From assembly GCA_000002445.1 (NCBI GenBank), contig CM000207.1:864001-928000 (forward strand): a stretch of 64,000 bases of DNA. Reading direction: 5' to 3'. A program made the position numbers and the translations under genes. The notes under the pieces are model-generated. The model saw nothing but the letters and a program-made list of their open reading frames with translations. It searched no databases and was not told where the DNA came from. The DNA comes from Trypanosoma brucei. Its lineage: Eukaryota. The number at the start of each line of letters is the position of its first letter. Position 1 is the first letter of the stretch. This document shows, piece by piece, positions 1 through 64,000 of the stretch.

Positions 1-2
1 GA

Positions 3-1331
3 ACAACCGCGCGCTTCGTGACACGTGTGGCGTCGTGGAAAAAATGCTCTGATGGAAAGTGTCGAGTGCACATCGTCTCGTCACAGTTCAACAAGGAGTT
101 TACGTTTGAATGCGCGGCTGAAGAGGACAGTGATTCCACTATCAAGATTGTGCAATTAGAGGGTGCACCATCGCCGTTTCTCTTCTACGGTATTTTGTAC
201 TCGGTTGCCGGCGCTCTATTATTTGGTGGTGATATTTTTCGTGATGTTACCCTAGAGTTGTTGGCGGATAACGATTTCTACAGCCAAAGGAATTATTTGG
301 AGTCCCAAGGCAAGCCGGTGACCGCAGCCAACCTGCGGCTCATCCCCCGTTATACGCCCCTCTTGGGGGAGGTTTCCAAAACTGGTCTAGGATCTTCAGC
401 GGCAATGACCACTAGTGTCGTAGCGTGCCTGCTCCAACTTTATGTTTTTGATTCGAAGAAAAACAATGCCACTGAGTCCGTGGAGAGGGCACCGGAGCTA
501 CCTCTACGTTTGGAGGATGTAACAGAGTTTATTCATCGTATTAGTCAGGTTGCCCACTGCGTAGCACAGGGAAAAGTGGGGAGCGGGTTTGATGTCTACA
601 CGGCCACGTTCGGGACGTGTGTGTACCGACGGTTCTCCGCACGCGTGCTGGAAAAGCTCGTAAAGGGTAATGAACCTCCGAAGCGCGTCACTATTCCTCT
701 TTTACGTGAGTGTGTCGAGACGGATGAAGTGTGGGTTCAGAGGATACCCTTCCGGCTTCCTACCGGGTTGCAGCTTCTTTTAGGGGATGTACACAAGGGA
801 GGAACAGAAACACCTGGCATGGTGTCGAAGGTCATGTCATGGAGGCGGTCGGTGACCACGGACCCCAACAGCTTGTGGGAGCGACTTCGCATGAGTAATG
901 AAAAATATGTAGAGGCGCTCCAGGGGCTAATCAAACAGTCTCAGGAGGCCCCGGTTGCATACACCGAGGCAGTGAAAAATTTGAAGAGCGTCGTATTGGC
1001 TAAACACAACCCCTCCACGGAGGCTGAGAGGCTATGGGTGGAGGCGGCGTCAGTTGCCTCAACAAGTCGCCGTTACCTTAGGGAGATGGGAGAGGCGGCT
1101 CAGGTGCAAATAGAACCTCCCGAACTCACCTCACTCCTTGATGCCACGTGCTCTATTCCCGGTGTGTTTGCCGTGGGTTGCCCTGGCGCTGGCGGATATG
1201 ACGCCGTGTTTGCCTTAGTTCTCGGCGAGGAGGTTTGCTCTGCGGTGGAGCGCTTCTGGGAGTGCTACAATGACCTTCAGGTATGTCCTTTGCTAGTGCG
1301 AGGGGATGCAAATGGGCTTGTTCTTGATTAA
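3..1331 (+). CDS. GHMP-family kinase, probably phosphomevalonate kinase (ERG8-type); 5'-partial (frame open to window edge, no in-frame ATG near the listed GTG start)
   Basis: Glycine/serine-rich GHMP ATP-binding motif ...PLLGEVSKTGLGSSAAMTTSVVACLL... (PxGSGLGSSAA-type). Length and layout fit eukaryotic PMK. The listed ORF start at 18 is GTG and the frame is open back to nt 3, so the N-terminus lies upstream of the window. Confidence 0.6.
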   Translation, partial: TTARFVTRVASWKKCSDGKCRVHIVSSQFNKEFTFECAAEEDSDSTIKIVQLEGAPSPFLFYGILYSVAGALLFGGDIFRDVTLELLADNDFYSQRNYLESQGKPVTAANLRLIPRYTPLLGEVSKTGLGSSAAMTTSVVACLLQLYVFDSKKNNATESVERAPELPLRLEDVTEFIHRISQVAHCVAQGKVGSGFDVYTATFGTCVYRRFSARVLEKLVKGNEPPKRVTIPLLRECVETDEVWVQRIPFRLPTGLQLLLGDVHKGGTETPGMVSKVMSWRRSVTTDPNSLWERLRMSNEKYVEALQGLIKQSQEAPVAYTEAVKNLKSVVLAKHNPSTEAERLWVEAASVASTSRRYLREMGEAAQVQIEPPELTSLLDATCSIPGVFAVGCPGAGGYDAVFALVLGEEVCSAVERFWECYNDLQVCPLLVRGDANGLVLD

Positions 1332-1394
1332 ACACGCTGGGCGTCGGTGACACGAGATATAATTCCGGTGGGTGGCGCCATTATGTGTGTGTGC

Positions 1395-1735
1395 GTGCGG
1401 TCGCTCTTTTATTTTCTTTCACCACTATTGTTATGGTTACCGTCATGATTTCTATTATTATTTTTTTAAAAAATCCGTTTGTTATTTTTATTTACACCTC
1501 TTTTACTGGTATGCTCATTTTACCATATTGCATTCGTGCCACGAAAAGCCAGCATTATGAGTTTTTTGCTTGGTTCTTTTATATTTGTGCACGCGATTAC
1601 GGACGTTTCAGCTCAGTGGAGCTTATTCCGTTTCAATCCCCTTTCTTTTCTCTTCCGTGTGTTTTCTTTATTTCTTTTGGTCTTCACTCTTTGGTACTGT
1701 GGCTTTTGTATTGTAGTTGCGGTGGTCTTGACTGA
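1395..1735 (+). promoter_or_regulatory. pyrimidine-rich tract with several AG dinucleotides upstream of PCNA; candidate SL trans-splice acceptor / polyadenylation-coupling region
   Basis: About 340 nt strongly C/T-biased on the coding strand between the stop of the upstream gene (1331) and the PCNA ATG (1854). Typical kinetoplastid intergenic organisation. Confidence 0.45.
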
Positions 1736-1853
1736 ATAGAATTAACCTGACAGGACAGGCGTCCAAGTGGTGATTAACAACTGCAGAAAGGGAGTAAGTA
1801 AGAGAAGACCGAAAACAAAAGCAAGTGAGACATTCGCTTTCACCCGGTTCAGT

Positions 1854-2732
1854 ATGCTTGAGGCTCAGGTTCTGCACGCTAACTTGTGGAAGCGTCTCAT
1901 TGAATGCATTAACGGTCTTGTTAATGAGGCGAACTTCGATTGTAATCCCGGTGGCCTCTCCATTCAAGCTATGGATACGAGCCACGTTGCCCTCGTGCAC
2001 ATGCTGCTTCGCGATGATTGCTTCACGAAGTACCAGTGTGAGCGCAACAGTGTCCTCGGGCTTAACCTCGCTTCCCTTTCCAAGGTGTTGAAGATTGTGG
2101 AAGCAACTGATAGCCTAACGCTCCGCCACGAAGATGATTCCGACGTTGTCACACTAACATCGGAGAATGGAGAGAGGTCTCGCAAGTGTGAGTATCAACT
2201 CAAATTGCTGGAGATTGAGACTGAGGCTATGGGTATTCCTGAGATGGATTACAAATCCATTGTGACCCTAAGTTCCCAGGAATTTGCCAAAATCGTCCGC
2301 GACATGACCGTTTTTGGTGATACTGTCAACATTGAGATTCTCAAGGAGAGCGTTAAGTTCAGTTCGTGTGGCGATGTGGGCGAAGGTTACGCGTTGCTGC
2401 GGGCGAGCCATGCCCCAACAGTTGACCCCCGATCAAAAGGTGAGTCGGATGTCAAAACAGAAGATGAAGAGGCTGACGCTTGCAGTGTCCGCACTCATTC
2501 AGCAAAAGGGAAGGATGGGCCACTGGGTATTGGTGTTGATGTCCGCACTAATGAGCCTATCACGCTGTCATTCGCCCTGCGATTCATGAACATATTCGCA
2601 AAAGGGGCAACACTTAGTGACCGCGTGTCGCTCAAGTTCGCCAAGGAGAGTCCTTGTATGGTGGAGTACAGCATTGATCAAGTTGGGTATCTCCGTTACT
2701 ATCTTGCTCCAAAGGTGGACGACGCCGAGTAA
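1854..2732 (+). CDS. PCNA: proliferating cell nuclear antigen (PCNA), 292 aa
   Basis: Translation MLEAQVLHANLWKRLIECINGLVNEANFDCNPGGLSIQAMDTSHVALVHMLLRDDCF...LAPKVDD is a canonical PCNA N-terminus and fold length. The listed ORF start (1767) is GTG; the first in-frame ATG at 1854 gives the conserved MLEAQ start. Confidence 0.9.
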   Translation: MLEAQVLHANLWKRLIECINGLVNEANFDCNPGGLSIQAMDTSHVALVHMLLRDDCFTKYQCERNSVLGLNLASLSKVLKIVEATDSLTLRHEDDSDVVTLTSENGERSRKCEYQLKLLEIETEAMGIPEMDYKSIVTLSSQEFAKIVRDMTVFGDTVNIEILKESVKFSSCGDVGEGYALLRASHAPTVDPRSKGESDVKTEDEEADACSVRTHSAKGKDGPLGIGVDVRTNEPITLSFALRFMNIFAKGATLSDRVSLKFAKESPCMVEYSIDQVGYLRYYLAPKVDDAE

Positions 2733-3535
2733 GTAATGCCTGTTCTCGCGACGCAGAATTTTTGCATTTGTTATCAAGCAGTCATTGAATGGATGAAAGG
2801 AGAAGCGATAGAGGTAAGCATAATGCTTTCTGGGCGTGCATATACATACGTGTGTATGCTTCATAAACGAAAGCTAAAAACAAGACAAGGAAGAAGAAGT
2901 GTGCGTAGAGCGAGCGCCGGCCGCGTCTAAAAGCTTCATCCACAGACTAAGCAAATCATAGATGACCAAGCGGTGATTTCTTTTTTTTCTTTTACCATCA
3001 TTTCCCCCCCCCTGGTGACGCCGGTTCTGAGTCACACTTGTGCGGCGCGTGAAGTGAAATTGCTATAGGGTTCAACTAGCTCTGTCATTTTACTCTTCTG
3101 CGTTTATTGTGGGGATATCCATTTGCCCTTTAGTGATTCGGTGCCATTCATTTGGTGAAGTTGGGGCATGTGAAAATGAGAATCAGATTGAAAGGTACAA
3201 AAGAGGGGTATGTGTGTACGAGCGGAAGTATGTTTAGCCCATTTTCACATATTATTTCCTCTCTTTTTCGTTTGTTTCAGCTGCGTATTTGCCTCATTTT
3301 AATTATTTTTATTATTATTATGGGGAAGCCATACTCTCCAGTCACTTTCGCGGCTACGTATGCAAATGTTTTTCGGTGTCCTGATGTTTCTCTTTCACTT
3401 GTTTTAATTACTCATTCATCTGATGATGCTTCTCTCTGCAGTGGGCACGTGCCTCAGCTACTATAACTCTCTGTTTCGTGTTGAACTTCAGGTTTCCGCA
3501 ACGCCATTCTGCTTCACTTCTTGTCCCTCAAATGT

Positions 3536-3539
<4 letters not shown>

Positions 3540-3567
<28 letters not shown>
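3540..3567. repeat. (TA)n microsatellite, about 14 units
   Basis: Perfect tatatata... run. It lies inside the non-ATG 5' extension of the GlnRS ORF, which argues that the true start is downstream. Confidence 0.95.
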
Positions 3568-3594
3568 GACTTCTGTCGTCGCCTGCGTCTCGGT

Positions 3595-5415
3595 ATGCGC
3601 CTTGGACCAGCTGCAAAAATCCTGATTCATAGGCTATCCCCACCAACGTTCCGCCGCCTTTCTTTGGCCTTTCGTGGACTCATGACAACAACGGTTGATT
3701 CCGCCCCCACTGCTGCCGAGCCCATGTTGGAGGTGAAAAAGGACCTCCGTTTATTGGAGACGGGCCGACCAGTGCAGGGATACTCCAACACGCCAGAGCT
3801 GCTGGCGAAACACCGATCCGTAACGGGTGGTGCTCCGTACTTCCGGTTCCCTCCAGAGCCCAACGGATTTCTTCACATTGGACACGCTAAGAGCATGAAC
3901 CTGAACTTTGGCTGCGCCGTTTCTCATAAAGGAAAGTGCTATTTGCGTTACGACGACACGAACCCGGAGACGGAGGAGCAGCTTTACATTGATTCCATCC
4001 ACGAAATGGTAAAGTGGATGGGATGGGAGCCAGATTGGATTACATACTCTTCAGACTACTTCCAGCAACTTTATGAATTCGCCATTCAGCTCATTAAGGA
4101 TGGAAAGGCGTACGTGGATCACAGCACCGCTGATGAAATGAAGAGGCAGCGTGAAAATCGGGAAGAGAGCCCGTGGCGTAACCGACCGGTGGAAGAGAGT
4201 TTACGACTGTTTGAGCACATGCGTCAGGGGCGCTATGCGGAGGGCGAAGCGACACTCCGCGTAAAGATTGATATGAAGAGCGACAACCCAAATATGAGGG
4301 ACTTTGTTGCCTACCGTGTAAAGTATAATGAGCACCCACACGCCAAGGACAAGTGGTGCATATATCCCAGCTACGATTACACGCATTGTTTAATTGACAG
4401 TTTGGAGAACATTGACTACAGCCTGTGCACCCTCGAGTTTGAGACCCGACGTGAGAGTTACTTTTGGTTGCTCGAGCAGCTGAACCTTTGGCGGCCTCAC
4501 GTTTGGGAGTTCAGCCGCCTCAACGTCACCGGCTCGTTGCTTTCCAAACGCAAGATTAACGTATTGGTGAAGAAAGGTATTGTACGTGGTTTTGATGACC
4601 CAAGGTTGCTGACCCTTGCAGGGTTGCGTCGGAGGGGTTACACGCCAAGAGCTATCAACCGTTTCTGTGATCTTGTTGGTATAACTCGTTCAATGAATGT
4701 GATACAAATTACCATGCTCGAGCATACCCTTCGTGAAGATCTCGACGACTCAACGGAGCGGCGCCTGATGATTATAGACCCCATCAAGGTCGTGATTGAC
4801 AACTGGGACGGTGAGATGGAGGCGGAGTGCCCCAACCATCCACGCAAACCCGAGCTCGGATCGCGTAAGGTAATGTTTAAGAAAACCTTCTACATTGACC
4901 GTAGCGACTTCCGTGTGGAGGATAACGACAGCAAATTCTATGGGCTGGCGCCTGGACGTCGTGCTGTCGGCTTAAAGTACTCTGGCAACATCATGTGCAC
5001 CCACTTTGATTTCGATGAAGCTGGTCAGCCATCGCTTATTCATGTGGAAGTCGACTTCGAGCGTACGACGAAACCGAAGACGAACATCAGTTGGGTTAGT
5101 GAGGCAGGAGCGGTTCCGGTGGAGTTCCGTCTTTACGACTACCTTCTGAGGGATGACCGTGCAGCTGTCGACTCTGACTTCCTAAAGTACATTAACGAAG
5201 ATAGCGAGAAAGTTGTCCACGGTTACGCCGAGGCAGCGATAAGAGAAGCGAAGGTATTTGAATCTGTGCAAGCGGAGCGCTTCGGGTACTTTGTGGTGGA
5301 TCCCGAAACCCGACCAGATCGCCTTGTAATGAATAGAGTGCTGACACTTAAAGAGGACAAGGAGAAAACGGCCATTAGCCGCGGGAACACGGGGGTGAAG
5401 GGAAAGAAACAGTAA
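3595..5415 (+). CDS. glutaminyl-tRNA synthetase (class I), bacterial-like length; alternative in-frame ATG at 3682
   Basis: HIGH motif region FRFPPEPNGFLHIGHAKSMNLNF, ...KWCIYPSYDYTHCLIDSLENI..., VLVKKGIVRGFDDPRLLTLAGLRRRGYT. It aligns by eye along its whole length with E. coli GlnRS and lacks the long eukaryote-specific N-terminal domain. ATG 3595 adds an R-rich amphipathic peptide MRLGPAAKILIHRLSPPTFRRLSLAFRGL ahead of MTTTVDS (3682). Confidence 0.9.
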   Translation: MRLGPAAKILIHRLSPPTFRRLSLAFRGLMTTTVDSAPTAAEPMLEVKKDLRLLETGRPVQGYSNTPELLAKHRSVTGGAPYFRFPPEPNGFLHIGHAKSMNLNFGCAVSHKGKCYLRYDDTNPETEEQLYIDSIHEMVKWMGWEPDWITYSSDYFQQLYEFAIQLIKDGKAYVDHSTADEMKRQRENREESPWRNRPVEESLRLFEHMRQGRYAEGEATLRVKIDMKSDNPNMRDFVAYRVKYNEHPHAKDKWCIYPSYDYTHCLIDSLENIDYSLCTLEFETRRESYFWLLEQLNLWRPHVWEFSRLNVTGSLLSKRKINVLVKKGIVRGFDDPRLLTLAGLRRRGYTPRAINRFCDLVGITRSMNVIQITMLEHTLREDLDDSTERRLMIIDPIKVVIDNWDGEMEAECPNHPRKPELGSRKVMFKKTFYIDRSDFRVEDNDSKFYGLAPGRRAVGLKYSGNIMCTHFDFDEAGQPSLIHVEVDFERTTKPKTNISWVSEAGAVPVEFRLYDYLLRDDRAAVDSDFLKYINEDSEKVVHGYAEAAIREAKVFESVQAERFGYFVVDPETRPDRLVMNRVLTLKEDKEKTAISRGNTGVKGKKQ

Positions 5416-5579
5416 GGAAGGGTAATCTGCGCAGAAGTGTCTTGTGTTCCATGCGCTTATTTATTACGAAAAACGCGAAGGGAGAAGCTTTAGCACGTCT
5501 CAAACTTTCTTTGGGGGGGTTAATGATAGTGCGGTTGCGTGACCGCTGTTTGTTATGTCACACTTGCCCCACCACCATT

Positions 5580-5619
5580 CTCTTTTACCGTTTTTCTTCT
5601 TGTTCTTTCTGCTCTATTT
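5580..5619 (+). promoter_or_regulatory. polypyrimidine tract followed by G10 homopolymer, upstream of the small ORF at 5709
   Basis: ctcttttaccgtttttcttcttgttctttctgctctatttg then gggggggggg (5620..5629). Confidence 0.4.
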
Positions 5620-5708
5620 GGGGGGGGGGTTCGAGTAAATTTTCAACAACAGAGGCATTGAACTCACGCGCGCTCTGCGTGTACATTGATAGCACTTTAA
5701 GTTTGGTT

Positions 5709-6038
5709 ATGGGCGGCACCGGAGAGGGTAGCGGCCGCGCCGCCTCCCCGCGTGGGGAGTGTCGGAAGGATTATGTACAGTTGCTTCGGACGGCTCTTGG
5801 GGGCAATAAACCCGTAAGCGGATCCACAATAGCGCGACTTGTTAATCAGTACAACCCACAATATGATGTACCTTGTGGCCGGCAGGATATTGAAAACAGT
5901 CGCTACTTAAATGAGGAACTTTGCGAGTTGCTTCTGGACGACCGCCGTGCCAGCGCAAAGTATCATTTGCAAACTGACAAGAGTCTAAAAACGTTCTTGC
6001 AGCTCGTGAGCGAAAACAAGCACATTATGCGAACTTAG
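5709..6038 (+). CDS. small hypothetical protein (109 aa), non-repetitive composition
   Basis: First ATG after the polyY tract. The translation MGGTGEGSGRAASPRGECRKDYVQLLRTALGGNKPVSGSTIARLVNQYNPQYDVPCGRQDIENSRYLNEELCELLLDDRRASAKYHLQTDKSLKTFLQLVSENKHIMRT has normal amino-acid complexity, unlike the surrounding low-complexity ORFs. The listed longer ORF (5442, TTG start) crosses the polyY/G10 tract. Confidence 0.35.
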   Translation: MGGTGEGSGRAASPRGECRKDYVQLLRTALGGNKPVSGSTIARLVNQYNPQYDVPCGRQDIENSRYLNEELCELLLDDRRASAKYHLQTDKSLKTFLQLVSENKHIMRT

Positions 6039-7162
6039 CTTCTTGCGAGTGTGCGCATTTGCTCGTGCTTCCTCGCCCCTCTCTTTTTTCCTCTTTTGAT
6101 TTTCCCTTCCTCAAGTTTTTCCCGTTTTCTGTTGCCTGTCCGTATGGAGATGTACGGAGTGTAGCGCTCATTTGTTGGCACTACCTTATTTTCCCTTTCT
6201 TCTTTCCCCTTACTTGCTTGTTTTCTCTTGGGGGTTCTCCTTTTTCGATATGTCCTCGTGTTGCATGTTTTTTTTTCTTCTGCGATATGAGATTTCCATG
6301 TTCGAGTCTGTTGGTTTCGCCGGCTTTTCCAATATTTTTATTGTGATTTTTTTTCCCCTCGCAAAACTTTTCTCCCCAGTTTTCTTTCTTTTTCTCTTTT
6401 TCTTTCCTCGAATGTATTTTAATGCTAAGGTCGTGTGTTTACCCTGCGCGCCCTTCTTCCTTTCCTTTTCACTTACCCCTATTTGATGATTGTGGATTTT
6501 TCTTTCCAATGATTCAGATCTAAAATGAGCGTTTGCAACTCTCCTTTTCTCTGTGCTTTTTGTGAGCTGTGTCAGTTCCTTTCTTTTTTTGTTTCCTTTG
6601 GGGGGGGGAGGACGGTGAGATGTGTGTGAATGATGCGAAAGAAAAAAGGGGTATAGGCTAAACTAAACCAAGTACTGGAAATGGAAAGGAAAAAACAAAA
6701 AAAAAGGAGGGAGGGCTTGGGAGCAATGAAGACAAGAAGAGTCGGGAGAAAAACGGAGTAGATGGTTAAGAGATATGAACTGGGGAGCGCACAAGTAAAG
6801 AAAAAAAAACGTCTGTGGCGACTGGAGGCAGGAAAAGGTCATTAAGAGTTAGGAAGGAGAAAGAGAGATCGAAATGAGGACAGCAGCAAGAGGGGAAGAA
6901 TTGTTAAGAAACTCGACTACATTTGGCAGAGTAAACGAATCACGTGTAGATGGAAAACGTCGTTGGTGTGCATATGAACTGTTACACCATTCGCTACGGG
7001 AAAATTTAGCGAAGGGTCTTTTGTCCCGTACCCCCACTCTCTTGCATATTTCCACACTGTAACTAAATGTACCCATTTTATTGAATTTCCGTAGGTGTGG
7101 ACATCCATGTTATTTTACTTTTTCCGCTGTTCAATACGTGTTGGATTCCCGCAATGCATGTT

Positions 7163-7265
7163 GCCCGTCTTCCCGCTTCACTATTATCACTCTCTTGACG
7201 TCTATTTCCCACATTCTCTCTTATACAATGTTGTCTTTACCTTTTCTTTTTTGCTTATTCCCCAG
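7163..7265 (+). promoter_or_regulatory. polypyrimidine tract ending in AG (7264-7265); candidate SL acceptor site for the MutS-homolog gene
   Basis: ...cttcccgcttcactattatcactctcttgacgtctatttcccacattctctcttatacaatgttgtctttaccttttcttttttgcttattccccag, about 105 nt upstream of ATG 7371. Confidence 0.5.
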
Positions 7266-7370
7266 GTGCCTACACCGTATCAAGTGGGGGAGGTCGTTTC
7301 GGAAGACCGTGAAGAAGGGAGGTGGGGGTAACAAGAAATTCTCAAGAACCGAAGACAGCAAGCCGGCAAA

Positions 7371-10178
7371 ATGAGCAAACGCCGCCGTGGTGACGATGAA
7401 AGCGATATTTTCCGGAAGGCTATCGAGCTGCTGTGTCACCGCCGGGCCACAACTGAAGAACTGTCAGTTGCAACTAAGCTCACGCCTTTGGAAAGGCAGG
7501 TGGTGTGCCTCAAGGAGTCCCTTCCGCCCGATGTTATTCTGATGGTAGCGTGTGGTTACCGTGTGAAGTTTTACGGTCGTGACAGTCGCGTCGTCAGCCG
7601 CCGTTTTGGGATAATGTGCATTCAAGCAACTCCATTCGAGTATAGCAGTGTTCCTTACACAGGGGTCAATATTTATGTGCGCCGCCTGGTAGCGATGGGT
7701 TATCGTGTTGCTTTTGCGGATCAAGAGAGCGCTTCTATTCGGTCGACCAGTGGTAACTCGAAGGGGTTGTTTTCCCGAGAGATTGGGCGAGTGTACAGCC
7801 GAGGAACGATGTTGCCTGATGAGGTGGTTGTCACCGCTGGAACCCCTCAAGAAGGAAGCGCTACCGGTCAGGGGGATGAAGGGGCACCGGAAGGAGGAGA
7901 TCCCGTTGGTGTGGAGGAACTTCTCCCCTTGAAGGAGGGATCTTCGGAATTGTTTATTTGCTTCTTGTGGCCCTCAACTGGGTCGGCGGGTGTGAGCCTG
8001 GTCGAAGTGACGCTTCTCAGTTTCGTCACGTACTCTCTTTCTCGTCATCACCTGTCTTCAGGGGGAGAGCTTTTGGACATACTCAATCGCTACAATATTG
8101 TTGAGGTGGTTCTGTTTTATGATGAAGACGGAGCGCGGGAGCTCGACCGGCATCAGAACGCAGCAGCTACCGACGGCACTTTGCCTCCTTTTCGCTTGTG
8201 CGGTTTACCGGAGGCGTTTTACACACCCTTAAACACAATTCTATCGCTTCATCATGGACCGACGGTTAACGGTGAAGAGGATAATAATTCTGTAACTGTC
8301 TGCACCTCGCCATTCATCGGTTCTATCGATGACTCAATTGCAGAGTATTTAAAGCCTAGTCGATTTGATACGACCTTCAGGAAAATGTGCTCTAAATCTC
8401 CGCCGTTACTTGCGCGGAGCACGGCCGGTGGGGTGGCTGAGTTGGTAATGGAGATGCCCGGCACCACGATGAGCGCGTTGGACATATTTCACAGCAGCAT
8501 TGGGCTAAAAGGTTCTCTGCTGGCTCTATTGGACCACAGCCTTACGGTGCCTGGTCTGCGGCGGTTGCGTTCGTGGCTGGCGGCCCCGCTCTGCGACTTA
8601 CGGGCCATTAATTCTCGGCGTGAGGCGGTGGCGTTTTTACTTCGCGGCGAAGGGGGTGACTCAGTGGTGGGCCTGCTGCGAGAGTTTGCCAAGTTTGGTG
8701 ATCTCGAGGCAACACTGGGGAAGCTGCGGGCGCAGCGGTGCACTGTAACCGATTATCTTCGTTTGTTGCGTGCGGTGAAAGTGACGCATAAACTCGCTCT
8801 TGACATTTTATCACTTTGTGGCGAAGGCATGTGCGATCAGATTCGTGATGCTCTTGTTGCCGTCACGTCTGAGAATGTCGAGTTGTTCCTTCAATCGTGT
8901 AAGTGTGAGTTAAACTTGGATGCGGATTCCCCTCAGGAGTACTACGCAGCACTTGGTTCCCCCCTACCCGACCTTTTGCAGACTCATGCTAAGGAGCGCG
9001 ACGAAGTGCTACGTGCGTTGGACGTGGAGCTGGAATGCATTCGAAAGACACTCAAGTTACCTGCGTTGGAGTACCGTACAATCGCTGGCACCACATTCAT
9101 TGTGGACGTGCCCAACGTAAGGGCCAATGATGCACCGAAAGAGTGGATTGTGCTGACAAGAACAAAGACTCATGTGCGATTTCACACTCCAAGAATTGTC
9201 AATCTTACCGTGGAGCTCTGCTCCGCCAAGGAACGCCTTGCCATTGCAGCAAATGAGGCATGGTTAGCGAAGCAAGCCGAGTTGGAAGGTTCTGTCGACA
9301 CGATGGAGATATTTAAGAGTGTCATTAACTCTGTTGCTGTGCTTGACGCACTTCACTGTCTTGCTGTCGCATCTTCGGCCCCTGGATACACTGCTCCATC
9401 CATCTCAGACGATGAGCAGTCGATTGTGATCCGCGACGGACGCCACCCGATGCTTGAGTCGCTCATGCGTGGGGGCTACGTGGGGTGTGACGTTTCCCTT
9501 GTCAAGCACGGCGCGTGGATTCTCACAGGGCCCAACATGGGAGGTAAATCAGCTCTGATGCGTATGGTAGGTACGTTTGTGGTATTGGCACAACTGGGTT
9601 GCTACGTGCCTGCCAAGTCTGCGCAACTGCCCTTGTTTGGGGCTGTATACTGTCGAATGGGGTCGAGCGATTCTCTGCTGGAGGGAAGTTCCACCTTTTT
9701 GAAAGAGATGGAGGAAACAAGTCGGATCCTCCGCTCTGAGATTGTGTCCTCTTCGCTTGTACTACTGGATGAACTCGGCAGGGGAACGAGCAGTTATGAT
9801 GGTATTGCTATTGCCGCTGCGACACTGGAGTATCTGCTTCGGAAGGGTGCAACAACATTCTTCGTGACGCACTATTCGCAACTCTGTGAGCCCTATGTCA
9901 ATTCCAGCAACAACGGACTGGTGTCATGCTATTATATGGGATTTCATGAGGAAAAGATTGTGTCTAGAGAGGGCGAGGGGGAGGTAAAAATTGTATTTAC
10001 TTACAAACCAACACTTGGGGTCACGCCTTCTAGCTTTGGTGCGCGCGTGGCCCGCATGGCTGGGTTGCCCTCTGCAGTTGTAACTGAAGCGCAGCTGATC
10101 AGCGAGGAGGCGGAACGCACTCACGACTGGTGCTTGTCTCTTCTTGAATTGCGGCGCTTCGTCAAAAACAATTCTTAG
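7371..10178 (+). CDS. MutS homolog DNA mismatch repair protein, MSH3-like (935 aa)
   Basis: N-terminal mismatch-binding domain (…VACGYRVKFYGRDSRVV…), Walker A GPNMGGKSALMRMVG, MutS signature …LLDELGRGTSSYDGIAIAAATLEYL… The FYG (not FYE) mismatch-contact motif resembles MSH3 rather than MSH6. Confidence 0.85.
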   Translation: MSKRRRGDDESDIFRKAIELLCHRRATTEELSVATKLTPLERQVVCLKESLPPDVILMVACGYRVKFYGRDSRVVSRRFGIMCIQATPFEYSSVPYTGVNIYVRRLVAMGYRVAFADQESASIRSTSGNSKGLFSREIGRVYSRGTMLPDEVVVTAGTPQEGSATGQGDEGAPEGGDPVGVEELLPLKEGSSELFICFLWPSTGSAGVSLVEVTLLSFVTYSLSRHHLSSGGELLDILNRYNIVEVVLFYDEDGARELDRHQNAAATDGTLPPFRLCGLPEAFYTPLNTILSLHHGPTVNGEEDNNSVTVCTSPFIGSIDDSIAEYLKPSRFDTTFRKMCSKSPPLLARSTAGGVAELVMEMPGTTMSALDIFHSSIGLKGSLLALLDHSLTVPGLRRLRSWLAAPLCDLRAINSRREAVAFLLRGEGGDSVVGLLREFAKFGDLEATLGKLRAQRCTVTDYLRLLRAVKVTHKLALDILSLCGEGMCDQIRDALVAVTSENVELFLQSCKCELNLDADSPQEYYAALGSPLPDLLQTHAKERDEVLRALDVELECIRKTLKLPALEYRTIAGTTFIVDVPNVRANDAPKEWIVLTRTKTHVRFHTPRIVNLTVELCSAKERLAIAANEAWLAKQAELEGSVDTMEIFKSVINSVAVLDALHCLAVASSAPGYTAPSISDDEQSIVIRDGRHPMLESLMRGGYVGCDVSLVKHGAWILTGPNMGGKSALMRMVGTFVVLAQLGCYVPAKSAQLPLFGAVYCRMGSSDSLLEGSSTFLKEMEETSRILRSEIVSSSLVLLDELGRGTSSYDGIAIAAATLEYLLRKGATTFFVTHYSQLCEPYVNSSNNGLVSCYYMGFHEEKIVSREGEGEVKIVFTYKPTLGVTPSSFGARVARMAGLPSAVVTEAQLISEEAERTHDWCLSLLELRRFVKNNS

Positions 10179-10510
10179 ACGATAAACATAGAGAAGTCGA
10201 GTCGAATGTGTGACCATACGTACATCCATAAAGTTTTGTTAATTTTTTCACTCTGCTTTCCTTCTGTTGTTTTCCTCCTGTAGTTTTTTCCTGCTTGATT
10301 TTCTTTGGAAGTGTGCGGGGTGTAATGTTATTCTCGAATTCTACAGTATCTAGCAGTATGCCGCTGCTGTTTCCTTTGTTTTATTTGTTTTGGCTTGACA
10401 CTGCTCGCTCTGGTGCATTACGTTCCGTGACTGGTAAGTGCGTTTTGCTCGGCACCTTTACTGAATATATTCTACCAACGGCTTCTTCCATGTATTCCCC
10501 TCTCGTAGTA

Positions 10511-10527
10511 GTGTGTGTGTGTGTGTG
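10511..10527. repeat. (GT)n microsatellite
   Basis: gtgtgtgtgtgtgtgtg in the intergenic region upstream of the RING gene. Confidence 0.9.
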
Positions 10528-10582
10528 AAAGGGTCTTAGGGTTGTAGAAGAGAGAGCGAGGGAAAGTAGGAAGTAATTTTCG

Positions 10583-12049
10583 ATGCTTTCCCTATATGCG
10601 TACATTTTCCTAAGTTTGGTGGTGACTATAGGCTTCGTCGTCGACTATGCCACCGTTTACACTGATTTCTTTTCGTTAGTTGTTGCGCTGACAGACTCCC
10701 CCATATTCCGCCTCTTGTGCGTGAACAGCTTCATAGCGTTATCATGGGTCCTTTGGCTTGTTGCCCGCTTCACCTTCTTTGGCACGTTGAGCCGCACCGA
10801 AAGCGACGCGGTGCGGAGTGTTACGCCTGTGTATGCTATGGAATTTATTGTTTGCCCCCTTTATTTCGGTATCTCCACACTGAGTTCCGCAGGTGTGGTT
10901 TCACTTGTTACTGTGGTTGTTGCGGTTCTCCATCGCCTTGCACAGGAGCGCGTATCAACACTTCAAGTGATGGAGGATCGGGTGTTACGTACACCTATGC
11001 TTGTCCGGCTGCTGATTTTCCTGTACCTTTTCTCCATGATCGACCTCTATGTTGTGTTTGATATGATTGGGAATACGGCAGAGAGCTATGGAGATCAACT
11101 GTCTATGCAGTATTGCATAGCCTTATTGTATGTACAGTTCCTTATATCCATTCTCAAGTCGTTTACGCAACTCTTCTTCACCGTGGCCACCAAGGAGTCG
11201 ACGTACAACAGCCTGGCCTTCTATATGGAGATGTTTTTTTCCCTCTCCAACAATGTGGTGTTCTTCATTTCATTTCTGTACATTTGTACTTCATCGTACG
11301 TTCCCTTTCCGCTTATGCGCATGTTTTTACAAAACATGATAATGTGCGGGAAGAACGTTCGCCTCGTCGCGCGATACAGGAAACTTACGGCTCTTTTGAG
11401 AGAAATACCAAACGCCACCGAAGAGATTTTGTCCCGTGACCCGCACTGTGCTATATGTTACGATGATATGTCGCCTGATCAAACATGCAAGCAACTCCCA
11501 TGTGGGCACTGTTATCATGAGGCGTGCTTGCTCCACTGGTTTGAAAAAATGTCAACGTGCCCCTACTGCAGAAGCGACATCGCTCAGCGAACCAGTGCTA
11601 TGGCAGCGTATGCGAAAAGGGTTCGGGTTCCGGCGGATGCCACCACTACACCATCGGAGCAGACGGGATCTGATGCGTCAGCAACTCCGTCCCCCGAGGA
11701 CGATACGACAAGCATGCCAATGCCTAGCGAGGAGGAAATGCGGAGGTCATATGAGCGGTACCTAGCAGAAATGGCTTCGCGGCAGCGGGCGCAGGGGGCC
11801 GCCATCTCAGCTGAAGCCGATGCTTCGCGCTTGGGGGAGGAGGTTTCTGCAGCATCAACCGATCGCTTCTCAGTGGTTGAGGAGATAAACAAAAGTCTCA
11901 CTCAGAGTAACGCTGTCAGGTCAGTGGATGTCCCAGCAGTGAGTACGAAGGAGGCGCAACGTCTAGCAGCTTACGAGGAGCACGCTGCGGCTGTAAGGGC
12001 CGCGCAAGAGAAACTACAGCAACGTCTGAAATCCATTGATGCCTCCTAG
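10583..12049 (+). CDS. multi-pass membrane RING-H2 E3 ubiquitin ligase (Hrd1/synoviolin-like architecture)
   Basis: About 250 aa of hydrophobic segments followed by CAICYDDMSPDQTCKQLPCGHCYHEACLLHWFEKMSTCPYCRSDI (C3H2C3 RING-H2), then an acidic, S/T-rich tail. Confidence 0.75.
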   Translation: MLSLYAYIFLSLVVTIGFVVDYATVYTDFFSLVVALTDSPIFRLLCVNSFIALSWVLWLVARFTFFGTLSRTESDAVRSVTPVYAMEFIVCPLYFGISTLSSAGVVSLVTVVVAVLHRLAQERVSTLQVMEDRVLRTPMLVRLLIFLYLFSMIDLYVVFDMIGNTAESYGDQLSMQYCIALLYVQFLISILKSFTQLFFTVATKESTYNSLAFYMEMFFSLSNNVVFFISFLYICTSSYVPFPLMRMFLQNMIMCGKNVRLVARYRKLTALLREIPNATEEILSRDPHCAICYDDMSPDQTCKQLPCGHCYHEACLLHWFEKMSTCPYCRSDIAQRTSAMAAYAKRVRVPADATTTPSEQTGSDASATPSPEDDTTSMPMPSEEEMRRSYERYLAEMASRQRAQGAAISAEADASRLGEEVSAASTDRFSVVEEINKSLTQSNAVRSVDVPAVSTKEAQRLAAYEEHAAAVRAAQEKLQQRLKSIDAS

Positions 12050-12961
12050 GAGTTAGTAACACGAACCTGGTGAAACGTTCTGAGAGTGTTCGCGGTTACA
12101 ATTGTAATCTATTTTGCCTTACTGGATATACGCGCACCTGCAATTGCGCGTATATGTGTCCTTTCCTTTAGTTACTGTCGGGTTCTTTTTGTTCTCCGTG
12201 CTACGGTTTTTTTTCCTTTGGGGCGTGCGGGGAGAGGGTGGCGCCAATTTAACAGCATTTGGTGCACGACAGAGAGGGGAAAGGAGAGGAGGCGTGAAGA
12301 GGAGCAAGAGCAAACAGTTCACATGAAGCGTTGCTTGGAATGAGTGGACGAGAGTGCTTGGATGTGGGGTGAGAACGGACAGTTGAGTGCTTTAATCGCT
12401 CATTTGTTGCACTGTAGGGCGTTTGCTTCGGGGTCCTTATCAGCAAGCGAATATTCTCCCTCCTTTCATTGCAATAATGTGTCATATCATCCGGAGCGTG
12501 AAGGGTAGACACTGCGGTGGCAGTTCACCCGCCTTCGTATTCCCCCCCCCCGCTCATTTACTTACTGTGTTACCCTCACACTCGCTGATGCCTCTGTTGT
12601 ACCTTTCTTATTGGATTGCTCTCATTCTTTCCTGTTTGTATACGTTCTGTCCTGCATTGCTAAAGAGACTTCTTTCTGTTTCAAAGGGAGAGGGAGCGCG
12701 GGTGGAGTGCTGAGGTACGGTCTATCGGAAAGAGAAGGAACTGGGACGACGTGACCTGGATCTGTTGGAAACCTCGGCAGTTAGTTTTTGATCCCTCTGG
12801 GACGTGAACAAATAAATATAAATCTGAGCTGTGGAACAAAGGCATTTGTGAGGAAAAGAAAACGGGAGGGAGTGACATACATATCATCACATTTCCCACA
12901 TCCAGTTTTTAACTTCGCGCCACCTGTTGAGGGGAAGTGCAGTTAGCAGTTGAAGAGCAGA

Positions 12962-13786
12962 ATGCTCCGCGGTACCCCAGTTCGTCGCGCATCCTTGCGA
13001 TACCGACGCCCATACTGGATGATGTTTCTCAAGGGTGTTGATAACTGGAAGATTTACACAGTTATTCAACAGCCTGATCATCAGCGTACGGAAATGTTAT
13101 ATCAGGCTTGGCTTGGTGGGCTGGATCGGCCGTACACTCGGCCCAAGTGCATGGCAAACCAACCGTTGTGGTTGAGTAAGAAACGCCACATGCTCCGCAA
13201 GGAGCGTCTGGATGGACCTGAAACACCGCTGGAGAAGTACGTATTAGAATGGCACAAGAAATTTCACTCTTTTCAGGGGACCGAGCGGCCAACACCGGAT
13301 GATTTGCACACGGCGCTTGATTTAGTAGAGCGACCTCTTGATTTAAGTTACGCACTGCAATTGCTAGGCCAGTGCCGTAACTTGAACAACATTCGGTTCG
13401 CGAAGGAGACATTCCTTGTCTTCCTGGAGGCGTGTTTGCGTGTAGGTAGAAGGGACTGTGCGGAGTACGCTCTGGAGCACGCCGAACCACTTGGTTTTTG
13501 GTTCATTGACGAAGATCACCGCCGTTATTTACAGGGAGAGCAAACTTGGTATAAGCTATCTCCTCTTGACAACCTCTATTATCCAGTTGAGGAGAACGCC
13601 AAATTGAACGAGGGGCGCAAACCAATAACCCGACTGAGTCCCGCCACTGAAAGTCCGGGGTCCGGAACCGCCATTTCTGATGGGGAGCCTTCAACGGACG
13701 TGGAGGGTGAAACCACAGTGGACGACGAGATTGCCCAATTGGAGGCGGAGCTGGCGGCACTTGAGAGGGAAGGAGGTGGGAAGTGA
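12962..13786 (+). CDS. hypothetical protein (274 aa) with basic N-terminus (possible mitochondrial presequence)
   Basis: The listed ORF start 12950 is TTG. The first ATG at 12962 gives MLRGTPVRRASLRYRRPYW… The C-terminus is acidic with a coiled-coil-like EIAQLEAELAALERE. Confidence 0.5.
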   Translation: MLRGTPVRRASLRYRRPYWMMFLKGVDNWKIYTVIQQPDHQRTEMLYQAWLGGLDRPYTRPKCMANQPLWLSKKRHMLRKERLDGPETPLEKYVLEWHKKFHSFQGTERPTPDDLHTALDLVERPLDLSYALQLLGQCRNLNNIRFAKETFLVFLEACLRVGRRDCAEYALEHAEPLGFWFIDEDHRRYLQGEQTWYKLSPLDNLYYPVEENAKLNEGRKPITRLSPATESPGSGTAISDGEPSTDVEGETTVDDEIAQLEAELAALEREGGGK

Positions 13787-14775
13787 CAGCGGTTGTTAGT
13801 GCATGTCACAGCTGGAAGCAACATGCTTTCCGTTTTTGTTTGTCGCATTACATTTGGCTTGTAAGTGGCTGAATGTAACTCATTATGGGTTCAGGTTGTT
13901 TGGGCAGCTACCATCGCTGTGCTTGGTTGTGTTTTGCCCTTGTCTACTATATCGTGACTTCCTACTTTGCCTAACGTCCCTTTCCCCGTTTTCATGTACC
14001 TGAAACCTCCCTGCTTACCATTGCACTCCGTCGCCGCCCACGCTGCCGCTGCGGCGCTAATTTTTCGTCGCACTTTCTTGTTTACTTCCCTTATAGTTAT
14101 CTTTATTCCATGCAAAAGCAAATATGTTGGCCCAAAAGGAAAGCCATTGTTTGCCATTTGTACAATTTGTGTTCCATGTCACAGACGAAAGTTGGGTTGT
14201 GGTCGGTTAAGTGTCTTGCGTCGCGGTTTATGGTCTTCTCTTTCCAACAGACCAGCTACAGCGATGGTATGCCAACTGAAGCCGACACGAGCGGAGAGGG
14301 TAAAGAAGCTGCGGGAAGGGGTTGCGGAGGAGTGTAAATCAACTTATCAGCCTTAGTACGCTGCATATCCTGAGTTGCAACGATGTGTTTTCACAATTCA
14401 CTGTTGGTGAGTTGGCGCGCGTTCTGCGGCGTGTGTGTGGTGGTGGAGGGAAACAACGGTTATCGCTTTTTCACTTTACCCTTTTGTGGCTCGCGGTGCT
14501 GTAAACTGATTCTTGTGCATACTTAATAGTTTTCAGGTGTAATTAAGAAAGCAATCGGCAGGAAGGAGTAATACGCGTTGTTGTTTCGTCTTACTCCTTC
14601 TGGTGGCTGCTCGTTTTGCTGTGATGAGTGGGGCCATATTGGTGTATATTATGTTGCACACGGCTTACAAAACCATCAGCAGTCCCACTAGGGTTGTAAT
14701 GGAGAAGTTGAACTTAGGGTGCAGAACAACATGTGACATCCGTGCTTGTCACTGTTCACCGGTGGCTGAATGCAT

Positions 14776-14816
14776 GTTTCTTCCTTTGCTTTCACTTTCC
14801 ACATTTCTCTCGATAG
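14776..14816 (+). promoter_or_regulatory. polypyrimidine tract + AG upstream of the Nop56/58 gene
   Basis: tgtttcttcctttgctttcactttccacatttctctcgatAG, 30 nt upstream of ATG 14846. Confidence 0.45.
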
Positions 14817-14845
14817 TTTGTGCAGCTTTGTGTTTTCTGAGGAAA

Positions 14846-16129
14846 ATGGTTTTTGCCTTATTGGAGTTGCCTGCGGGTGTGGGGCTCTTTAAGGTGGACG
14901 GCGACAAGCAAAAACTGAAGGCACTATTAAGCTTCAAGAGTACTGCGGATGCTCTTGCCACCACAACACAAGTTGTGAATGGTGAGCTCGCGAAGCCCGT
15001 GCGCAAGTTCCTCAAGAAAAACTTTGTTGAGAAACAAATAACGGAGGAATTAGCAGTCGCCGATGCAAAGCTCGCAAAAGCCATAAAGGATGCCCTCGCT
15101 ATTCAGTGCGTGCATGGTGACGACACTTTGGCCACATTCCGCGCCCTGCGCGCAAACCTTGACGACCTGCTCGAGGATGTTTCAACAGAGCAACTCAACC
15201 AGACAGCACTAGGTCTCGCGCATAATTTGAACCGCTACAAGCTGAAATTTTCCCCGGACAAGGTGGACATGATGGTGGTGCAAGCCGTAGCGCTGCTGGA
15301 GGATTTGGACAAGGAGATCAACAAATATGCGATGCGAGCGCGTGAGTGGTACGGCTGGCACTTCCCTGAATTGGCGAAGATCGTCAATGATAATATACTT
15401 TATGCGAAGATTGTGTTGGCTGCGAAGACCCGCTTCAACGTCCGCGACACCGATTTCTCTGACTTCCTTGAGGAGGAGTTGGAGCAGAAGGTAAAGGATG
15501 CGGCGATGGTGTCAATGGGCACGGAGATCGCTGAGGAGGACATCGAGAACATTTGCCGGCTTTGTAGCGAGGTTGTTGCGGCGTCGAAGTATCGTGAGAG
15601 TCTTGCCGCGTACCTCAGCTCCCGCATGCAAACAATCGCTCCAAATCTCACCACAATGGTTGGTGAGCAGATTGGCGCCCGGCTGATTCAAAAGGCGGGT
15701 TCACTGCTATCACTTGCGAAGTACCCCTCTTCCACCCTACAGATCCTTGGTGCTGAGAAGGCACTCTTCCGTGCTCTCAAGCAACGGCAGGCAACGCCAA
15801 AATACGGTATTCTTTACAACGCTCAGGTGGTGGCAAAGGCGGCTGCCACCCACAAGGGCGCCATGTCCCGCGTGCTTGCCGCAAAGGCCTCTCTTAGCGC
15901 CCGTATTGACTCATTTGGCGAGGGCGACAACTCTGCAGCACTGGAGTACCGCGGTAAAGTTGAGGAACGCCTTCGGCAGTTTGAAGAGGGTGTCACATAT
16001 GGCCGTACGGGTAATGTACGAGGCAGGGGTGGTGGTATGCAGCTGCAACAGAAACGAGGACCTCCTAATGGCAATGGTGGGGGGGCTCCCTTCAAACGCC
16101 AACGGCTGGACGGCGGTGGGTTCAGGTAA
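14846..16129 (+). CDS. Nop56/Nop58-family box C/D snoRNP core protein (427 aa)
   Basis: MVFALLELPAGVGLFKVDGDK (Nop5 N-terminal domain), …EWYGWHFPELAKIVNDNILYAKIVL… (Nop domain), G/R-rich C-terminus. The listed ORF start 14603 is GTG and crosses a polyY tract; the conserved N-terminus begins at ATG 14846. Confidence 0.85.
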   Translation: MVFALLELPAGVGLFKVDGDKQKLKALLSFKSTADALATTTQVVNGELAKPVRKFLKKNFVEKQITEELAVADAKLAKAIKDALAIQCVHGDDTLATFRALRANLDDLLEDVSTEQLNQTALGLAHNLNRYKLKFSPDKVDMMVVQAVALLEDLDKEINKYAMRAREWYGWHFPELAKIVNDNILYAKIVLAAKTRFNVRDTDFSDFLEEELEQKVKDAAMVSMGTEIAEEDIENICRLCSEVVAASKYRESLAAYLSSRMQTIAPNLTTMVGEQIGARLIQKAGSLLSLAKYPSSTLQILGAEKALFRALKQRQATPKYGILYNAQVVAKAAATHKGAMSRVLAAKASLSARIDSFGEGDNSAALEYRGKVEERLRQFEEGVTYGRTGNVRGRGGGMQLQQKRGPPNGNGGGAPFKRQRLDGGGFR

Positions 16130-17312
16130 CGTGAGTAATAGGGAGGTGGTAGTGGTGGGGATATGGATAGGGAGAAGAACACAAGTGAAGAGGGAATTTG
16201 CGGGGAGCTGAAGGGGAGGGGAAGTGCGTTTGGACGGTAAACGGAGTGGGTTAGGGTTGAGCAGGAAACTTATGTGTGTGTGTTTATGTGAGATGCGTTA
16301 GCCAACGACCAAATAAAGCGCTGTGTGACTGAGGAGCGAAGCGGCGGAGAGGGCAAAGCAACGGTCGTTCTATTCAAGTGCATGCACATTCAAACGCAGA
16401 CGATGAAACATGCCGCTGAGGGTGAAATGAGGTCACGATTAAAAAGTTGTGAGTGAGAGGACGGGAGCACTTACGTCGGCCGCCTTGCACTGCCTAGGGA
16501 CATGTCGTAGCGGAAACTGGATAATGGAATGCGTGTCATTACCACGGCGTGCTGGTGCTGAGGACTAATGTAATGGACCATTACTTTGGTCTCCATGCAT
16601 TTCTGGTGCACCAGCACATCACCCCAATTCCCTTATTTACGATTCTTCTTCCTATTATTTTTTGTTTCGTTTACGTCGCTCTGACTTCGTCCCTTTGTTT
16701 TGACGTTTAAGAGAAATCGATGGCCTTTTGCTGTCTCTTCGTGATTCTTAAATTGTTGTGATGAGATGTGGCGTTTTTTAAAAAGAAAAAAAATGATATG
16801 GTACGAAGAAAAGAAACCAGTGCATTCGGAGGTGGGCAACGTACAGGTATTCTTCACACAGGGAGGTAAATGTGTGAGCGTCTGTGTGTGTATATATTTA
16901 AGGAGCGGGTAAACCAAAGTGAATGAGCGAACAAAGAATTTTTGCGCCCGTATGAATTTAGCTGAAACGTAATGTTGTGAGGATCACCTCGTACGTTGTA
17001 AGGGCCTACCTATGCATTTGATTAAGTTGATAAAAAAGAAAAAAACAAGTAATTAATACACGTGATGGTCTCGTAATGTGGTGATAATCGTTATTCCCTT
17101 CCGTTATTATCGAGGTTGCTTACTTCTGAGGTGGAGTAATGCAATTCGTCTAACTGATTTGTACGAACATTTTTTCTATTTCCTTTCCTTTTCACTTCTT
17201 CTCCACCTCGAACGTCTCGCTTCCATCGCGACTGGATTTGTTCTAATGGGATAGGCGTTTGCTTATTTCCGCGCTGTTAGTAGAGGAAGTTGCTGCTTAG
17301 GCAGAGTTGGAG

Positions 17313-17333
17313 GTGTGTGTGTGTGTGTGTGTG
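17313..17333. repeat. (GT)n microsatellite
   Basis: gtgtgtgtgtgtgtgtgtgtg. Confidence 0.9.
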
Positions 17334-17495
17334 GCAGCGCACACGTTTGCTGTCTGTTCTCCATCCGTGCACGAGTTTTGGTTTCTTTCTCACGTGTTGT
17401 GGGCGTGAGTTCTTCTTCCTGAGGGAGCTTACCCTTCAACCGCACTGGGGCTAATATAGCAGTTTGTCACGTTACTGTTTGCACCCAACAATTGG

Positions 17496-18638
17496 ATGCA
17501 GCGCTGTAAGCTTCTGCGTTCTATTGATTTTAGCGGCGTTCGGCTACCCCGAAAGTACATATCTATGGGCGGATGGTGCGGCCCTGCGTTGTTGCTCGGG
17601 AAGGTGGGGCTACGCACTGAGGCCTATCCTTTTGACTTTAGCCGGTGTACCCTCGATGGTATTTTACATTTCATCCAGAACGGTTTCTCGTGCGGCTTTT
17701 ACCCACCGGAGCCGCCTCCATATAAACCTGAATGCGTTGGCATTTGGGTTTTATTTCGCGGACTGCATACAGCCTTTGCTCACTTCGACCTTAACGATCC
17801 CAAAATAAAGGCCCAGTTCAGTCGCAAGATGGCTCGTTGGAACAACATCATTGATAAACCAGATATGCCGGTCACCTTCTTTCGCTCTATAGTTTCCCGC
17901 GATCCTCTGGAGGAGGTTCATCTCATGCCCGCAGTTGAGGCCGCCATCGCGGCGCGAAACCCCTCTCTTGACTTTCGCATTGTTATGATTGCACATGATC
18001 AAGGTCTTGTTGCCCGCAGTGTGGAGCTCAAACCACTCTCCAAGAGGATATCGCTGTGGGTACTGACATATACTCGCGACGATACCTTCACTCTCTTTGA
18101 CCGCTCGCAGGAGGCTTATACTGATATTGTTTTGCACAGTGTCAACGAGGAGAACTGGCCGCTCGATCCAACGACGGTGCCACAGCCCGTCGGACTGACG
18201 GAGTCCGAGGCGGATTATCAGCAGTGCGTTTTGCGGAAGGCTGATGGAACAGACGTAAGTTTCGAATCCTTAACGGCCAGTGGGTTTCCATGGCGCAGCC
18301 ATACCAACCTTTCTCTTATCGACGGTGTGGCTAGTGTGGGCGGCACTTGCACTGGTATTGGTAGCACAAAGTGCGTTGGTGGACGCTGCGCGTTTTGCAG
18401 TAACACAGATTATCACAAGGCTGGGCGACCGTTTCACAGTGAGCGTCCCTTCACGATAGAGGAGGATGAGTTGATACTGGTTCATCTTTACCGCATCCTC
18501 ACCGGTGGGGACAAAGTAGAGGCAGTTGAAGACCTTGCTCACCAGATGAAACGGGGTGCGTTTGAAGTAATCTGTCGAATTCAGCATTTGACAAACTCCA
18601 GTGTGAAGATAATGGATTACTCAAGTGATGGAGCGTGA
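17496..18638 (+). CDS. hypothetical protein (380 aa) with N-terminal DUF1796-like (putative papain-fold) motif
   Basis: …YISMGGWCGPALLLGKVGLRTEAYPFDFSRCTLDGILHFIQNGF… matches by eye the bacterial DUF1796 N-terminal signature (S-L/M-G-x-x-C-x-x-A-x-x-L-x-x-x-G-L-R-x-x-x-x-P-F-D-W/F). The rest is non-repetitive. Confidence 0.55.
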   Translation: MQRCKLLRSIDFSGVRLPRKYISMGGWCGPALLLGKVGLRTEAYPFDFSRCTLDGILHFIQNGFSCGFYPPEPPPYKPECVGIWVLFRGLHTAFAHFDLNDPKIKAQFSRKMARWNNIIDKPDMPVTFFRSIVSRDPLEEVHLMPAVEAAIAARNPSLDFRIVMIAHDQGLVARSVELKPLSKRISLWVLTYTRDDTFTLFDRSQEAYTDIVLHSVNEENWPLDPTTVPQPVGLTESEADYQQCVLRKADGTDVSFESLTASGFPWRSHTNLSLIDGVASVGGTCTGIGSTKCVGGRCAFCSNTDYHKAGRPFHSERPFTIEEDELILVHLYRILTGGDKVEAVEDLAHQMKRGAFEVICRIQHLTNSSVKIMDYSSDGA

Positions 18639-19017
18639 AGGAGTTAGGTGGGTGGATGTGCTCGTCCGCACATTAACTCTACCTTGCCAGGTACCATCTC
18701 AGCTCACCATACGTTTCTTATATTGGTTCATACATTCATTATTTTTGTTTCTACTACTGGGTTGAATACGAGTTGTAATATTACTTCCCAGTGTGTACTT
18801 CTTGCGTACATGTGCCTGTTTCGGGCTTTGCATGTGTTTTTTATTGGCGTACTGGTTCTGCCCTATGTAAACAGTGAGTCAGCTGTTGTGTCCGCTCTCA
18901 CTGGGCTGTGTTCATAGTATCATATAGAAAAGGAAAAGGATAGCAGAGTGAAGTGGAGTGGAGTGGTTAAAAAAAAAAAATCGGCGGCCAGCTAACACAT
19001 TAGGATTGCGTGCCGGC

Positions 19018-20268
19018 ATGGCCTACCCGGTAGTTGTAATCGACAATGGGACAGGCTACACAAAGATGGGCTACGCTGGAAACGAGGAGCCGACATATAT
19101 AATCCCAACAGCTTATGCGGATAATGAAGCGTCACGCCGCCGGTCCCATGATGTTTTTAGTGATCTCGACTTTTACGTTGGAGATGAGGCACTTGCTCAC
19201 TCTAGCTCTTGTAACCTTTATCATCCGATTAAGCACGGTATTGTTGAGGACTGGGACAAGATGGAGCGGATATGGCAGCACTGCGTATACAAATACCTCC
19301 GCGTAGATCCTGAAGAACATGGCTTCATACTCACTGAACCCCCTGCAAATCCCCCAGAGAACCGCGAACATACGGCGGAAGTTATGTTCGAAACCTTTGG
19401 TGTGAAGCAGTTGCACATTGCGGTGCAGGGTGCGCTAGCGTTGCGAGCGTCGTGGACGTCAGGAAAGGCGCAACAATTGGGTCTTGTGGGGGAAAACACG
19501 GGTGTTGTTGTGGATTCTGGCGATGGCGTGACGCACATCGTGCCTATTGTCGATGGTTTTGTAATGCATAACGCTATCCAACATATCCCACTTGCGGGGC
19601 GGGACATCACGAACTTTGTGCTCGAGTGGTTGCGCGAGCGGGGCGAGCCGGTGCCAGCTGACGATGCGCTATACTTAGCCCAACACATAAAGGAGAAGTA
19701 CTGCTACATCGCACGCAACATAGCACGGGAATTTGAGACGTATGATAGTGACCTTCCAAATCACATTACTAAGCACCACGCGGTGAACAGGAAGACAGGG
19801 GAGTCATATACGGTAGATGTCGGCTACGAGAAGTTTCTCGGACCCGAGATGTTCTTCAGCCCAGACATATTTAGCAGAGAGTGGACGTTGCCGCTCCCCG
19901 ATGTTATTGACAAGGCCATTTGGTCCTGTCCAATTGACTGTAGGCGGCCGCTTTATCGCAACGTTGTACTTTCAGGTGGGACGACGATGTTTCCCAAATT
20001 CGACAAACGGCTACAGAAGGATCTGCGTGCACTCGTGAGTCGTCGCGCAAAGAAATTCACAAAGGCTCTTGGGGACCCCAGTAAGCAAATTACATATGAT
20101 GTCAATGTGGTGGCGCATGAGCGGCAGCGGTATGCAGTGTGGTACGGTGGAAGTATGCTTGGGATGAGCCCAGACTTTGCAGCGGTGGCGAAGACAAAGC
20201 AGGAGTATGACGAACACGGTCCATATGTTTGTCGGCGGAACAACATGTTCCACTCTGTTTTTGAGTAG
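19018..20268 (+). CDS. actin-related protein, Arp3-like (416 aa)
   Basis: MAYPVVVIDNGTGYTKMGYAGNEEPTYIIPT… The actin fold runs throughout (…VLSGGTTMFPKFDKRLQKDL…) and the length fits Arp3. The listed start 18958 is GTG just after an A12 run; the first ATG is 19018. Confidence 0.8.
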   Translation: MAYPVVVIDNGTGYTKMGYAGNEEPTYIIPTAYADNEASRRRSHDVFSDLDFYVGDEALAHSSSCNLYHPIKHGIVEDWDKMERIWQHCVYKYLRVDPEEHGFILTEPPANPPENREHTAEVMFETFGVKQLHIAVQGALALRASWTSGKAQQLGLVGENTGVVVDSGDGVTHIVPIVDGFVMHNAIQHIPLAGRDITNFVLEWLRERGEPVPADDALYLAQHIKEKYCYIARNIAREFETYDSDLPNHITKHHAVNRKTGESYTVDVGYEKFLGPEMFFSPDIFSREWTLPLPDVIDKAIWSCPIDCRRPLYRNVVLSGGTTMFPKFDKRLQKDLRALVSRRAKKFTKALGDPSKQITYDVNVVAHERQRYAVWYGGSMLGMSPDFAAVAKTKQEYDEHGPYVCRRNNMFHSVFE

Positions 20269-20394
20269 TGGAACGTTATCTCCCATTGCTGATATTGTTC
20301 CGCTTTACTTGTGATTCCCTCCCCCGTTGTACATGAATAAATATTTGCTTTTGTGCACGTGTTTGTGCCTCTACCTGTGGGCGAGTCCAACCCA

Positions 20395-20406
20395 CCCCCC
20401 CCCCCC
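20395..20406. repeat. C12 homopolymer followed by GGGGG(ct)GGGGG
   Basis: cccaccccccccccccctgctgggggctgggggct in the intergenic region after the Arp gene. Confidence 0.9.
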
Positions 20407-20857
20407 TGCTGGGGGCTGGGGGCTCAACAGGCTGCAACTTTGTCGTGTAAAAGCAGTTTTTTTTTAAAAAATGTACTGTTTTGTGGGTTTGTGGAAAATA
20501 GATGAATTCCCACCGAGGGGAAAAAATTGTCCTCGACGGCCACAGTACGGGTAATACACGAGTCGTTTGCCTCTTTTTACTTTTGGTGTTGCTTGGAACT
20601 GTTGTCATATGCGCAGCGGCTGCATCTTGCAATTGCAGTAGGGCATATACAGTGCGGCGTGAGGTAGAAAAAGGAAGTGTTTGTGCGCGGTGTGTGCACG
20701 TGTACCTTTGTTAACGACGTCCGCCTCCTCATTGTTCCGCAAACTCTTCGCTCCTGAGGAGGTTGCCGCGGCGTATGCAACGCTCCAGGAGTCTCAACTA
20801 TTTGACAAGGCACCATCTCTTTTCCGCGTGAGTTGGCGTAACGATGGTCAAGTGCCA

Positions 20858-21469
20858 ATGCGCTCTAAGATGGAACTGTCAGTCCCACTGCTTCGCATGC
20901 GGACCGGTGCAAAGCATGAAATTCCCTCGGCACTGCTACTAGTTGCTCAAGGTCTCGAGGCTGCGGCAATGGATTTTGCTTACGGTATAGCACAGCAACC
21001 GTCCATGCAATCTTGGGCGGGTGAGGACCTTCTCAAGGACATTGGACGACGTTCTGTCTTTCGAATATGGCGGTACGACGCTGGTGTTGGGTGTAGACCT
21101 CATTACGATCCTGGAATTTGCACTGCGCTTTTGAAAGCTTCTGCTGGGGGGTTGGAATTTGGCAAATATCCATGCAGAAGCCATGGTAATGATGAAAATA
21201 CATTGCTGCAACCCGACTGGTTTCCTCCACAACTGCCGGTGGATACTGCCGACACCATGGTATTGGCGGGGAACATGACAGGGCTCCTATCAAGAGGTGC
21301 GATTCCCGCCGTGCTGCACCGCGTGCGCTCCGACTGGGCCGACCATGTGGACTCCAAACGTTATAGTCTCGTTGTAGAGCTACGCCCGGCGGAGCCTAAC
21401 CGTTGGTATAAACTACTTGGGCATTGCAGCGTCGCTCACGGCTGCGTTTCTCTTAGAGGATGCGGCTAA
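20858..21469 (+). CDS. 2-oxoglutarate/Fe(II)-dependent oxygenase-like protein (start uncertain)
   Basis: HxD…H…RxS arrangement: …CRPHYDPGICTALLKASAGGLEF… then …AIPAVLHRVRSDW… and …KRYSLVVELRP… The listed ORF start 20681 is TTG. The upstream in-frame translation looks protein-like, so the true start or reading frame is uncertain. Confidence 0.45.
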   Translation: MRSKMELSVPLLRMRTGAKHEIPSALLLVAQGLEAAAMDFAYGIAQQPSMQSWAGEDLLKDIGRRSVFRIWRYDAGVGCRPHYDPGICTALLKASAGGLEFGKYPCRSHGNDENTLLQPDWFPPQLPVDTADTMVLAGNMTGLLSRGAIPAVLHRVRSDWADHVDSKRYSLVVELRPAEPNRWYKLLGHCSVAHGCVSLRGCG

Positions 21470-21561
21470 GAGGTAGTTCACCCCAGCTCCGCGCGTATAA
21501 GCAATACACTCTGTGAGTCTCATTGAGCATAGCTTTGCCAGTAGTGTTACAAAGCAGTGAA

Positions 21562-21585
21562 TGTGTGTGTGTGTGTGTGTGTGTG
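21562..21585. repeat. (TG)n microsatellite
   Basis: tgtgtgtgtgtgtgtgtgtgtgtg. Confidence 0.9.
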
Positions 21586-22098
21586 CGTGGGGGTTGAGCG
21601 GTGTAAAAAAGGAGTGTGGATAAGAGTAGCCTCCCTTCGTGTATTTCTGCACCCTCACGTAGTGCCCGTTCATGATTTATGGGATTAGCTGTCGTATTAT
21701 GATCATGGGGAGGGTCTGGTGCGTGTTGTGTTAACGGACGCAGCTTCTCAAGCAAAACCTCACTTAACTTGTTCAACTTTGGGCATATTTTTGTTCCTTT
21801 GTTCTTAACCAAGTGCATGCTGTTTCCTTTCTTACCTTCTTAGTATTGCATTAAGGAAGAAAGTTTTCCTCCCTTTGTAGATTTGCAGAGATTTAGTAGA
21901 GTGACGAACAAGTGTGGATTCCCACACTTTTTTGTTATCGTCTCTTCCTCGAAGCATATACTTGCGCCTGTGTTTTAATAACAAAGAGGCCTAATCAAAT
22001 AAGCAATTTCATCAATACTCACGTACATATACATATCATTATCTTGATAGTGTCGTTAACGGGCTGTTCACTTCTCTTTTACTCATCGAGTCGGCGAT

Positions 22099-24324
22099 AT
22101 GATGACAAAAACCTATGGGTCGAAAAACCCGTCTTCCAATGTGCCCCTTCATTTGGCTGGACCACCTCCCTTTGCCTTCTCAGACGGACGCGCGCCGACC
22201 CGGGGGAACATGCGAAGTTTTCCAACGCCTTCATCAGCCGGGCTTTCGAGCTCGGTGCACCTCCCTCCCCGATCCCAGGGCAGCGACAGGCGGTCGTTTG
22301 TTTTGAGCGAGATCAGTGGTGCGAGTGACCAACTTCTAAGGACTCTGCACCGTGAACTGTGCAATCTCTCAGCGCACACTGAATCGGGTGTCTCGAGATC
22401 GTGTAGAGGTGAGAGCACTAACCGTGACAGTGCAAGTCCATCCCGTGCCAACATAACAGGACATGGCTTCGACGAGCAGGCACCTATATCCCAGTTATCA
22501 AGCGAAGAGGTACGAACTGCCCTCTCTCTGATAATTCACAAACAGAACCTAGACCTAAAGTCGAGACACCAGCGCCTGAGGCAACTTGCTGAAGAGAATA
22601 AAAAAGGAGATACAATGGGAACGTCATCTGACGGCGGTGTTCTCAACGAACCATGTTGCTTGGTGTTGCACAGAATACTTGCTGAGGCACGCCGCCGGTG
22701 GATGCGTATTCTTTCCTCGCGTGTGCAGGGGCTGAAGAAAGAATTGCCGGTGAGGGAACATCCACAGTCTAATGATGCCCATACTACGAGCGGTGTGAGC
22801 AATGCTAATGCCCTGGATGACAGCATTAGCGGTGTTGACAGTGACGAAGAAATGGAGTGGTCAGTAGAACATCTGTACGAGACACTGGTGTCTGGTCTCA
22901 ATAGCACTGTGACGGAGGAGTTGATCGTGACAGAAATACTGGGGGGAGACACGACGGCGTTACACGATGGTATCGACGCCTTTGGGTTGTTAACTGTGTT
23001 TCGCGCACCTGTTCAGGCAATGCTGGTCCAGCATCAGGAAGCTCTGGCACCGAGTCTCTCTACGCTCCGCCAATATTTCGCAGCGCTTCATCCGTCAGCG
23101 GGTTGCCCGCGGGCTCACGGGTCAGCGAGTCGTGCGGCTGCTTGCAGTGCTTACAGCCAATTGAATGACTTCTTGAATCCTGGTGGTAGCACCCCTAAAT
23201 CGGTGGCGGCCGCACTGCGAAGAGGTGCGAGTCCGTCGATGCGGCGTCTGCTCTACGCACGAGCACTTCAGCTGCAATTGGTCGTGTTGGAGGGTGGCTC
23301 AACAAACAATGCGCCCGGGGAATTGCATGGTAGCAACTGTGGAGATGTCATTGGAAGGTGCGTCTCTTTCGGAACGTCTCGAAATCTTGAGAGCATGAGG
23401 CGGCGCGTACACCACAAATACGCTGTGAAGGGAATGGAAGTTACCGTTAAGGTACTACAAGCTGTTGTGAAAGTAGACAACATGCAAAGCGTGGGTGACA
23501 GCGACAGGTACTTCATCTTCTTGGACGAAACGGAGGCGCTTGGAACCACATTAATTGTGGACAAGGATGTGTCCGATGTGCATCTGAAGTCTACTCTGGC
23601 ACAATTGGGGCGACCACCGGAGCAAATTGAATCATATTTGGTTTACCTTCTTCACGCGGACGTGCCGTCGGCTGACGCGGGACAACAGCGCACCCAACAG
23701 CAGCATCAGCAAACAAAAACACAGCACCTTCTCCCCTCGGGATTTTTTCCCGTTGAGAAGTGCACGTTGCTCATTGCACCTATTTGCTACATTACAGGCG
23801 ACACGACGGAGCAATATAGTCTCGTCGTAGCGCTTTTTGGGCAACTGTGGTGTCGCCTGCAAGGCCCCACTCCGGAGCTGGCGCAATGCTGTTGGATATT
23901 CGAGTCTTTGGTTGTACGCTTTGCCGCGCCTGCGTGTCTGCATGCAACGCGTGCTCTTCGGTACCCGCCACTGCGGCTGGCACTTCGGTGGATGATGACA
24001 GCCTTTGCGGATGTGCTTGAACCGAATGAGCTGCTAAACCTGTGGGATCTTGTCCTCTCTTATCACATCGAAGAGGTATTCAGTGGTCACACATCTTTAA
24101 GTTTGCCGATGTGTGCGTGTGGTCGTTCGAGGGGTTCTCAAAGGTTGCTTCCAGCGCCGTGTGCTCTGTGGCTTTTGCCCATAGTCGCTGCAAGCATATT
24201 TGTATACCGGGCCCCCCTGGTGGAACGTTGTGGAACTGCCGAAGAGATGTTGCTGCTTTTTACTACCGGTCATCATTTACGGTGCCGGCCGCTGTTGCAA
24301 TACCTTCTGTTTATGGCGAAGTGA
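22099..24324 (+). CDS. hypothetical protein (741 aa); C-terminal region weakly resembles the distal half of a TBC/RabGAP fold
   Basis: Long non-repetitive ORF starting ATGATG. …LRLALRWMMTAFADVLEPNELLNLWDLVLSYHIEE resembles the W..T.F…LWD..L segment of TBC domains. I did not find IxxDxxR/YxQ fingers, so this is at most a divergent TBC. Confidence 0.55.
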   Translation: MMTKTYGSKNPSSNVPLHLAGPPPFAFSDGRAPTRGNMRSFPTPSSAGLSSSVHLPPRSQGSDRRSFVLSEISGASDQLLRTLHRELCNLSAHTESGVSRSCRGESTNRDSASPSRANITGHGFDEQAPISQLSSEEVRTALSLIIHKQNLDLKSRHQRLRQLAEENKKGDTMGTSSDGGVLNEPCCLVLHRILAEARRRWMRILSSRVQGLKKELPVREHPQSNDAHTTSGVSNANALDDSISGVDSDEEMEWSVEHLYETLVSGLNSTVTEELIVTEILGGDTTALHDGIDAFGLLTVFRAPVQAMLVQHQEALAPSLSTLRQYFAALHPSAGCPRAHGSASRAAACSAYSQLNDFLNPGGSTPKSVAAALRRGASPSMRRLLYARALQLQLVVLEGGSTNNAPGELHGSNCGDVIGRCVSFGTSRNLESMRRRVHHKYAVKGMEVTVKVLQAVVKVDNMQSVGDSDRYFIFLDETEALGTTLIVDKDVSDVHLKSTLAQLGRPPEQIESYLVYLLHADVPSADAGQQRTQQQHQQTKTQHLLPSGFFPVEKCTLLIAPICYITGDTTEQYSLVVALFGQLWCRLQGPTPELAQCCWIFESLVVRFAAPACLHATRALRYPPLRLALRWMMTAFADVLEPNELLNLWDLVLSYHIEEVFSGHTSLSLPMCACGRSRGSQRLLPAPCALWLLPIVAASIFVYRAPLVERCGTAEEMLLLFTTGHHLRCRPLLQYLLFMAK

Positions 24325-24941
24325 TGTTAAAGCGGACAGGAAAAAAGGATAGTAGGGATGACGGTGTAGGTTCGCAACATGCTACTGAATACTCAAAATA
24401 TGTGTATGATGTCGGTGGTTCGTTTGTGAGAGTGTGCTTATGCTGTTGTATCTCTTACTCTCTACATTCCTGTAGTTTTTATCTTTCGTCGTGGAGAGCG
24501 TTAGTTGCGTGTAAGTGGAAAGTTTCGGCATGTATCTGGTGCGTGTATGTGTATATATATACATGGGAGGAGGAACCTTATTTGATCCGATTGCCTGTCA
24601 CACTTCCTTCCCTTTCTTTTTCTTCGTCGAAATTCTTCCCACTAGGGGAAGTAATAAATGTATCGTTTTATTTTCTTTTTTTATTCTTGTGCTACCCACC
24701 ATTTGTTGCGCAAATATTTAGAGGAATTTTCTTCGTAGCACATGGGGAGTGTTCGAATAGGTCGTCATTACTCACCTTTGCCTGTTAACTTGTTTTTGTT
24801 TCATATTGAGACATTCGTTGTCGCTTTGATTACCCGAACGAGTGCCACTGTTCCTTGTTGGGAGAATGGCCCCTATAAACTTTTTCATGTTTTTAACTCT
24901 TCCGTTCCCTTTTCTTTATCGTCTATTCTTAACTTCCTTCA

Positions 24942-25649
24942 ATGTCTTGCGATCAATTAACATGTGCTGATAAGAGAAACTTCGTTGTTATTATGTCTAT
25001 TGAGAGGCTTCGGCGTGAGGTTGAACAGCAGGAGCGCCGCGTGGCCGCCTTGCGAGAAAAAAAGGTCCGTCGCTACGCCGTGTTGTCGCAGGTGCGTCTT
25101 CTTATGAATACCACAGATCCCACAAGCTTTACTGCTTTGAGCAACAGTTTATGGCAGTTACTGCACGATATGGCCGCTGCGGAGACACTTGCGGTTAATG
25201 GTGATGATCCAACCATTACTGAATCGGTGTCTCGCAGCGCATCTGACGGCCTTTTTAGCAAGGAGATGGAGCAACGTATAATGCAGGAGGAGGAACCACC
25301 GTTGAAGGGAGAATGGAGCTATGAGGATGAGGATGAAAGTGTGGACCAAAAGAAAAGAAAGAAAAGGCGCAGAAGGCAAAAACAACGCAAAGAGCGACTA
25401 GGCGGAGTTGAGGCAACGGGTAGGACTTTGGCACTAGCGGAAGACAACGCAAGAAGTGCCCTTCTGGCCGCTGTGGATGCGTTGCAACTCGATGGTGCTC
25501 CACAGCAGGTAGTTGGTGTACCGGAATGGCTTGCAGACGTTGAGACCACTGAGCCGGGGGAATTGTACTCAGGCGGTAAAAGTGACGGTAGCGATAAGGA
25601 GGAAGAAAATGTCTACTCAGATGATTTCGATGAACTTAGCGATGATTAA
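24942..25649 (+). CDS. hypothetical acidic protein with basic NLS-like cluster (235 aa)
   Basis: …DQKKRKKRRRRQKQRKER… flanked by acidic stretches; C-terminus SDDFDELSDD. Confidence 0.45.
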   Translation: MSCDQLTCADKRNFVVIMSIERLRREVEQQERRVAALREKKVRRYAVLSQVRLLMNTTDPTSFTALSNSLWQLLHDMAAAETLAVNGDDPTITESVSRSASDGLFSKEMEQRIMQEEEPPLKGEWSYEDEDESVDQKKRKKRRRRQKQRKERLGGVEATGRTLALAEDNARSALLAAVDALQLDGAPQQVVGVPEWLADVETTEPGELYSGGKSDGSDKEEENVYSDDFDELSDD

Positions 25650-25953
25650 ATGGATAACAACGCGAGTTAGAACCGATGACTGTCTTTCTGCGTCTTGTTT
25701 TCATTGCGATTGTTAACGTGATCTTTGCCAGCATCAGGGCACGTTCGCCTCCTTCACGTATTGTTCAAAAAAAGGGGGGGAATAAATTACCCTTAGCAGG
25801 TTTTTGCGGCGTAGAGCTGATTTTGCTTCGTCAGTGTTTGTACCAACGTTATGTTTTCCCAGAAATTGCCTCTGCGGCGTAAATTGGAACAAAACTGTGT
25901 ATCCTCCCCTTTTGACCACCCGGATGGTTTCGTGTGTGCAAACGCATGCATGC

Positions 25954-25973
25954 ATATATATATATATATATAT
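25954..25973. repeat. (AT)n microsatellite
   Basis: atatatatatatatatatat. Confidence 0.9.
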
Positions 25974-27123
25974 TAGCACACGTGTTCTCACACGCAGAAG
26001 TCATATTGTTGGAGCTTTTGACGCTCCTTCACTGTAAGATTACCGTCATTTTTGTCTTTGACCTTTAAGGCACACAAATTTCTGTTTTTGGTCCGCTTGC
26101 CAAAACCTTTCCAGCAGGCAACGGCTGCAGCTCATTTGTTTTCCATGGGTTCTTTCACGTCTGCGGGCCACTCGTGCTGTATTTTGCGGGAGGAGTGGAT
26201 GGCATCATCAAGTACGATGGACGCTGTTGCTGTTCGGTAGGTGGTGACTGTGACGAAGCAACTGTATTTTGCTGTGTGACTTAAGTGCGGAACTCACGGG
26301 GTTTTGTCACAACAACCATCGGCTTGCCAGAGGTGGCACTGACGGGAAAAGTATCGTCACGCTTAGTCTGTCGAAAAATTCGGAAAGCACGTGTTACGGT
26401 GTTTTGCTGGCTTCACAACCACGGGAACGTGAATGATGAGTCGCGACGCATCGCCGTTGAAGTAATCAAAGTATAGAGGGACAGATGCTTTGAACTCTGT
26501 TGCAATTTGCACCACGGCAACTCTTTTCCTTTTGTGTTCGAGAGTGTGGTATCACCACTGAACATATATTTCGGTATTTTCCTGTGCACATTTCTGCCCT
26601 TTACCTCCGTACCTTCCCATGTGAATTGGTCCTGTGGGGCTGGTGTTGTTGGACTTCCCCCCTCCCTCTTGCTCACTTTGTCAGAATTGCGTAACTCTTT
26701 GGTTCAGTTCTTTTCCATTTCACCTGTTTTTATTTTTGATCATTGTTTTCGTTTACTTCCTGTGCTCGGATGTGCTGCCGGAAAATGGATGGGTCTCACA
26801 GATCATTTTCCAGTGAACGTTTTGTCTTTTCACCGTGCGGCTGCCGCCATCCAATTCAGGGAAAGCATCATGCACCATGATAAAGGAATAATTTTATAAC
26901 GTCTGATCCTTACGGCGCTTCAGGTCATGTTTGCTCCATTTTCTCCTTTGATAGTGCGACTTATAGTGAGCTTTGACCATGTATTTTATTTTTCCCCTAT
27001 AAAACATCTGACCTCTCCCTGCTCTGTACACATGGGAGCGATTTATACTAGTATTTGTTGATACTATTGTCTCCGTCTTTTTCTTCCTAATCCTTTTTCC
27101 ATATCGTTGGTAGAGCCAACATA

Positions 27124-28017
27124 ATGATTTACAGCGATAACAACAATCCACGCGAGGACAGCGTATTCCTCCGCGTGAAGCGGGCCGTACGTTGTGGAGG
27201 TCGCGGACCTGTTACGGGCCCCATTCAAATGGTGGATTTTCTTCGCGACTTCCGCTGCTTGGAGGAGGAGCAGCGTGCCTCTGGTAGGAAAGGGGTGACT
27301 CACAAGCAGTTCGTAAAGCTCATGGAACAATACGGTACGAAACTGCGGGAAGGCGACGCTGCATACCTTTGTAAGGCCTTCGATGACGATAATGATGGTT
27401 ACATCAATCCGGAGCGTTTTGTCCGTCACTTTACTGGACTTAACCAGCGGCGTCATAATGCCGTTCTTCGTGCATGGGCATCACTTCCAAAAGACGCGAA
27501 GGGTCGCGTACGGCGGAATCATTTGAACGAGCGTTTCTCTGAGACCGTCACGCACGGAGACGTTTGGGGGACCTTTTCCTCTACCGTTCCACGGGAGGCG
27601 CAGGCCAACAATGCCGATGATGATAGTGATGATCCCACGCTGTGCTTTGAGGAGTTCCTCGCATTCTACGCCGCTGTTAGTGTAGAAATTCCTCTAGATG
27701 AGAAGTTTGAACTCTTCTTGCTGAGGGAGTGGTGTGCCGATTCTTCAAGGGCTCCCGTCATGAACTCGACTTTGCGGGAATGGGGGCAGGGCGGTGATCC
27801 TCTGGCGATTGGGAAACCGCTATACGTACAGGATGTTCTCGACCGCCCGCTAGGGCTCTCCACGAAGAGCTATAATTATGAACACATGAAACGTGTCCAC
27901 CCTTACATCCCCCCGTTGCCACCACTTCAGCTACCATATTTGAGCACGATGCGGAAGGACTACCGTGAATTTTCAACACAAGAGCGCGCCTTGTCGAATA
28001 CACTGCACGGGAGGTAA
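27124..28017 (+). CDS. hypothetical protein with EF-hand-like motifs (297 aa)
   Basis: …AYLCKAFDDDNDGYINPERFVRHF… (a DxDxDG-like loop, one residue off canonical spacing) plus further helix-loop-helix-like segments (…LCFEEFLAFYAAVS…). Confidence 0.5.
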   Translation: MIYSDNNNPREDSVFLRVKRAVRCGGRGPVTGPIQMVDFLRDFRCLEEEQRASGRKGVTHKQFVKLMEQYGTKLREGDAAYLCKAFDDDNDGYINPERFVRHFTGLNQRRHNAVLRAWASLPKDAKGRVRRNHLNERFSETVTHGDVWGTFSSTVPREAQANNADDDSDDPTLCFEEFLAFYAAVSVEIPLDEKFELFLLREWCADSSRAPVMNSTLREWGQGGDPLAIGKPLYVQDVLDRPLGLSTKSYNYEHMKRVHPYIPPLPPLQLPYLSTMRKDYREFSTQERALSNTLHGR

Positions 28018-28804
28018 GCCTGCTTTCTCCCCATGTTCACTGATTTTTCGCCTCTCTTTTCTTAGAATGTTCCATAGGTGTATAGTTGCCGTGACTTTAT
28101 TCTTTGTTTGTGGTGGTGGTGTGTGTTTGCACATCTCTCCTTCATTTATTCATTGCATCCGTTTCTAGAGGCATGAATTTCTGAACCTAGGGTAAATGGT
28201 GGAATGTGATGGAAGGACAAGGAATAATGCACTTGTGTGTGGGTTTGTGTGGAATAAAAAAAAGAAGCAGATACCACTGAAGCGATATGGGTGGGGAGTA
28301 TTGCTCCCCACAGCTTACCATCTCCTCCCATGCGCTTGATGTTTATTTCCTCATTTTCTTCTTTTTCCTTCGCTGTTTTCACTACCCGTTCTGGTGTCGC
28401 CGCGGGACCGCTTAGCGATGGCAAACCGTGCTTGCTATTAGTTTGTCTGCTTTGCTGCTCGCGCCTTGCTGACCAGTTCGTCGTGGATTGTGTGAAGGTT
28501 CGCTTTCAACCACGCATTAATAGTGACACATACCTATTTTTCTTTATCTGTACCATTCGCTATTATTTTCCTCCTTGCGCCTGGCGGCATCCAATGCATT
28601 GCTGTCTTCTCCCTTTCTCGCCTGGTGGCACATGTTCAATCATCATTTAAAAAAAAACAGTAGGGGGCAACTCTGGCCTCACTGAGCGATTTGGAGGGAG
28701 GAAAGGACGAGGAAAATACCAAAGGCAAAAGAGTGGAAGGTAAATAGCCCGATATATTTGGACTGACATCAGGGGTACAACAGTGTCCGTATCGACGTGC
28801 AAAA

Positions 28805-30070
28805 ATGCGTATCCCGGAAGGCACTGCTAAGATTCTCGCTAAGGTTCCGCTTCCCGATGAGGTGGCCGTCGTGCACCGAAACGCGGCCGTCGTCGACATT
28901 GGTGCTTGCAAAACTCGCATTGGGTTCGCAGGGGATGATATACCACGTGTCAACGAGCCCACGTGCGTTTTGCGTGGGGGAGAGCAGGAGAGCACGTTGT
29001 ACCTGCGAAAGGCATACGACAAGCGGGCGATAGGTGACACCGTCCGCGTTATCGAAGACAAGGAGGTGAATTGGGATGCCATGGAACTGTTACTGCAGCA
29101 TTTGGATGACATACTACACCTAAGCAATAGCGAAGTCCCAACACCTTTGTTGCTAACGGAGAAGATGCTCGTTCCCCGCGCCCACCGTCAACGGTTGGCG
29201 GAGATGCTGTTTGAGAAACATAATCTGTGTTCCGTTTATTTTGCACCGAGTCCCGCCCTCGCGCTCTATGCCTCGGGTGTGTGCAGCGGCGTATCAGTGG
29301 AAATGGGATACGACGCCTGTCACGTGGTGCCTGTGTTTCAGGGTTGTCCCATGTTTCATGCCGTGCATGCATTGGAGTATGGGGGTAAACTGTGCACGCA
29401 GTACATGATGAACACGGGTCAGCCACTTCCGGATGTTGTGCATCCCCGCCACCGGGTGGATGTGTGGGAACATATAAAGGAGAAAAATTGTGAGACATGC
29501 CCCAGCAGTGCCGCCTTCCGCAGGGCGGTAGAGATGGAGGCAAACATGAATAGTAGTAATGAAGAAAACGAGGATTACTCCGGTAGAAACAAAAATGTGG
29601 TTCACCACAAGTTACCGGATGGCACGATCATTTCTCTGGGCTCGAGTCGGTTTGTCCCATCTGAGATGTTGTTTGATCCCTCGCTTGCACCAACCACCGA
29701 GCACGAAAGCAACCACAAGTGGGTAGAACATTTCGAATACTTACACACGTATGCTTTCCCTCAGGGTATTCATAGGCTTCTCGTCGATTCGGTGCGGAAA
29801 TGCGATACCGACCTTCAGGGGTTGCTGTACGGCGCGCTACACCTGTCAGGAGGTTGCTCACTTTTAAGTGGCCTCCCTGAGAGGTTGCGGGATGATGTCG
29901 CATCTATTACGGCTCAGGCTGTGCACGTAGAGGCGCAAACGGAGCGAAGGGACGCAGCGTTTGTCGGAGGTTCCATTTTAGCATCGCTTCCGACATTCCA
30001 AAATTTTTGGGTTACCCGTGCGGAATACAGCGAGTTTGGTGCCGGTGCGGTGCTGCGGCGAGGTTTGTGA
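28805..30070 (+). CDS. divergent actin-like protein (421 aa)
   Basis: …AAVVDIGACKTRIGFAGDDIPRV… (actin phosphate-1 loop), …LLYGALHLSGGCSLLSGLPERL… (phosphate-2), C-terminal …SEFGAGAVLRR. Much more divergent than Arp3 at 19018. Confidence 0.75.
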   Translation: MRIPEGTAKILAKVPLPDEVAVVHRNAAVVDIGACKTRIGFAGDDIPRVNEPTCVLRGGEQESTLYLRKAYDKRAIGDTVRVIEDKEVNWDAMELLLQHLDDILHLSNSEVPTPLLLTEKMLVPRAHRQRLAEMLFEKHNLCSVYFAPSPALALYASGVCSGVSVEMGYDACHVVPVFQGCPMFHAVHALEYGGKLCTQYMMNTGQPLPDVVHPRHRVDVWEHIKEKNCETCPSSAAFRRAVEMEANMNSSNEENEDYSGRNKNVVHHKLPDGTIISLGSSRFVPSEMLFDPSLAPTTEHESNHKWVEHFEYLHTYAFPQGIHRLLVDSVRKCDTDLQGLLYGALHLSGGCSLLSGLPERLRDDVASITAQAVHVEAQTERRDAAFVGGSILASLPTFQNFWVTRAEYSEFGAGAVLRRGL

Positions 30071-30497
30071 GGCATGATTCCACAGGAGGGTTGAGTGAAG
30101 TGATGTGTAGAGTGAAAGCATGAACGATATGTGCTGCTTGATCACATGTTCATGGATGTGCACGTATTGGGTTTGTGCATCGCGACATATAGATGTATGT
30201 ATATATATATAAACATGTTTGCATGTGGTACAGCCACTAGAGTCATTACAGTACAACCTGTTTGACGCCTTATGTGTTGCACATCCTGCGCTTCATCTCA
30301 TGGTAGTGTTTTGACACGGTGGCAATCATCGGCTTCTTTTTAATTTTTATTTTGACTCCTTTGGGTTTGTGAAACATTCTGCTTCTATTCAGGGTTGGAA
30401 AAGTTGTAGGACACAATATTTTTTCTTTGGCCATAGGAATTTGAGCAACTTGGCGCCTTTTCCCCTGTTGCCGGAACTATTTTGCATTGCTTTGTAA

Positions 30498-33494
30498 ATG
30501 GACTCACCTGAAGCATGCCGGGTGCAACGATTCCGGCGCACATCTTCCTCCCGGGACAGTTTTAACATTCCCACCTACGTACGTACTGTGCCCTCTGCCC
30601 TTGTAGAGGCTCTCACCGCCCCGCGGGAGAAGTTCGAGCGCTACCACAAATCCTCCCTTACTGATGGAAGTAAAGGACCCCGAGAAACGTCTCAGAAAGT
30701 CAACCAAGGCACACAGACAAACCCCATTGCGTCTGATTCGAAGGCCGCGCAGTTTAGTGGTTCGATTTCGGATTGTGAAGCAGTTGCCCCTTTAGGTAGC
30801 AAAGCGGTGACCGCACCCCCACGTGACGCCACGACGCCGGAGGGAGAGGAACTGCCAATGCGAACAACGGAGTCCAGTGCTAAACCTTCAACAAACATCA
30901 CTGAAGAGCGAAGTGAAGTAGAAGAGGCTAAAACTAATGACAACATCCCGAGATGTATTCCGTATGACCCAGAGGGCACGGTGCTCGCCATGCAGCGACT
31001 CCGGGATGTCAAACACCGTTGCCCTGCAAAAATTGCGAACTGCCTACAGAAGATCAACAAAGAAATCGCAGAGAAACTGACCAACGCAGGGGAAGCATTG
31101 TCTGCCTCTCCCTCCACGTCTTTATCATCGGTTACTGTCGCCGGACCTGACGGACGCCAACGAACTGGACCCCCCGCACCTCTCGCTGCGCTTCCTGAGC
31201 CGTGGGAGGATCGTTTGGATGCTCCCATCGCGGTGTCCAATACGTTAGGAAGAAAGCGCGGTCTCTTTGGTGACGTAGAGCGGAAGGAACTTCACCATCA
31301 CGTGATTTCTATCCTCAATCGCGTGGCCGGAGACGCGACTAAGTATCGTGAGGTGAAGAATGAATTGTTACGGCTGCCAATACCCGAGGCAAGCGATGAA
31401 ATGCTGAAGAACATTGTTAATGTCTTCTTCATGAAGGCTGTAAGAGAGCAGCATTTCGCGAACCTCTACGCCGACCTTGTAGTGGAGTTGTGCAAGGTAC
31501 CAGAGGGTCAACGGATTGTAGGCAACAAGTCGCAGAGCCTTGAATTTCGTATGCGACAGCAGCTCCTTTCTCGATGCCAGGAAGAGTTTCAGCGCTTAGA
31601 GGAGAAAAACATAGAGACTGCTAACCAAGGTGGAGAGGACCGCAATACACAGAGTGCGGATGAGAGCTTTAAGGAGCGTAGGGACCGTGCATGCGGTATT
31701 GTGGCGTTCGTTGGCCAGCTTTTCTTGCGTCACATTGTTACGGAGAAGGTAATCATGCAAATTTTAACCACAACAACTGCGGGACACTATGGAAGAGAAG
31801 GACTCGTTATGCCGCCCCCATACACACCATCGGAGGGACAGATGGATGAGTTAGTTAAACTTCTAGGTATTGTCGACTCGGCGTTCTTTGCCACGCCCCT
31901 TGGTTCTTCTATGCTAGTAGTGTTTACCGATATCATGGTGCATTGGTCGCAGCATCACCCTGTACTGCGTATTAGACTGCTCCTGCTTTCCGTTGTTGAA
32001 CGGCTCCAAAAAAAAATAGGCGAGCAAAACGCTGCGGCGCAACAGCAGCGCCAACAACAACAACAACAACCGCCGGGTCAGACACGCCAGTCTGCGTTTG
32101 AGGGCAAACGCCCACCAAATTCTGTTGGCGATTCGCAGCGACCTGTTAGTCCCTCCAGTGGAGGTAACTCCCCGCTTAGTGTTTCGGGTGTTCCGGCAGC
32201 GGTTTCAGTAGCTGGCGTGGAGGTCGCGGCAAGGCCAATCCAACCACCCCCTGCTGCCCGCAATAGTTTAATCCCCGCCCCGCGCAGTGCGGCGTCGCGC
32301 CAGAGTAGCATTGTGGTTACGACCCCGCTTACTTCTACCGTGAGTACCTCCTTCGCAGTTAAGCAAGTGGCTACAACGGAAACTGTGGCAACTTACATGC
32401 ATAACGTTACGCGGTGTGACTGCACCGTTGATATGGTCGTTGACGAAATCGCCAACGCATTTGAGAACGTCATAAGTGTTGTTGTTGTGTGGACGGAGCG
32501 CTGTCTGACGGTTGTGAAGACGGCAAAGCAACGAGTTCTGTTTGGCCCTTTTCTTTGTTCCGTAGAGCGGCAGTGCGGGGGAACGTTGAAAGAGAAACTC
32601 CGCCAGGTGGCCATGGATGCTTTTCGTAATGCTGTTCGGCAGAAGCTGTACGAGGATTTAGCAATCTTCAAGTATTGGACAGAGATGATCTGCAGTGATA
32701 CAGCGCGAGAGGTGCTGGACGAAACCCTACTAAATGAGGGTCTAGACTGTGTAATGTCATTTGATCGATCGGCCGTGAGGATATATTTGCGCGACGTAGC
32801 CATGCAATTGCAGCAGCGGTCATCTGGCCCACAGCGCGAACCAAGCCTCGAGAAGAATGATTTCATTCGATATCGTCCATTGCAGGTTATTCACGCAAAT
32901 ACCGCGGAGTCTGGAGTTGAGCCAATACTGGCCTTAATTGACTATCCTGATGTGCGAAAACAATCCATCGAGATTGACTTATATTGCACAATAGTGACTG
33001 ACAATCCACCCAAGAATGTCCTATTTGACTCCTTGGCGAGTTCTCCGTGTTTGGAGTCTCCATTAGCTGCTGCAGAGGTTTTCAGTGCCCTGTTGCATGC
33101 GTGGCTTAAGAGTGGCTTCGCGAATTCCATTCAAGATCATGTTGACATATGTTTACTTGCCGTCAACAACCGAGATCGGGCTACGCGTGAGATCCTTTTG
33201 CTGATGGAACTCTATTCTGTGCTGAAGAATGTTGTTCCACCTTCGACGAGGTCGATTGAAATGGGAGAGATTGCGTTGAAGGTGTTGAAAAAAGGACTTG
33301 TCACGGAGGAAACGAGGGTGCGCGCTTACAACTATTTGGAGCCACTAGAAAGAAATCCGCATCACTTTATTGGTATACCACCCGGTTCTATCGCACGTTC
33401 CGAATTTGAAAGCAGCAAGCCGGTTATCAGCACACTTAAGGAGAGGAAATCTCACTCAGGCAATGGTTCTTCGGGCGCTGTGAGGCGGGTTTAG
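30498..33494 (+). CDS. MIF4G-domain protein, eIF4G-like (998 aa)
   Basis: …ISILNRVAGDATKYREVKNELLRLPIPEASDEMLKNIVNVFFMKAVREQHFANLYADLVVELCKVPEG…ACGIVAFVGQLFLRHIVTEKVIMQIL… is a typical MIF4G HEAT-repeat core. The flanks are low-complexity, including a Q-run QQQRQQQQQQ. Confidence 0.75.
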   Translation: MDSPEACRVQRFRRTSSSRDSFNIPTYVRTVPSALVEALTAPREKFERYHKSSLTDGSKGPRETSQKVNQGTQTNPIASDSKAAQFSGSISDCEAVAPLGSKAVTAPPRDATTPEGEELPMRTTESSAKPSTNITEERSEVEEAKTNDNIPRCIPYDPEGTVLAMQRLRDVKHRCPAKIANCLQKINKEIAEKLTNAGEALSASPSTSLSSVTVAGPDGRQRTGPPAPLAALPEPWEDRLDAPIAVSNTLGRKRGLFGDVERKELHHHVISILNRVAGDATKYREVKNELLRLPIPEASDEMLKNIVNVFFMKAVREQHFANLYADLVVELCKVPEGQRIVGNKSQSLEFRMRQQLLSRCQEEFQRLEEKNIETANQGGEDRNTQSADESFKERRDRACGIVAFVGQLFLRHIVTEKVIMQILTTTTAGHYGREGLVMPPPYTPSEGQMDELVKLLGIVDSAFFATPLGSSMLVVFTDIMVHWSQHHPVLRIRLLLLSVVERLQKKIGEQNAAAQQQRQQQQQQPPGQTRQSAFEGKRPPNSVGDSQRPVSPSSGGNSPLSVSGVPAAVSVAGVEVAARPIQPPPAARNSLIPAPRSAASRQSSIVVTTPLTSTVSTSFAVKQVATTETVATYMHNVTRCDCTVDMVVDEIANAFENVISVVVVWTERCLTVVKTAKQRVLFGPFLCSVERQCGGTLKEKLRQVAMDAFRNAVRQKLYEDLAIFKYWTEMICSDTAREVLDETLLNEGLDCVMSFDRSAVRIYLRDVAMQLQQRSSGPQREPSLEKNDFIRYRPLQVIHANTAESGVEPILALIDYPDVRKQSIEIDLYCTIVTDNPPKNVLFDSLASSPCLESPLAAAEVFSALLHAWLKSGFANSIQDHVDICLLAVNNRDRATREILLLMELYSVLKNVVPPSTRSIEMGEIALKVLKKGLVTEETRVRAYNYLEPLERNPHHFIGIPPGSIARSEFESSKPVISTLKERKSHSGNGSSGAVRRV

Positions 33495-33852
33495 GCGTTG
33501 GGACGTTAGACAGTCTAATGGCACTGTTTGTATGATTTGTTTGTATTTGTTTGTGAAGGAATAAGGTGATAAAAAGAGAGGAAAAAGAAAGAGCCACACG
33601 GAGACGCTTTTGTCTTCTCTTCTCTTGCCTTTGCTTTTTTTTTTTAAGGTAGAGAAATGGTTGTGCTGCAGAGAAGGAGATAAAGGGACGGAAGAATTGG
33701 AGATATGGGATAAAAGAAGAAACACACGCAAAAAAGGAATGAGGAAGGGGGGGGGAGGAGAGGGGGTTAACAGGTTACTCGTTATAATAACGTACCGCTT
33801 GGTTTCTTTTGGGGAAGCACATGCCATAATTTCTCTCTCACTTTTTTTTTCG

Positions 33853-33890
<38 letters not shown>
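33853..33890. repeat. TA-rich microsatellite (ta)n with one interruption
   Basis: tatatatataaatatatatatatatatatatatatata. Confidence 0.9.
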
Positions 33891-35163
33891 ACTTGTGTGT
33901 CTTTTCGTCGTTAGTTGCGTATCGGGGTGCATGTAGGGGAAGTGCAGATGTGGAGTGCCACTCTTTTTTGCCGCTCGCGATACGTGGCGTTAGACTGAAA
34001 GTGATATGTTTTGCGGCATCTCTGTGTACGCTTACTCATCTGCGCTTGAAACTGCATAATACCACGAGTGACGAAAAGAGAGAGAGACGGATAAAAGGAA
34101 TGAATGAATGAAAAAAAACACTGAAAATACCAATAGAAGAGGAGAGGTTGAAGAGATTTTGTCATGTTATCTTTGTTGCGTATTAGTGGCTGCTTATTTC
34201 CTTTGTGGTGGCAACAGGTTTCATTTTTTTCCTTTTTTTTTTTCATTTCATCACTTACCGTTTTTTATTTATTTTAATTTGTTAACGGTCTGTCGCTGCT
34301 GCGTGTTTTCGATAGCTATGAGTTGTTACTGATCCTCCTTCCACCTCCAGAAAAAGGAACAAAATAAGGTAAACAAAACGACCACCGGAGGGGAATTGGG
34401 AAGTAAAAGCAGAGAAAAGAGAAAATAAATCTAGGGGCTGATTGATGGAGTGTTCGAGAGGTTTCGTGGCGGAATAAATTAACGTGAACCAACAACTTCA
34501 TCGTGAAAAGCAAAGCAAAAGGGAGAAGGCAAAACAAAACAGAATGGGGAAAAGAAGGGCAAAACTTTTTTATTTGTATACATTTGCGCTTGTGTTTGTG
34601 TCTGTTTGAGGGTGCGTACAAGAGGAAAATGATATTAATAATATTTAAAATCTTAACGGAGGGGCCGACGTGACGGCAGAGTTCTCCCAGGGGACAAACG
34701 TAAGCTCACACACACGCACATCAAATACACATACACATACATATGCATGGCGGGGGAAGAAAGCAAAAACAACAGCAAATAAACACATAAATTAGAAGGA
34801 GAGATTTTATTCAAAGGAAAATATGATGGAAATGGACGCAGTCCTTCCACCGCAGGAGGAGGAACTTCAAGTCTTGTTTTTCTTTTTATTCTTTCTGTTC
34901 TGTTTGTCGGCCCCGTTTCCGCGTTATTTTTGTTTGTTATTTTTGCGTTTTTTTTTTGTGAACCAACAACGAAAGACTCTGAAATGTATTTTTGGAGCCA
35001 TTTTACCGTTGTCGCATTACGTGTGTGTTCTTTTTTTTTAAAAAAATGATTAGCTTACCCGAATGTCGACTTTCCTTTGCTTGTTCAGCCCTTTTGCCTT
35101 CCGTTTCCTTCAACAAAAAGAGAGGAAGAAAAGTTAAACTGTTTCTTGTTTACTGTGTTGACG

Positions 35164-35182
35164 TATATATATATATATATAT
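35164..35182. repeat. (TA)n microsatellite
   Basis: tatatatatatatatatat. Confidence 0.9.
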
Positions 35183-35576
35183 TTGCCCTCTTTTCGTTAG
35201 TCCCTTCTTTTTTTCCTTTTATTGTCTTTCTGTCTCTTTGCGCCCATTTTTTTTTTTTAATTCTGCTGCTGTTAGTTTCCCCCTTTCCTTTCCCTTAACT
35301 TTTCTTTTATCTTCATTCCTCACTCTCCGCTGTGTCTGTGGGATGTGTTGCGAATTGAGTAGATGGAGAGGGTGCGATCAAAATGTATGTGTCTGTGCGT
35401 ATATGGAGATGTTGTGGTAAACCGTAGTTTTGAGGTAACTGTTATCACAAGCGTTGTTAATTTTGCCGGGGCATTGTAACAATCACGATGAGTGATTTCC
35501 ATCGTTTGATTGGATGAATCTATATGTGCGTCATTACGAACCCTCCCCTTTTCGCTTCTTCTAAAATATCTGAAAA

Positions 35577-35596
35577 TATATATATATATATATATA
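35577..35596. repeat. (TA)n microsatellite
   Basis: tatatatatatatatatata. Confidence 0.9.
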
Positions 35597-36152
35597 CATA
35601 AATGTTTATTCATACGCGAACGTGCGCGTCTTTGTTTGCTTTATCAGGGTCACGCCCTCGGTATCCTGTGCTATCTTTTTTTCTCATGTTGTGAACCAGA
35701 CGGTGAAGGTTAATTGCGTTTCTTTCCTCACTTTTTCCTATTGCATTTCAATGGGTCGCGTAGTAGTGTCAACCGGGCATTTACATATTTAAGTACACAT
35801 ATCTACGTAGGCCTGACTCTTTCTTTCTTTGGAGAGTTCGCGCTACTGCAAAGATACAGTTGCGGGACCGCTGCCGGTTTTAGCTGCTTTTACCGTCAAA
35901 GCTTGTCCTAATTGTCACAGCTTCCCTCGTAAGTGGATCGAGCTTTGTGTACGTGAACTTAAGATTCTTCGGAACATTCTCTCACAAAGTAGTTCACAGG
36001 TTAGGAGGGAAGAAAAGGGGTTTTGAATTGGCGCTGCAACGGCGTAGTGACTCGTAGCGCTGCACGACCACTTGTAGCTTGCAAGCTGCACTTTTACTTT
36101 TATTATTATTATTATTATTTAAATACGCTCCTTTTGCCGTCTAAGGTACTAA

Positions 36153-38177
36153 ATGAGTGGATCGTTGAACGTGGAGCAGGGGCCGCGTGAAGCGTCACCG
36201 GGATCGGCGACACTGTTGGATTCACCGGCGGCAACAGGAATGAGTACCCGCCACGCAGAGCAAGTGGTTCAGAGTATCAAAGTCTTGTATGAGCTTCATA
36301 AAAGCGGTGCCCTTTCACTCGAGGAATTCAACGCAGCAAAACAGCAAATCCTGTTTCCACCTCATTCGTTACTATCGGTGTCGGGACGGTCAAGTGAGGT
36401 AGGGCATGCAGAATACGTGAGAAGTAGGCACATCAAAAAAAGGGAAAACCGCGGTAGCAAACGCGGTTCAAGTCACTGGAGCAGCACGAGCAGCAGCAGT
36501 AGCAGTATCAGCACAGTTAGTAACTTTATGGTCGCACCCCGCCCGAGAGTGTGGTTGCCCCTCGTTGATGAAGGATCTGGCGATGGTGTAAATCATGACG
36601 CCGTAATGAAAGAGGAGTTAGATGAGGGATTCCTCTCTGGACCCGTGGATAAGGCGGGATACTACTCGCTTCGGTCAAGAACTCTATCCCAGGACCGGGG
36701 AAGACCCTGTGCGCCGCCGAGCAGCAACGGCCATGGGAGTAACCTGAAGCGTTATGGTACATTTAGGTCCCCATGGCCCGTCGTGATTGGTGACACCAGC
36801 ATCCCCAAAGAATCTGTTCGGGCACCGATGCTCCCCGTCAATCAAGTGTTTGTGGAATACTTCAACTGCCGCGGCGAGCGGGGTCAAACGTTTAGCAGCG
36901 TGGAACTCAAGGAACATCAGTTGCGTCCACCCCTCTTTCTTCATAAGCGGTTTGCTACAGGGCAGCGTGAGAGGGTACCGGAGGCGCTAAGTACTTTGGC
37001 CCATACGCAGGAACTGGTTCCGTCTGAGTCTGCAGTTTTGCATGAAGAATATCCAGCAGCAGAACCGCCGGATGCCCCTTCCGTATCGGGGAACTCCAGT
37101 TTAGAGTTGTGCCTTAACTGGTATTGGGTAGATATGGTGGGTCGTGACCCCTCGGAGGTAATGTACAAAAATGCTCTCCGTCATTTGACGAAGCAGTTTG
37201 ATATTGCAGAATCTTTTCTACTGGACCGCGAACACCCTCTGGTGTTACCGCAGATTTGCAGTTCCCCTGAGGATCCCTCGCAGTTCCTAATTTGCCTCCG
37301 TGTTGCCACAGCTAAAATTGCGCTCGATGATGACAGTGTAAAGGAACTTACGAACCGCTGGATTCTCGTAGTAGATCTGAAGCGAAAGGTTGTCATCACC
37401 ATCCACCGCATGGATAGTTCGTATATTGCCAACATGCGCTATCACTGGAAATCATTGATGGAGCGAAGTGACATATCATTCGAAGAGTTTCTTGTGAGGA
37501 TCATGCATGACGCGGTCTGTACATACACCAGCCATCTAATTGCCCACTCCGATATTCTCGAGAAATGCGAGGCAAAGCTCTTTGTTTCCAGTCGCAGGGG
37601 GACAAATAATGTTCCGGGTACCGAGTACAGCGCTAGCAAGCAGCATGCTGAAGGGAGGATCTTCTCACTTTTTGTCGATGGTTCCTCATCACCGTTTCTC
37701 TTGAAGTTGATGGATACAAAAAATAAAGAGCCGATGGATAAGGGGCTCATGAACATTTTCCTTTATCATTTACATCGTCGTGCGAGTGTTCACCACCGTG
37801 TACTTAATATGACGAGGGTAGTGCTTTCCGAGAGCTTCACAAAACTTGGACTTTGCAGCAAGGAATATGCGGATGAGATGTGTGTACACTGCATAGAGCT
37901 GATCGACCGCGCGCTAGAAATTTGCGATGATGCCAAAACTCTCCTCGACATGCATATTTCTTTGCAATCGTTTCGAACGAACGAACTAATGGCGCTTCTA
38001 ACGAAATTTTCGGCCTTCTTCACACCTAGTTCTTTCCTTGCCGCAGTGTATGGTATGAATTTTCCCCACATACCTGAGTTGCAATGGGCATGGGGCTATC
38101 CATGCTATTGGTTGGCATGTATTGTGGCTTGTGTCCTCATATATCTTTACATGTACCGACGAGGACTTCTGGAGTAG
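36153..38177 (+). CDS. CorA/Mrs2-family Mg2+ transporter-like protein (674 aa) with long N-terminal extension
   Basis: C-terminal …AVYGMNFPHIPELQWAWGYPCYWLACIVACVLIYLYMYRRGLLE carries the GMN signature and two terminal TM helices. N-terminal …VVQSIKVLYELHKSGALSLEEFNAAKQQIL is SHOCT-like. Confidence 0.85.
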   Translation: MSGSLNVEQGPREASPGSATLLDSPAATGMSTRHAEQVVQSIKVLYELHKSGALSLEEFNAAKQQILFPPHSLLSVSGRSSEVGHAEYVRSRHIKKRENRGSKRGSSHWSSTSSSSSSISTVSNFMVAPRPRVWLPLVDEGSGDGVNHDAVMKEELDEGFLSGPVDKAGYYSLRSRTLSQDRGRPCAPPSSNGHGSNLKRYGTFRSPWPVVIGDTSIPKESVRAPMLPVNQVFVEYFNCRGERGQTFSSVELKEHQLRPPLFLHKRFATGQRERVPEALSTLAHTQELVPSESAVLHEEYPAAEPPDAPSVSGNSSLELCLNWYWVDMVGRDPSEVMYKNALRHLTKQFDIAESFLLDREHPLVLPQICSSPEDPSQFLICLRVATAKIALDDDSVKELTNRWILVVDLKRKVVITIHRMDSSYIANMRYHWKSLMERSDISFEEFLVRIMHDAVCTYTSHLIAHSDILEKCEAKLFVSSRRGTNNVPGTEYSASKQHAEGRIFSLFVDGSSSPFLLKLMDTKNKEPMDKGLMNIFLYHLHRRASVHHRVLNMTRVVLSESFTKLGLCSKEYADEMCVHCIELIDRALEICDDAKTLLDMHISLQSFRTNELMALLTKFSAFFTPSSFLAAVYGMNFPHIPELQWAWGYPCYWLACIVACVLIYLYMYRRGLLE

Positions 38178-38523
38178 ATACCATGATTCTGTTGCCCGCG
38201 TCGACACCAAAAGAAAAGAAAAGAGAGAAAGAAAGAAAAAAAAAAGAAGATCCAACTTGAAGGAGGCGATACCTCATTTCTTCTTTCACTCTTTTACCGT
38301 TTATGATTTTTTTTTGTTACTTTTGGGAATCATGTAATTTCGCATTACGTGTTGTTGTTTTTTTTTTAAATAAAAAAAAAGGGGGGTTCGTTCCACAGTG
38401 TGTGTTTGTGTGTGGATGGGCAGGAACGAAGTTTTTTAATTAAAAAAAAAGCATATTTGTGTGCATCTGCGTGGCTGCTCGCATCTGTGCTTATGTTTGG
38501 TCGCAATACCGATAGCAGCACGA

Positions 38524-38525
<2 letters not shown>

Positions 38526-38557
<32 letters not shown>
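38526..38557. repeat. (AT)16 microsatellite
   Basis: atatatatatatatatatatatatatatatat. Confidence 0.95.
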
Positions 38558-38560
<3 letters not shown>

Positions 38561-39422
38561 GAGGGCTGATGAGGAAGTTTGACGCCAAGTCATATGTGTG
38601 AAGTCCGTTATACTTTGATTTGTTTCACATATTCCTCTCCCTTCAATCTCTTCGTAAGCGTTAATGCGCCTTCTTTGTTCATACTGCTGCTTACCACGTG
38701 GTCCCGAAATGTCACCGCTACCCTTATCACCATTCGAACTACCGTGTTCAGCAAAACTAAAACTAAGTGGTCGAATGAACATAACTTTCTTCTGTTGTCT
38801 TTTCTCCTTTACCTTCTCTGTGTCATATCAATAAATATATATATCTCCTGTTCTTGTTTTTATTAGTGACCGTCCCCCACTGCTAGTGTCAGTTGTATAC
38901 ATATATAATCATATATATATACATATACATATACTTAGGTTCGTTAGTTATATTTTACCTTAATTGCGGTTGTGGTTGTTCCAAACATTTTGTTTCTATT
39001 TGGAGGCAAAGAAAACACAAATACGCACACGAGCACCCAAATATATTACATAGAAGGGGAAAGACGTTGACAGCGAAGAAGAGAGGGAGTGTGTAAAATA
39101 TATAGTGGAGAGAGGGTGGTAACAAAAAAAATTGGTAAAGAAATTCGCGTCTGTTTCTTTTTTTTTTTGCAAGGGAGACCGTCGAAAGGAAGATAAGGAT
39201 TTTTTTTTGTGTGTGAGTGTGTTGTTGGTGTGCGTGAAGCTGAGGAAGGTAAAAAAAAAAAGTTCGTACCGTGTTACCGTAATTGCTTTACTTTTTTTTT
39301 TGTTTCTTTTCGCGATTTTTGTCAGTAAGTTTGTTGTTGCATATACGTATATACTTGTATAACGTAACCTCGCGCCTGTATATTACCTACAAGTGCACGT
39401 GCGTTGAACTTAACACAGTGCC

Positions 39423-42400
39423 ATGAATCAGAACAATTTATCTTGCGAGGACAGTGATGTTTCCACTAATCCTGGAAACGCCTCACCAGGTTCTGGGGAT
39501 GATAGCGGAACATCTTCTGAGGGACATCCGTCATGTGTGGATAATTCCGTGTCGCCGTCGGTATCTTCTCTGTTATCGCAAGCGGAAAAGAGCGCCACTG
39601 ATTCAGTTCATGCAGAGGAGGAGCACTTGGAAAAAGATACGGAGTTGAGACAAGGGATGAAACAGGGAGGGTTTGTAAAGAGCGCTGGACGCGGAAGCAA
39701 GGATCCGCTCGCGCTTGACCAAGCAGTGGCACCCGCGATACCGGTGCCATTTGTTGGTCTTATAAATGAGGGTTGTACATGTTACTTGAACTCTCTTCTT
39801 CAAATGTTGTTTCACTTATGCTACTTCCGAAACGCTGTTTATCTCACACCAACGGACGCTAATGATGAGAGTTGCTCGATACCTCGTGCGCTGCAATCAG
39901 TTTTCCATGAGATGGAGATACGCCGTACCCCAGTGCATACAAAAAAGTTGACAGCCGCCTTCGACTGGACTGAGAGCGAGCTTTACTCTCAGCATGACAT
40001 TCAAGAAATGGCCACGCTGCTTCGTGACAATCTTGAGGAGCGAATGAAGGGATCTGTAAGCGAGGGCGCGATCAACCGGATGTTTGAGGGCTATGGTGAG
40101 CAAGTTGTTGCAACACTCGACAAGAGCTTTTGTTCACGCAGCCGGGACACCTTTTACGATATCCACCTCCCCCTCGAGGGGCACACCAACCTCATGGATA
40201 GTTTACGCTCGCTCACAGCGAGGGACATGCTTGTTGGGGACAACAAGTATCGCGTTGAGGAACCTGGGAGGGAGCCACAATATAAGGACGCACAGAAAAG
40301 TTATGAATTCCGTCGCTTTCCACCTGTTATTTGGTTTCATTTAAAACGGTTCGAAATGGATCTCACATCACCTATACTGGAGACGAAGAAGGTGAACAGT
40401 TACTTGGAGTTTCCCGTGGAGTTGTCCCTCGAGGAATTGGAACACGAGACTCCCTCAAATTGGGGGGAATACGCTACCCAAGTATTTGCTGGGGATATGG
40501 GTGATGAAAAGAAAATGACGGGAGATGATGGGGGTGAGAAGAGGAAGAGGAGAAAAGGAGATAATGAAGTGGCAACGGCTATTGCACGGCCCTTCAGTAG
40601 GGATACACCAGCCGTATATGATCTGCAGGGAGTTATTGTGCACAAGGGTTCTGTCCGTAGCGGTCACTACTATTGCTACATAAGGGAATGGGATGCCACT
40701 GAGAAGAGGTTTACGCGTTGGTTGGAATTTGATGATGAGAGGGTAACAGTTGTCAGCCAGGAGGTTGCAGTGAATGACAACTTCGGCGTGCCTGTTCCAA
40801 CAGAGGGAAGGCCACTCTGGCACATGCCTACTAATAATGCTTATATGCTTTCATATGTAAGACGTGCCGATTGTCAGAGGATGTTTGAACGGCCGAAGAA
40901 TAACATTGTTCCTCAGTGTGTAAGGGATCAACTTCGGGAGGAAATCCAGGAGGAGAAACGACGTGAGGAGGAGGCAAACATGCGTCGCAGAAAATTGGTG
41001 CTATACGTCCTCACGGATGAAATAATCAGTGAGCATGTCAAGCGAGTACAACGTGAGACCTTTCCATCAGATCCTCGGATTTGGGAGGAAGTTTGTTTCC
41101 GTGTCGAAGTAGAAAAAACTACTCCGCTTCAAATGGTGTATGTTTCTGTCGCTGAGTGCGTACCGAACGTTAAAAAGAGGTTCAGGTTTGACGATTTCCG
41201 ACTCTGGCTCTCTCCGTGGACAAGCCACATCCACGTTGCGGTGCCGTTGCAACTGACCGAATCAACTAAGAATTGCTCACTCACTGAATACCTCAACTAT
41301 AGGAACGATGACAAATCACCACTGATGCACTTCCTTGTGTACCTACAACGACGGACAACACTTCCGCAGCTTTATGTACCGAATACCGCTTCATTGTTTG
41401 TTAATCAACGGCTTGGGGCTGAGGCGGTGGCTGCGTGCAACGGATGCACCATTATCCTCCCCAAACCAACTCCCATCAGCAGTATTACGTTCTACACAAT
41501 TTACTTTTCTGATTATGCGGCGCCATGCAACGTGCATATTTGCCTGTACGCTGCTGATGATCAAAAAACTCCTTGTGAAAGCAAAACATGTACACTCAGC
41601 CGGGACCTATGCATGTTTGACGTGAACTCCACGGGGCAAAAAATCGCATTAATCCGGTGCGCTGTGAGAGGTTCGCTAGCGTGGGTCTATTTATTAGCAA
41701 ACGAAAGACCCTCAATGTCGTCGTTACGGGTGACATATGGGTGTGAAGGGGAGGGGATCGAAGAAACTAACATTTCGTCTCTCCCCCGTATTGACAGGTG
41801 TGCTGTTTTGGTCTTTCTCAAATATTTCAACCCCGTCACCCGCCACGTTGCCTACGCAGGATCGGCGATGATTCCACTGCACGCAACAGTTGCCGATTGT
41901 GGGCGAGTGTTGCTACGTCTTTTGGGTGAGGACCCTGACTTAGTTGATACTCTTCTAATATATGAGGAAAGCCAGTGCCAAAATGTACTACTCGATAATG
42001 AGAAGACTCTCCAGAACTCTGGTATCATAGTTGGTAGTGTACTGATTGCGCAACAACGCAATTCGCGTGTGCACTCATATACTGATGTAAACGACTATCT
42101 GCTTAGTTTGCCAAACTTTATCCATGTGAAGGCCACCCATTCCGTCTTTGAGGAGCGCTACATGTTTTCGGAAGAAGACTCGGGTTATGAGGCTGATAAT
42201 GTTGAAGGAAGTGATGATTGCGTTGTACCAGCAAGGCCAGCCGTCGTGGAGGCGTCAATTCCCATGTCCGATGCGGACAGTGAGGTTCGCGGACAGACGA
42301 CGTTCTACCCACCAAGGAACTTTCACGTCATCAAAGCATATATGCTTACATTAGATAGCCAGTTGAAGTACGATGAGGTCTGTGAAGCAATTGGTACTGC

Positions 42401-43451
42401 AAGCGGACATGACCCAGCTTTCATTCGGTTGTACAAAGGTACTTGCGGTGGCAATCCCAACTGTGGGGAGATATTAACGCCAGAGGTGGACCCTGCACCC
42501 AGCGATATGGTCCTTTCAGGGTTATTGTGGGGTAACCGTGTGGATGTCATCTTTTTTGAGGTACTGCGCGAGCCACGACGCGTGGTGGAGTGTCGCCCGC
42601 GCCTCGTAGTGACGGTACGGGGTCGGAAGAATGAGGCAATATACAAGGAGAAGCTTGTGGTTCCACAGGGTACCACAGTTGGTGATGTGGTAGAACAGGC
42701 AGTTCGGCGATGTGCGATAACTGTTGAGCGCACATTTTGTTCTGACGGGGGAGCAGGGGTCGCCTTGGATGCTGGCGGTAGTGTCAACAGATGCAGCAGA
42801 AGCAGAAGCAATAACAGTGAGGTGATAAGTTCACAGGTTATCACTCCTTTTGTCATTTCCCCTCACTACCTTGCACTTGTCGTCGACCCCCGCGAGCGTC
42901 TAATCAACTGCATCATCGAAGTGCCCGTTATGGAAGACGGCACATGTGACTGTAATTGTTTTATCGATGACTTGGTTTCACAAGCGGTGGCTGCATACGG
43001 AACCGCCGGTCTCTGTGCCCCAGTGGAGCCACTAACAATTTTTGTTGTGCCTGCTCCGCCGCTGCAGAAGGATCAGTTCCGGATTGCTTGCTGTCATGGT
43101 GAAGTATTTGCTGACCGGGATGACAGTCTCCCACTAATGTTTGGGCAGCCTTTTGTTGTTACGGCAGATTACCACGCAACTGTAGAGACACTGCGGGATA
43201 TCCTCCTTGAGTACACGGGTGTTCCCGCTAATGAAGTTGTGCCTTTACAACGTGGTGTTGTTGTCATAGCCACAAGGCGAAGCGTTTTCCTTCCTTGGAG
43301 CGAATGTTTCTTTGAATTTGTGAGGCGGGAAGAGAGAAAAAGGGGTCCATTCACTCCGTCACTGCTGCTAAACCACCGTCGGCCGAGAGAAAAACCGGGA
43401 TCGCGGTACGTGGCGCAGGCTGCTCCGGCGTTACGTATTTCAAGAAGGTGA
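39423..43451 (+). CDS. ubiquitin carboxyl-terminal hydrolase, USP family (1342 aa)
   Basis: Cys box …FVGLINEGCTCYLNSLLQMLFHL…, His box …YDLQGVIVHKGSVRSGHYYCYIREWD…, and a long (about 800 aa) C-terminal extension as in USP7-class enzymes. No obvious N-terminal MATH domain. Confidence 0.9.
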   Translation: MNQNNLSCEDSDVSTNPGNASPGSGDDSGTSSEGHPSCVDNSVSPSVSSLLSQAEKSATDSVHAEEEHLEKDTELRQGMKQGGFVKSAGRGSKDPLALDQAVAPAIPVPFVGLINEGCTCYLNSLLQMLFHLCYFRNAVYLTPTDANDESCSIPRALQSVFHEMEIRRTPVHTKKLTAAFDWTESELYSQHDIQEMATLLRDNLEERMKGSVSEGAINRMFEGYGEQVVATLDKSFCSRSRDTFYDIHLPLEGHTNLMDSLRSLTARDMLVGDNKYRVEEPGREPQYKDAQKSYEFRRFPPVIWFHLKRFEMDLTSPILETKKVNSYLEFPVELSLEELEHETPSNWGEYATQVFAGDMGDEKKMTGDDGGEKRKRRKGDNEVATAIARPFSRDTPAVYDLQGVIVHKGSVRSGHYYCYIREWDATEKRFTRWLEFDDERVTVVSQEVAVNDNFGVPVPTEGRPLWHMPTNNAYMLSYVRRADCQRMFERPKNNIVPQCVRDQLREEIQEEKRREEEANMRRRKLVLYVLTDEIISEHVKRVQRETFPSDPRIWEEVCFRVEVEKTTPLQMVYVSVAECVPNVKKRFRFDDFRLWLSPWTSHIHVAVPLQLTESTKNCSLTEYLNYRNDDKSPLMHFLVYLQRRTTLPQLYVPNTASLFVNQRLGAEAVAACNGCTIILPKPTPISSITFYTIYFSDYAAPCNVHICLYAADDQKTPCESKTCTLSRDLCMFDVNSTGQKIALIRCAVRGSLAWVYLLANERPSMSSLRVTYGCEGEGIEETNISSLPRIDRCAVLVFLKYFNPVTRHVAYAGSAMIPLHATVADCGRVLLRLLGEDPDLVDTLLIYEESQCQNVLLDNEKTLQNSGIIVGSVLIAQQRNSRVHSYTDVNDYLLSLPNFIHVKATHSVFEERYMFSEEDSGYEADNVEGSDDCVVPARPAVVEASIPMSDADSEVRGQTTFYPPRNFHVIKAYMLTLDSQLKYDEVCEAIGTASGHDPAFIRLYKGTCGGNPNCGEILTPEVDPAPSDMVLSGLLWGNRVDVIFFEVLREPRRVVECRPRLVVTVRGRKNEAIYKEKLVVPQGTTVGDVVEQAVRRCAITVERTFCSDGGAGVALDAGGSVNRCSRSRSNNSEVISSQVITPFVISPHYLALVVDPRERLINCIIEVPVMEDGTCDCNCFIDDLVSQAVAAYGTAGLCAPVEPLTIFVVPAPPLQKDQFRIACCHGEVFADRDDSLPLMFGQPFVVTADYHATVETLRDILLEYTGVPANEVVPLQRGVVVIATRRSVFLPWSECFFEFVRREERKRGPFTPSLLLNHRRPREKPGSRYVAQAAPALRISRR

Positions 43452-44806
43452 AGGAAAGGCAAAAAACAAAAAAAGCCATCAGAGTTCTTGGTTCTATGAA
43501 CTACTTCTTTGAAGTCCCTTCACCGAAGCGCCTAATCAGTGGGAATAATATAATGTGTACGTGTATATGTATGAATGTATGTGTGTTGGGGTTGGGGTGG
43601 GGTAACAGTGGGGGGAAAAAAGAATAAGAAGAGGAGGAGGAAGCGTGTGAGAACATTTGATTATTTGGGGTATGCACACCTGGGATATGTCCCCATTACT
43701 GCTGAACACTTACATGAAGACACGCGTACAGACGTGAATATATAATATGCATATATGAACTCCGTCATCAGGGATACAGAATTTCTTTTTCTTTCCTACT
43801 TTTACATTGTTAGTCTTCCGGTGTTTTTTTTTTCCCCTTTCCTGTTTGTGCTATTTTTCTGCCGTGCATTTTTTTTTGTATTTGTGTGGCAGTGGTGAAG
43901 CAGTCGCCTTTCTTTTGATGTTTGCCCACATCTTTTGCTCTGCCTCACAAAGGGCAAGTTTGTTTGTTTCTTTCTCTGTGTGTTCGTGAATAAAATTGTT
44001 ATTATTACCAATGAACTGTTTGGCTCACGGCAAAAGAGAGAGGGGGGGGAAATGCATATTTTGTCCACCTGCACTACAGCCATAGGTGAGGGAAAACAGC
44101 GGCATTGAGATCGGAGAAGGAATGGATAGTTGAATTTTGAGTTTACTTTACTTTACTTTTCTTTTTGTTTAGTTTTGCGTGCTTTTGTGGCTTCGCCAAG
44201 TAATGATGATTACTTGGACGTTTTGGCTCTTCCGTATTGCTGTTCATTATCCCTGCGTTTAAATGTTGACTTGTGATGGACAATTAACATTTGTGCAGAG
44301 GGTGAATGCATCAACGATGAAGGAAAGAAAGAAAAAGAAGAGGAGAAAAGAAAATGGGAGACAATGTTGCCCATTTTTTTTTTTTTAAAGGCCCTTCTTT
44401 CTCGTTGTTTTGTTTTTTGTTGTTGTATTGGCCCCCTCTTTGTGTGGCTCAGTGGCGCTTTTTAGGTGTGCTTACGCCTGTGTCTTTTCGTGTCTGCATG
44501 TGTATGTGTATGTGTATGTGTGTGCATGTGTGTTGTGTTTTTTTTTTACTTTTCCTCCTAATTCTTCTCTTACTTCTTTTTCTTTTTTTTGTCTCAGCGG
44601 GAAACTCAAAGAGCAACATTCCCGCCACCTTTCATCATTATTATTATTATTGTTATTTATTTATTTATTCCTTTTACCTTCTCTTTTCTATTTGGTCCTC
44701 CTTCTCCTCTGCTGTGGGCTCCGTGGCCCATGCGTCAACACACAATAAGGTGCATGCGCACAGACGGTATACAGCTGCATATGCATACGTTCATTTATAT
44801 TTATAT

Positions 44807-44808
<2 letters not shown>

Positions 44809-44846
<38 letters not shown>
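44809..44846. repeat. (AT)19 microsatellite
   Basis: atatatatatatatatatatatatatatatatatatat. Confidence 0.95.
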
Positions 44847-44849
<3 letters not shown>

Positions 44850-45094
44850 TGCCTTTATTTGGTGTGTAGATCTTTATGTTTGCAATTGAGCTCGGCTCCC
44901 TTCCGTTTCCATCCTTACTTAAATTTATCAGTATTGTTATTATTATGTTGTCATTATTATCATTACTTTTTCCTTTGCTCTTTTTTTTTCGTTTTTTCTT
45001 TACTTCCTTTTCTCCTCTCCCTCACACAAATGATTTTCTTTCTGCGTTTCAACTCCTACCATTTGCGAAGGAGTTGGCGCTGGATTCCGTTGCA

Positions 45095-45380
45095 TTGAGG
45101 AGTGAAAGAATACGGGGGGAAAAAAGGAGAGGTTGAGGGAGGAGGAAAGAAAAGAAAAGGGGGGAAGAAAAAGGAGCGGCGGTCCATGAAAGGTAAAGGA
45201 GAGAGATAAGGAAAAGGAGTAGGAGGAGTTCGGGGCAAGTGGTGTGGAAAAGAAAGAAATTGGTACTGGGAAGGTACTAAAAGAAAAGGGAAGAGTGAAA
45301 AGAAGGAAGGGAGAGAAGAAAGAAGGAAAAAAAACAAGAAAGGAACGAGGCTGGAGGGTTCCAAAGAAGGGAGATAACGT
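45095..45380 (+). repeat. about 285-nt polypurine (A/G) block on the + strand, immediately after a polypyrimidine block of more than 500 nt (44350..45060)
   Basis: ggaaaaaaggagaggttgagggaggaggaaagaaaagaaaaggggggaagaaaaaggag… through …agaaggaaaaaaaacaagaaaggaacgagg. Confidence 0.8.
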
Positions 45381-46106
45381 GTTTCAGAAGAAGTTGAGTT
45401 ATACCCCCTTGGAGTGAGTTAAAGTGCGTGGGAGTGTTTCGTGACACGACGGTGACATCATTATGTGCATGGTAGTTATCGTCGCTTACTGCTGTTATTG
45501 TGTCCAGCATGTGGACTGTTTATCGAGTTTTTTTGGGGGGCGGTGATAAATCCCCTCATCAATTTAACAGTTTTCCTTATCATGCTGAATGCTTGGTTGC
45601 TCGTAGGTTCAACTATCACGGCCTTTGATACCTGATGTTTTTATTTGTCGTTCGTTCTATGTGCCTTTTCTCCCTTTCTTTTTTTTTTTGATTCTATTCT
45701 CTCTCTCATATGCTTCGCTTTTTATTGCCCACTGCGACCCCTCTATGCTTCTATTTTTACATTTACTCTACCAAAAAGAAGCTGAGGGCAACACAGAGAA
45801 AGGAACAAGCGATATAAAGTCCTCAGATCAACTGGTTGTGCGAGCGCCTGTTAGGTACTGTTGCCAGCAGTAGGTGAGAGCCCACCGCTCTGAGTGCCAC
45901 AAGCGGGTTGCGTTAATTCTGTTTTACGCTCAAGTAACCACTGTCTTTTTCTTTTTGGCTTTTACCCGTACTGCTTTGCATTCAGGACGGTGGTAAGCGC
46001 GAAGGGAGTTCTTCAATTCTTCTTTACGCTACGCAGCTTGTAGGGGACGACTTGTGCGCATATCGTTGTTGTTATTATTATTATTTAGTTTGACTCCTTA
46101 TACACA

Positions 46107-49100
46107 ATGGCGGAGGCACACAAGTATAAGAAGCTCACACCTATTGAGCATGTACTCACACGACCAGAGATGTACATTGGTAGTCTCGACACAACGGCAA
46201 CCCCCATGTTTATATACGATGAACAGAAGGGTCACATGGTGTGGGAGACGGTGAAACTGAATCACGGTTTGCTGAAAATCGTGGATGAAATTCTGCTAAA
46301 TGCATCTGATAACATCTCCAACAGAAGTGCGCGCATGACGTATATCCGCGTGACCATCACGGACACGGGTGAGATTACTATAGAGAACGACGGCGCTGGG
46401 ATCCCCATCGTACGCAGTCGAGAGCATAAATTATATATACCAGAGATGGTATTCGGTCACCTACTTACCAGCTCTAATTATGATGACGATAACCAAAATG
46501 CAGTTGCTGGTCGCCACGGTTACGGTGCAAAGCTAACCAACATTCTTTCCCTGAGCTTTTCCGTCTGCTGCCGCACAAATGGGAGGGAGTTTCACATGAG
46601 TTGGCAGGATCACATGAGGAAGGCAACGGCTCCACGCGTTTCAAACGTCGGCACAAAAGAGAAAAATGTCACGCGTGTGAAGTTTCTCCCCGACTACGAG
46701 CGATTTGGCATGAAGGAGAAGAAAATTTCAAACGACATGAAGCGTGTGCTCTACAAGCGCATTATGGACCTTTCCGCAATGTTTCCGAATATTCAAATAA
46801 CCCTGAACGGCTCATCCTTTGGCTTCAAGTCCTTTAAGGACTATGCGACTCTGTACAGTGCCATGACCCCAAAGGGAGAGAAACCACCGCCACCATACGT
46901 ATACGAGAGTAAAAGCGGTTGCGTTGCCTTCATTCCTTCAGTAGTCCCCGGGGTGCGGCGGATGTTTGGTGTGGTCAACGGTGTGGTAACGTATAATGGC
47001 GGTACGCATTGCAATGCTGCGCAGGATATATTGACCGGCTGCCTCGATGGCGTGGAACGGGAATTAAAGAAGGAGAACAAAGTGATGGACACTAATCGAG
47101 TGCTTCGTCACTTCACTATTCTAGTTTTCCTCGTGCAGGTGCAGCCAAAGTTTGATTCTCAGAACAAAGCTCGACTTGTTTCTACCCCCACGATGCCCCG
47201 TGTTCCTCGGCAAGATGTGATGAAATATCTTCTGCGCATGCCTTTTCTCGAGGCTCATGTGAGTACTATTACGGGACAGTTAGCGCAGGAACTAAATAAG
47301 GAGATCGGCACCGGACGCCGTATGAGTAGCAAAACCCTCCTGACCTCCATAACGAAACTGGTAGATGCAACTTCTACACGCCGTGACCCAAAACATACCC
47401 GCACGTTAATTGTTACTGAAGGTGACTCCGCAAAGGCTCTCGCGCAGAACTCTTTATCGAGTGACCAAAAGCGATATACAGGCGTATTTCCGCTTCGGGG
47501 TAAGCTGCTAAACGTGCGTAACAAGAATCTTAAGCGACTGAGGAACTGCAAGGAGTTGCAGGAACTGTTTTGTGCCCTGGGACTTGAGCTAGATAAAGAT
47601 TACACCGACGCCGATGAACTACGATACCAACGCATACTTATCATGACAGATCAGGACGCAGATGGCTCACACATTAAGGGTTTGGTTATCAACGCGTTCG
47701 AGTCTTTGTGGCCCTCGTTGCTGGTACGAAATCCTGGGTTCATCTCTATATTCTCCACACCCATCGTAAAGGCACGACTGCGCGACAAGTCGGTGGTATC
47801 CTTCTTCAGCATGAAGGAGTTTCACAAGTGGCAGCGCTCAAATGCAAATACACCATACACATGTAAGTACTATAAGGGTCTCGGTACTTCTACCACTGCT
47901 GAGGGAAAAGAGTACTTCAAGGATATGGAGAAACACACAATGCGCTTACTCGTGGACCGCTCCGATCATAAGCTTCTTGACAATGTTTTCGACTCACAGG
48001 AGGTAGAATGGCGAAAGGACTGGATGACCAAGGCGAATGCTTTTACCGGCGAGGTGGATATTGATCGTAGCAAGAAAATGCTAACGGTCACAGATTTTGT
48101 GCATAAGGAGATGGTTCATTTCGCCCTTGTTGGTAATGCCCGTGCGCTTGCGCACTCTGTAGACGGGCTTAAGCCTTCTCAGCGAAAGATTATTTGGGCT
48201 CTTATGCGGCGGTCCGGTAATGAGGCGGCGAAGGTGGCACAACTATCAGGTTACATATCAGAAGCTTCCGCTTTTCATCATGGTGAGACTTCATTGCAGG
48301 AGACGATGATTAAGATGGCGCAGAGCTTCACTGGTGGTAACAACGTCAACCTTCTCGTCCCTGAGGGTCAGTTCGGTTCTCGTCAGCAACTCGGTAATGA
48401 TCATGCGGCACCCCGTTACATTTTCACAAAGCTTTCAAAAGTAGCCCGCTTGCTTTTCCCTAGTGAGGATGACCCATTGCTAGACTACATTGTGGAAGAG
48501 GGTCAGCAGGTGGAGCCGAACCATTACGTTCCAATCCTACCGCTGCTCCTCTGCAACGGAAGTGTGGGCATCGGTTTCGGTTTTGCGTCGAATATTCCAC
48601 CATTCCACCCGTTGGACGTATCTGCAGCGGTACGAGCGATGATTAGCGGCGAAGCTGCCAAGTCGGTTGTCCGTCGACTTGTGCCGTGGGCTGTAGGCTT
48701 TCAGGGTGAGATACGTCGTGGCCCCGAAGGAGAGTTTATTGCTGTGGGAACGTATACTTACTGTAAGGGTGGTCGTGTGCATGTTACGGAGCTTCCTTGG
48801 ACGTGTAGCGTTGAAGCATTCCGTGAGCACATTTCTTACCTCGCCACAAAGGATATTGTTAACCGCATTGCCGACTATTCCGGCGCCAATCACGTTGACA
48901 TTGATGTGGAAGTTGCTCAGGGTGCGGTGAACACATATGCTGAGTGCGAGTCGGAACTTGGCCTCACGCAACGTATTCACATCAACGGTACAGTCTTTTC
49001 ACCGAATGGAACTCTTTCACCTCTGGAAAGTGACCTCACACCCGTCCTCCAGTGGCACTACGACCGCAGACTTGATTTATATAAAAAGAGGCGACAACGT

Positions 49101-49772
49101 AATTTGATGCTGTTGGAGCAGGAATTGGCCAGAGAGAAGTCGACACTCAAATTTGTGCAACACTTCCGTGCCGGCCACATTGACTTTGCGAATGCTACGG
49201 AGGCAACACTTGAAAAGGTGTGTTCAAAGTTAGGGTTAGTACGTGTAGATGACTCGTTCGACTACATTTTGCGTAAACCCATCACGTTCTATACCAAAAC
49301 AAGTTTTGAAAATCTTCTCAAGAAGATCGCGGAGACGGAGCGGCGCATTGAAGCTCTCAAGAAGACAACCCCTGTGCAGTTGTGGTTGGGCGAACTTGAC
49401 CAATTTGATCGCTTCTTTCAGGACCATGAGAAAAAGATGGTGGAGGCTATTTTGAAGGAAAGAAGGCAGCGATCACCCCCGAGTGACCTTCTCCCTGGTC
49501 TTCAACAGCCGCGTCTGGAGGTGGAGGAGGCAAAGGGTGGTAAAAAATTTGAGATGCGGGTTCAGGTGCGAAAGTACGTCCCTCCACCAACCAAGCGGGG
49601 AGCGGGGGGCCGTAGTGATGGTGACGGAGGCGCAACTGCGGCCGGTGCTGCTGCAGCCGTGGGGGGAAGAGGTGAAAAGAAGGGCCCGGGACGAGCCGGT
49701 GGGGTTCGACGTATGGTACTCGACGCCCTTGCGAAGCGTGTGACACGTTTGCTGCCGCGTCTGCTGTTCTAG
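46107..49772 (+). CDS. TOP2mt: DNA topoisomerase II, short form (1221 aa), consistent with the kinetoplastid mitochondrial (kDNA) TOP2
   Basis: ATPase/GHKL region …LKIVDEILLNASDNI…, TOPRIM …LIVTEGDSAKALA…, …LIMTDQDADGSHIKGL…, active-site region …PRYIFTKLS… It lacks the about 200-aa charged C-terminal tail of nuclear TOP2. 1221 aa matches my recollection of T. brucei TOP2mt. Confidence 0.8.
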   Translation: MAEAHKYKKLTPIEHVLTRPEMYIGSLDTTATPMFIYDEQKGHMVWETVKLNHGLLKIVDEILLNASDNISNRSARMTYIRVTITDTGEITIENDGAGIPIVRSREHKLYIPEMVFGHLLTSSNYDDDNQNAVAGRHGYGAKLTNILSLSFSVCCRTNGREFHMSWQDHMRKATAPRVSNVGTKEKNVTRVKFLPDYERFGMKEKKISNDMKRVLYKRIMDLSAMFPNIQITLNGSSFGFKSFKDYATLYSAMTPKGEKPPPPYVYESKSGCVAFIPSVVPGVRRMFGVVNGVVTYNGGTHCNAAQDILTGCLDGVERELKKENKVMDTNRVLRHFTILVFLVQVQPKFDSQNKARLVSTPTMPRVPRQDVMKYLLRMPFLEAHVSTITGQLAQELNKEIGTGRRMSSKTLLTSITKLVDATSTRRDPKHTRTLIVTEGDSAKALAQNSLSSDQKRYTGVFPLRGKLLNVRNKNLKRLRNCKELQELFCALGLELDKDYTDADELRYQRILIMTDQDADGSHIKGLVINAFESLWPSLLVRNPGFISIFSTPIVKARLRDKSVVSFFSMKEFHKWQRSNANTPYTCKYYKGLGTSTTAEGKEYFKDMEKHTMRLLVDRSDHKLLDNVFDSQEVEWRKDWMTKANAFTGEVDIDRSKKMLTVTDFVHKEMVHFALVGNARALAHSVDGLKPSQRKIIWALMRRSGNEAAKVAQLSGYISEASAFHHGETSLQETMIKMAQSFTGGNNVNLLVPEGQFGSRQQLGNDHAAPRYIFTKLSKVARLLFPSEDDPLLDYIVEEGQQVEPNHYVPILPLLLCNGSVGIGFGFASNIPPFHPLDVSAAVRAMISGEAAKSVVRRLVPWAVGFQGEIRRGPEGEFIAVGTYTYCKGGRVHVTELPWTCSVEAFREHISYLATKDIVNRIADYSGANHVDIDVEVAQGAVNTYAECESELGLTQRIHINGTVFSPNGTLSPLESDLTPVLQWHYDRRLDLYKKRRQRNLMLLEQELAREKSTLKFVQHFRAGHIDFANATEATLEKVCSKLGLVRVDDSFDYILRKPITFYTKTSFENLLKKIAETERRIEALKKTTPVQLWLGELDQFDRFFQDHEKKMVEAILKERRQRSPPSDLLPGLQQPRLEVEEAKGGKKFEMRVQVRKYVPPPTKRGAGGRSDGDGGATAAGAAAAVGGRGEKKGPGRAGGVRRMVLDALAKRVTRLLPRLLF

Positions 49773-50807
49773 TCGTTTCGAAAGTATATTCTTCTGGCTC
49801 AGCATTAAAGAAAAAAAATCAATGGTAAGATTTAACCATAGAGAGTTTCTCGCTATAAATCATAGAAACATGCAATAAAGAAAAAAATGAAAAAAAAACA
49901 TTTTGGTGCAAAAAAAAAAAGGGCAGTGATAGTTGTGGTGGTGGCAGAATGATGAAGAAACTGAACGGATGGGCGAGTGGGTGGGATGAAATAAATCGTG
50001 AGAATTAATACATAGAAAGAAAAAAGGCGGTTAGTGGCAGTGATGCTAATAATTTTCATAACCCATCCTCTCAGATTTTTGGTGAGCGTTGTACCGATCG
50101 TTTCCCTCCCGTATTAAATTCCACATACTCTCTCTCTCGATAATTACACGAGCGTATCCGCACTCCTGGACAACAGGTAGTGAGGGAGAGAAACATGACG
50201 AAGGGGGAAACTATAGACGTCCTTTTTTTTTTTCCTTTTTACTCGTCTTACTATTGGCATTTGTTTTTGTTTTTGTGTTCCTAGTCGGCACGCGAACACA
50301 CACTTGTACGCCCCTCCCCTTTCGTGCTCTACGTTGCGGGAAGCACGGAGAAGGCATATCTACGGGCGTTTGTTTGTTTTGTATTTATGTGTGTGGGTAA
50401 TTTTGTGGCCGTTGAAGCAATGCAATACGCATGCGGAAAGGTCGCTAGGCGTCGTATGCCTTCACGCGGCACCTTCCTTTTTTCTCCTTGATATGTTCTA
50501 CGTGCATGCGATGTGCTATTCTTTCAGATGCGTAATGTCTTCGACGATTCTCTGCTCGTCGTCACCATCGTCTGAAGTTGTTTTTCTGTTCATCCTCTGC
50601 TCTTTGTTGGAGAGCTTTTGCCAAAGAACGTTCCTTTCCACTTCCCCCTCTTTGCCTTGCTTGTCACGCGACTTGGTCTGAGTCGGTGGTGTTGCTTCCT
50701 GCGTGTTTGTGCGGGTGGGAGGCTCGGAAAACTAAGTTGGGAGGCGATTAAAGTAGCGTATCCTCTCAGCCTTGTGTGCGCATCGGCTGCACCTGTATCT
50801 ATAGGGA

Positions 50808-53800
50808 ATGGAGGCGATTTACTTTACTACTAAGCTGGATGAGGTTCGCAGTTATTATGAATCTGATACGAAAAGCGATGACGACATCGTTTACGCTGTT
50901 TACAGTTTAGTGAACGATGCGCACACCGTGTCAAAAATGTTATTGTTAGAGTCGCGTTTCGAAGAACTCCGACGCTGTCTCAGTGTGTGTTGGGTTGCCC
51001 TTGGGGAAGAGCATGTGAAGGAAGATGGTCGTATTGTGTTGGGTAATCTCACTGGCGAGGACCGCAGAATGATCGACTTACTCCTGCAGCGTACTCTGCT
51101 TCTGGAACAACAGACTGAGGAAGTTATCCAGAAGAATAAGGCACAGAACATTATGAGCTATACGGCAGAGGTAATCCGCAGCCAGCTTGCCACATTGACA
51201 AAAGAAAGCGGGCTGAAGAGTGGAATTGGCACTGCTAACGGTGATAACAAGGAGAGAGGACAGGGTGAATCAAAACCTCCCGTAACCCCACCTAAAAGAG
51301 GTTCTGCCTTTGGAAGAAGCAAATTGATGAGGCGCTGGGGAGGAGAGAGGGCTACACCTCCGCTTGTGACGTACACTCGCTTTTCCAACGCTTCTTCTGG
51401 GCTGCCTTATGAAACCGTTTCATCTCTGACGGAGAGCGATGAAGGAGCGCAACCCGAAGGTAGTTCTTCCTTCTCTCACTATACTTTGAGAGACGTCTCG
51501 GCGACCGCGATTCACAGAGTCGGCAACGGAAGCTATTCATCTTCGGTGAGTGGTGGCGCCGATGTGCGGCCCGGTGCAGCAGTATGTGTCCCGAGTGAGA
51601 ACTTTGTACCACCTGTGAACTCCTCTGAGCTGTTTGGACCCAATGCGTCGACCCTCGGCAGAGATCAGCGGGGAATTTGTAGCGGATTGGCCGAGGCATC
51701 AGCGGGCCCATCTCGGTCACCTTCAGAAAAGTCCTCCAGCTTTAGTTCGTATACCTCTGCCCTGTCGGACGTCTGGGCCGCGGACACGGGAAAGCGTATC
51801 GCTCGGACGGCAACGGCAATGAGAGTGGCAGTAGAAGAGCAGTACTTTCCTGCTGGGGTGGTTGAAGGTTTAGACAATGCAATACTTTCTGAGGTAAAAC
51901 AGGATTCTGTGAAGGGGCCACCAGAGATCCCACCGCGCTTGTCGCATACTTTGACTTGCGGTGCCTTGGTGGGACAACAGGATCACACAAAACGGAAAAG
52001 TGATGCAGCGACGGATGATGGGCTAGTGGCTTTTGATGAGTCTGTGAGTGGGGATGCGCCCGCCGATCCTCTGCGAGAAACTATGGAAACAGCGGATCAG
52101 CATGTTGAAACTGTGCCGTGTCTCCCACCGATGCAAAATGATGTCTCTCCTGGGTCATCGCAGGGATCCGTGGAACTATGCAGCGGGCAGCGGAATGATA
52201 CTCAGAGCACGAGTGGTTTTCTTCCCATGCTGACACTATGCCCGAAACTGTCCTCTGAAGCGAAAGCACATGTGGCCAAGGTGTGTAAGGAATACAAGGA
52301 AAAAATGATGGATGTTAATTTGTCCATGGAGGCCATGCGCCGTAAAACGGAGGAACAGAAACAGCTCTTAAATCCAAAGGATAAGTTTGTTCTCAAGGCA
52401 ACAAACGAGTGGATGAGAATGCAAAAAACACCGACTACGTCGCCAGGGGCCGCTGTCGAACCCTCGGTCGCAGGGCAGTCGGACTTGCCCACACCCTCAA
52501 AGGGGCCCGCCGAAGTTGCGTATAAGCAAGCTTGTTTGTCCGTTGGTCAAAGACTCCAGACCTCTCATACATGGAGAAGGAGGAGCAGCAGGATGCCAAG
52601 CTGCAGAACTGTCGAAAGCTTCGCAACTGATGAAAGTTTTTTCTCGCAAACAAACACTTTTGAATACCCCACCACTTCAAGCGCATCTCATACCGGGGTT
52701 GGTCCGTTGAATGGTATACGGGGTTCCGCGGGTAAAGCGGCCACTGATGAGACCCGCGAAAACGTCAGCCAAACAGATGGAGCGAAGGCCAGGTCATCGC
52801 CAACTCCGCGACGGAAGATTGCAGGGGTGAGGCTTACCGACGCACAGCATCAACTTAAGCGGCTGCGCTTGTTGAGTGACGAACCCTTTCCCGAGGTTCA
52901 CCGCATGGTAATTGAGCGTGCGGAGAAGATCGTGGATTTGGAACAAGGTGGTCTCAGCATTGGACGGCTGCGCTCACATCCACGTAGTTCACACAGAGAG
53001 GGGCTGCCATCCAATACTGAGAATTTTCCCGGCCTCTCTTTATCATCGGTTCAGACAAACTCTCTAACAAGGTATGGGCACGTGTTATCTTCTTTACCAT
53101 CGGGTAATATGCACCCTGGAACAGGGAGTAGTGAGCATCTTCCTTTGCTCTCGTGGATGAAACAAAATTGCGGCTCTCTTAGCGCAGCAGTGAGGAAAGA
53201 TGTCTTGGGCATTAGGCCCTCAAGCGGCGCAAATTTGGTGACCGTCGTCCGCAGCACCGACGCCAAGGTCACAGCTGAGGACCTTCAACCCACCATTCTG
53301 TCATCCATTGACGATCTTCACCGGCGCCCTAACTGGACCGTTCTAAACACTGCCACCTTAAGTATGTTTGCCCCGCTCCACCTAGCAGTAGTGCGGATTC
53401 AATTAGTATTGCGTCAGTTCATTGCCAAGCGCGAACTGAACGACCGCAAGCGTGCGGTAGAAGACCACCTTGCGCGCTTGGTTGTACGTGATGAATGCGC
53501 CATCGCCATACAGCGATGGGGACGCTGGTTGATATCACTACAGTTTGTTGCGGTACTGCTGTATCGAAGCAAAACCTATGAGAAGCTATCGGAGCGATCC
53601 TTAAACTGCGAGGCGCCGAGTTTTACCGATGTGTCGTACGAACTCATAAGGCGGTTCTCCGTTACAGGAAATCTGACAACGGCGTTCTTCACACCAACCC
53701 CTGAACCGAGAATCCGGAGTGGTAATCTCTCTAGAACGGGCAATCGCCGTGTAACGGTTGGCTGTCTCCCTTATTTCCCGCGCTCCACAGTGGGGCAAGC

Positions 53801-54848
53801 CCCTTTTGGCCTTCCATCCTCTTCGTGCACAACTATGTGTCAGGCGAGCGTATCTTTGTCACGAGAATCCTCACCGGTGAGGAGACAGCGGGAGATTGAT
53901 GCCTCTCGTGTAATTGTGAAGGCGTTCCGCAAGTGTAAACAAAGTAAGCTGCGTGTCTGGGAGCGGGAAATGGACAATTTTTTGCGTTTCGTCACTCGGA
54001 AAGCGAGCGCAGGTGAAACCTTCAAAGATTCCCGCTGCAAGTCGCAGCGCCAGACACAGAAGTATACTGGGGATGTTAAATGCTCGCCGCGGAGAGGTGG
54101 TCGGGCGGAAGACGCCACTCTCTTTCCAGTTTCGCCTGACCGCTTGTTGGGTGACACATACGCAGCTTGGGAGGCACGTGTCCGAAAAGCGAGGGAGGAG
54201 GGCAACTTCCTCACACCTCTCAACAGTGTGAAACTGTCCCAACTTTATTCCATCTATGAGCAGCGTCTGGAGGTTGAGGCATTGCGACGGCTGAGGGAGC
54301 TGGAGGCTCTCATAGAAGCTGAGGAAGAGCAGGTGAAGCGCGAGGAGCTAGAGCAATCATTGCAAGTGCTACAACCGTGCTTGCGGGGCTACCTCGCAAG
54401 GCGGCGTATTGCGTTCCGTTGGAAAGAACTTAAAAAGGGTAAACTTTTCTCGAATCGCCCAGCGCGACTCATCAACGTTTCTCGGAATAGAACCGCCGGT
54501 TTCCGTGGTCGTGCTGAAAGGGGAAGGACTGTCCCCTTGGAAGGAGAGTCTCTGGAGTTTGCATGTGAGGAGGAGCATCCCATTCCACCAAAAGTGGACA
54601 ATTTTATACAGCAGTCCATTAATCGCCGCAACACATTGATGATCCCAATTACAGATGAGGGGCGTACAGCCCGATTGAGGTTGGTTATAATGATGCAGAC
54701 GTGCTTGCGGCAGAAGGCAAGCCTTCTATCTGTTGCGGATCAGTATGTTACAGTTTGCGCCGTTGCAATACAGCGCTGGTGGCGCCTCATGACACTCTTG
54801 CGTAAGAGGTCCAGCGACAAAATACAAGGAGCAAATTGCGCGATTTAG
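50808..54848 (+). CDS. hypothetical protein with multiple IQ (calmodulin-binding-like) motifs (1346 aa)
   Basis: …AIAIQRWGRWLISL…, …VIVKAFRKCKQSKLRVWE…, …LQPCLRGYLARRRIAFRWKELKK…, …AVAIQRWWRLMTLLRKR… The N-terminal part is S/T-rich. Confidence 0.65.
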   Translation: MEAIYFTTKLDEVRSYYESDTKSDDDIVYAVYSLVNDAHTVSKMLLLESRFEELRRCLSVCWVALGEEHVKEDGRIVLGNLTGEDRRMIDLLLQRTLLLEQQTEEVIQKNKAQNIMSYTAEVIRSQLATLTKESGLKSGIGTANGDNKERGQGESKPPVTPPKRGSAFGRSKLMRRWGGERATPPLVTYTRFSNASSGLPYETVSSLTESDEGAQPEGSSSFSHYTLRDVSATAIHRVGNGSYSSSVSGGADVRPGAAVCVPSENFVPPVNSSELFGPNASTLGRDQRGICSGLAEASAGPSRSPSEKSSSFSSYTSALSDVWAADTGKRIARTATAMRVAVEEQYFPAGVVEGLDNAILSEVKQDSVKGPPEIPPRLSHTLTCGALVGQQDHTKRKSDAATDDGLVAFDESVSGDAPADPLRETMETADQHVETVPCLPPMQNDVSPGSSQGSVELCSGQRNDTQSTSGFLPMLTLCPKLSSEAKAHVAKVCKEYKEKMMDVNLSMEAMRRKTEEQKQLLNPKDKFVLKATNEWMRMQKTPTTSPGAAVEPSVAGQSDLPTPSKGPAEVAYKQACLSVGQRLQTSHTWRRRSSRMPSCRTVESFATDESFFSQTNTFEYPTTSSASHTGVGPLNGIRGSAGKAATDETRENVSQTDGAKARSSPTPRRKIAGVRLTDAQHQLKRLRLLSDEPFPEVHRMVIERAEKIVDLEQGGLSIGRLRSHPRSSHREGLPSNTENFPGLSLSSVQTNSLTRYGHVLSSLPSGNMHPGTGSSEHLPLLSWMKQNCGSLSAAVRKDVLGIRPSSGANLVTVVRSTDAKVTAEDLQPTILSSIDDLHRRPNWTVLNTATLSMFAPLHLAVVRIQLVLRQFIAKRELNDRKRAVEDHLARLVVRDECAIAIQRWGRWLISLQFVAVLLYRSKTYEKLSERSLNCEAPSFTDVSYELIRRFSVTGNLTTAFFTPTPEPRIRSGNLSRTGNRRVTVGCLPYFPRSTVGQAPFGLPSSSCTTMCQASVSLSRESSPVRRQREIDASRVIVKAFRKCKQSKLRVWEREMDNFLRFVTRKASAGETFKDSRCKSQRQTQKYTGDVKCSPRRGGRAEDATLFPVSPDRLLGDTYAAWEARVRKAREEGNFLTPLNSVKLSQLYSIYEQRLEVEALRRLRELEALIEAEEEQVKREELEQSLQVLQPCLRGYLARRRIAFRWKELKKGKLFSNRPARLINVSRNRTAGFRGRAERGRTVPLEGESLEFACEEEHPIPPKVDNFIQQSINRRNTLMIPITDEGRTARLRLVIMMQTCLRQKASLLSVADQYVTVCAVAIQRWWRLMTLLRKRSSDKIQGANCAI

Positions 54849-55316
54849 ATGCGTATGTTTTTGGTTGAGTTCGGAACAATGTTGTTTTGTATTTAGTCAT
54901 GTAAACTATTATCTCAGTGTCATTACCGATACTTCTATGATTTGCTCGTGCAGTTCAGTTACATTTACGCTATCTCGATGCTGTTTTGTGTATGTGTGCA
55001 ATCCTCAGAGTATTGTGGAGCTGTCACTTTCCCCCCTTTCACATGTGTATCTGCAGTTTGTTGTAATACTGTCATGGGTTGACTGCCCTTATTTACTTAA
55101 CTTTCAATTTCACAATACTTCTGCGTAGGAAAGACCATTGTACATCTGCTGGCGCAGTGCAAACAAGGTCACCGTAGGAGGGATTAGGGGTTGAGGGCGG
55201 CGCTTCACCTAAATTCAAAGTTTGCTCCCGTCTCTCAAACCACGTGGCGCAAAATTCCATACAGCGACGGCGGTACTCCTGCACAAGCACGAAGTGCAGC
55301 GTAATTAAACGACTCC

Positions 55317-56552
55317 ATGTTTCAAAAAGCACTTCGTCGACTGCAGCAACAGGCATCACAGAATCCACCAGTTGGTTCCGCCAATATTCCTTCACCCTAC
55401 GCAACGGAAGGTGGGCACGTCCCCATTTGGTCCATCGTAAACGGCTTCGTGCAGAAACGTAATTGGGTGTTCCGTAACCCTGAGTGGTGTGACCTTTGCA
55501 AAGAACCTGTGGCATTGTGGGTGAACCATCACGGTCGTAAGGACCACGCCTTAATGGACATGCACTATACACAAATGATGGAATATCCGAGGCGGTGGAA
55601 CCCCGAGGAAGTTCTCGTGGCATTTTTTGACGAACTACAACTCCCCGTAGAAACGTATCAGCGTAGCTATACATGTTACGAACGTGCCCATAGGAATGAG
55701 CTTTACTCCATGCTTGTGGAGTTGGAGGAGGCCAAAATGCTTTACTTTGGGGAGCCGCGAAACACTTACCTTCACCGAATGCAAGGTGGTTTGCGTGGTA
55801 TGGACCATCAGGGTGCACTTGTGCTGCACCGCTACATCCTAGGCCCCTTCATGCGGCTATACCCCAATGCTCACATACAGGACTTCTCAAACCTCGTGGA
55901 CTTTGTAACCTGCGCGTACAATATGGAAACTGTTTACGATTTGTGTGGTTTCTACACACTTGATAAAGTAGCATTAAAGGCCGACTATAAACCGAGCTCA
56001 CCGGCAGCTTTGGGGTTAGGAGGAATCGCCGTACACTCCTCCCCTTCGCATGGATTTGTTCAGAACGCGGCAGAGTCCCAGCAGCAGTCGAGGCGAGCGA
56101 GTTCAACCGCTTCAACGGGGTCTCGTAGTGCTGCGGACATGGATGAAGAGGCTTTTTCACGTAAGGCTGTTTTTGTTAGGCAGTTGTTAGGTCAACTGCG
56201 ATGGTTGACACTTCCATGTGAAGAGCATCCGGCAGGTTGTAAATTCCCCCAACACCTGATGCTCTTGGGTGAGATTTGCCTCAAGTATCTTGTGGTGGAG
56301 ATAATAGCGGCACGCCTGTGTGAATATATGGTGCGAGTGGAGCCGGTGTGGCGTGACCATGGTTACGAGCGGGTCAAACTCAACGTTGATAAAATCATGA
56401 AACAGGGAAGGGATATATTACCCGAGCCAATAAAGTACTTTTACCGACCAATGTCACCCAATATGGATGACTTGTACAGTACCAAAGTAGGCGTGTTGGA
56501 TGAGGCACTGGAAAAGGCTGCGGTTACTCAATCACTCTCTAAAGGTGTGTAG
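55317..56552 (+). CDS. hypothetical protein (411 aa) with possible U1/matrin-type C2H2 zinc finger
   Basis: MFQKALRRLQQQ… N-terminus; …NPEWCDLCKEPVALWVNHHGRKDHAL… (C-x2-C…H…H). Confidence 0.5.
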   Translation: MFQKALRRLQQQASQNPPVGSANIPSPYATEGGHVPIWSIVNGFVQKRNWVFRNPEWCDLCKEPVALWVNHHGRKDHALMDMHYTQMMEYPRRWNPEEVLVAFFDELQLPVETYQRSYTCYERAHRNELYSMLVELEEAKMLYFGEPRNTYLHRMQGGLRGMDHQGALVLHRYILGPFMRLYPNAHIQDFSNLVDFVTCAYNMETVYDLCGFYTLDKVALKADYKPSSPAALGLGGIAVHSSPSHGFVQNAAESQQQSRRASSTASTGSRSAADMDEEAFSRKAVFVRQLLGQLRWLTLPCEEHPAGCKFPQHLMLLGEICLKYLVVEIIAARLCEYMVRVEPVWRDHGYERVKLNVDKIMKQGRDILPEPIKYFYRPMSPNMDDLYSTKVGVLDEALEKAAVTQSLSKGV

Positions 56553-56564
56553 GCGTCGAGTGAT

Positions 56565-56584
56565 TGTGTGTGTGTGTGTGTTTG
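56565..56584. repeat. (TG)n microsatellite
   Basis: tgtgtgtgtgtgtgtgtttg. Confidence 0.9.
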
Positions 56585-56944
56585 TGTAGTATCGTGGTTA
56601 TGTGGGTTATACACTGAGTCAGTGCTTACTGGGGCCGGTCGCAGTAGGTATCAGCAAAAGCCACTAACTGAAACTACTCCGCAAGCCCGAAGCTGTCGTC
56701 GTTGTTGTTTTATTTACCATCACTTTCTGTGAATGGAGTGTTGTTTCTCACCCTGTTGTTATTGTTGCATATGATTTGTACCATCGCCGTTTTCAACATT
56801 TTCGTTTCTTTGTTTTTGATGCAGCCGTGTTTGTCAACTCTTCTTCTCATCCTTGTGTCCTATAATTTTTTTCTTTTTACATCGCAACTGCCAGGAGGCA
56901 GAATAATACAGTCGCTGCCTTGAAGGTTGAGAGGGGACAGACGA

Positions 56945-57442
56945 ATGGATCCGGCGGTTAGGGAAAGCGTTTCGCGTATTCCACTGCTCAAAACTAAAGC
57001 TGGTCCTCGTGATGGGGAACAATGGACGCAACGACTAAAGGAAGAGTATACTTCTCTTATTCAGTTCGTGGAGAACAATAAAGCGAGTGATAACCATTGG
57101 TTTAAGCTCGAGAGCAATGAGGCAGGAACCCGGTGGTACGGGACATGCTGGACGTACTATAAGAATGAAAGATATGAGTTTAATATGAACTTTGACCTCG
57201 CTGTAACATACCCTCAAGCACCACCAGAGATTGCTTTACCAGAACTGGAGGGTAAAACAGTGAAAATGTACCGTGGTGGTAAAATTTGCATGACGACGCA
57301 CTTTTTCCCACTATGGGCTCGGAATGTCCCTTATTTTGGCATCAGTCATGCACTCGCATTAGGATTGGGTCCGTGGTTATCCATTGAGGTACCGGCGATG
57401 GTGGAGGATGGGGTTCTTAAACCCAAAAAAGTGGAAAGTTAG
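56945..57442 (+). CDS. UFC1: UFM1-conjugating enzyme 1 (UFC1), 165 aa
   Basis: [69 protein letters not shown]…[44 protein letters not shown] aligns almost residue-for-residue with metazoan UFC1, including the catalytic Cys in GGKIC. The listed ORF start 56927 is TTG. Confidence 0.9.
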
Positions 57443-58215
57443 TAGTTGTGCGGGAAGAGGAAAGTGAAGGGATGGCTCCAATTTTTTTCGTGTGTGGTTT
57501 ACGTGCCTGAAGTGCGTTTTTTCTTCCCCCCCCTTTGATTTTACGCTCATTTAGTTTTCATTTTTATATAGAGGGTAGTGCCATTCACATGAGTGTGGGG
57601 GCAAGGCCGACAACTGGGAGCGGACGGCACCGCACACAAAATGACTGGCTTCTCGTCCTTCCTCCTGTTTTCTTTTTCCATCAGCCCGCGGCGTTCTTCT
57701 TTTCTTTTTTTCCCATTGCAGTTTTGATCTATTCTAACTGCTGCTCGTGCCGTTGCCTGCATACAACCTCAATTCTCCACGTGTTTACACACTTAACTTT
57801 CTGTCAGTAAAAATATTTTTTCAAATTTCTTTCTTTGCTTCTGCTGCGAGTGAAACGAACAAAAAAAATGGACAAATATTTCGAATGCACTTGTTTCCTC
57901 CTCTTTTCCACACTTCTATTAAGTTGCGGTCACCTCTCCCTCATCCTCCACCGGCTCTGCGCGGGACTGACAAGGGGGGAACGGCGCCGCAAGAAAAAGT
58001 AATAATAATAATAATAGTGAAAGTGTATATCAAAAAGTGTGTTGGGAAAAAGAAGAGGGGCCAAAAAAAAAAAGCGTGAGCCACAACAGAATCAGTCAGG
58101 AGTTGCACCTGGTAGAGGGTCGTAAATATTGGCACCAAAATTAAACAGCACGGGGGAAGAAGAACAAGGAAAATAACTAGTTATTCAGCCCAAATATTTG
58201 TTTTCTTCGATTGTA

Positions 58216-60570
58216 ATGGTGAATGGTCTCCCACCGGCATTTCAGCAAACACACTATTCTTCTGACGATATTTTTGCCTTCCTGAGGACTGCTTCACCGG
58301 TGCAGAGTTCATGTGAAATACTTTTCCCTGAAGAAGTTTGGGTACAACAGGAGTTGCAGTTCTATGAGGACTCCTATACGGAACAGCAGGACCTTAGAAC
58401 ATGCATTGTTACTTTTAATGTTGCAAGTAAGAAACCACCTCAAAATTTAGCTTCGCTTATTGCACTCACCATGCCGGGTGCAGGTGGTGAGCCTGTGGAT
58501 CTCATTATGGTGAGCCTTCAAGAAGTTGACATGAGCGCCTCGGCTATGCTGAAGGATGAGACAGACGCTTCGGTAGTGTGGGTGAGTGCACTCCAAGCGG
58601 TAATTGGCGCTGACTCGCAAGCAGCCGGCGAATCTCCTTACTTTGCGTTTCCTCCCAAACAACTTGTTGGCTTACTACTCTGCGTATTCATTCGCCGCTC
58701 TTTGCTGCCGCATGCGCAGAAGATGGCCATCACAACGGTGGCGACAGGGGCACTGGGGACCATGGGAAACAAAGGTGCAGTGGGGCTCCACCTCGGGCTC
58801 TGCCGCTCTAATTTATGTTTCATTAATATGCATCTTGCGGCGGGGCAAAAGAACGTGGTGAAGCGCAACAACGACGTTAGCAAGATATTTATGGGCATGG
58901 ACTTCAACACCACGAAACGACCCATTTCGTTGGAAACCCGAGGGGGTAACAGCGCGCAATCGGAGTTGCAGTTTCAGTATCCGGAGTTTTTGCCCCACAA
59001 TAACGACGTCATTGTTGTTGCGGGTGACCTTAACTATCGGGTGAATCTGACTTACAGGGAGTCGTTGCAGTTGGCAATGAAAAAAGATTATGCGACTCTG
59101 CTGAAACATGATGAGTTTGTGAAAGAACTTGCGAACACGCATTCACCGTGGATGGGTTTCGTCGAGCTGACCCCCACGTACCCACCTACGTACCGCTATG
59201 ACATTGGTACGAATAATTACGACACAAGTGAAAAGCAACGGGTACCGAGTTACACTGACCGAATAGCAATCTGGACGAGACGGAGGGACCATCAGAGCTC
59301 TATTCGTTTGGAACGACTTCAAGCATTGACAGACGTTATGAGCAGCGACCACAAACCGGTTCAGGCGTGCCTGTGCCTTCCCATAAGCCGTGAGGTGTTG
59401 GAGAAGAAGATTTCAGTCACACAAAGTCTGCGCGACAGCGTCAAGAGAGAGGGGTTGGACCGTATTAGAAAAGCCAAAATATCGGTTAATTCACAAAGTC
59501 TCAATTTTGGGGTTCGCCAATTCGGCGATTGTGGGAGCCGTCAGCCACTTAAGATTACCAACGAAGGCGACTGTGTGGCCGTGATCAAGGCGTTTCGGCA
59601 GCAAGACGGAGATCCCAGCAAGGGTGCGTGGCTGCGTGTGTTTCCGTTAATCATCTTCATTCCTCCTCGTAAGGAAAAGGAGGTGATGATAGAGTGTCAA
59701 CTGGACCGCAACTCAACGGAATGGGTCAGAAACTGGAGGCCCTTTGAGGGTCGCGGCGAGGTAGAAATTACTTCTACGCTCGTGTTGTGTGTGCGTAACG
59801 GTGATATTCACTTTGTGGAGTGTCGCTGCACGGTAAGGCCAAGTGTGTTCGGAAATACCCTTGACAACATTTCACTTCTTCGCAATGAAGTGTGTGCTGC
59901 CGCCTACACGCTATGGGGCACGCCCGAGAGGAGATCTGGTGGATGCATGCCCCAAATCCCAAAAGAGTTGTGGTATCTTTGTGAGGCCATATATGAGCGC
60001 GGAGCTCAGCAACCGAACCTGTTCACTGAAAACCCTTCCACTGAAGTCTGCGATGCGATTATGAAGCATCTGAACACGCAGTGTAGACCACTCCCATCTG
60101 AGTACAACGTACAGTGCATTTCAGCATGTTTAATTTACTTTCTCCAGTCGCTGCAGGAGCCCGTTGTGCCCTACGAATTGTATGAAAAAGCCTTGGCAGT
60201 GCTAAAATCGAAGAGCGGGAATCCGTTTCAGTTTGTTCAGCAGCAGTTACCTCCCCTTCACGCGAATGTTTGGATATATGTCTGCTCTCTGATGAATTTC
60301 TTACTGCGACCTGTGAACACGTGCGGCAACGGACTTACCACCAAATTCCTAGCAAGAGTGCTTAGTGATGTGATGCTCGTTCGCCCCGAAGCTCTAACGC
60401 AAATGCCACCCAGTGTAGGTACGTGCACTCATCAGGAGGTAGCGTCAAATGCTCCCCCTAAGGGCGGGACCGCATTGCAGGCATTTCGGCAGCAACTGCA
60501 GCAAGAGAGGGAGGATGCTTTGCGCTTCGTCGAGTGTTTTCTTGTTCCACCCCCAGCCGTGATATTGTGA
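58216..60570 (+). CDS. inositol polyphosphate 5-phosphatase (IPPc) with C-terminal RhoGAP-like domain; OCRL/INPP5B-like architecture
   Basis: 5-phosphatase motifs: …GNKGAVGLHLGLCRSNLCFINMHLAAG…, …VVAGDLNYRV…, …PTYRYD…, …SYTDRIAIW…, …SDHKPV… Then an about 250-aa region with RhoGAP-like features (…NLFTENPSTEVCDAIMKHLN…VVPYELYEKALAV…). The listed ORF start 58198 is TTG; the first ATG is 58216. Confidence 0.85.
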   Translation: MVNGLPPAFQQTHYSSDDIFAFLRTASPVQSSCEILFPEEVWVQQELQFYEDSYTEQQDLRTCIVTFNVASKKPPQNLASLIALTMPGAGGEPVDLIMVSLQEVDMSASAMLKDETDASVVWVSALQAVIGADSQAAGESPYFAFPPKQLVGLLLCVFIRRSLLPHAQKMAITTVATGALGTMGNKGAVGLHLGLCRSNLCFINMHLAAGQKNVVKRNNDVSKIFMGMDFNTTKRPISLETRGGNSAQSELQFQYPEFLPHNNDVIVVAGDLNYRVNLTYRESLQLAMKKDYATLLKHDEFVKELANTHSPWMGFVELTPTYPPTYRYDIGTNNYDTSEKQRVPSYTDRIAIWTRRRDHQSSIRLERLQALTDVMSSDHKPVQACLCLPISREVLEKKISVTQSLRDSVKREGLDRIRKAKISVNSQSLNFGVRQFGDCGSRQPLKITNEGDCVAVIKAFRQQDGDPSKGAWLRVFPLIIFIPPRKEKEVMIECQLDRNSTEWVRNWRPFEGRGEVEITSTLVLCVRNGDIHFVECRCTVRPSVFGNTLDNISLLRNEVCAAAYTLWGTPERRSGGCMPQIPKELWYLCEAIYERGAQQPNLFTENPSTEVCDAIMKHLNTQCRPLPSEYNVQCISACLIYFLQSLQEPVVPYELYEKALAVLKSKSGNPFQFVQQQLPPLHANVWIYVCSLMNFLLRPVNTCGNGLTTKFLARVLSDVMLVRPEALTQMPPSVGTCTHQEVASNAPPKGGTALQAFRQQLQQEREDALRFVECFLVPPPAVIL

Positions 60571-61060
60571 AGGGGTTGTGTATTTGCTTTTTCTTTTTTC
60601 AAAAAAAAAATTATCAATGTTTATAATTGCGTGGTACTTGAAGTGTCTGATTTTGGGGAAGGGTTAGGGGAAAGGAACGAATATTTCATTTACCTCTTTT
60701 TGTGTTGCTTTTAGTTGTTGTTGTTGTTGTTTTTGGGGCTTACTAGCTTTACATTACCGTGTTGACTCGCCCATTTTTTTTCTTTTGCACTTTTATGGGC
60801 GTGACCGACCCAAGTCACACGCTTTTCGATGGGTGTGCCCGTTCCCCGAAGAAATGACTGGACTGTTTCCGCTTCTGCCTCTCAGTGCTATTTTCTTGCT
60901 CTTTCCCCATCATTCTTACATTGTTGCTGCTTTGTTCTCGATTCTTTTCCTTTTTCCCCCTTGTTGCTTCTTTTTTTTTGATGTGTGGGGGTTACATCTT
61001 CTCTTTTGTCAGCGGGAAGTCTTCTTTTTTTTCTCTTTTTTCCAGAAAAACACCACAGCC

Positions 61061-61402
61061 ATGTCCATGAAGTATCTTGCTGCGTACGCTTTGGCGTCGC
61101 TTGCCAAACCTGCACCGACTGCCGACGACGTGAAGGCCATTTGCAAAGCCAGTGGCGTCAAAGTCGAAGAGGACTCGCTCGCGTTCGTTATGGAAGCCAT
61201 CGATGGCCGTAGCGTCAACACACTCATTGCGGAGGGTGTCGCTAAGATGAGCGCTGTGTCGGTGGCAGCCGCTCCTGCAGCTGGAGGTGCAGCGGCTCCC
61301 GCGGCGGGCGGTGCAGCAGCTGGTGGCGCGGCCGCCCCTGCAAAGAAGCAAGAAGTGGAGGAGGAAGAGGATGATGATATGGGTTTTGGCCTGTTTGACT
61401 AA
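61061..61402 (+). CDS. 60S acidic ribosomal protein P2 (113 aa)
   Basis: [59 protein letters not shown]…, Ala/Gly-rich hinge, C-terminal [13 protein letters not shown]. The listed longer ORF (60785) crosses a pyrimidine-rich tract. Confidence 0.9.
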
Positions 61403-61861
61403 ATCGGGCAGAGTATACTCCTGGTCTGTCGTTTCCGCTCGCTTTGCATCACGTTAGGACCTTTGACATTTTGTGTGTTCGGTGAAGTCCGCTGGGTGGT
61501 CGGAGTATCCTGGGGCGAGAGAGTGGAGGGAAGGGCGAGAGAATTCTACCCCGTTACGTTGTTTCTTCTTTTTCTTTTTTTTATATCTTAAATAATTATC
61601 TTCTGATTTGTGCATTTGAGTTTGCTTCTGTTTTACCACGTGTGAAACGACAGCCAGTGTGCAATGTACCGGCAACACCTCTCTACATCTTTCCTTTGCT
61701 CCACATCTTCTTCGCCTGCTTCAACATCAACAGTGCATCACGTGTAGTGTACGGGAAAGCTAATAAGGGATCCTACACACAAGTAGGTGGTAGCGTACGA
61801 AGCTGCACGGACGGGAGGGGAAGCGGCCGCATCCGCGGTTCTTGACTTTAACGCACCTTTC

Positions 61862-64000
61862 ATGACTTTCTTGTATCATCGGTGGTACAACGATGACTTT
61901 ACTATAGCGAATACGCCTAGTGGGAGCTTTCGTGATGTCTGCATGACTTGGTCCTATACGGATCCTCGTATCAAGGAAACGACCCTCATTTTTCTTCTTT
62001 CTCCCTCGGTTGCCCTCACCGAAGGAGCTGAGGGTTTCGTGGAACATGGACTACATGCGCTTAAAATAGTTCACATTAGAGGTGCAACCTCCCAACCAAG
62101 CAAAGGGGAGGTGGAAGAGGTAGTTTGCTGCACAGTGGTTGAAATTGTTGGCTCCATCCCTGATGGCGTTGTCCACGGTACAGGAGGCGTGATTTTCCTG
62201 TCAACGCGGCATTTTCTATTTCACATTCCGACCGGGGAACAGAGCCGTACCGGTGGAAAGGAAAGGGAAGACGCACTTGACCACTTTGTGTTTACGGAGA
62301 AGAATAGTTGGGAACGGCGGTGCGGCGTCGTTCGACCTCTTTATGACGTGGAGCCCATACGCCATGTTCTTTATGGAGCTGAAGGTAACAAAAGTCCTGT
62401 GCTTCATATCGTAACAGTGGTCTCACAGCCTTCACCATCCAGTGTGTCAATGCAGAGTGCTGTTGTTGATCTTTTAGTGGTGGCATCTAGCAGGGACGAA
62501 AGGGACATCTCTCAGTACTCGCGAACGGAGCAGGGCCTGCTAGGAAAGACAATCAGTCGGTGGCGCGGCAGTTCAAAAGCGTCCGGTGACTCCTCGGTTG
62601 CCGTTACGCATACTTTTGTGGTAGCGGTGGTACGGTGCGAGATTTCAACATCTGCCGACCGTCCAGCGGCGTGGAAACTGCTCCACCTCCACGTTGACCG
62701 CAATGTCCCATTCCAGAGGCGCCTGGAGGAGTTGACAGGGAGGGAAGACTTGTGTGGTGTTGGTTGTGATCGGAAGGGAAGTAACGCCACCGCCGCCCAC
62801 ATGGATCCGAGTAAGTGTGTTTGGTGTTACCTTCCGAACGAGGGTGGAGCGCGTGCGGGGTATTGTGGCCTCGTATTTGCTTTGGTGCCGCATAAGCCGT
62901 CAACCAAACTCACGTTAGTTTGCGGTAGTTATGACCCGTCGGGGCAGTCCTACCGGGTTGGTTTTGTGAAGGGAGACGATGCGCATGGGGTGGGCCCGCC
63001 CCTCTACGAAGAGAGGGATAATACGGAGGAGATGCTGTGGAGCCTTGCCGAAGGCACTCACACGGTGCAGATGGTCATGATTGGTAGACCGAACGAAGCC
63101 CTGCACGATAATGAAGGTACATGCGGAGGAGCCAACTTTCAAGGTCGTGAAGGGCTTCGTGCTCAGTGGAGGAAAAGCGCCAGCTCCTCCACCTGGATGC
63201 GGAAGTCCGGTTTAGCAACCGTGCTTAGCTTTGTGGTAGACTTTGTTGACGATGGGTTACATAAGAGCAGAAATCTACGGCAGGGTCTCCATGTCGCTGT
63301 TTGTACGGCGTGGGAACGCAACCGACACGGTCGCTTTCCACTACCCCGTACGGTTTGTTGGTTAGGTACCATCCCTCTACCTATTGGACAAGCTGCCACT
63401 TCCGCCGTGTTGTTTCATGCTGAAGGCAACGACGAGGGAATGAATGTGTGGCGTATGATGGATCGGGTGAATCTGTCGGACTGTGCGGCTGTTTGTGATG
63501 ACACCGTTTCGTGGTATCATGCCTTGCCAACGTCCGTTGTCCCAACCGTCGCCGCCCCCGTGAGCCGGACCAACTTGCGGTGTTTTGTCAGTGTGAATAC
63601 ATTGCTAAAAAAAACACAACTCACTTATGTGCTTGACACACGTTTTGTCGAAGAAAAAACATGTGAGGAACAGCGGCCATCTTTACTGTCATCACTGGAA
63701 CTGTCAAAATTGTTCTACACGCGCCCAGCGATCGCGGAGGAAGGACACGGAGCGATGTACAACCGAGGAGCGACCAGCGATGACTGCGCGGACCTAGCCG
63801 CGTACGTAGCCCGTAGTGTGGCGAGTTCCTCTGGACCTCTCATGGTGGCACACATTTTTAACGAGGCGTGGAGGAGTGTGGCGCTAGTGAAGCACCCAGA
63901 AACTGCCGTCCACGCGCATGATGGTGTTGCACGTGATGGATTGCTACCTTCGACAGATGGAGAGATGATTGCGCTTGGTGATACTGTGTGCCACTTCTTG
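61862..64000 (+). CDS. hypothetical protein, 3'-partial (ORF open to the end of the window, over 712 codons)
   Basis: Manual translation from ATG 61862 runs with no stop to nt 64000 (MTFLYHRWYNDDFTIANTPSGSF…GEMIALGDTVCHFL). It is absent from the ORF track because it has no stop within the window. Minus-strand ORFs across it are short. No family recognised. Confidence 0.5.
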   Translation, partial: MTFLYHRWYNDDFTIANTPSGSFRDVCMTWSYTDPRIKETTLIFLLSPSVALTEGAEGFVEHGLHALKIVHIRGATSQPSKGEVEEVVCCTVVEIVGSIPDGVVHGTGGVIFLSTRHFLFHIPTGEQSRTGGKEREDALDHFVFTEKNSWERRCGVVRPLYDVEPIRHVLYGAEGNKSPVLHIVTVVSQPSPSSVSMQSAVVDLLVVASSRDERDISQYSRTEQGLLGKTISRWRGSSKASGDSSVAVTHTFVVAVVRCEISTSADRPAAWKLLHLHVDRNVPFQRRLEELTGREDLCGVGCDRKGSNATAAHMDPSKCVWCYLPNEGGARAGYCGLVFALVPHKPSTKLTLVCGSYDPSGQSYRVGFVKGDDAHGVGPPLYEERDNTEEMLWSLAEGTHTVQMVMIGRPNEALHDNEGTCGGANFQGREGLRAQWRKSASSSTWMRKSGLATVLSFVVDFVDDGLHKSRNLRQGLHVAVCTAWERNRHGRFPLPRTVCWLGTIPLPIGQAATSAVLFHAEGNDEGMNVWRMMDRVNLSDCAAVCDDTVSWYHALPTSVVPTVAAPVSRTNLRCFVSVNTLLKKTQLTYVLDTRFVEEKTCEEQRPSLLSSLELSKLFYTRPAIAEEGHGAMYNRGATSDDCADLAAYVARSVASSSGPLMVAHIFNEAWRSVALVKHPETAVHAHDGVARDGLLPSTDGEMIALGDTVCHFL

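What the first reader, a model, noticed from the sequence alone, without database searches (positions are those of the whole stretch)
3478..3700. GlnRS has two in-frame ATGs; the upstream one adds an amphipathic R-rich presequence-like peptide
ATG 3595 yields MRLGPAAKILIHRLSPPTFRRLSLAFRGL, which is basic, hydroxylated and without acidic residues, like a mitochondrial targeting peptide. It is followed 29 codons later by ATG 3682 (MTTTVDS…), leaving only about 50 residues before the HIGH motif. Trypanosome mitochondria are known to contain GlnRS activity (no tRNA-dependent transamidation route), and several T. brucei aaRS achieve dual localisation by alternative trans-splicing that includes or excludes such an extension. 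A (TA)14 repeat lies directly upstream of the extension (3540-3567), inside the longer non-ATG ORF. The enzyme is bacterial-length (about 577-606 aa): it lacks the eukaryote-specific N-terminal domain.
Basis: partly seen in the sequence, partly recalled or inferred. Interest (0 to 1): 0.55.

Follow-up and report, generated by a model that had tools for sequence, protein, structure and literature searches.

The report
GlnRS presequence probably starts at ACG

Summary
The window is T. brucei TREU927 chromosome 9 and the gene is GlnRS Tb09.160.3730. ATG 3595, ATG 3682 and (TA)14 are as described. A third in-frame ATG (3532) was missed; it is the GenBank start of the 627-aa model.

Nilsson 2010 and Rettig 2012 already proposed an MTS-bearing long form made by alternative trans-splicing. 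Comparative data argue against ATG 3595 as the functional start:
- It is GTG in T. b. gambiense.
- (TA)n varies from 9 to 14 units, so ATG 3532 moves in and out of frame.
- One T. brucei-group genome, T. cruzi, T. melophagium, Phytomonas and Novymonas have no in-frame upstream ATG.
- The only AG acceptors between 3491 and 3682 lie downstream of ATG 3595.

What is conserved in 10 kinetoplastid lineages, out to Bodo, is an in-frame extension of 11-18 codons beginning ACG-[F/L]-R-[R/C] (GTG in one lineage). In the window this is ACG 3646. The codon is conserved rather than the amino acid: 9/10 are ACG, against 1 of 74 control columns.

Best explanation: a short MFRR-type presequence initiated at ACG by leaky scanning on the main mRNA, as in yeast ALA1. 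It is untested experimentally.

The parts
3532..3534 (+). It is the start of the GenBank/GeneDB 627-aa model (MYTYIYIYIYIY...).
   Evidence: Kolev 2010 Table S1 gives the annotated ORF as 867532-869415, which equals window 3532-5415, and lists it as a misannotated start. It is in frame only in the window and in DAL972; it is out of frame in T. equiperdum and in Logan ERR7929164.
3540..3567 (+). (AT)14 microsatellite, length-polymorphic and therefore non-coding 5' flank.
   Evidence: Unit counts are 14, 11, 10 and 9 in four Trypanozoon genomes, i.e. differences of 6, 8 and 10 nt.
3566..3625 (+). Out-of-frame 19-codon uORF (MTSVVACVSVCALDQLQKS*). Its ATG is formed by the end of the repeat, and it overlaps ATG 3595.
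   Evidence: present in all four Trypanozoon genomes.
3595..3597 (+). It is strain-specific.
   Evidence: It is GTG in T. b. gambiense DAL972 and in Logan ERR7929164. The 606-aa protein is in no database.
3609..3610 (+). First AG after the pyrimidine-rich stretch 3568-3608. Predicted main spliced-leader acceptor (inferred).
   Evidence: the only AGs between 3491 and 3682 are at 3609 and 3631. Nilsson 2010 reports that the major site is internal to the annotated ORF.
3631..3632 (+). Second candidate AG acceptor (inferred).
3646..3648 (+). Conserved ACG codon, proposed as the non-AUG initiation codon of the mitochondrial isoform.
   Evidence: It is ACG in 9 of 10 kinetoplastid lineages and GTG in the tenth. 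In the control, 1 of 74 invariant four-fold-degenerate columns keeps one codon in >=9/10 species. The chance from each species' own Thr codon usage is 1e-4.
3646..3681 (+). Conserved 12-codon extension, (M)FRRLSLAFRGL, proposed as a short mitochondrial presequence.
Evidence: In all 10 lineages it is in frame, has no stop, no internal ATG and no acidic residue, and has a net charge of +2 to +5. It is identical in the four Trypanozoon genomes.
3682..5415 (+). GlnRS coding sequence from the conserved (cytosolic) ATG; 577 aa plus stop.
   Evidence: Pfam PF00749, PF03950 and PF20974. It exactly matches the T. equiperdum annotation SCU67939.1. Orthologue annotations in T. vivax, T. cruzi, T. melophagium, Bodo and others start here.
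3874..3885 (+). HIGH signature (residues 65-68 of the short form).
4540..4554 (+). LSKRK, read here as the KMSKS-type loop.
   Evidence: Position; the assignment to the KMSKS loop rests on general knowledge of class I synthetases.

Best explanation
The GlnRS gene makes two proteins from one main mRNA by using two start codons.

Mechanism:
1. The spliced leader is added at AG 3609/10 or AG 3631/32. This gives a 5'UTR of 71 or 49 nt that contains no AUG. This step is inferred.
2. Most scanning ribosomes pass through to AUG 3682 and make the 577-aa cytosolic enzyme.
3. A minority initiate at the near-cognate ACG 3646, decoded as Met. They make a form 12 residues longer whose N-terminus, MFRRLSLAFRGL, is a typical short kinetoplastid mitochondrial presequence: an Arg doublet right after the Met, no acidic residue, and a second Arg near the junction.
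4. That form is imported and supplies mitochondrial GlnRS. The junction RGL|M may allow MPP-type cleavage, which is speculative.

The ATGs at 3532 and 3595 and the (TA)n tract are fast-evolving 5'-flank features of the T. brucei group. In TREU927 they may add rare AUG-initiated long forms from minor long mRNAs, but they are not the conserved mechanism.

Shown here: the conservation pattern and the positions of the AGs and ATGs. Inferred: the splice site, initiation at ACG, import and cleavage.
For: 1. Ten lineages carry an in-frame extension that starts X-[F/L]-R-[R/C]: T. brucei, T. vivax, T. melophagium, T. cruzi, L. braziliensis, Novymonas, Phytomonas, Bodo saltans and two metagenomic kinetoplastids. 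X is ACG in nine and GTG in one. Both are near-cognate start codons, and they encode different amino acids.
2. The neighbouring codons vary freely at synonymous sites: TTC/TTT/TTG/CTC/CTT and CGC/CGG/CGT/CGA/AGA. ACG does not. In the same ten genes only 1 of 74 invariant four-fold-degenerate columns keeps one codon in >=9/10 species, and none of the 10 invariant Thr columns exceeds 7/10. The product of the species' own ACG|Thr frequencies is 1e-4.
3. The distance from the codon to the ATG is always a multiple of 3 (33, 36, 48, 51 or 54 nt). Over 132 codons there are 0 stops in frame, against 4 and 3 in the other two frames. There are no acidic residues and no internal ATG.
4. An AUG-initiated extension is impossible in T. 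cruzi (two strains), T. melophagium, Phytomonas, Novymonas, the ENA bodonid (stop codon two codons upstream of its GTG) and the T. brucei-group genome ERR7929164.
5. In every lineage a pyrimidine tract and an AG lie 2-41 nt upstream of the codon, with no ATG in between. In T. brucei the only AGs available lie between ATG 3595 and ACG 3646.
6. In L. tarentolae 54 of 55 SL-containing GlnRS reads have a 139-nt 5'UTR, which would contain the ACG block. The annotated long form scores only 0.21 in MITOPROT.
7. T. brucei presequences are often 8-20 aa, and 114 of 336 have an Arg doublet within the first 5 residues.
8. Ribosome profiling reports non-AUG initiation in T. brucei, more so in procyclic forms.
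9. The pattern occurs only once in the whole 64-kb window.
Against: - There is no direct evidence of initiation at ACG 3646: no ribosome footprints, N-terminal peptides or mutagenesis could be consulted.
- The T. brucei context, ccaccaACGttc, lacks the -3A/+5C that marks strong contexts in T. brucei. The -3 position is a purine in 8 of 10 lineages but is C in T. brucei and T. vivax.
- Other in-frame near-cognates precede it on the predicted mRNA: AUC 3619, CUG 3622 and AUU 3625.
- No conserved downstream hairpin that could boost a weak start was found.
- Amphipathicity of the 12-mer is only modestly above shuffled controls (z 0.4-1.9).
- Published SL data describe a minor upstream splice site, and Kolev's 5'-most site maps to window 3548. 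Long mRNAs carrying AUG 3595 may therefore exist in TREU927-like strains.
- In L. braziliensis an out-of-frame ATG lies 76 nt upstream of the ACG. It could be on the main mRNA.
- The ten lineages are not phylogenetically independent.
- Rinehart 2004 and Parsons 2015 could not be read.
Confidence: 0.55

Rival explanations
1. The published model, which is also the first reader's. Alternative trans-splicing gives a rare long mRNA. An upstream in-frame AUG on it (3595, or 3532 as annotated) initiates a 606- or 627-aa precursor with an N-terminal MTS. The abundant short mRNA gives the cytosolic enzyme from AUG 3682, as shown experimentally for T. brucei IleRS.
For: - Nilsson 2010 reports a major splice site internal to the annotated ORF and a minor one upstream, with MITOPROT 0.96 for the annotated protein.
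- Rettig 2012 groups GlnRS with IleRS.
- In L. tarentolae one long and 54 short SL reads were seen.
- Both ATGs are in frame in the window.
- The 29-aa peptide is basic and free of acidic residues.
Against: - ATG 3595 is GTG in two gambiense-type genomes. ATG 3532 is out of frame in T. equiperdum and ERR7929164. ERR7929164 has no in-frame upstream ATG at all.
- On long mRNAs AUG 3595 is the third AUG, behind 3532 and the uORF AUG 3566.
- No AG lies between 3491 and 3609.
- No upstream in-frame ATG exists in T. cruzi, T. melophagium, Phytomonas or Novymonas.
- Nothing upstream of ACG 3646 is conserved between species.
- The L. tarentolae long form has MITOPROT 0.21.
- Genome-wide, ATGs coupled to alternative trans-splicing are not preferentially conserved.
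Confidence: 0.2
2. A non-AUG start is used in T. brucei, but it is a different near-cognate codon. The best candidate is CUG 3622 (context aaaatcCUGa), or GUG at 3595 in gambiense. This would give a presequence of about 20-29 residues that contains the conserved core.
For: - CUG 3622, AUC 3619 and AUU 3625 are in frame between AG 3610 and ACG 3646, and CUG 3622 has A at -3.
- From general knowledge, CUG is usually the most efficient near-cognate start codon.
- Gambiense carries GTG exactly where brucei has ATG.
Against: - These codons have no counterpart in other species; only ACG/GTG directly before [F/L]-R-[R/C] is conserved.
- If the acceptor is AG 3631/32, they are not on the mRNA.
- In the ENA bodonid a stop lies two codons upstream of the GTG.
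Confidence: 0.1
3. The block 3646-3681 is not translated. It is a conserved 5'UTR RNA element involved in splicing, stability or translation control. GlnRS would then enter mitochondria by an internal or cryptic signal in the 577-aa protein.
For: - No direct evidence of translation of the block is available.
- Internal MTSs are discussed for many trypanosomatid aaRSs.
- Pyrimidine-rich UTRs naturally yield F/L/S/P/R-rich, acid-poor conceptual peptides.
Against: - Variation is concentrated at synonymous positions, including CGN/AGA exchanges.
- Length changes are all multiples of 3, and there are no in-frame stops in 132 codons.
- The peptide character is conserved (F/L-R-R, a second Arg, no acidic residue) while the nucleotides diverge.
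- No conserved secondary structure was found.
Confidence: 0.1

Closest known systems
Yeast ALA1 (AlaRS) and GRS1 (GlyRS): the mitochondrial isoform is initiated at upstream in-frame non-AUG codons (ACG ACG; UUG) on the same mRNA as the AUG-initiated cytosolic form (summarised in PMC7600831)
   Same: - One gene for a dually localised aaRS.
- An in-frame near-cognate codon (ACG) a few tens of nt upstream of the cytosolic AUG, with no AUG in between.
- The added peptide has presequence character.
- One metagenomic kinetoplastid even has tandem ACG ACG.
   Different: - Here the case rests on comparative sequence evidence only.
- The extension is much shorter: 11-18 residues, against 23 for GRS1.
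- The mRNA 5' end is made by trans-splicing.
- No non-AUG start of a kinetoplastid aaRS was found in the searchable literature.
T. brucei IleRS dual targeting by alternative trans-splicing (Rettig et al. 2012, PMC3273800)
   Same: - Same organism and the same problem: a single aaRS gene, with all mitochondrial tRNAs imported.
- The long form carries the presequence and the short form is cytosolic.
- GlnRS was predicted in that paper to behave likewise.
   Different: - The upstream AUGs of GlnRS are not conserved even among T. brucei subspecies.
- The AG positions put the likely main acceptor between ATG 3595 and the conserved block.
- The conserved element begins with ACG, not AUG.
Short kinetoplastid N-terminal presequences with an Arg doublet after the initiator Met (Mach et al. 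2013, PMC3673636, and the earlier work cited there)
   Same: MFRRLSLAFRGL is 12 residues long, has RR at positions 3-4, carries no acidic residue and has a net charge of +3. This fits the reported 8-20-aa class and the RR motif found within the first 5 residues in 114 of 336 predicted N-MTSs.
   Different: The initiator would be encoded by ACG rather than ATG. Cleavage and import of this peptide have not been tested.
Canonical eukaryotic GlnRS with the appended N-terminal domain (PF04558/PF04557)
   Same: The catalytic and anticodon-binding domains are 50-57% identical to plant, amoebozoan and heterolobosean GlnRS.
   Different: The N-terminal domain is absent in all kinetoplastid sequences. 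This is already described, and in trypanosomatids the domain is found on AsnRS instead.

Membership tests
Class Ic GlnRS (glutamine--tRNA ligase) | tRNA-synt_1c catalytic domain plus the two class-Ic anticodon-binding domains | tested here: met
   PF00749 at 1.3e-106, PF03950 at 4.8e-21 and PF20974 at 2.2e-19.
Class Ic GlnRS (glutamine--tRNA ligase) | HIGH and KMSKS-type signature motifs | tested here: met
   HIGH at residues 65-68; LSKRK at residues 287-291.
Class Ic GlnRS (glutamine--tRNA ligase) | Specificity for Gln rather than Glu | not testable with these tools
   The closest relatives are all named GlnRS. Biochemistry is in Rinehart 2004, known here only through its citation; the paper itself could not be read.
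Canonical eukaryotic GlnRS with appended N-terminal domain | PF04558/PF04557 N-terminal domain | tested here: not met
   No hit. The domain is absent from all kinetoplastid homologues and present from Naegleria outwards. The absence is also stated in PMC8319005.
Dual targeting by alternative trans-splicing (IleRS type) | An upstream in-frame AUG that is conserved and is the first AUG of a longer mRNA | tested here: not met
   ATG 3595 is GTG in two genomes. ATG 3532 changes frame with (TA)n. No upstream in-frame ATG exists in five other lineages. AUG 3595 is preceded by AUG 3532 and AUG 3566.
Dual targeting by alternative trans-splicing (IleRS type) | Two spliced-leader acceptor sites that flank the upstream AUG | tested here: inconclusive
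   Literature reports a major internal site and a minor upstream site, and a 5'-most site at window 3548, which is non-AG and inside the repeat. Sequence shows AGs only at 3609 and 3631 between 3491 and 3682.
Non-AUG-initiated mitochondrial aaRS isoform (ALA1/GRS1 type) | In-frame near-cognate codon upstream of the cytosolic AUG, with no stop or AUG in between | tested here: met
   ACG 3646 lies 12 codons before ATG 3682. The same layout holds in 10 lineages.
Non-AUG-initiated mitochondrial aaRS isoform (ALA1/GRS1 type) | The codon itself, rather than the amino acid, is under selection | tested here: met
   9/10 lineages have ACG and 1/10 has GTG. Control: 1 of 74 columns. Chance from codon usage: 1e-4.
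Non-AUG-initiated mitochondrial aaRS isoform (ALA1/GRS1 type) | Both start codons lie on the same mature mRNA | tested here: inconclusive
   Inferred from AG and pyrimidine-tract positions and from the 139-nt 5'UTR of the main L. tarentolae mRNA. No read-level data for T. brucei were available.
Non-AUG-initiated mitochondrial aaRS isoform (ALA1/GRS1 type) | Demonstrated initiation at the non-AUG codon, and import of the product | not testable with these tools
   Needs ribosome profiling, N-terminal proteomics or mutagenesis.
Kinetoplastid short N-terminal presequence | Length 8-20 aa, Arg doublet within the first 5 residues, positive net charge, no acidic residues | tested here: met
   MFRRLSLAFRGL has net charge +3 and no Asp/Glu. 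The orthologues have net charge +2 to +5 and none has Asp/Glu. The criteria come from PMC3673636.
Kinetoplastid short N-terminal presequence | MPP-type cleavage motif (Arg at -2 or -3) | tested here: inconclusive
   RGL|M in T. brucei, RAQ|M in T. vivax and RK|M in T. cruzi would fit. Leishmania and Novymonas have Arg at -4, and Bodo has Lys at -1. No predictor was available.

The most novel reading that the evidence does not exclude
An ACG (rarely GTG) start codon followed by [F/L]-R-R has been maintained since the common ancestor of bodonids and trypanosomatids. It produces the mitochondrial GlnRS from the same mRNA as the cytosolic enzyme. I found no conserved, functional non-AUG start of a kinetoplastid nuclear gene described in the searchable literature. 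If real, it would also point to a wider hidden set of mitochondrial isoforms, starting with the many dual aaRSs for which no conserved upstream AUG or N-terminal MTS has been found.
Probability: 0.45. Interest if true: 0.75.

Novelty: new member of a known kind. Interest (0 to 1): 0.6.

Why it matters
Trypanosomatids import all mitochondrial tRNAs. Most of their aaRSs come from single genes, so each enzyme must be split between cytosol and mitochondrion. For most of them the mechanism is unknown, and the 2021 survey of trypanosomatid aaRSs noted that upstream AUGs are not conserved.

If GlnRS uses a conserved ACG start, four things follow:
- The published alternative-trans-splicing prediction for this gene needs revision.
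- The database models of 577, 627 and 662 aa for near-identical genes can be reconciled.
- A concrete sequence signature (near-cognate codon + [F/L]RR just upstream of the annotated AUG) becomes available to search for other hidden mitochondrial isoforms in kinetoplastids.
- A single-codon mutation would give a clean way to remove only the mitochondrial pool of an essential enzyme.

Tried and rejected
- The TREU927 627-aa model (start at ATG 3532, repeat translated as (YI)n) was rejected as a conserved protein. (TA)n differs by 6, 8 and 10 nt among four genomes.
- My first guess was that Nilsson's 'MTS 30 aa' referred to the 606-aa form. I dropped it because GeneDB v4 annotated the 627-aa ORF.
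- A downstream hairpin that might enhance ACG initiation was sought. The 50 nt after the codon were folded in 10 species; z ranged from -3.1 to +1.5 with no consistent structure.
- Per-site spliced-leader counts could not be obtained. Siegel 2010 supplements are not held. The Nilsson supplements carry only Table S7 for this gene. Kolev's table of all mapped sites is cut before chromosome 9. Kolev's single value, the 5'-most site at window 3548, is preceded by AT and lies inside the repeat, so I treat it as doubtful.
- The metagenome scan for more kinetoplastid loci returned one relative at 45% identity and was of no use.
- Rinehart 2004 and Parsons 2015 are not held, and 'Tb927.9.5210' occurs in no held paper.
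- Hydrophobic-moment analysis gives only modest support: z = 0.3 for the 29-mer and 1.1 for the 12-mer.
- No MitoFates, TargetP or MITOPROT was available.


Full report
**What is in the sequence**

The + strand ORF 3478..5415 encodes a class Ic aminoacyl-tRNA synthetase. It has the tRNA-synt_1c catalytic domain and both anticodon-binding domains.

The 577-aa product from ATG 3682 is identical to the T. equiperdum GlnRS annotation. The window is 100% identical to T. b. brucei TREU927 XP_803827.1. Kolev 2010 Table S1 gives the GeneDB v4 ORF of Tb09.160.3730 as chr9 867532-869415. That range has the same length as window 3532-5415, so the window is very probably chr9 864001-928000.

- A third in-frame ATG at 3532, just before the repeat. 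It is the GenBank start (627 aa, MYTYIYIYIYIY...).
- An out-of-frame ATG at 3566 that opens a 19-codon uORF across ATG 3595.
- HIGH is at residue 65 of the short form, so 64 residues precede it, not about 50.

The absence of the eukaryotic N-terminal domain is real. It is shared by all kinetoplastid homologues and is already described.

**What was already known**

- Nilsson et al. 2010 state that Gln-RS has an N-terminal MTS and no separate cytosolic gene, and that its major spliced-leader site is internal to the annotated start. [quoted passage not shown]
- Rettig et al. 2012 proved the mechanism for IleRS and suggested it 'might apply to' GlnRS.
- The 2021 survey of L. tarentolae aaRSs lists GlnRS under verified alternative trans-splicing, on the basis of 54 short reads and 1 long read.
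- That a single gene supplies cytosolic and mitochondrial GlnRS comes from Rinehart 2004, which I know only through its citation.

**Variation within the T. brucei group**

I aligned the upstream region of four Trypanozoon genomes. The four genomes have four different sets of upstream AUGs.

| Genome | (TA)n units | ATG 3532 equivalent | Codon at 3595 |
|---|---|---|---|
| Window (TREU927) | 14 | in frame | ATG |
| T. b. gambiense DAL972 | 11 | in frame | GTG |
| Logan run ERR7929164 | 10 | out of frame | GTG |
| T. equiperdum | 9 | out of frame | ATG |

- The repeat-length differences are 6, 8 and 10 nt, which is why ATG 3532 is in frame only in the window and in DAL972.
- ERR7929164 therefore has no in-frame upstream ATG at all.
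- From 3598 to 3681 the only difference between the four is one synonymous change (CCA to CCG).
- Further upstream there is a frame-shifting indel.

This is the behaviour of a non-coding flank, not of a coding N-terminus. It explains why databases hold 577-, 627- and 662-aa models of one gene.

**Comparison across kinetoplastids**

I translated the frame upstream of the conserved Met in orthologous loci. Nothing upstream of window position 3646 is conserved. T. cruzi (two strains), T. melophagium, Phytomonas EM1, Novymonas and an ENA bodonid contig have no in-frame ATG between the nearest upstream stop and the Met.

All ten lineages nevertheless carry an in-frame block immediately before the Met:

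| Lineage | Block before the Met |
|---|---|
| T. brucei | T-FRRLSLAFRGL |
| T. vivax | T-FRCFFTPLRAQ |
| T. melophagium | T-FRRFSTLFRKK |
| T. cruzi | T-FRRPTLLLWRK |
| L. braziliensis | T-FRRFLPRLAK |
| Novymonas | T-LRRLIPRLAT |
| Phytomonas | T-FRRFVTVFRGRTSIPV |
| Bodo saltans | T-LRRFITTTKPFSVVK |
| JGI metagenomic kinetoplastid | T-LRRTLAPLAA |
| ENA bodonid | V-LRRAGLLASRFNTSKLT |

At the codon level:
- The first position is ACG in nine lineages. It is GTG in the tenth, where a stop codon lies two codons upstream.
- The following Phe/Leu and Arg codons vary freely: TTC/TTT/TTG/CTC/CTT and CGC/CGG/CGT/CGA/AGA.
- The block is always a multiple of three nucleotides long (33-54 nt).
- Over 132 codons it has no stop, against 4 and 3 in the other two frames. 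It has no internal ATG and no acidic residue.

**Is the ACG more than chance?**

- If the position were simply a conserved Thr, the chance that nine lineages all use ACG is about 1e-4, given each species' own Thr codon usage in this gene.
- As an empirical control I used the same ten coding sequences. Of 74 columns with an invariant four-fold-degenerate amino acid, only one keeps the same codon in at least nine species. None of the ten invariant Thr columns exceeds seven of ten.
- The single exception at the focal position is not a synonymous Thr codon. It is GTG, another near-cognate start.
- In the whole 64-kb window, on both strands, this is the only place where ATG or a near-cognate codon followed by [F/L]RR lies within 45 codons upstream of an in-frame Met opening at least 200 residues.

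**Architecture of the mRNA**

Between 3491 and 3682 the only AG dinucleotides are at 3609 and 3631. Major T. brucei acceptors are AG in 98% of cases. A major site 'internal to the annotated ORF' is therefore expected at 3611 or 3633. That is downstream of ATG 3595 and 35 or 13 nt upstream of ACG 3646. The resulting 5'UTR has no AUG.

The same layout recurs in every lineage examined: a pyrimidine tract, then an AG 2-41 nt upstream of the ACG/GTG, with no ATG in between. In L. tarentolae the main mRNA has a 139-nt 5'UTR, long enough to contain the block, and the annotated long form scores poorly as an MTS (0.21).

On any longer T. brucei mRNA, AUG 3595 would be the third AUG, after 3532 and the uORF AUG 3566. 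Kolev's 5'-most site maps to window 3548. It is preceded by AT and lies inside the repeat, so I regard it as doubtful. If it is real, that mRNA still begins with the uORF AUG.

**Proposed mechanism**

With Met decoded at ACG, the product starts MFRRLSLAFRGL-MTTT.... An Arg doublet directly after the initiator Met and a length of 8-20 residues are the described hallmarks of many T. brucei presequences.

All ten orthologous peptides lie above their shuffle means, though only modestly. Ribosome profiling has reported non-AUG initiation in T. brucei, more so in procyclic forms.

I therefore propose leaky scanning on one mRNA. A minority of ribosomes start at ACG 3646 and make the imported form. 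The rest start at AUG 3682. This is how yeast ALA1 (ACG ACG) and GRS1 (UUG) work.

Weak points:
- There are no direct data on initiation at this codon.
- The T. brucei context lacks -3A and +5C.
- Other in-frame near-cognates lie upstream on the predicted mRNA: AUC 3619, CUG 3622 and AUU 3625.
- There is no conserved downstream hairpin.

Literature searches found no proposal of a non-AUG start for a kinetoplastid aaRS. The nearest is a general remark in the 2021 survey. A genome-wide study found that ATGs coupled to alternative trans-splicing are not preferentially conserved.

**Verdict**

- The best-supported reading is a conserved ACG-initiated short presequence. That makes it a new member of a known kind of dual-targeting device.
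- My confidence is about 0.55, pending splice-site counts, ribosome footprints and a one-codon mutagenesis test.

Noticed in passing
window 3540-3567; L001, L002, L003 equivalents: The (TA)n microsatellite sits between a pyrimidine-rich stretch and the first downstream AG. It has 14, 11, 10 and 9 units in four Trypanozoon genomes. Its length sets the frame of ATG 3532 and might also affect acceptor choice.
   Followed up: partly
window 3566-3625: A 19-codon uORF (MTSVVACVSVCALDQLQKS*) starts at an ATG created by the repeat end plus G. It is identical in all four Trypanozoon genomes and would be present on any mRNA spliced upstream of 3566.
   Followed up: partly
window 3532-5415 compared with public protein records: Near-identical GlnRS genes are annotated as 577 aa (T. 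equiperdum), 627 aa (TREU927) and 662 aa (T. b. gambiense DAL972). The 662-aa model exists only because a 2-nt indel upstream opens the frame to an ATG ATG that is out of frame in the window.
   Followed up: yes
window 1854-2732 (+): PCNA (292 aa) lies immediately upstream. The order PCNA, GlnRS, a small conserved ORF, then a MutS homologue is kept from Trypanosoma to Leishmania and Phytomonas. In Bodo and the ENA bodonid contig the upstream neighbour is instead an ankyrin-repeat gene.
   Followed up: partly
window 5709-6038 (+): A 109-aa ORF (MGGTGEGSGRAAS...) with no Pfam hit on record lies downstream of GlnRS. Gene calls of 95-121 aa occupy the same position in T. vivax, T. melophagium, T. 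cruzi and Leishmania loci. Their homology to it was not checked.
   Followed up: no
window 3004-3012 and 5620-5629: Homopolymer runs C9 and G10 lie in the intergenic regions flanking GlnRS. Another G-rich run occurs near 5513.
   Followed up: no
L014 543-551 (JGI metagenome contig Ga0493797_01219406): A distant kinetoplastid-like GlnRS has two consecutive ACG codons before L-R-R, the same tandem arrangement as the ACG ACG start of yeast ALA1.
   Followed up: partly
window 3724-3726: A further in-frame ATG (Met15 of the short form, MLEVKK) sits at the start of the conserved LEVKKDL block. Orthologues have V, I or F there, so it is probably just an internal Met.
   Followed up: no

What the first reader, a model, noticed from the sequence alone, without database searches (positions are those of the whole stretch)
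17496..18638. Bacterial-type DUF1796-like (putative papain-fold) N-terminal motif in a trypanosome hypothetical protein
The segment ISMGGWCGPALLLGKVGLRTEAYPFDF reproduces the SLGxxCxxAxxLxxxGLRxxxxPFDW signature of DUF1796, which I know mainly from Firmicutes proteins. A eukaryotic homolog would suggest either an ancient horizontal acquisition or an unrecognised wider family. The Cys in GGWCGPA sits where the putative catalytic Cys sits in that family.
Basis: inference. Interest (0 to 1): 0.55.

Follow-up and report, generated by a model that had tools for sequence, protein, structure and literature searches.

The report
Known DUF1796 protein, doubtful protease label
The motif is real, but the gene (Trypanosoma brucei Tb927.9.5330) is already annotated as a DUF1796 family member; the new point is that the family's "papain-like peptidase" name is probably wrong, because its predicted fold and its gene neighbours in viruses and bacteria point to sugar-chain (glycan) chemistry.

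The parts
17496..18638 (+). Complete ORF of Tb927.9.5330 (380 aa, 42.6 kDa, UniProt Q38F22), including the stop codon
   Evidence: ORF listing. 100% identity to RHW70702.1, in one 90%-identity cluster with XP_803839.1 of TREU927. Both TrypTag tagging primers encode the two ends of this ORF.
17496..17549 (+). Basic N-terminal extension (residues 1-18, MQRCKLLRSIDFSGVRLP, pI 10.8); possible organellar presequence (inference)
   Evidence: Present as 19-22 residues with 2-5 K/R and 0-1 D/E in all trypanosomatid orthologues examined. Absent from bodonid and Perkinsela orthologues and from the paralogue clade. Residues 1-6 have pLDDT below 50. Protein abundance fell to 0.63-fold on ATOM40 RNAi.
17550..18143 (+). 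DUF1796 domain (residues 19-216; Pfam match 19-170, nt 17550-18005); predicted alpha/beta/alpha sandwich
17559..17639 (+).
   Evidence: Conservation: S23 91%, G25 100%, C28 98%, P45 99%, F46 96%, D47 98% of 222-237 members.
17781..17789 (+). H96-F97-D98: conserved His-x-Asp at the C-terminal end of strand 92-95; candidate general base and its orienting acid
   Evidence: H96 in 228 of 240 sequences; D98 is D in 195 and N in 37 of 240. Strand assignment.
17883..18002 (+). Further family-wide polar residues R130 (98%), E140 (95%) and Q169 (93%), at or just after the C-terminal ends of strands 126-131 and 160-167. H167 (47%) is conserved only within the clade.
18144..18443 (+). Middle region (residues 217-316): variable acidic linker, then a small beta-rich module carrying the Cys3His knuckle
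   Evidence: Alignment gaps and insertions in this region. Block-mean pLDDT is 91-97 for residues 221-310 and 76 for 311-320. No Pfam hit.
18342..18416 (+). Putative zinc knuckle G283-T-C285-x-G287-x-G289-S-T291 ... C298-x2-C301-x5-H307
   Evidence: C285, G287, C298, C301 and H307 are invariant in 68 sequences. Metal binding is inferred, not tested.
18444..18602 (+). Acidic SANT/Myb-like three-helix bundle (residues 317-369; helices 321-335, 340-351, 355-368)

Best explanation
Tb927.9.5330 is a genuine and already annotated member of Pfam DUF1796, vertically inherited throughout Kinetoplastea.

Its N-terminal domain is predicted to be a three-layer alpha/beta/alpha enzyme domain resembling flavodoxin-like and SGNH folds, not a papain fold. 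A conserved polar set lies at or next to the C-terminal ends of the strands: C28 at the N-terminus of helix 1, H96-x-D98, D47, R130, E140 and Q169.

The most likely mechanism is covalent or general-base catalysis. C28 would act as nucleophile and H96/D98 as base, carrying out a group transfer or hydrolysis on a sugar, glycoconjugate or similar small substrate. The Arg residues would bind an anionic group. Proteolysis is unlikely.

The clade-specific C-terminal Cys3His knuckle and acidic SANT-like bundle most likely tether the enzyme to a partner or substrate rather than to DNA.

Shown here: family membership, residue conservation, predicted fold class, phyletic spread, and gene neighbourhoods and fusions. 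Inferred: active-site geometry, chemistry, substrate, zinc binding and localisation.
For: Membership: 222 bits, full-length match; identical protein already named.

Conservation.

Glycan context:
- Nostocales locus with GT1/4, Wzm, Wzt, TylF methyltransferase, DUF1796, methyltransferase, AsnB.
- Viral loci next to GlmS, AsnB, PfkB + cytidylyltransferase, and Methyltransf_24.
- Fusions to GT_PLOD, GT2 and CBM20, plus a sub-threshold GT90 match.
- A 615-aa Pyramimonas orientalis virus structural relative is annotated 'Glycosyltransferase'.
- In Moumouvirus australiensis and Cotonvirus japonicus, two 'Papain-like' genes flank a glycosyltransferase inside the fibril-glycosylation cluster, beside a sulfotransferase and an APS kinase (PMC10117803). 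Ma462 is 188 aa, the same length as the M. australiensis hit.

C-terminal module. Localisation is not nuclear: the N-terminally tagged protein is 'cytoplasm'.
Against: - I could not read model coordinates, so the spatial clustering of C28, H96 and D98 is inferred from topology.
- Neighbourhood evidence comes from viruses and bacteria. Kinetoplastid gene order carries no functional information, and the trypanosome protein, with its extra module, may have a different substrate.
- About half of the non-redundant loci have no glycan-related neighbour, and several neighbour matches are below Pfam thresholds.
- The authors of PMC10117803 report HHpred confidence above 99% for 'papain-like'. This may only echo the Pfam family name.
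Confidence: 0.55

Rival explanations
1. The Pfam label is right: DUF1796 is a divergent papain-like (clan CA) cysteine peptidase, and Tb927.9.5330 cleaves a protein or isopeptide substrate using C28, H96 and D98.
For: The Pfam description. Cys at the N-terminus of a helix, followed by a conserved His-x-Asp/Asn on a strand within an antiparallel hairpin region 79-95. 'Papain-like' was reported at above 99% HHpred confidence for the viral homologues (PMC10117803).
Confidence: 0.12
2. DUF1796 is itself a new type of glycosyltransferase that depends on a nucleotide sugar or similar donor. D47, E140 and H96 would act as base and the conserved Arg residues would bind the diphosphate. C28 would be structural.
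Against: No Pfam or PDB sequence link to any GT family. A 98%-conserved Cys at a helix N-terminus beside a His-x-Asp pattern is more typical of covalent catalysis. In the giant-virus clusters the DUF1796 genes sit beside dedicated glycosyltransferases and modification enzymes, which fits a tailoring role better.
Confidence: 0.15
3. The trypanosome gene was acquired recently from bacteria (Firmicutes) by horizontal transfer.
For: One Lachnospiraceae MAG copy exists.
Against: Orthologues occur across Kinetoplastea, including Perkinsela and Trypanoplasma, and there is an ancient paralogue clade. The best identity to any member outside the clade is 37%, and the mean to bacterial members is 26%. 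Local GC is 0.48-0.50, like the rest of the window. The Pfam model scores kinetoplastid proteins highest.
Confidence: 0.03
4. It is mainly a chromatin- or nucleic-acid-binding factor. The SANT/Myb-like domain and zinc knuckle would do the work, and the DUF1796 domain would be a non-catalytic scaffold.
For: The C-terminal three-helix bundle resembles homeodomain and Myb DNA-binding domains. The Cys3His motif is invariant.
Against: The bundle is acidic (pI 5.4). The N-terminally tagged protein is cytoplasmic, not nuclear. All family-wide polar residues of the DUF1796 domain are retained, and orthologues are 74-80% identical within Trypanosoma. Both points argue for a constrained active enzyme.
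Confidence: 0.08

Closest known systems
Pfam PF08795 / DUF1796 ('putative papain-like cysteine peptidase'), kinetoplastid orthologues (T. congolense, T. cruzi, Leishmania, Leptomonas, Perkinsela)
   Same: Full-length domain match, the same three-module architecture, 55-80% identity. It is one of them.
   Different: Nothing of substance. The T. brucei lineage seems to lack the second paralogue seen in T. theileri and Angomonas. This was judged only from the hit list.
Giant-virus 'papain-like' proteins: Moumouvirus australiensis Ma462/Ma464, Cotonvirus ORF_721/723, and Borely moumouvirus, Catovirus, Megavirus lba and Bodo saltans virus homologues
   Same: The same domain and predicted fold. The short viral/bacterial subfamily keeps the conserved residue set. 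Equally uncharacterised.
   Different: Mostly single-domain proteins of 166-327 aa. The short-type representatives I could test lack the knuckle and SANT module. About 26% identity to the trypanosome domain. The Moumouvirus and Cotonvirus genes are located inside fibril-glycosylation clusters (PMC10117803).
SGNH/GDSL hydrolases and SGNH-type O-acetyltransferases (e.g. CE3 2vpt, Lip_vut3 6nkd, OatA 6vjp, OafB 6se1)
PDB 2g6t (uncharacterised Clostridium acetobutylicum protein, homologue of H. influenzae HI1244)
   Different: 14% identity and no profile-level sequence match. Its function is unknown. My recollection that it belongs to DUF1919, a family seen in EPS and capsule loci, could not be verified here.
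Papain-like (clan CA) cysteine peptidases
   Same: Cys at a helix N-terminus and a downstream His with an acidic or amide partner, in the same sequence order.
   Different: The predicted fold is not the papain alpha+beta fold, and no structural match was found.
SANT/Myb/homeodomain three-helix bundles
   Different: No Pfam hit even at E up to 10. The Trp triad is not kept. Net acidic. It is preceded by an unusual Cys3His knuckle.

Membership tests
Pfam PF08795 DUF1796 | Score above the curated gathering threshold of the family HMM | tested here: met
   222.2 bits against a 23-bit cut-off, E = 4.4e-66.
Pfam PF08795 DUF1796 | Full-length coverage of the domain model | tested here: met
   Residues 19-170 align to profile positions 1-166 of 166.
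Pfam PF08795 DUF1796 | Family-wide signature residues (SxGxxC, PFD, FxHxD, R, FxR, E, Q) | tested here: met
   S23, G25, C28, P45, F46, D47, F94, H96, D98, R114, F128, R130, E140 and Q169 are all present. Each is conserved in 88-100% of about 240 members.
Papain-like cysteine peptidases (clan CA) | Papain fold: a helix bearing the Cys packed against an antiparallel beta-sheet or barrel bearing the His | tested here: not met
Papain-like cysteine peptidases (clan CA) | Cys, then His, then Asn/Asp catalytic residues in that order and adjacent in space | tested here: inconclusive
   C28, H96 and D/N98 are conserved in the right order.
Papain-like cysteine peptidases (clan CA) | Peptidase activity | not testable with these tools
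   No biochemical data were found. The gene and the family name are absent from the searchable trypanosome literature.
SGNH/GDSL hydrolase superfamily | Conserved blocks I (GDS), II (G), III (GxND) and V (DxxH) | tested here: not met
   No Pfam GDSL-type hit at E up to 10. The motif after strand 1 is SxGxxC. No conserved DxxH exists, and H167 is 47% conserved.
SGNH/GDSL hydrolase superfamily | SGNH-type alpha/beta/alpha fold | tested here: inconclusive
SANT/Myb-like domain (C-terminal module) | Three-helix bundle of homeodomain-like topology | tested here: met
SANT/Myb-like domain (C-terminal module) | Match to Myb/SANT sequence models | tested here: not met
   No Pfam match for residues 201-380 or 269-380 other than two insignificant hits (DDRGK and DnaD_N, E about 0.2).
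Myb-type DNA-binding domain | Basic DNA-contacting surface and nuclear localisation | tested here: not met
   pI 5.4 with 9 D/E against 6 K/R. The TrypTag N-terminal fusion is 'cytoplasm'.

The most novel reading that the evidence does not exclude
DUF1796 is a previously unrecognised family of Cys/His-dependent glycan-tailoring enzymes on an SGNH-like scaffold, shared by kinetoplastids, dinoflagellates, giant viruses and some bacteria and mislabelled as peptidases. In trypanosomatids the Tb927.9.5330 protein would be imported into the mitochondrion through its short basic N-terminal extension. There it would take part in the cryptic mitochondrial glycosylation pathway implied by the essential mitochondrial fucosyltransferase FUT1 (from my own knowledge of Bandini et al. 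2021 and Guo et al. 2021; not checked here). The knuckle and SANT-like module would select the substrate.
Probability: 0.12. Interest if true: 0.7.

Novelty: already known. Interest (0 to 1): 0.3.

Why it matters
As stated, the finding adds nothing, because the trypanosome protein already carries this family name in public databases.

What may matter is the correction. The name 'papain-like cysteine peptidase' is propagated automatically to kinetoplastid, dinoflagellate and giant-virus proteins. It has already led authors of a giant-virus glycosylation study to set two cluster genes aside as unrelated to glycosylation (PMC10117803).

If the family is really a glycan or small-molecule tailoring enzyme, three consequences follow:
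- Drug-target lists of trypanosomatid 'peptidases' contain a false entry.
- Giant-virus and bacterial glycan clusters gain an unassigned enzymatic step.
- Kinetoplastids have a conserved enzyme, 74-80% identical across Trypanosoma, whose substrate is unknown.

Tried and rejected
- NCBIfam scan: no hit.
- PDB sequence searches with the protein and with the family profile: nothing significant.
- Foldseek against afdb50: library not installed.
- First prokaryote genome scan with the single protein: no relatives.
- The second prokaryote scan used only one peptide pattern, so the 4 loci found are a lower bound.
- Scan of viral contigs for a kinetoplastid-type copy: none.
- Annotated-collection searches returned few organism names.
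- Literature searches for DUF1796, PF08795, the wrong neighbouring IDs (Tb927.9.5340 and 5360) and then the right ones (Tb927.9.5330, Tb09.160.3830, Q38F22): no trypanosome paper.
- The structure-based kinetoplastid re-annotation paper does not mention the gene in its held supplements.
- I tried to verify that 2g6t belongs to DUF1919 by fetching a Lactococcus plasmid DUF1919 gene. The accessions are not in the plasmid collection, so that link remains a recollection.
- The RNAi fitness screen paper (my guess at its PMC id) is not held.
- Rejected idea: H167 as a catalytic His analogous to SGNH block V. It is only 47% conserved.
- Rejected idea: nuclear DNA binding by the Myb-like module. It is acidic, and the tagged protein is cytoplasmic.

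Full report
**Observation.** The window has an ATG-to-TGA ORF at 17496-18638 on the + strand encoding 380 aa. A Pfam scan gives a single hit, PF08795 DUF1796 ('putative papain-like cysteine peptidase'), at E = 4.4e-66 and 222.2 bits against a 23-bit cut-off. Residues 19-170 cover the whole 166-position model. NCBIfam and PDB sequence searches find nothing.

**Identity of the gene.** The protein is 100% identical to RHW70702.1, 'putative papain-like cysteine peptidase (DUF1796) [Trypanosoma brucei equiperdum]'. It clusters at 90% identity or more with XP_803839.1 of T. b. brucei TREU927 ('hypothetical protein, conserved') and with T. b. gambiense C9ZXR2. The downstream gene is ARP3, which is Tb927.9.5350 (PMC7581878). 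The TrypTag primer table settles the ID. The C-terminal tagging primer for Tb927.9.5330 (old ID Tb09.160.3830) encodes ...AFEVICRIQHLTNSSVKIMDYSSDGA. The reverse complement of the N-terminal primer encodes MQRCKLLRSIDFSGVRLPRKYISMGGW. These are the two ends of this ORF. The importome tables give UniProt Q38F22 and 42.6 kDa. All long ORFs in the window are on the + strand: MutS homologue, Hrd1-like RING ligase, Nop-domain protein, this gene, ARP3, a 2OG-Fe(II) oxygenase and a RabGAP. This is an ordinary kinetoplastid polycistronic unit, so gene order says nothing about function.

**Is it 'bacterial-type' or horizontally acquired?** No.
- Orthologues at 74-80% identity occur in other Trypanosoma species. 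Orthologues at 55-61% occur in Leishmania, Leptomonas, Strigomonas and Novymonas. Orthologues at about 47-57% occur in Trypanoplasma borreli and other bodonid-like transcriptomes, and Perkinsela has one too. A divergent paralogue clade exists in T. theileri and Angomonas.
- An exhaustive phmmer search of 1.84 billion cluster representatives with the domain alone finds only 398 clusters at E ≤ 1e-3.
- Where names could be recovered, the non-kinetoplastid members fall into three sets. Dinoflagellates (Noctiluca, Symbiodinium) often carry two or three tandem copies. Giant viruses account for 30 IMG/VR loci, many labelled GVMAG, with an NCLDV major capsid gene in the flank of six loci. Named viral relatives are in Catovirus, Yasminevirus, Borely moumouvirus, Megavirus lba, ChoanoV1, Moumouvirus australiensis and Bodo saltans virus. 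A few bacterial MAGs also carry it: Nostocales, Chlamydiae, Patescibacteria, Lachnospiraceae and a gammaproteobacterium.
- The trypanosome protein scores 222 bits against the Pfam model. Perkinsela scores 164, dinoflagellate proteins 129-177, the cyanobacterial copy 97 and the Lachnospiraceae copy 66. The model is therefore centred on kinetoplastid-like sequences.
- Mean identity of the orthologue clade is 38% to the paralogue clade. It is 25-26% to dinoflagellate, viral and bacterial members alike, and no outside sequence exceeds 37%.
- Local GC is typical of the window.
- Caveat: the prokaryote scan used one peptide pattern, so I cannot say how common the family is in Firmicutes.

**Catalytic residues.** I aligned 242 members to a profile of 24 diverse domains. 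In T. brucei numbering the conservation is G25 100%, P45 99%, C28 98%, D47 98%, R130 98%, D98 97% as D or N, F46 96%, H96 95%, E140 95%, Q169 93%, S23 91%, R50 91% and R114 88%. H167, invariant among kinetoplastids, is only 47% conserved family-wide.

So the 'papain fold' is not supported. The domain is a three-layer alpha/beta/alpha sandwich with no close solved relative. The conserved polar residues sit at or just after the C-terminal ends of strands, where such folds usually have their active sites. This last point is inferred from topology, because I could not read the coordinates.

**Context in organisms where context is informative.**
- In a 163-kb Nostocales contig the gene lies between a GT1/GT4 glycosyltransferase, Wzm and Wzt ABC-exporter subunits and a TylF-type O-methyltransferase on one side, and a SAM methyltransferase and an AsnB-type amidotransferase on the other.
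- Among 13 non-redundant protein groups from viral and bacterial loci, the neighbours include GlmS (L013), AsnB (L029), a PfkB kinase with cytidylyltransferase resembling HldE (L032), and a 47-bit Methyltransf_24 protein with a sub-threshold GT2-like protein (L035). Sub-threshold Methyltransf_24-like and GT1-like proteins occur in L025-L028. The other groups show unrelated neighbours: A32 ATPase, VLTF3, ThyA, capsid.
- Fusion partners among 102 long relatives are rare but are mostly carbohydrate-related. They are GT_PLOD (2), GT2, CBM20 and a sub-threshold GT90 match, against one protein with weak PH and Kelch matches. No peptidase-related partner was found. A 615-aa structural relative in Pyramimonas orientalis virus is annotated 'Glycosyltransferase'.
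- The Megavirinae glycosylation study (PMC10117803) is the most telling. It lists two 'Papain-like' genes (Ma462 of 188 aa and Ma464 of 204 aa in M. australiensis; ORF_721 and ORF_723 in Cotonvirus). They flank a glycosyltransferase inside the fibril-glycosylation cluster, beside a sulfotransferase, an adenylyl-sulfate kinase, an aminotransferase and an acetyltransferase. The authors excluded them as 'not strictly related to glycosylation'. The M. australiensis hit in my viral fold search is also 188 aa. The two Borely moumouvirus hits have accessions two apart (A0A6G6ABG5 and ABG7), which is consistent with the same arrangement. The identification of Ma462/Ma464 as DUF1796 rests on names and lengths, not on sequences I could read.

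**Localisation hints.** TrypTag reports 'cytoplasm' for the N-terminal fusion, and C-terminal tagging gave no cell line. Trypanosomatid orthologues share a basic extension of 19-22 residues before strand 1 (pI 10.8). Bodonid and Perkinsela orthologues and the paralogues lack it. In whole-cell SILAC after ATOM40 knock-down the protein fell to 0.63-fold (replicates 0.56, 0.68, 0.66; p = 0.017; 2 peptides). It is not in the defined importome or in either reference set. An N-terminal tag would mask a presequence, so a mitochondrial location is possible but unproven.

**Conclusion.** The bacterial/HGT framing is wrong, and the papain fold is not supported. The best-supported reading (confidence about 0.55 for the whole statement) is a conserved kinetoplastid enzyme. 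Its DUF1796 domain would be a Cys/His-dependent transferase or hydrolase on an SGNH-like scaffold, acting on a sugar-type substrate, and it would be tethered by a clade-specific knuckle and SANT-like module. Component confidences are about 0.99 for family membership, about 0.8 for 'not a papain fold' and about 0.45 for glycan-type chemistry in the trypanosome itself. No experiment on any family member was found.

Noticed in passing
L001:3024-3857; L035:6583-7737; L025:2177-2911; L028:2564-3172: A TylF/Methyltransf_24-type methyltransferase lies directly upstream of, or one small ORF away from, the DUF1796 gene. This occurs in a cyanobacterium and in three viral locus sets whose methyltransferases did not cluster with each other by BLAST at 1e-8. 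Two of the four matches are below the Pfam threshold. It may be a functional gene pair.
   Followed up: partly
Viral fold-search hit A0A2H4UVS2: Bodo saltans virus, a giant virus that infects a kinetoplastid, encodes a 327-aa DUF1796 relative. Virus-host exchange of this family within kinetoplastids is conceivable. I could not obtain the sequence to place it in a tree.
   Followed up: no
P0082, P0091 (Noctiluca scintillans cluster), P0102: Dinoflagellate-type proteins of 800-940 aa carry two or three tandem DUF1796 domains with a very conserved SLGCYCGPKLSF...GRGAETLPFDW motif. This is a lineage-specific expansion.
   Followed up: partly
L005:232-1074 (-) and L005:4001-4603 (+): Two DUF1796 genes lie within 4 kb on one viral contig. 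This echoes the paired 'papain-like' genes in the Moumouvirus and Cotonvirus glycosylation clusters.
   Followed up: no
L004:3878-4444 and 4425-4979: The Lachnospiraceae MAG copy matches only the first 129 of the model's 166 positions. It is followed by an overlapping ORF in another frame with a GxGxxG-like motif (VVIYGAGNLGKA). This could be a frameshifted gene, a pseudogene or an assembly error.
   Followed up: no
window about 17313-17332: A (GT)n microsatellite of about 20 nt lies roughly 170 nt upstream of the start codon. It is followed by pyrimidine-rich stretches that could be a trans-splice acceptor region.
   Followed up: no
window 34001-36000, 38001-40000, 44001-46000: Three 2-kb bins have GC of 0.39-0.41 against about 0.48-0.50 elsewhere. 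They fall in gaps between the long + strand ORFs and are probably AT-rich intergenic regions.
   Followed up: no
window 20681-21469 (+): The gene after ARP3 has a borderline 2OG-Fe(II) oxygenase match (23.3 bits against a 23-bit cut-off). Other neighbours are a MutS homologue (7371-10178), a synoviolin/Hrd1-like RING ligase (10583-12049) and a Nop-domain snoRNP protein (14603-16129).
   Followed up: partly

What the first reader, a model, noticed from the sequence alone, without database searches (positions are those of the whole stretch)
36153..38177. CorA/Mrs2-type Mg2+ channel with an N-terminal SHOCT-like motif
The C-terminus has the definitive YGMNF signature and two TM helices. Residues about 35-65 (VVQSIKVLYELHKSGALSLEEFNAAKQQIL) fit the short bacterial SHOCT oligomerisation-motif pattern (L..L..L…G.Ls.eEF…K..iL). 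SHOCT is rarely noted in eukaryotic proteins. Its fusion to a CorA channel, whose gating is controlled by the N-terminal cytosolic domain, would be a novel regulatory arrangement.
Basis: inference. Interest (0 to 1): 0.5.

Follow-up and report, generated by a model that had tools for sequence, protein, structure and literature searches.

The report
Known SHOCT–CorA magnesium channel of trypanosomes
This Trypanosoma brucei gene encodes a bacterial-type CorA magnesium channel (the counterpart of Leishmania MGT1) that really does carry a small SHOCT two-helix module at its N-terminus, but this fusion was already reported in the 2013 paper that defined SHOCT, so the finding is correct and not new.

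Summary
The ORF at 36153-38177 (+) encodes 674 aa with YGMNF (residues 633-637), two C-terminal TM helices and a CorA Pfam hit (E=4e-26). Residues 42-67 match Pfam SHOCT (E=2e-5). That is 24.5 bits in the full protein, just under the 27-bit cutoff, and 30.3 bits as an isolated fragment. None of 10 shuffled or reversed controls hit.

The motif has no indels in 21 orthologs across Kinetoplastea, from Trypanosoma and Leishmania to Cryptobia and Papus, and 19 of 21 hit SHOCT individually. AlphaFold models it as helix-turn-helix, the most confident part of an otherwise poor model, tethered by a ~160-residue low-confidence Ser/Arg-rich linker.

- The fusion is not novel. Eberhardt et al. 2013 state that nine trypanosome proteins combine an N-terminal SHOCT with CorA.
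- The channel resembles prokaryotic CorA, not Mrs2.
- "Oligomerisation motif" is unproven, and the only experiment was negative.

One addition: the nearest non-SHOCT relatives carry a divergent SAM domain at the same N-terminal position. That favours a tethered protein-interaction role for SHOCT, which is inferred and not shown. Verdict: already known, low interest.

The parts
36153..38177 (+). Complete coding sequence, 674 aa plus stop. T. brucei CorA-like cation transporter, counterpart of Leishmania MGT1.
   Evidence: ORF. It differs at 2 residues (S206P, D307G) from the T. b. gambiense DAL972 'cation transporter, putative'. The Leptomonas ortholog is named MGT1, and L. mexicana MGT1 (LmxM.15.1310) carries the same product name.
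36246..36353 (+). SHOCT two-helix hairpin, residues 32-67: helix 32-50, turn 51-55 containing G52, helix 56-67. The Pfam match covers residues 42-67 (nt 36276-36353).
   Evidence: PF09851 at E=2.2e-5, 24.5-30.3 bits. AlphaFold2 helices with pLDDT about 76-84, the best part of the model. E58 is invariant and G52, L54, F59, A62, K63 and L67 are at least 90% conserved in 21 sequences with no indels. 19 of 21 hit SHOCT.
36153..36245 (+). Variable, unconserved N-terminal leader, residues 1-31. A second Met at residue 30 lies just upstream of the hairpin.
   Evidence: Length and sequence are not conserved in A1. pLDDT is about 31-33. Met positions.
36354..36836 (+). Low-confidence, probably disordered linker, residues 68-228. 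It is Ser/Arg/Gly/Pro-rich with net charge +7 and contains an Arg-rich patch, a poly-Ser run (nt 36480-36512) and the conserved short motifs FMVAPRxxVW (nt 36525-36554) and RYGTF (nt 36750-36764).
   Evidence: pLDDT 25-39. Composition. Conserved islands in alignment A1. Coordinates.
36837..37988 (+). CorA cytosolic domain and stalk helices, residues 229-612, interrupted by a variable insertion at about residues 263-318.
   Evidence: Conserved blocks VxVEYFNCRG and NWYWVDMVGRD onward. Predicted strands and long helices at modest confidence. Pfam and TIGR00383 alignments cover the C-terminal part. Full-length PF01544 coverage is seen in close relatives.
37989..38054 (+). TM1, the pore-lining helix, about residues 613-634, ending in the GMN signature.
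   Evidence: Aligns residue for residue with TM1 of T. maritima CorA. AlphaFold helices 578-623 and 626-634.
38049..38063 (+). YGMNF selectivity signature, residues 633-637, followed by a prokaryote-like loop, PHIPELQWAWGY.
   Evidence: Read directly from the sequence. Invariant in 9 orthologs. Aligned to YGMNFEYMPELRWKWGY of TmCorA.
38094..38159 (+). TM2, about residues 648-669.
   Evidence: Kyte-Doolittle 19-residue windows above 1.5 start at residues 645-655. AlphaFold helix 648-669.

Best explanation
The gene encodes the T. brucei member of a Kinetoplastea-wide family of prokaryote-type CorA (MIT family) divalent-cation channels. The Leishmania member of this family is MGT1.

The C-terminal two thirds form a CorA channel: a cytosolic domain, stalk helices, TM1 ending in YGMNF, and TM2. 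By analogy with solved CorA structures it should assemble as a pentamer whose cytosolic domain senses Mg2+. That step is inferred from the family and was not tested here.

At the N-terminus a genuine SHOCT two-helix hairpin (residues 32-67) hangs on a linker of about 160 residues that is Ser/Arg-rich and probably disordered. The fusion is ancient, predating the split of Prokinetoplastina, Parabodonida and Trypanosomatida, and it has been known since 2013.

The most likely role of the hairpin is a tethered protein-protein interaction module. It would sit on the same (cytosolic) side as the regulatory domain, with five copies per channel, and would bind either itself at high local concentration or a partner protein. 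That could cluster, localise or modulate the channel. It is unlikely to be part of the gating machinery itself.

Confidence in the identity (a real, conserved and previously described SHOCT-CorA fusion) is about 0.9. Confidence in the interaction-module mechanism is about 0.35-0.4, and that part is inference.
For: Identity:
- CorA PF01544 at 92 bits, and SHOCT PF09851 at E=2e-5.
- Shuffle control: 0 of 10 hits.
- 7 of 9 full-length orthologs and 19 of 21 motif fragments hit SHOCT.
- The defining Gly and Glu are conserved and there are no indels.
- Helix-turn-helix at pLDDT 76-84, flanked by low-confidence segments.
- Prokaryote-type CorA by best solved-structure matches.

Age:
- The motif is present in Cryptobia borreli and Papus ankaliazontas.
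- The SHOCT-bearing CorAs form one clade with 88/100 bootstrap support.

Prior knowledge:
- Eberhardt 2013 reported the fusion.
- Leishmania MGT1 is reported as ER-localised and Mg2+-transporting.
- MGT1 null mutants are viable.

Mechanism:
- Related CorAs outside the SHOCT clade carry, at the same N-terminal position and also followed by a linker of roughly 130-215 aa, a divergent SAM domain, a well-established protein-interaction and oligomerisation fold. The SAM profile scores E=7.6e-5 against the ARAP3 SAM domain, and 33 of 34 PDB hits are SAM proteins. 17 of 21 fragments hit SAM_2 and 12 of 21 hit SAM_1.
- The two modules are unrelated in sequence (hhalign probability 0.4%), which suggests functional equivalence and not common descent.
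- The hairpin is only weakly amphipathic and has net charge -1, which argues against lipid binding.
Against: - No experiment addresses the kinetoplastid SHOCT.
- The one published test of a bacterial SHOCT found no self-association by size-exclusion chromatography.
- The T. brucei protein scores 24.5 bits in full-length context, below Pfam's 27-bit cutoff, and its precomputed annotation lists only PF01544.
- The SAM analogy is circumstantial. Papus has both a SHOCT-CorA and a SAM-CorA, so the two architectures are paralogous and may have different roles.
- The tree is a neighbour-joining tree with moderate support for deeper nodes (48/100).
- The full-length AlphaFold model is poor (mean pLDDT 47), so nothing can be said about contacts between the hairpin and the channel.
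Confidence: 0.75

Rival explanations
1. Membrane-anchor model. The SHOCT hairpin lies on the cytosolic leaflet of the membrane, as Ravi, Aravind and colleagues (2024) predicted for SHOCT-like domains. It would pin the flexible N-terminus, and perhaps the cytosolic funnel, to the bilayer or confine the channel to a membrane sub-domain.
For: A published prediction holds that SHOCT-like domains anchor disparate domains to the inner leaflet. SHOCT frequently co-occurs with membrane proteins such as band-7, ion channels and Tic20. Helix 1 is moderately amphipathic (muH 0.43; about 5% of shuffles reach it).
Against: Helix 2 is no more amphipathic than shuffles (muH 0.21). Mean hydrophobicity is near zero. 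The net charge is -1 with no basic face. The protein is already an integral membrane protein, so it needs no anchor. The equivalent position in related CorAs holds a SAM domain, which is a protein-binding fold and not a lipid-binding one.
Confidence: 0.2
2. Intramolecular gating regulator. The hairpin would dock back onto the CorA cytosolic domain of its own or a neighbouring subunit and shift the open/closed equilibrium, possibly under control of phosphorylation in the Ser/Arg-rich linker.
For: CorA gating is controlled by its cytosolic domain (established for T. maritima CorA; structures listed). The hairpin and that domain are on the same side of the membrane. The linker is rich in Ser and Arg and contains conserved short motifs.
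Against: No docking is seen in the model, though the model is too poor to exclude it. Linker length varies enormously, from about 160 aa here to about 800 aa in P0023-P0025, which is unusual for a precise intramolecular latch. SHOCT occurs with at least 63 unrelated architectures, which argues for a generic function and not a CorA-specific one.
Confidence: 0.15
3. Not a true SHOCT. The match would be convergence of a generic short helix-Gly-helix hairpin on the SHOCT profile, with the kinetoplastid module arising independently, for example as a remnant of another domain.
For: The domain is only 28 profile positions long. The full-length score is below Pfam's cutoff. Two of 21 instances do not hit at E<=0.01. 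No solved structure exists to confirm a shared fold.
Against: E=2e-5 against all of Pfam, with SHOCT the only family recurrently hit. 0 of 10 shuffled controls hit. The exact spacing and the two hallmark residues (Gly, Glu) of the family definition are conserved. Pfam's own curators placed the trypanosome proteins in the family. The remnant-of-SAM alternative was tested and rejected (hhalign probability 0.4%).
Confidence: 0.07

Closest known systems
Trypanosomatid SHOCT+CorA proteins described in Eberhardt, Bartholdson, Punta & Bateman 2013 (PLoS One 8:e57848; Pfam PF09851 with PF01544)
   Same: The architecture and lineage are the same: SHOCT at the N-terminus and CorA at the C-terminus, in trypanosomes. 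The T. congolense, T. theileri and L. braziliensis orthologs carry both Pfam calls.
   Different: The T. brucei copy scores just under Pfam's gathering threshold in full-length context (24.5 against 27 bits), so its precomputed annotation lists only CorA. This work extends the fusion to Parabodonida and Prokinetoplastina.
Leishmania major/mexicana MGT1 (LmxM.15.1310), a CorA-like Mg2+ transporter (Zhu et al. 2009, Int J Parasitol 39:713)
   Same: It belongs to the same orthogroup. The Leishmania and Leptomonas members align end to end, SHOCT included, and the Leptomonas protein is named MGT1. MGT1 is reported as ER-localised and Mg2+-transporting, and the null mutant is viable.
   Different: The T. 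brucei protein is shorter (674 against about 824-836 aa) because its leader and linker are shorter. None of the accessible literature on MGT1 mentions the SHOCT module, and the primary paper could not be read.
Thermotoga maritima CorA (PDB 2IUB, 2BBJ, 4I0U, 3JCF)
   Same: This is the best solved-structure match (E=1.4e-17). It shares the stalk end, TM1, YGMNF, the MPEL-type loop and TM2, with a near-identical YGMNF..PEL.W.WGYP segment.
   Different: The bacterial protein is 351 aa and has no N-terminal extension. The trypanosome protein adds about 230 N-terminal residues (leader, SHOCT, linker) and an insertion of about 55 residues in the cytosolic domain. It fails the TIGR00383 equivalog cutoff (91.5 against 200.75 bits).
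Mrs2 / Alr1 eukaryotic CorA subfamilies (including Leishmania MGT2, which is Alr1-like)
   Same: Same superfamily, with a GMN motif and two TM helices.
   Different: No Mrs2 or Alr1 chain reaches E<=0.01 in the PDB sequence search, whereas prokaryotic CorAs do. In Leishmania it is MGT2 (LmxM.25.1090) that carries the Alr1-like InterPro signature, not MGT1.
SAM-CorA proteins found here, from uncharacterised, mostly environmental eukaryotes (P0037-P0042, P0044-P0048, P0111 and others)
   Same: These are close non-SHOCT relatives of the CorA domain and share the layout: small helical N-terminal module, long linker, CorA.
   Different: The module is a divergent SAM domain of about 65 aa, unrelated to SHOCT. 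No Pfam SAM annotation is precomputed for them, and no literature was found.

Membership tests
CorA / MIT family (Pfam PF01544; TC 1.A.35) | Profile HMM score above the curated cutoff | tested here: met
   PF01544 scores 92.4 bits against a cutoff of 27, E=4.3e-26. All 9 orthologs hit.
CorA / MIT family (Pfam PF01544; TC 1.A.35) | GMN (YGMNF) signature at the end of TM1 | tested here: met
   YGMNF at residues 633-637, invariant in orthologs, aligned to YGMNF of TmCorA.
CorA / MIT family (Pfam PF01544; TC 1.A.35) | Two C-terminal transmembrane helices | tested here: met
   TM2 by hydropathy, windows starting at residues 645-655. TM1 by alignment to TmCorA. Both are helical in the model.
CorA / MIT family (Pfam PF01544; TC 1.A.35) | Alpha/beta cytosolic domain preceding the stalk helix | tested here: inconclusive
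   Pfam aligns only profile positions 153-292 in this protein. The model shows strands and helices at residues 236-476, but at pLDDT 40-65. Close relatives align over profile positions 4-291.
CorA / MIT family (Pfam PF01544; TC 1.A.35) | Homopentamer that conducts Mg2+ | not testable with these tools
   Only second-hand evidence: Leishmania MGT1 is reported to transport Mg2+.
Bacterial CorA equivalog (NCBIfam TIGR00383) | Score above the equivalog cutoff | tested here: not met
   91.5 bits against a cutoff of 200.75. It is related to bacterial CorA but is not an equivalog.
Mrs2 / Alr1-type eukaryotic subfamilies | Closer sequence similarity to Mrs2/Alr1 than to prokaryotic CorA | tested here: not met
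   All 9 PDB sequence matches at E<=0.01 are T. maritima or M. jannaschii CorA. The Alr1-like InterPro signature belongs to MGT2, not MGT1.
SHOCT (Pfam PF09851) | Profile HMM score at or above the gathering cutoff (27 bits) | tested here: inconclusive
   24.5 bits in the full protein, 27.5 bits on the N-terminal 107 aa and 30.3 bits on the 40-aa fragment. Three orthologs pass in precomputed Pfam. 19 of 21 fragments score E<=0.01.
SHOCT (Pfam PF09851) | About 30 residues forming two alpha helices joined by a short turn | tested here: met
   AlphaFold2 helices 32-50 and 56-67 at pLDDT 76-84. Family definition.
SHOCT (Pfam PF09851) | Strongly conserved Gly and Glu plus about five conserved hydrophobic positions | tested here: met
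   E58 is invariant. G52 is at least 90% conserved. L54, F59 and L67 are at least 90% conserved, along with other hydrophobic columns.
SHOCT (Pfam PF09851) | No insertions or deletions within helices or turn | tested here: met
   The 21 sequences align over 41 columns with no gaps.
SHOCT (Pfam PF09851) | Predominantly C-terminal location | tested here: not met
   Here it is N-terminal, at residues 32-67 of 674. The founding paper lists N-terminal exceptions, including these CorA proteins and Tic20 fusions, so this is typical and not a defining feature.

The most novel reading that the evidence does not exclude
SHOCT and SAM may be interchangeable N-terminal modules, each tethered by a long flexible linker, on one eukaryotic (kinetoplastid-centred) radiation of prokaryote-type CorA channels. 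That would imply that SHOCT, whose function has been unknown since 2013, works like SAM as a protein-protein scaffolding or clustering module. It would also make the non-essential MGT1 of Leishmania and T. brucei the first genetically tractable system in which SHOCT function can be tested.
Probability: 0.3. Interest if true: 0.45.

Novelty: already known. Interest (0 to 1): 0.2.

Why it matters
The practical value is modest. The finding confirms that T. brucei's MGT1-type Mg2+ channel carries the SHOCT module that its automatic annotation misses by about 2.5 bits. SHOCT remains a widespread domain of unknown function that is absent from the classic bacterial models. A conserved copy on a non-essential channel in genetically tractable parasites is therefore a reasonable place to test what it does. 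The parallel SAM-CorA architecture found here offers a concrete hypothesis, a tethered interaction module, and a natural swap experiment.

Tried and rejected
1. The word-indexed database search with the 41-column SHOCT profile found only 3 candidates and no hits, because the query is too short for that tool.

2. The PDB sequence search with the SHOCT-region profile gave nothing below E=0.5, so there is no solved SHOCT structure to compare with.

3. 'SHOCT is a degenerate remnant of the SAM domain's last two helices' was rejected: hhalign probability 0.4% with 3 aligned columns.

4. For the strong amphipathic membrane helix idea, the hydrophobic moment is modest for helix 1 and indistinguishable from shuffles for helix 2, with no basic face. 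The idea is kept only as a lower-ranked rival.

5. Full-length AlphaFold2 from 9 sequences gave mean pLDDT 47 and pTM 0.35. It was used only for local secondary structure and confidence. No fold search was run because the global model is unreliable.

6. The primary MGT1 paper (Zhu et al. 2009, PMID 19136005) is not held. Its content is cited second-hand.

7. The first tree attempt timed out and was redone with 50 taxa.

8. Taxon names for most SAM-CorA proteins could not be recovered, because they are unnamed metagenome or Logan assemblies.
Full report
**1. The observation**

The protein ends with a CorA-type C-terminus. YGMNF lies at residues 633-637 (nt 38049-38063). It is preceded by a helix that aligns residue for residue with TM1 of Thermotoga maritima CorA, and followed by a hydrophobic TM2 at about residues 648-669. 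Pfam CorA (PF01544) scores 92.4 bits, E=4.3e-26.

The quoted motif VVQSIKVLYELHKSGALSLEEFNAAKQQIL is at residues 38-67 (nt 36264-36353).

**2. Is the motif a SHOCT domain, and is it more than chance?**

Pfam's SHOCT model (PF09851, 28 positions) matches residues 42-67 over profile positions 3-28 at E=2.2e-5. The score is 24.5 bits in the context of the full protein, just below the 27-bit gathering cutoff. It rises to 27.5 bits on the N-terminal 107 residues and 30.3 bits on a 40-residue fragment.

- Control: nine shuffles and the reversed sequence of that fragment gave no SHOCT hit even at E<=10.
- Nine kinetoplastid orthologs were found: T. congolense, T. melophagium, T. theileri, T. vivax, an unnamed Logan assembly, Leptomonas, L. 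braziliensis and Phytomonas. All carry the motif in register, with L48, L54, E58, F59 and L67 invariant. Seven of the nine hit SHOCT as full-length proteins, and three already carry a precomputed PF09851 call.
- An exhaustive HMMER search of 1.84 billion representative proteins with the ortholog profile, followed by a motif HMM scan of the 166 proteins in hand, found the motif in 21 proteins. These are every full-length member of the top orthogroup. None of the roughly 300-aa prokaryote-type CorAs has it.
- The 21 instances align without a single gap. E58 is invariant, and G52, L54, F59, A62, K63 and L67 are at least 90% conserved. Of the 21, 19 hit PF09851 individually at E<=0.01, best 1.8e-8, and no other family recurs.

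These are exactly the features by which the family was defined: about 30 residues, two helices, a conserved Gly and Glu, conserved hydrophobic positions and no indels.

AlphaFold2 on the 9-sequence alignment gave a poor global model (mean pLDDT 47). It predicts helix 32-50, a turn, and helix 56-67 with pLDDT 76-84, the most confident part of the chain. These are flanked by low-confidence segments at residues 1-31 and 71-237.

**3. What the gene is**

The protein differs at two residues (S206P, D307G, both in non-conserved regions) from 'cation transporter, putative' of T. brucei gambiense DAL972. So the window is T. brucei.

All 20 ORFs of at least 250 aa in the window are on the + strand, as expected of a trypanosomatid polycistronic unit. 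Neighbours include a TBC RabGAP, an actin-family protein, a MIF4G protein, a USP7-like ubiquitin hydrolase and a type II topoisomerase.

The Leptomonas ortholog is named MGT1. The TransLeish transporter table lists L. mexicana MGT1 (LmxM.15.1310) under the same product name, with only PF01544 noted, and records viable null mutants. MGT2 (LmxM.25.1090) is Alr1-like and refractory to deletion. Leishmania MGT1 and MGT2 are reported to localise to the ER, and MGT1 to transport Mg2+.

By sequence, the channel part resembles prokaryotic CorA and not Mrs2 or Alr1. The only PDB matches at E<=0.01 are T. maritima (1.4e-17) and M. jannaschii (3e-10) CorA, including the YGMNF..PEL.W.WGYP loop. It is not a bacterial equivalog, scoring 91.5 bits on TIGR00383 against a cutoff of 200.75.

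**4. Anatomy**

- Variable leader: residues 1-31.
- SHOCT hairpin: residues 32-67.
- Linker: residues 68-228. It is low-confidence and probably disordered, Ser/Arg/Gly/Pro-rich, with net charge +7. It has an Arg-rich patch, a poly-Ser run and two conserved islands, FMVAPRxxVW and RYGTF.
- CorA cytosolic domain and stalk: residues 229-612, with a variable insertion at about 263-318.
- TM1, then YGMNF, then TM2.

**5. Is it new?**

No. The paper that defined SHOCT (Eberhardt et al. [quoted passage not shown] It also lists trypanosomes among the 19 eukaryotic species with SHOCT.

The same paper hypothesised oligomerisation. [quoted passage not shown]

A later comparative-genomics study predicts that SHOCT-like domains anchor proteins to the inner membrane leaflet. 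No structural or functional study of SHOCT was found in the library, and no solved structure matches the motif profile.

**6. What this analysis adds**

First, the fusion is older than trypanosomatids. P0028 is from Cryptobia (Trypanoplasma) borreli and P0030 from Papus ankaliazontas, a prokinetoplastid. SHOCT-bearing CorAs form one clade with 88/100 bootstrap support in a neighbour-joining tree of the C-terminal 340 residues.

Second, many of the other long CorA relatives recovered by the search lack SHOCT but share a different N-terminal module of about 65 residues. Its profile hits SAM domains almost exclusively in the PDB: ARAP3 at E=7.6e-5, then Caskin, ANKS1B, tankyrase and Ste11, with 33 of 34 listed hits. 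It is found in 23 of the longer hits. Of 21 fragments tested, 17 match Pfam SAM_2 and 12 match SAM_1, best 1.9e-6.

In these proteins the SAM domain is also separated from the CorA domain by a linker of roughly 130-215 residues. One SAM-CorA (P0111) is from Papus, which also has a SHOCT-CorA, so the two architectures coexist as paralogs.

A 23-kb environmental contig encoding a SAM-CorA has all called genes on one strand as uninterrupted ORFs, with eukaryotic neighbours (Serinc, PDS5). That layout is kinetoplastid-like.

The two modules are unrelated in sequence (hhalign probability 0.4%). No precomputed SAM annotation and no literature on SAM-CorA was found.

**7. Mechanism**

Shown:
- A conserved two-helix SHOCT module sits at the end of a long, low-confidence tether on a CorA-type channel.

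Inferred from the family:
- The channel is a pentamer with both termini cytosolic.
- The cytosolic domain senses Mg2+.

Inferred here:
- The hairpin is most likely a tethered protein-protein interaction module, binding itself or a partner. The equivalent position in related channels is occupied by SAM, a classic interaction and oligomerisation fold.
- The hairpin lacks the strong amphipathicity and basic face expected of a lipid-binding helix: muH is 0.43 for helix 1 and 0.21 for helix 2, and the net charge is -1.
- The highly variable linker length, about 160 to about 800 residues, is hard to reconcile with a precise intramolecular latch.

I put this mechanism at about 0.35-0.4. The rivals are membrane anchoring (0.2), an intramolecular gating latch (0.15), and a convergent hairpin that is not a true SHOCT (0.07).

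**8. Verdict**

Its interpretation is partly supported. The SHOCT identity and conservation hold. The claim of novelty is wrong because the fusion was published in 2013. The 'Mrs2-type' label is not supported. 'Oligomerisation motif' is an untested idea with one negative experiment behind it.

Novelty: already known. Interest: low (0.2). There is a modestly interesting side observation, the SAM-CorA relatives, that would make SHOCT function testable.

Noticed in passing
Related proteins P0037-P0042, P0044-P0048, P0050, P0054, P0055, P0066, P0068, P0070, P0078, P0088, P0094, P0111, P0131, P0141; locus L001:7764-9512 (+): A large group of eukaryote-like CorA channels close to the kinetoplastid clade carries a divergent SAM domain at the N-terminus in place of SHOCT. 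The profile scores E=7.6e-5 against the ARAP3 SAM domain, and 17 of 21 fragments hit Pfam SAM_2. Precomputed Pfam does not annotate it, and no literature was found. Papus ankaliazontas has both the SAM and the SHOCT versions.
   Followed up: partly
Related proteins P0023, P0024, P0025 (1229-1384 aa; Logan assemblies, taxon unknown): These are giant members of the SHOCT-CorA clade, with the SHOCT hairpin at about residues 137-191 and roughly 800 residues between it and the CorA domain. The content of this long insert was not examined. Pfam found nothing in it besides CorA, plus a weak SHOCT hit in P0025.
   Followed up: no
window 36480-36512, 36525-36554, 36750-36764 (+): Within the otherwise low-confidence linker there is a poly-Ser run preceded by an Arg-rich patch, and two short islands conserved across trypanosomatids: FMVAPRxxVW and RYGTF. 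They could be short linear motifs, for example phosphorylation sites, Arg-based ER retention signals or partner-binding sites. Their function is unknown.
   Followed up: no
Related protein P0026 (556 aa, Logan): This protein falls inside the SHOCT-CorA clade in the tree but lacks the hairpin. Its N-terminus starts in the linker region, with a GGNKYGTF motif present. It may be a truncated gene call or a secondary loss.
   Followed up: no
window 1-64000; ORFs at 22099-24324, 28805-30070, 30498-33494, 39423-43451, 46107-49772: All 20 ORFs of at least 250 aa are on the + strand, consistent with one polycistronic unit. Neighbours of the channel gene include a TBC RabGAP, an actin-family protein, a MIF4G-domain protein, a USP7-like ubiquitin hydrolase and a 1221-aa type II topoisomerase. 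Three long ORFs (27124-28017, 50808-54848, 55317-56552) have no Pfam hit.
   Followed up: partly
window ~34992-35420 and ~38366-38782 (intergenic flanks of the gene): Both flanks are low in GC (0.39-0.41 against about 0.49 in coding regions). Both contain TA-type simple repeats, visible as IYIYIY runs in spurious ORF translations, and pyrimidine tracts (for example 35674-35685 and 35817-35830). This is typical of trypanosomatid intergenic regions, where mRNA trans-splicing and polyadenylation signals lie.
   Followed up: no
window 36768-36770 and 37071-37073 (codons 206 and 307): The window's protein differs from the T. b. gambiense DAL972 representative at only two residues (S206 against P, D307 against G). 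Both lie in non-conserved linker or insertion segments, so the window is a different T. brucei strain or subspecies.
   Followed up: yes
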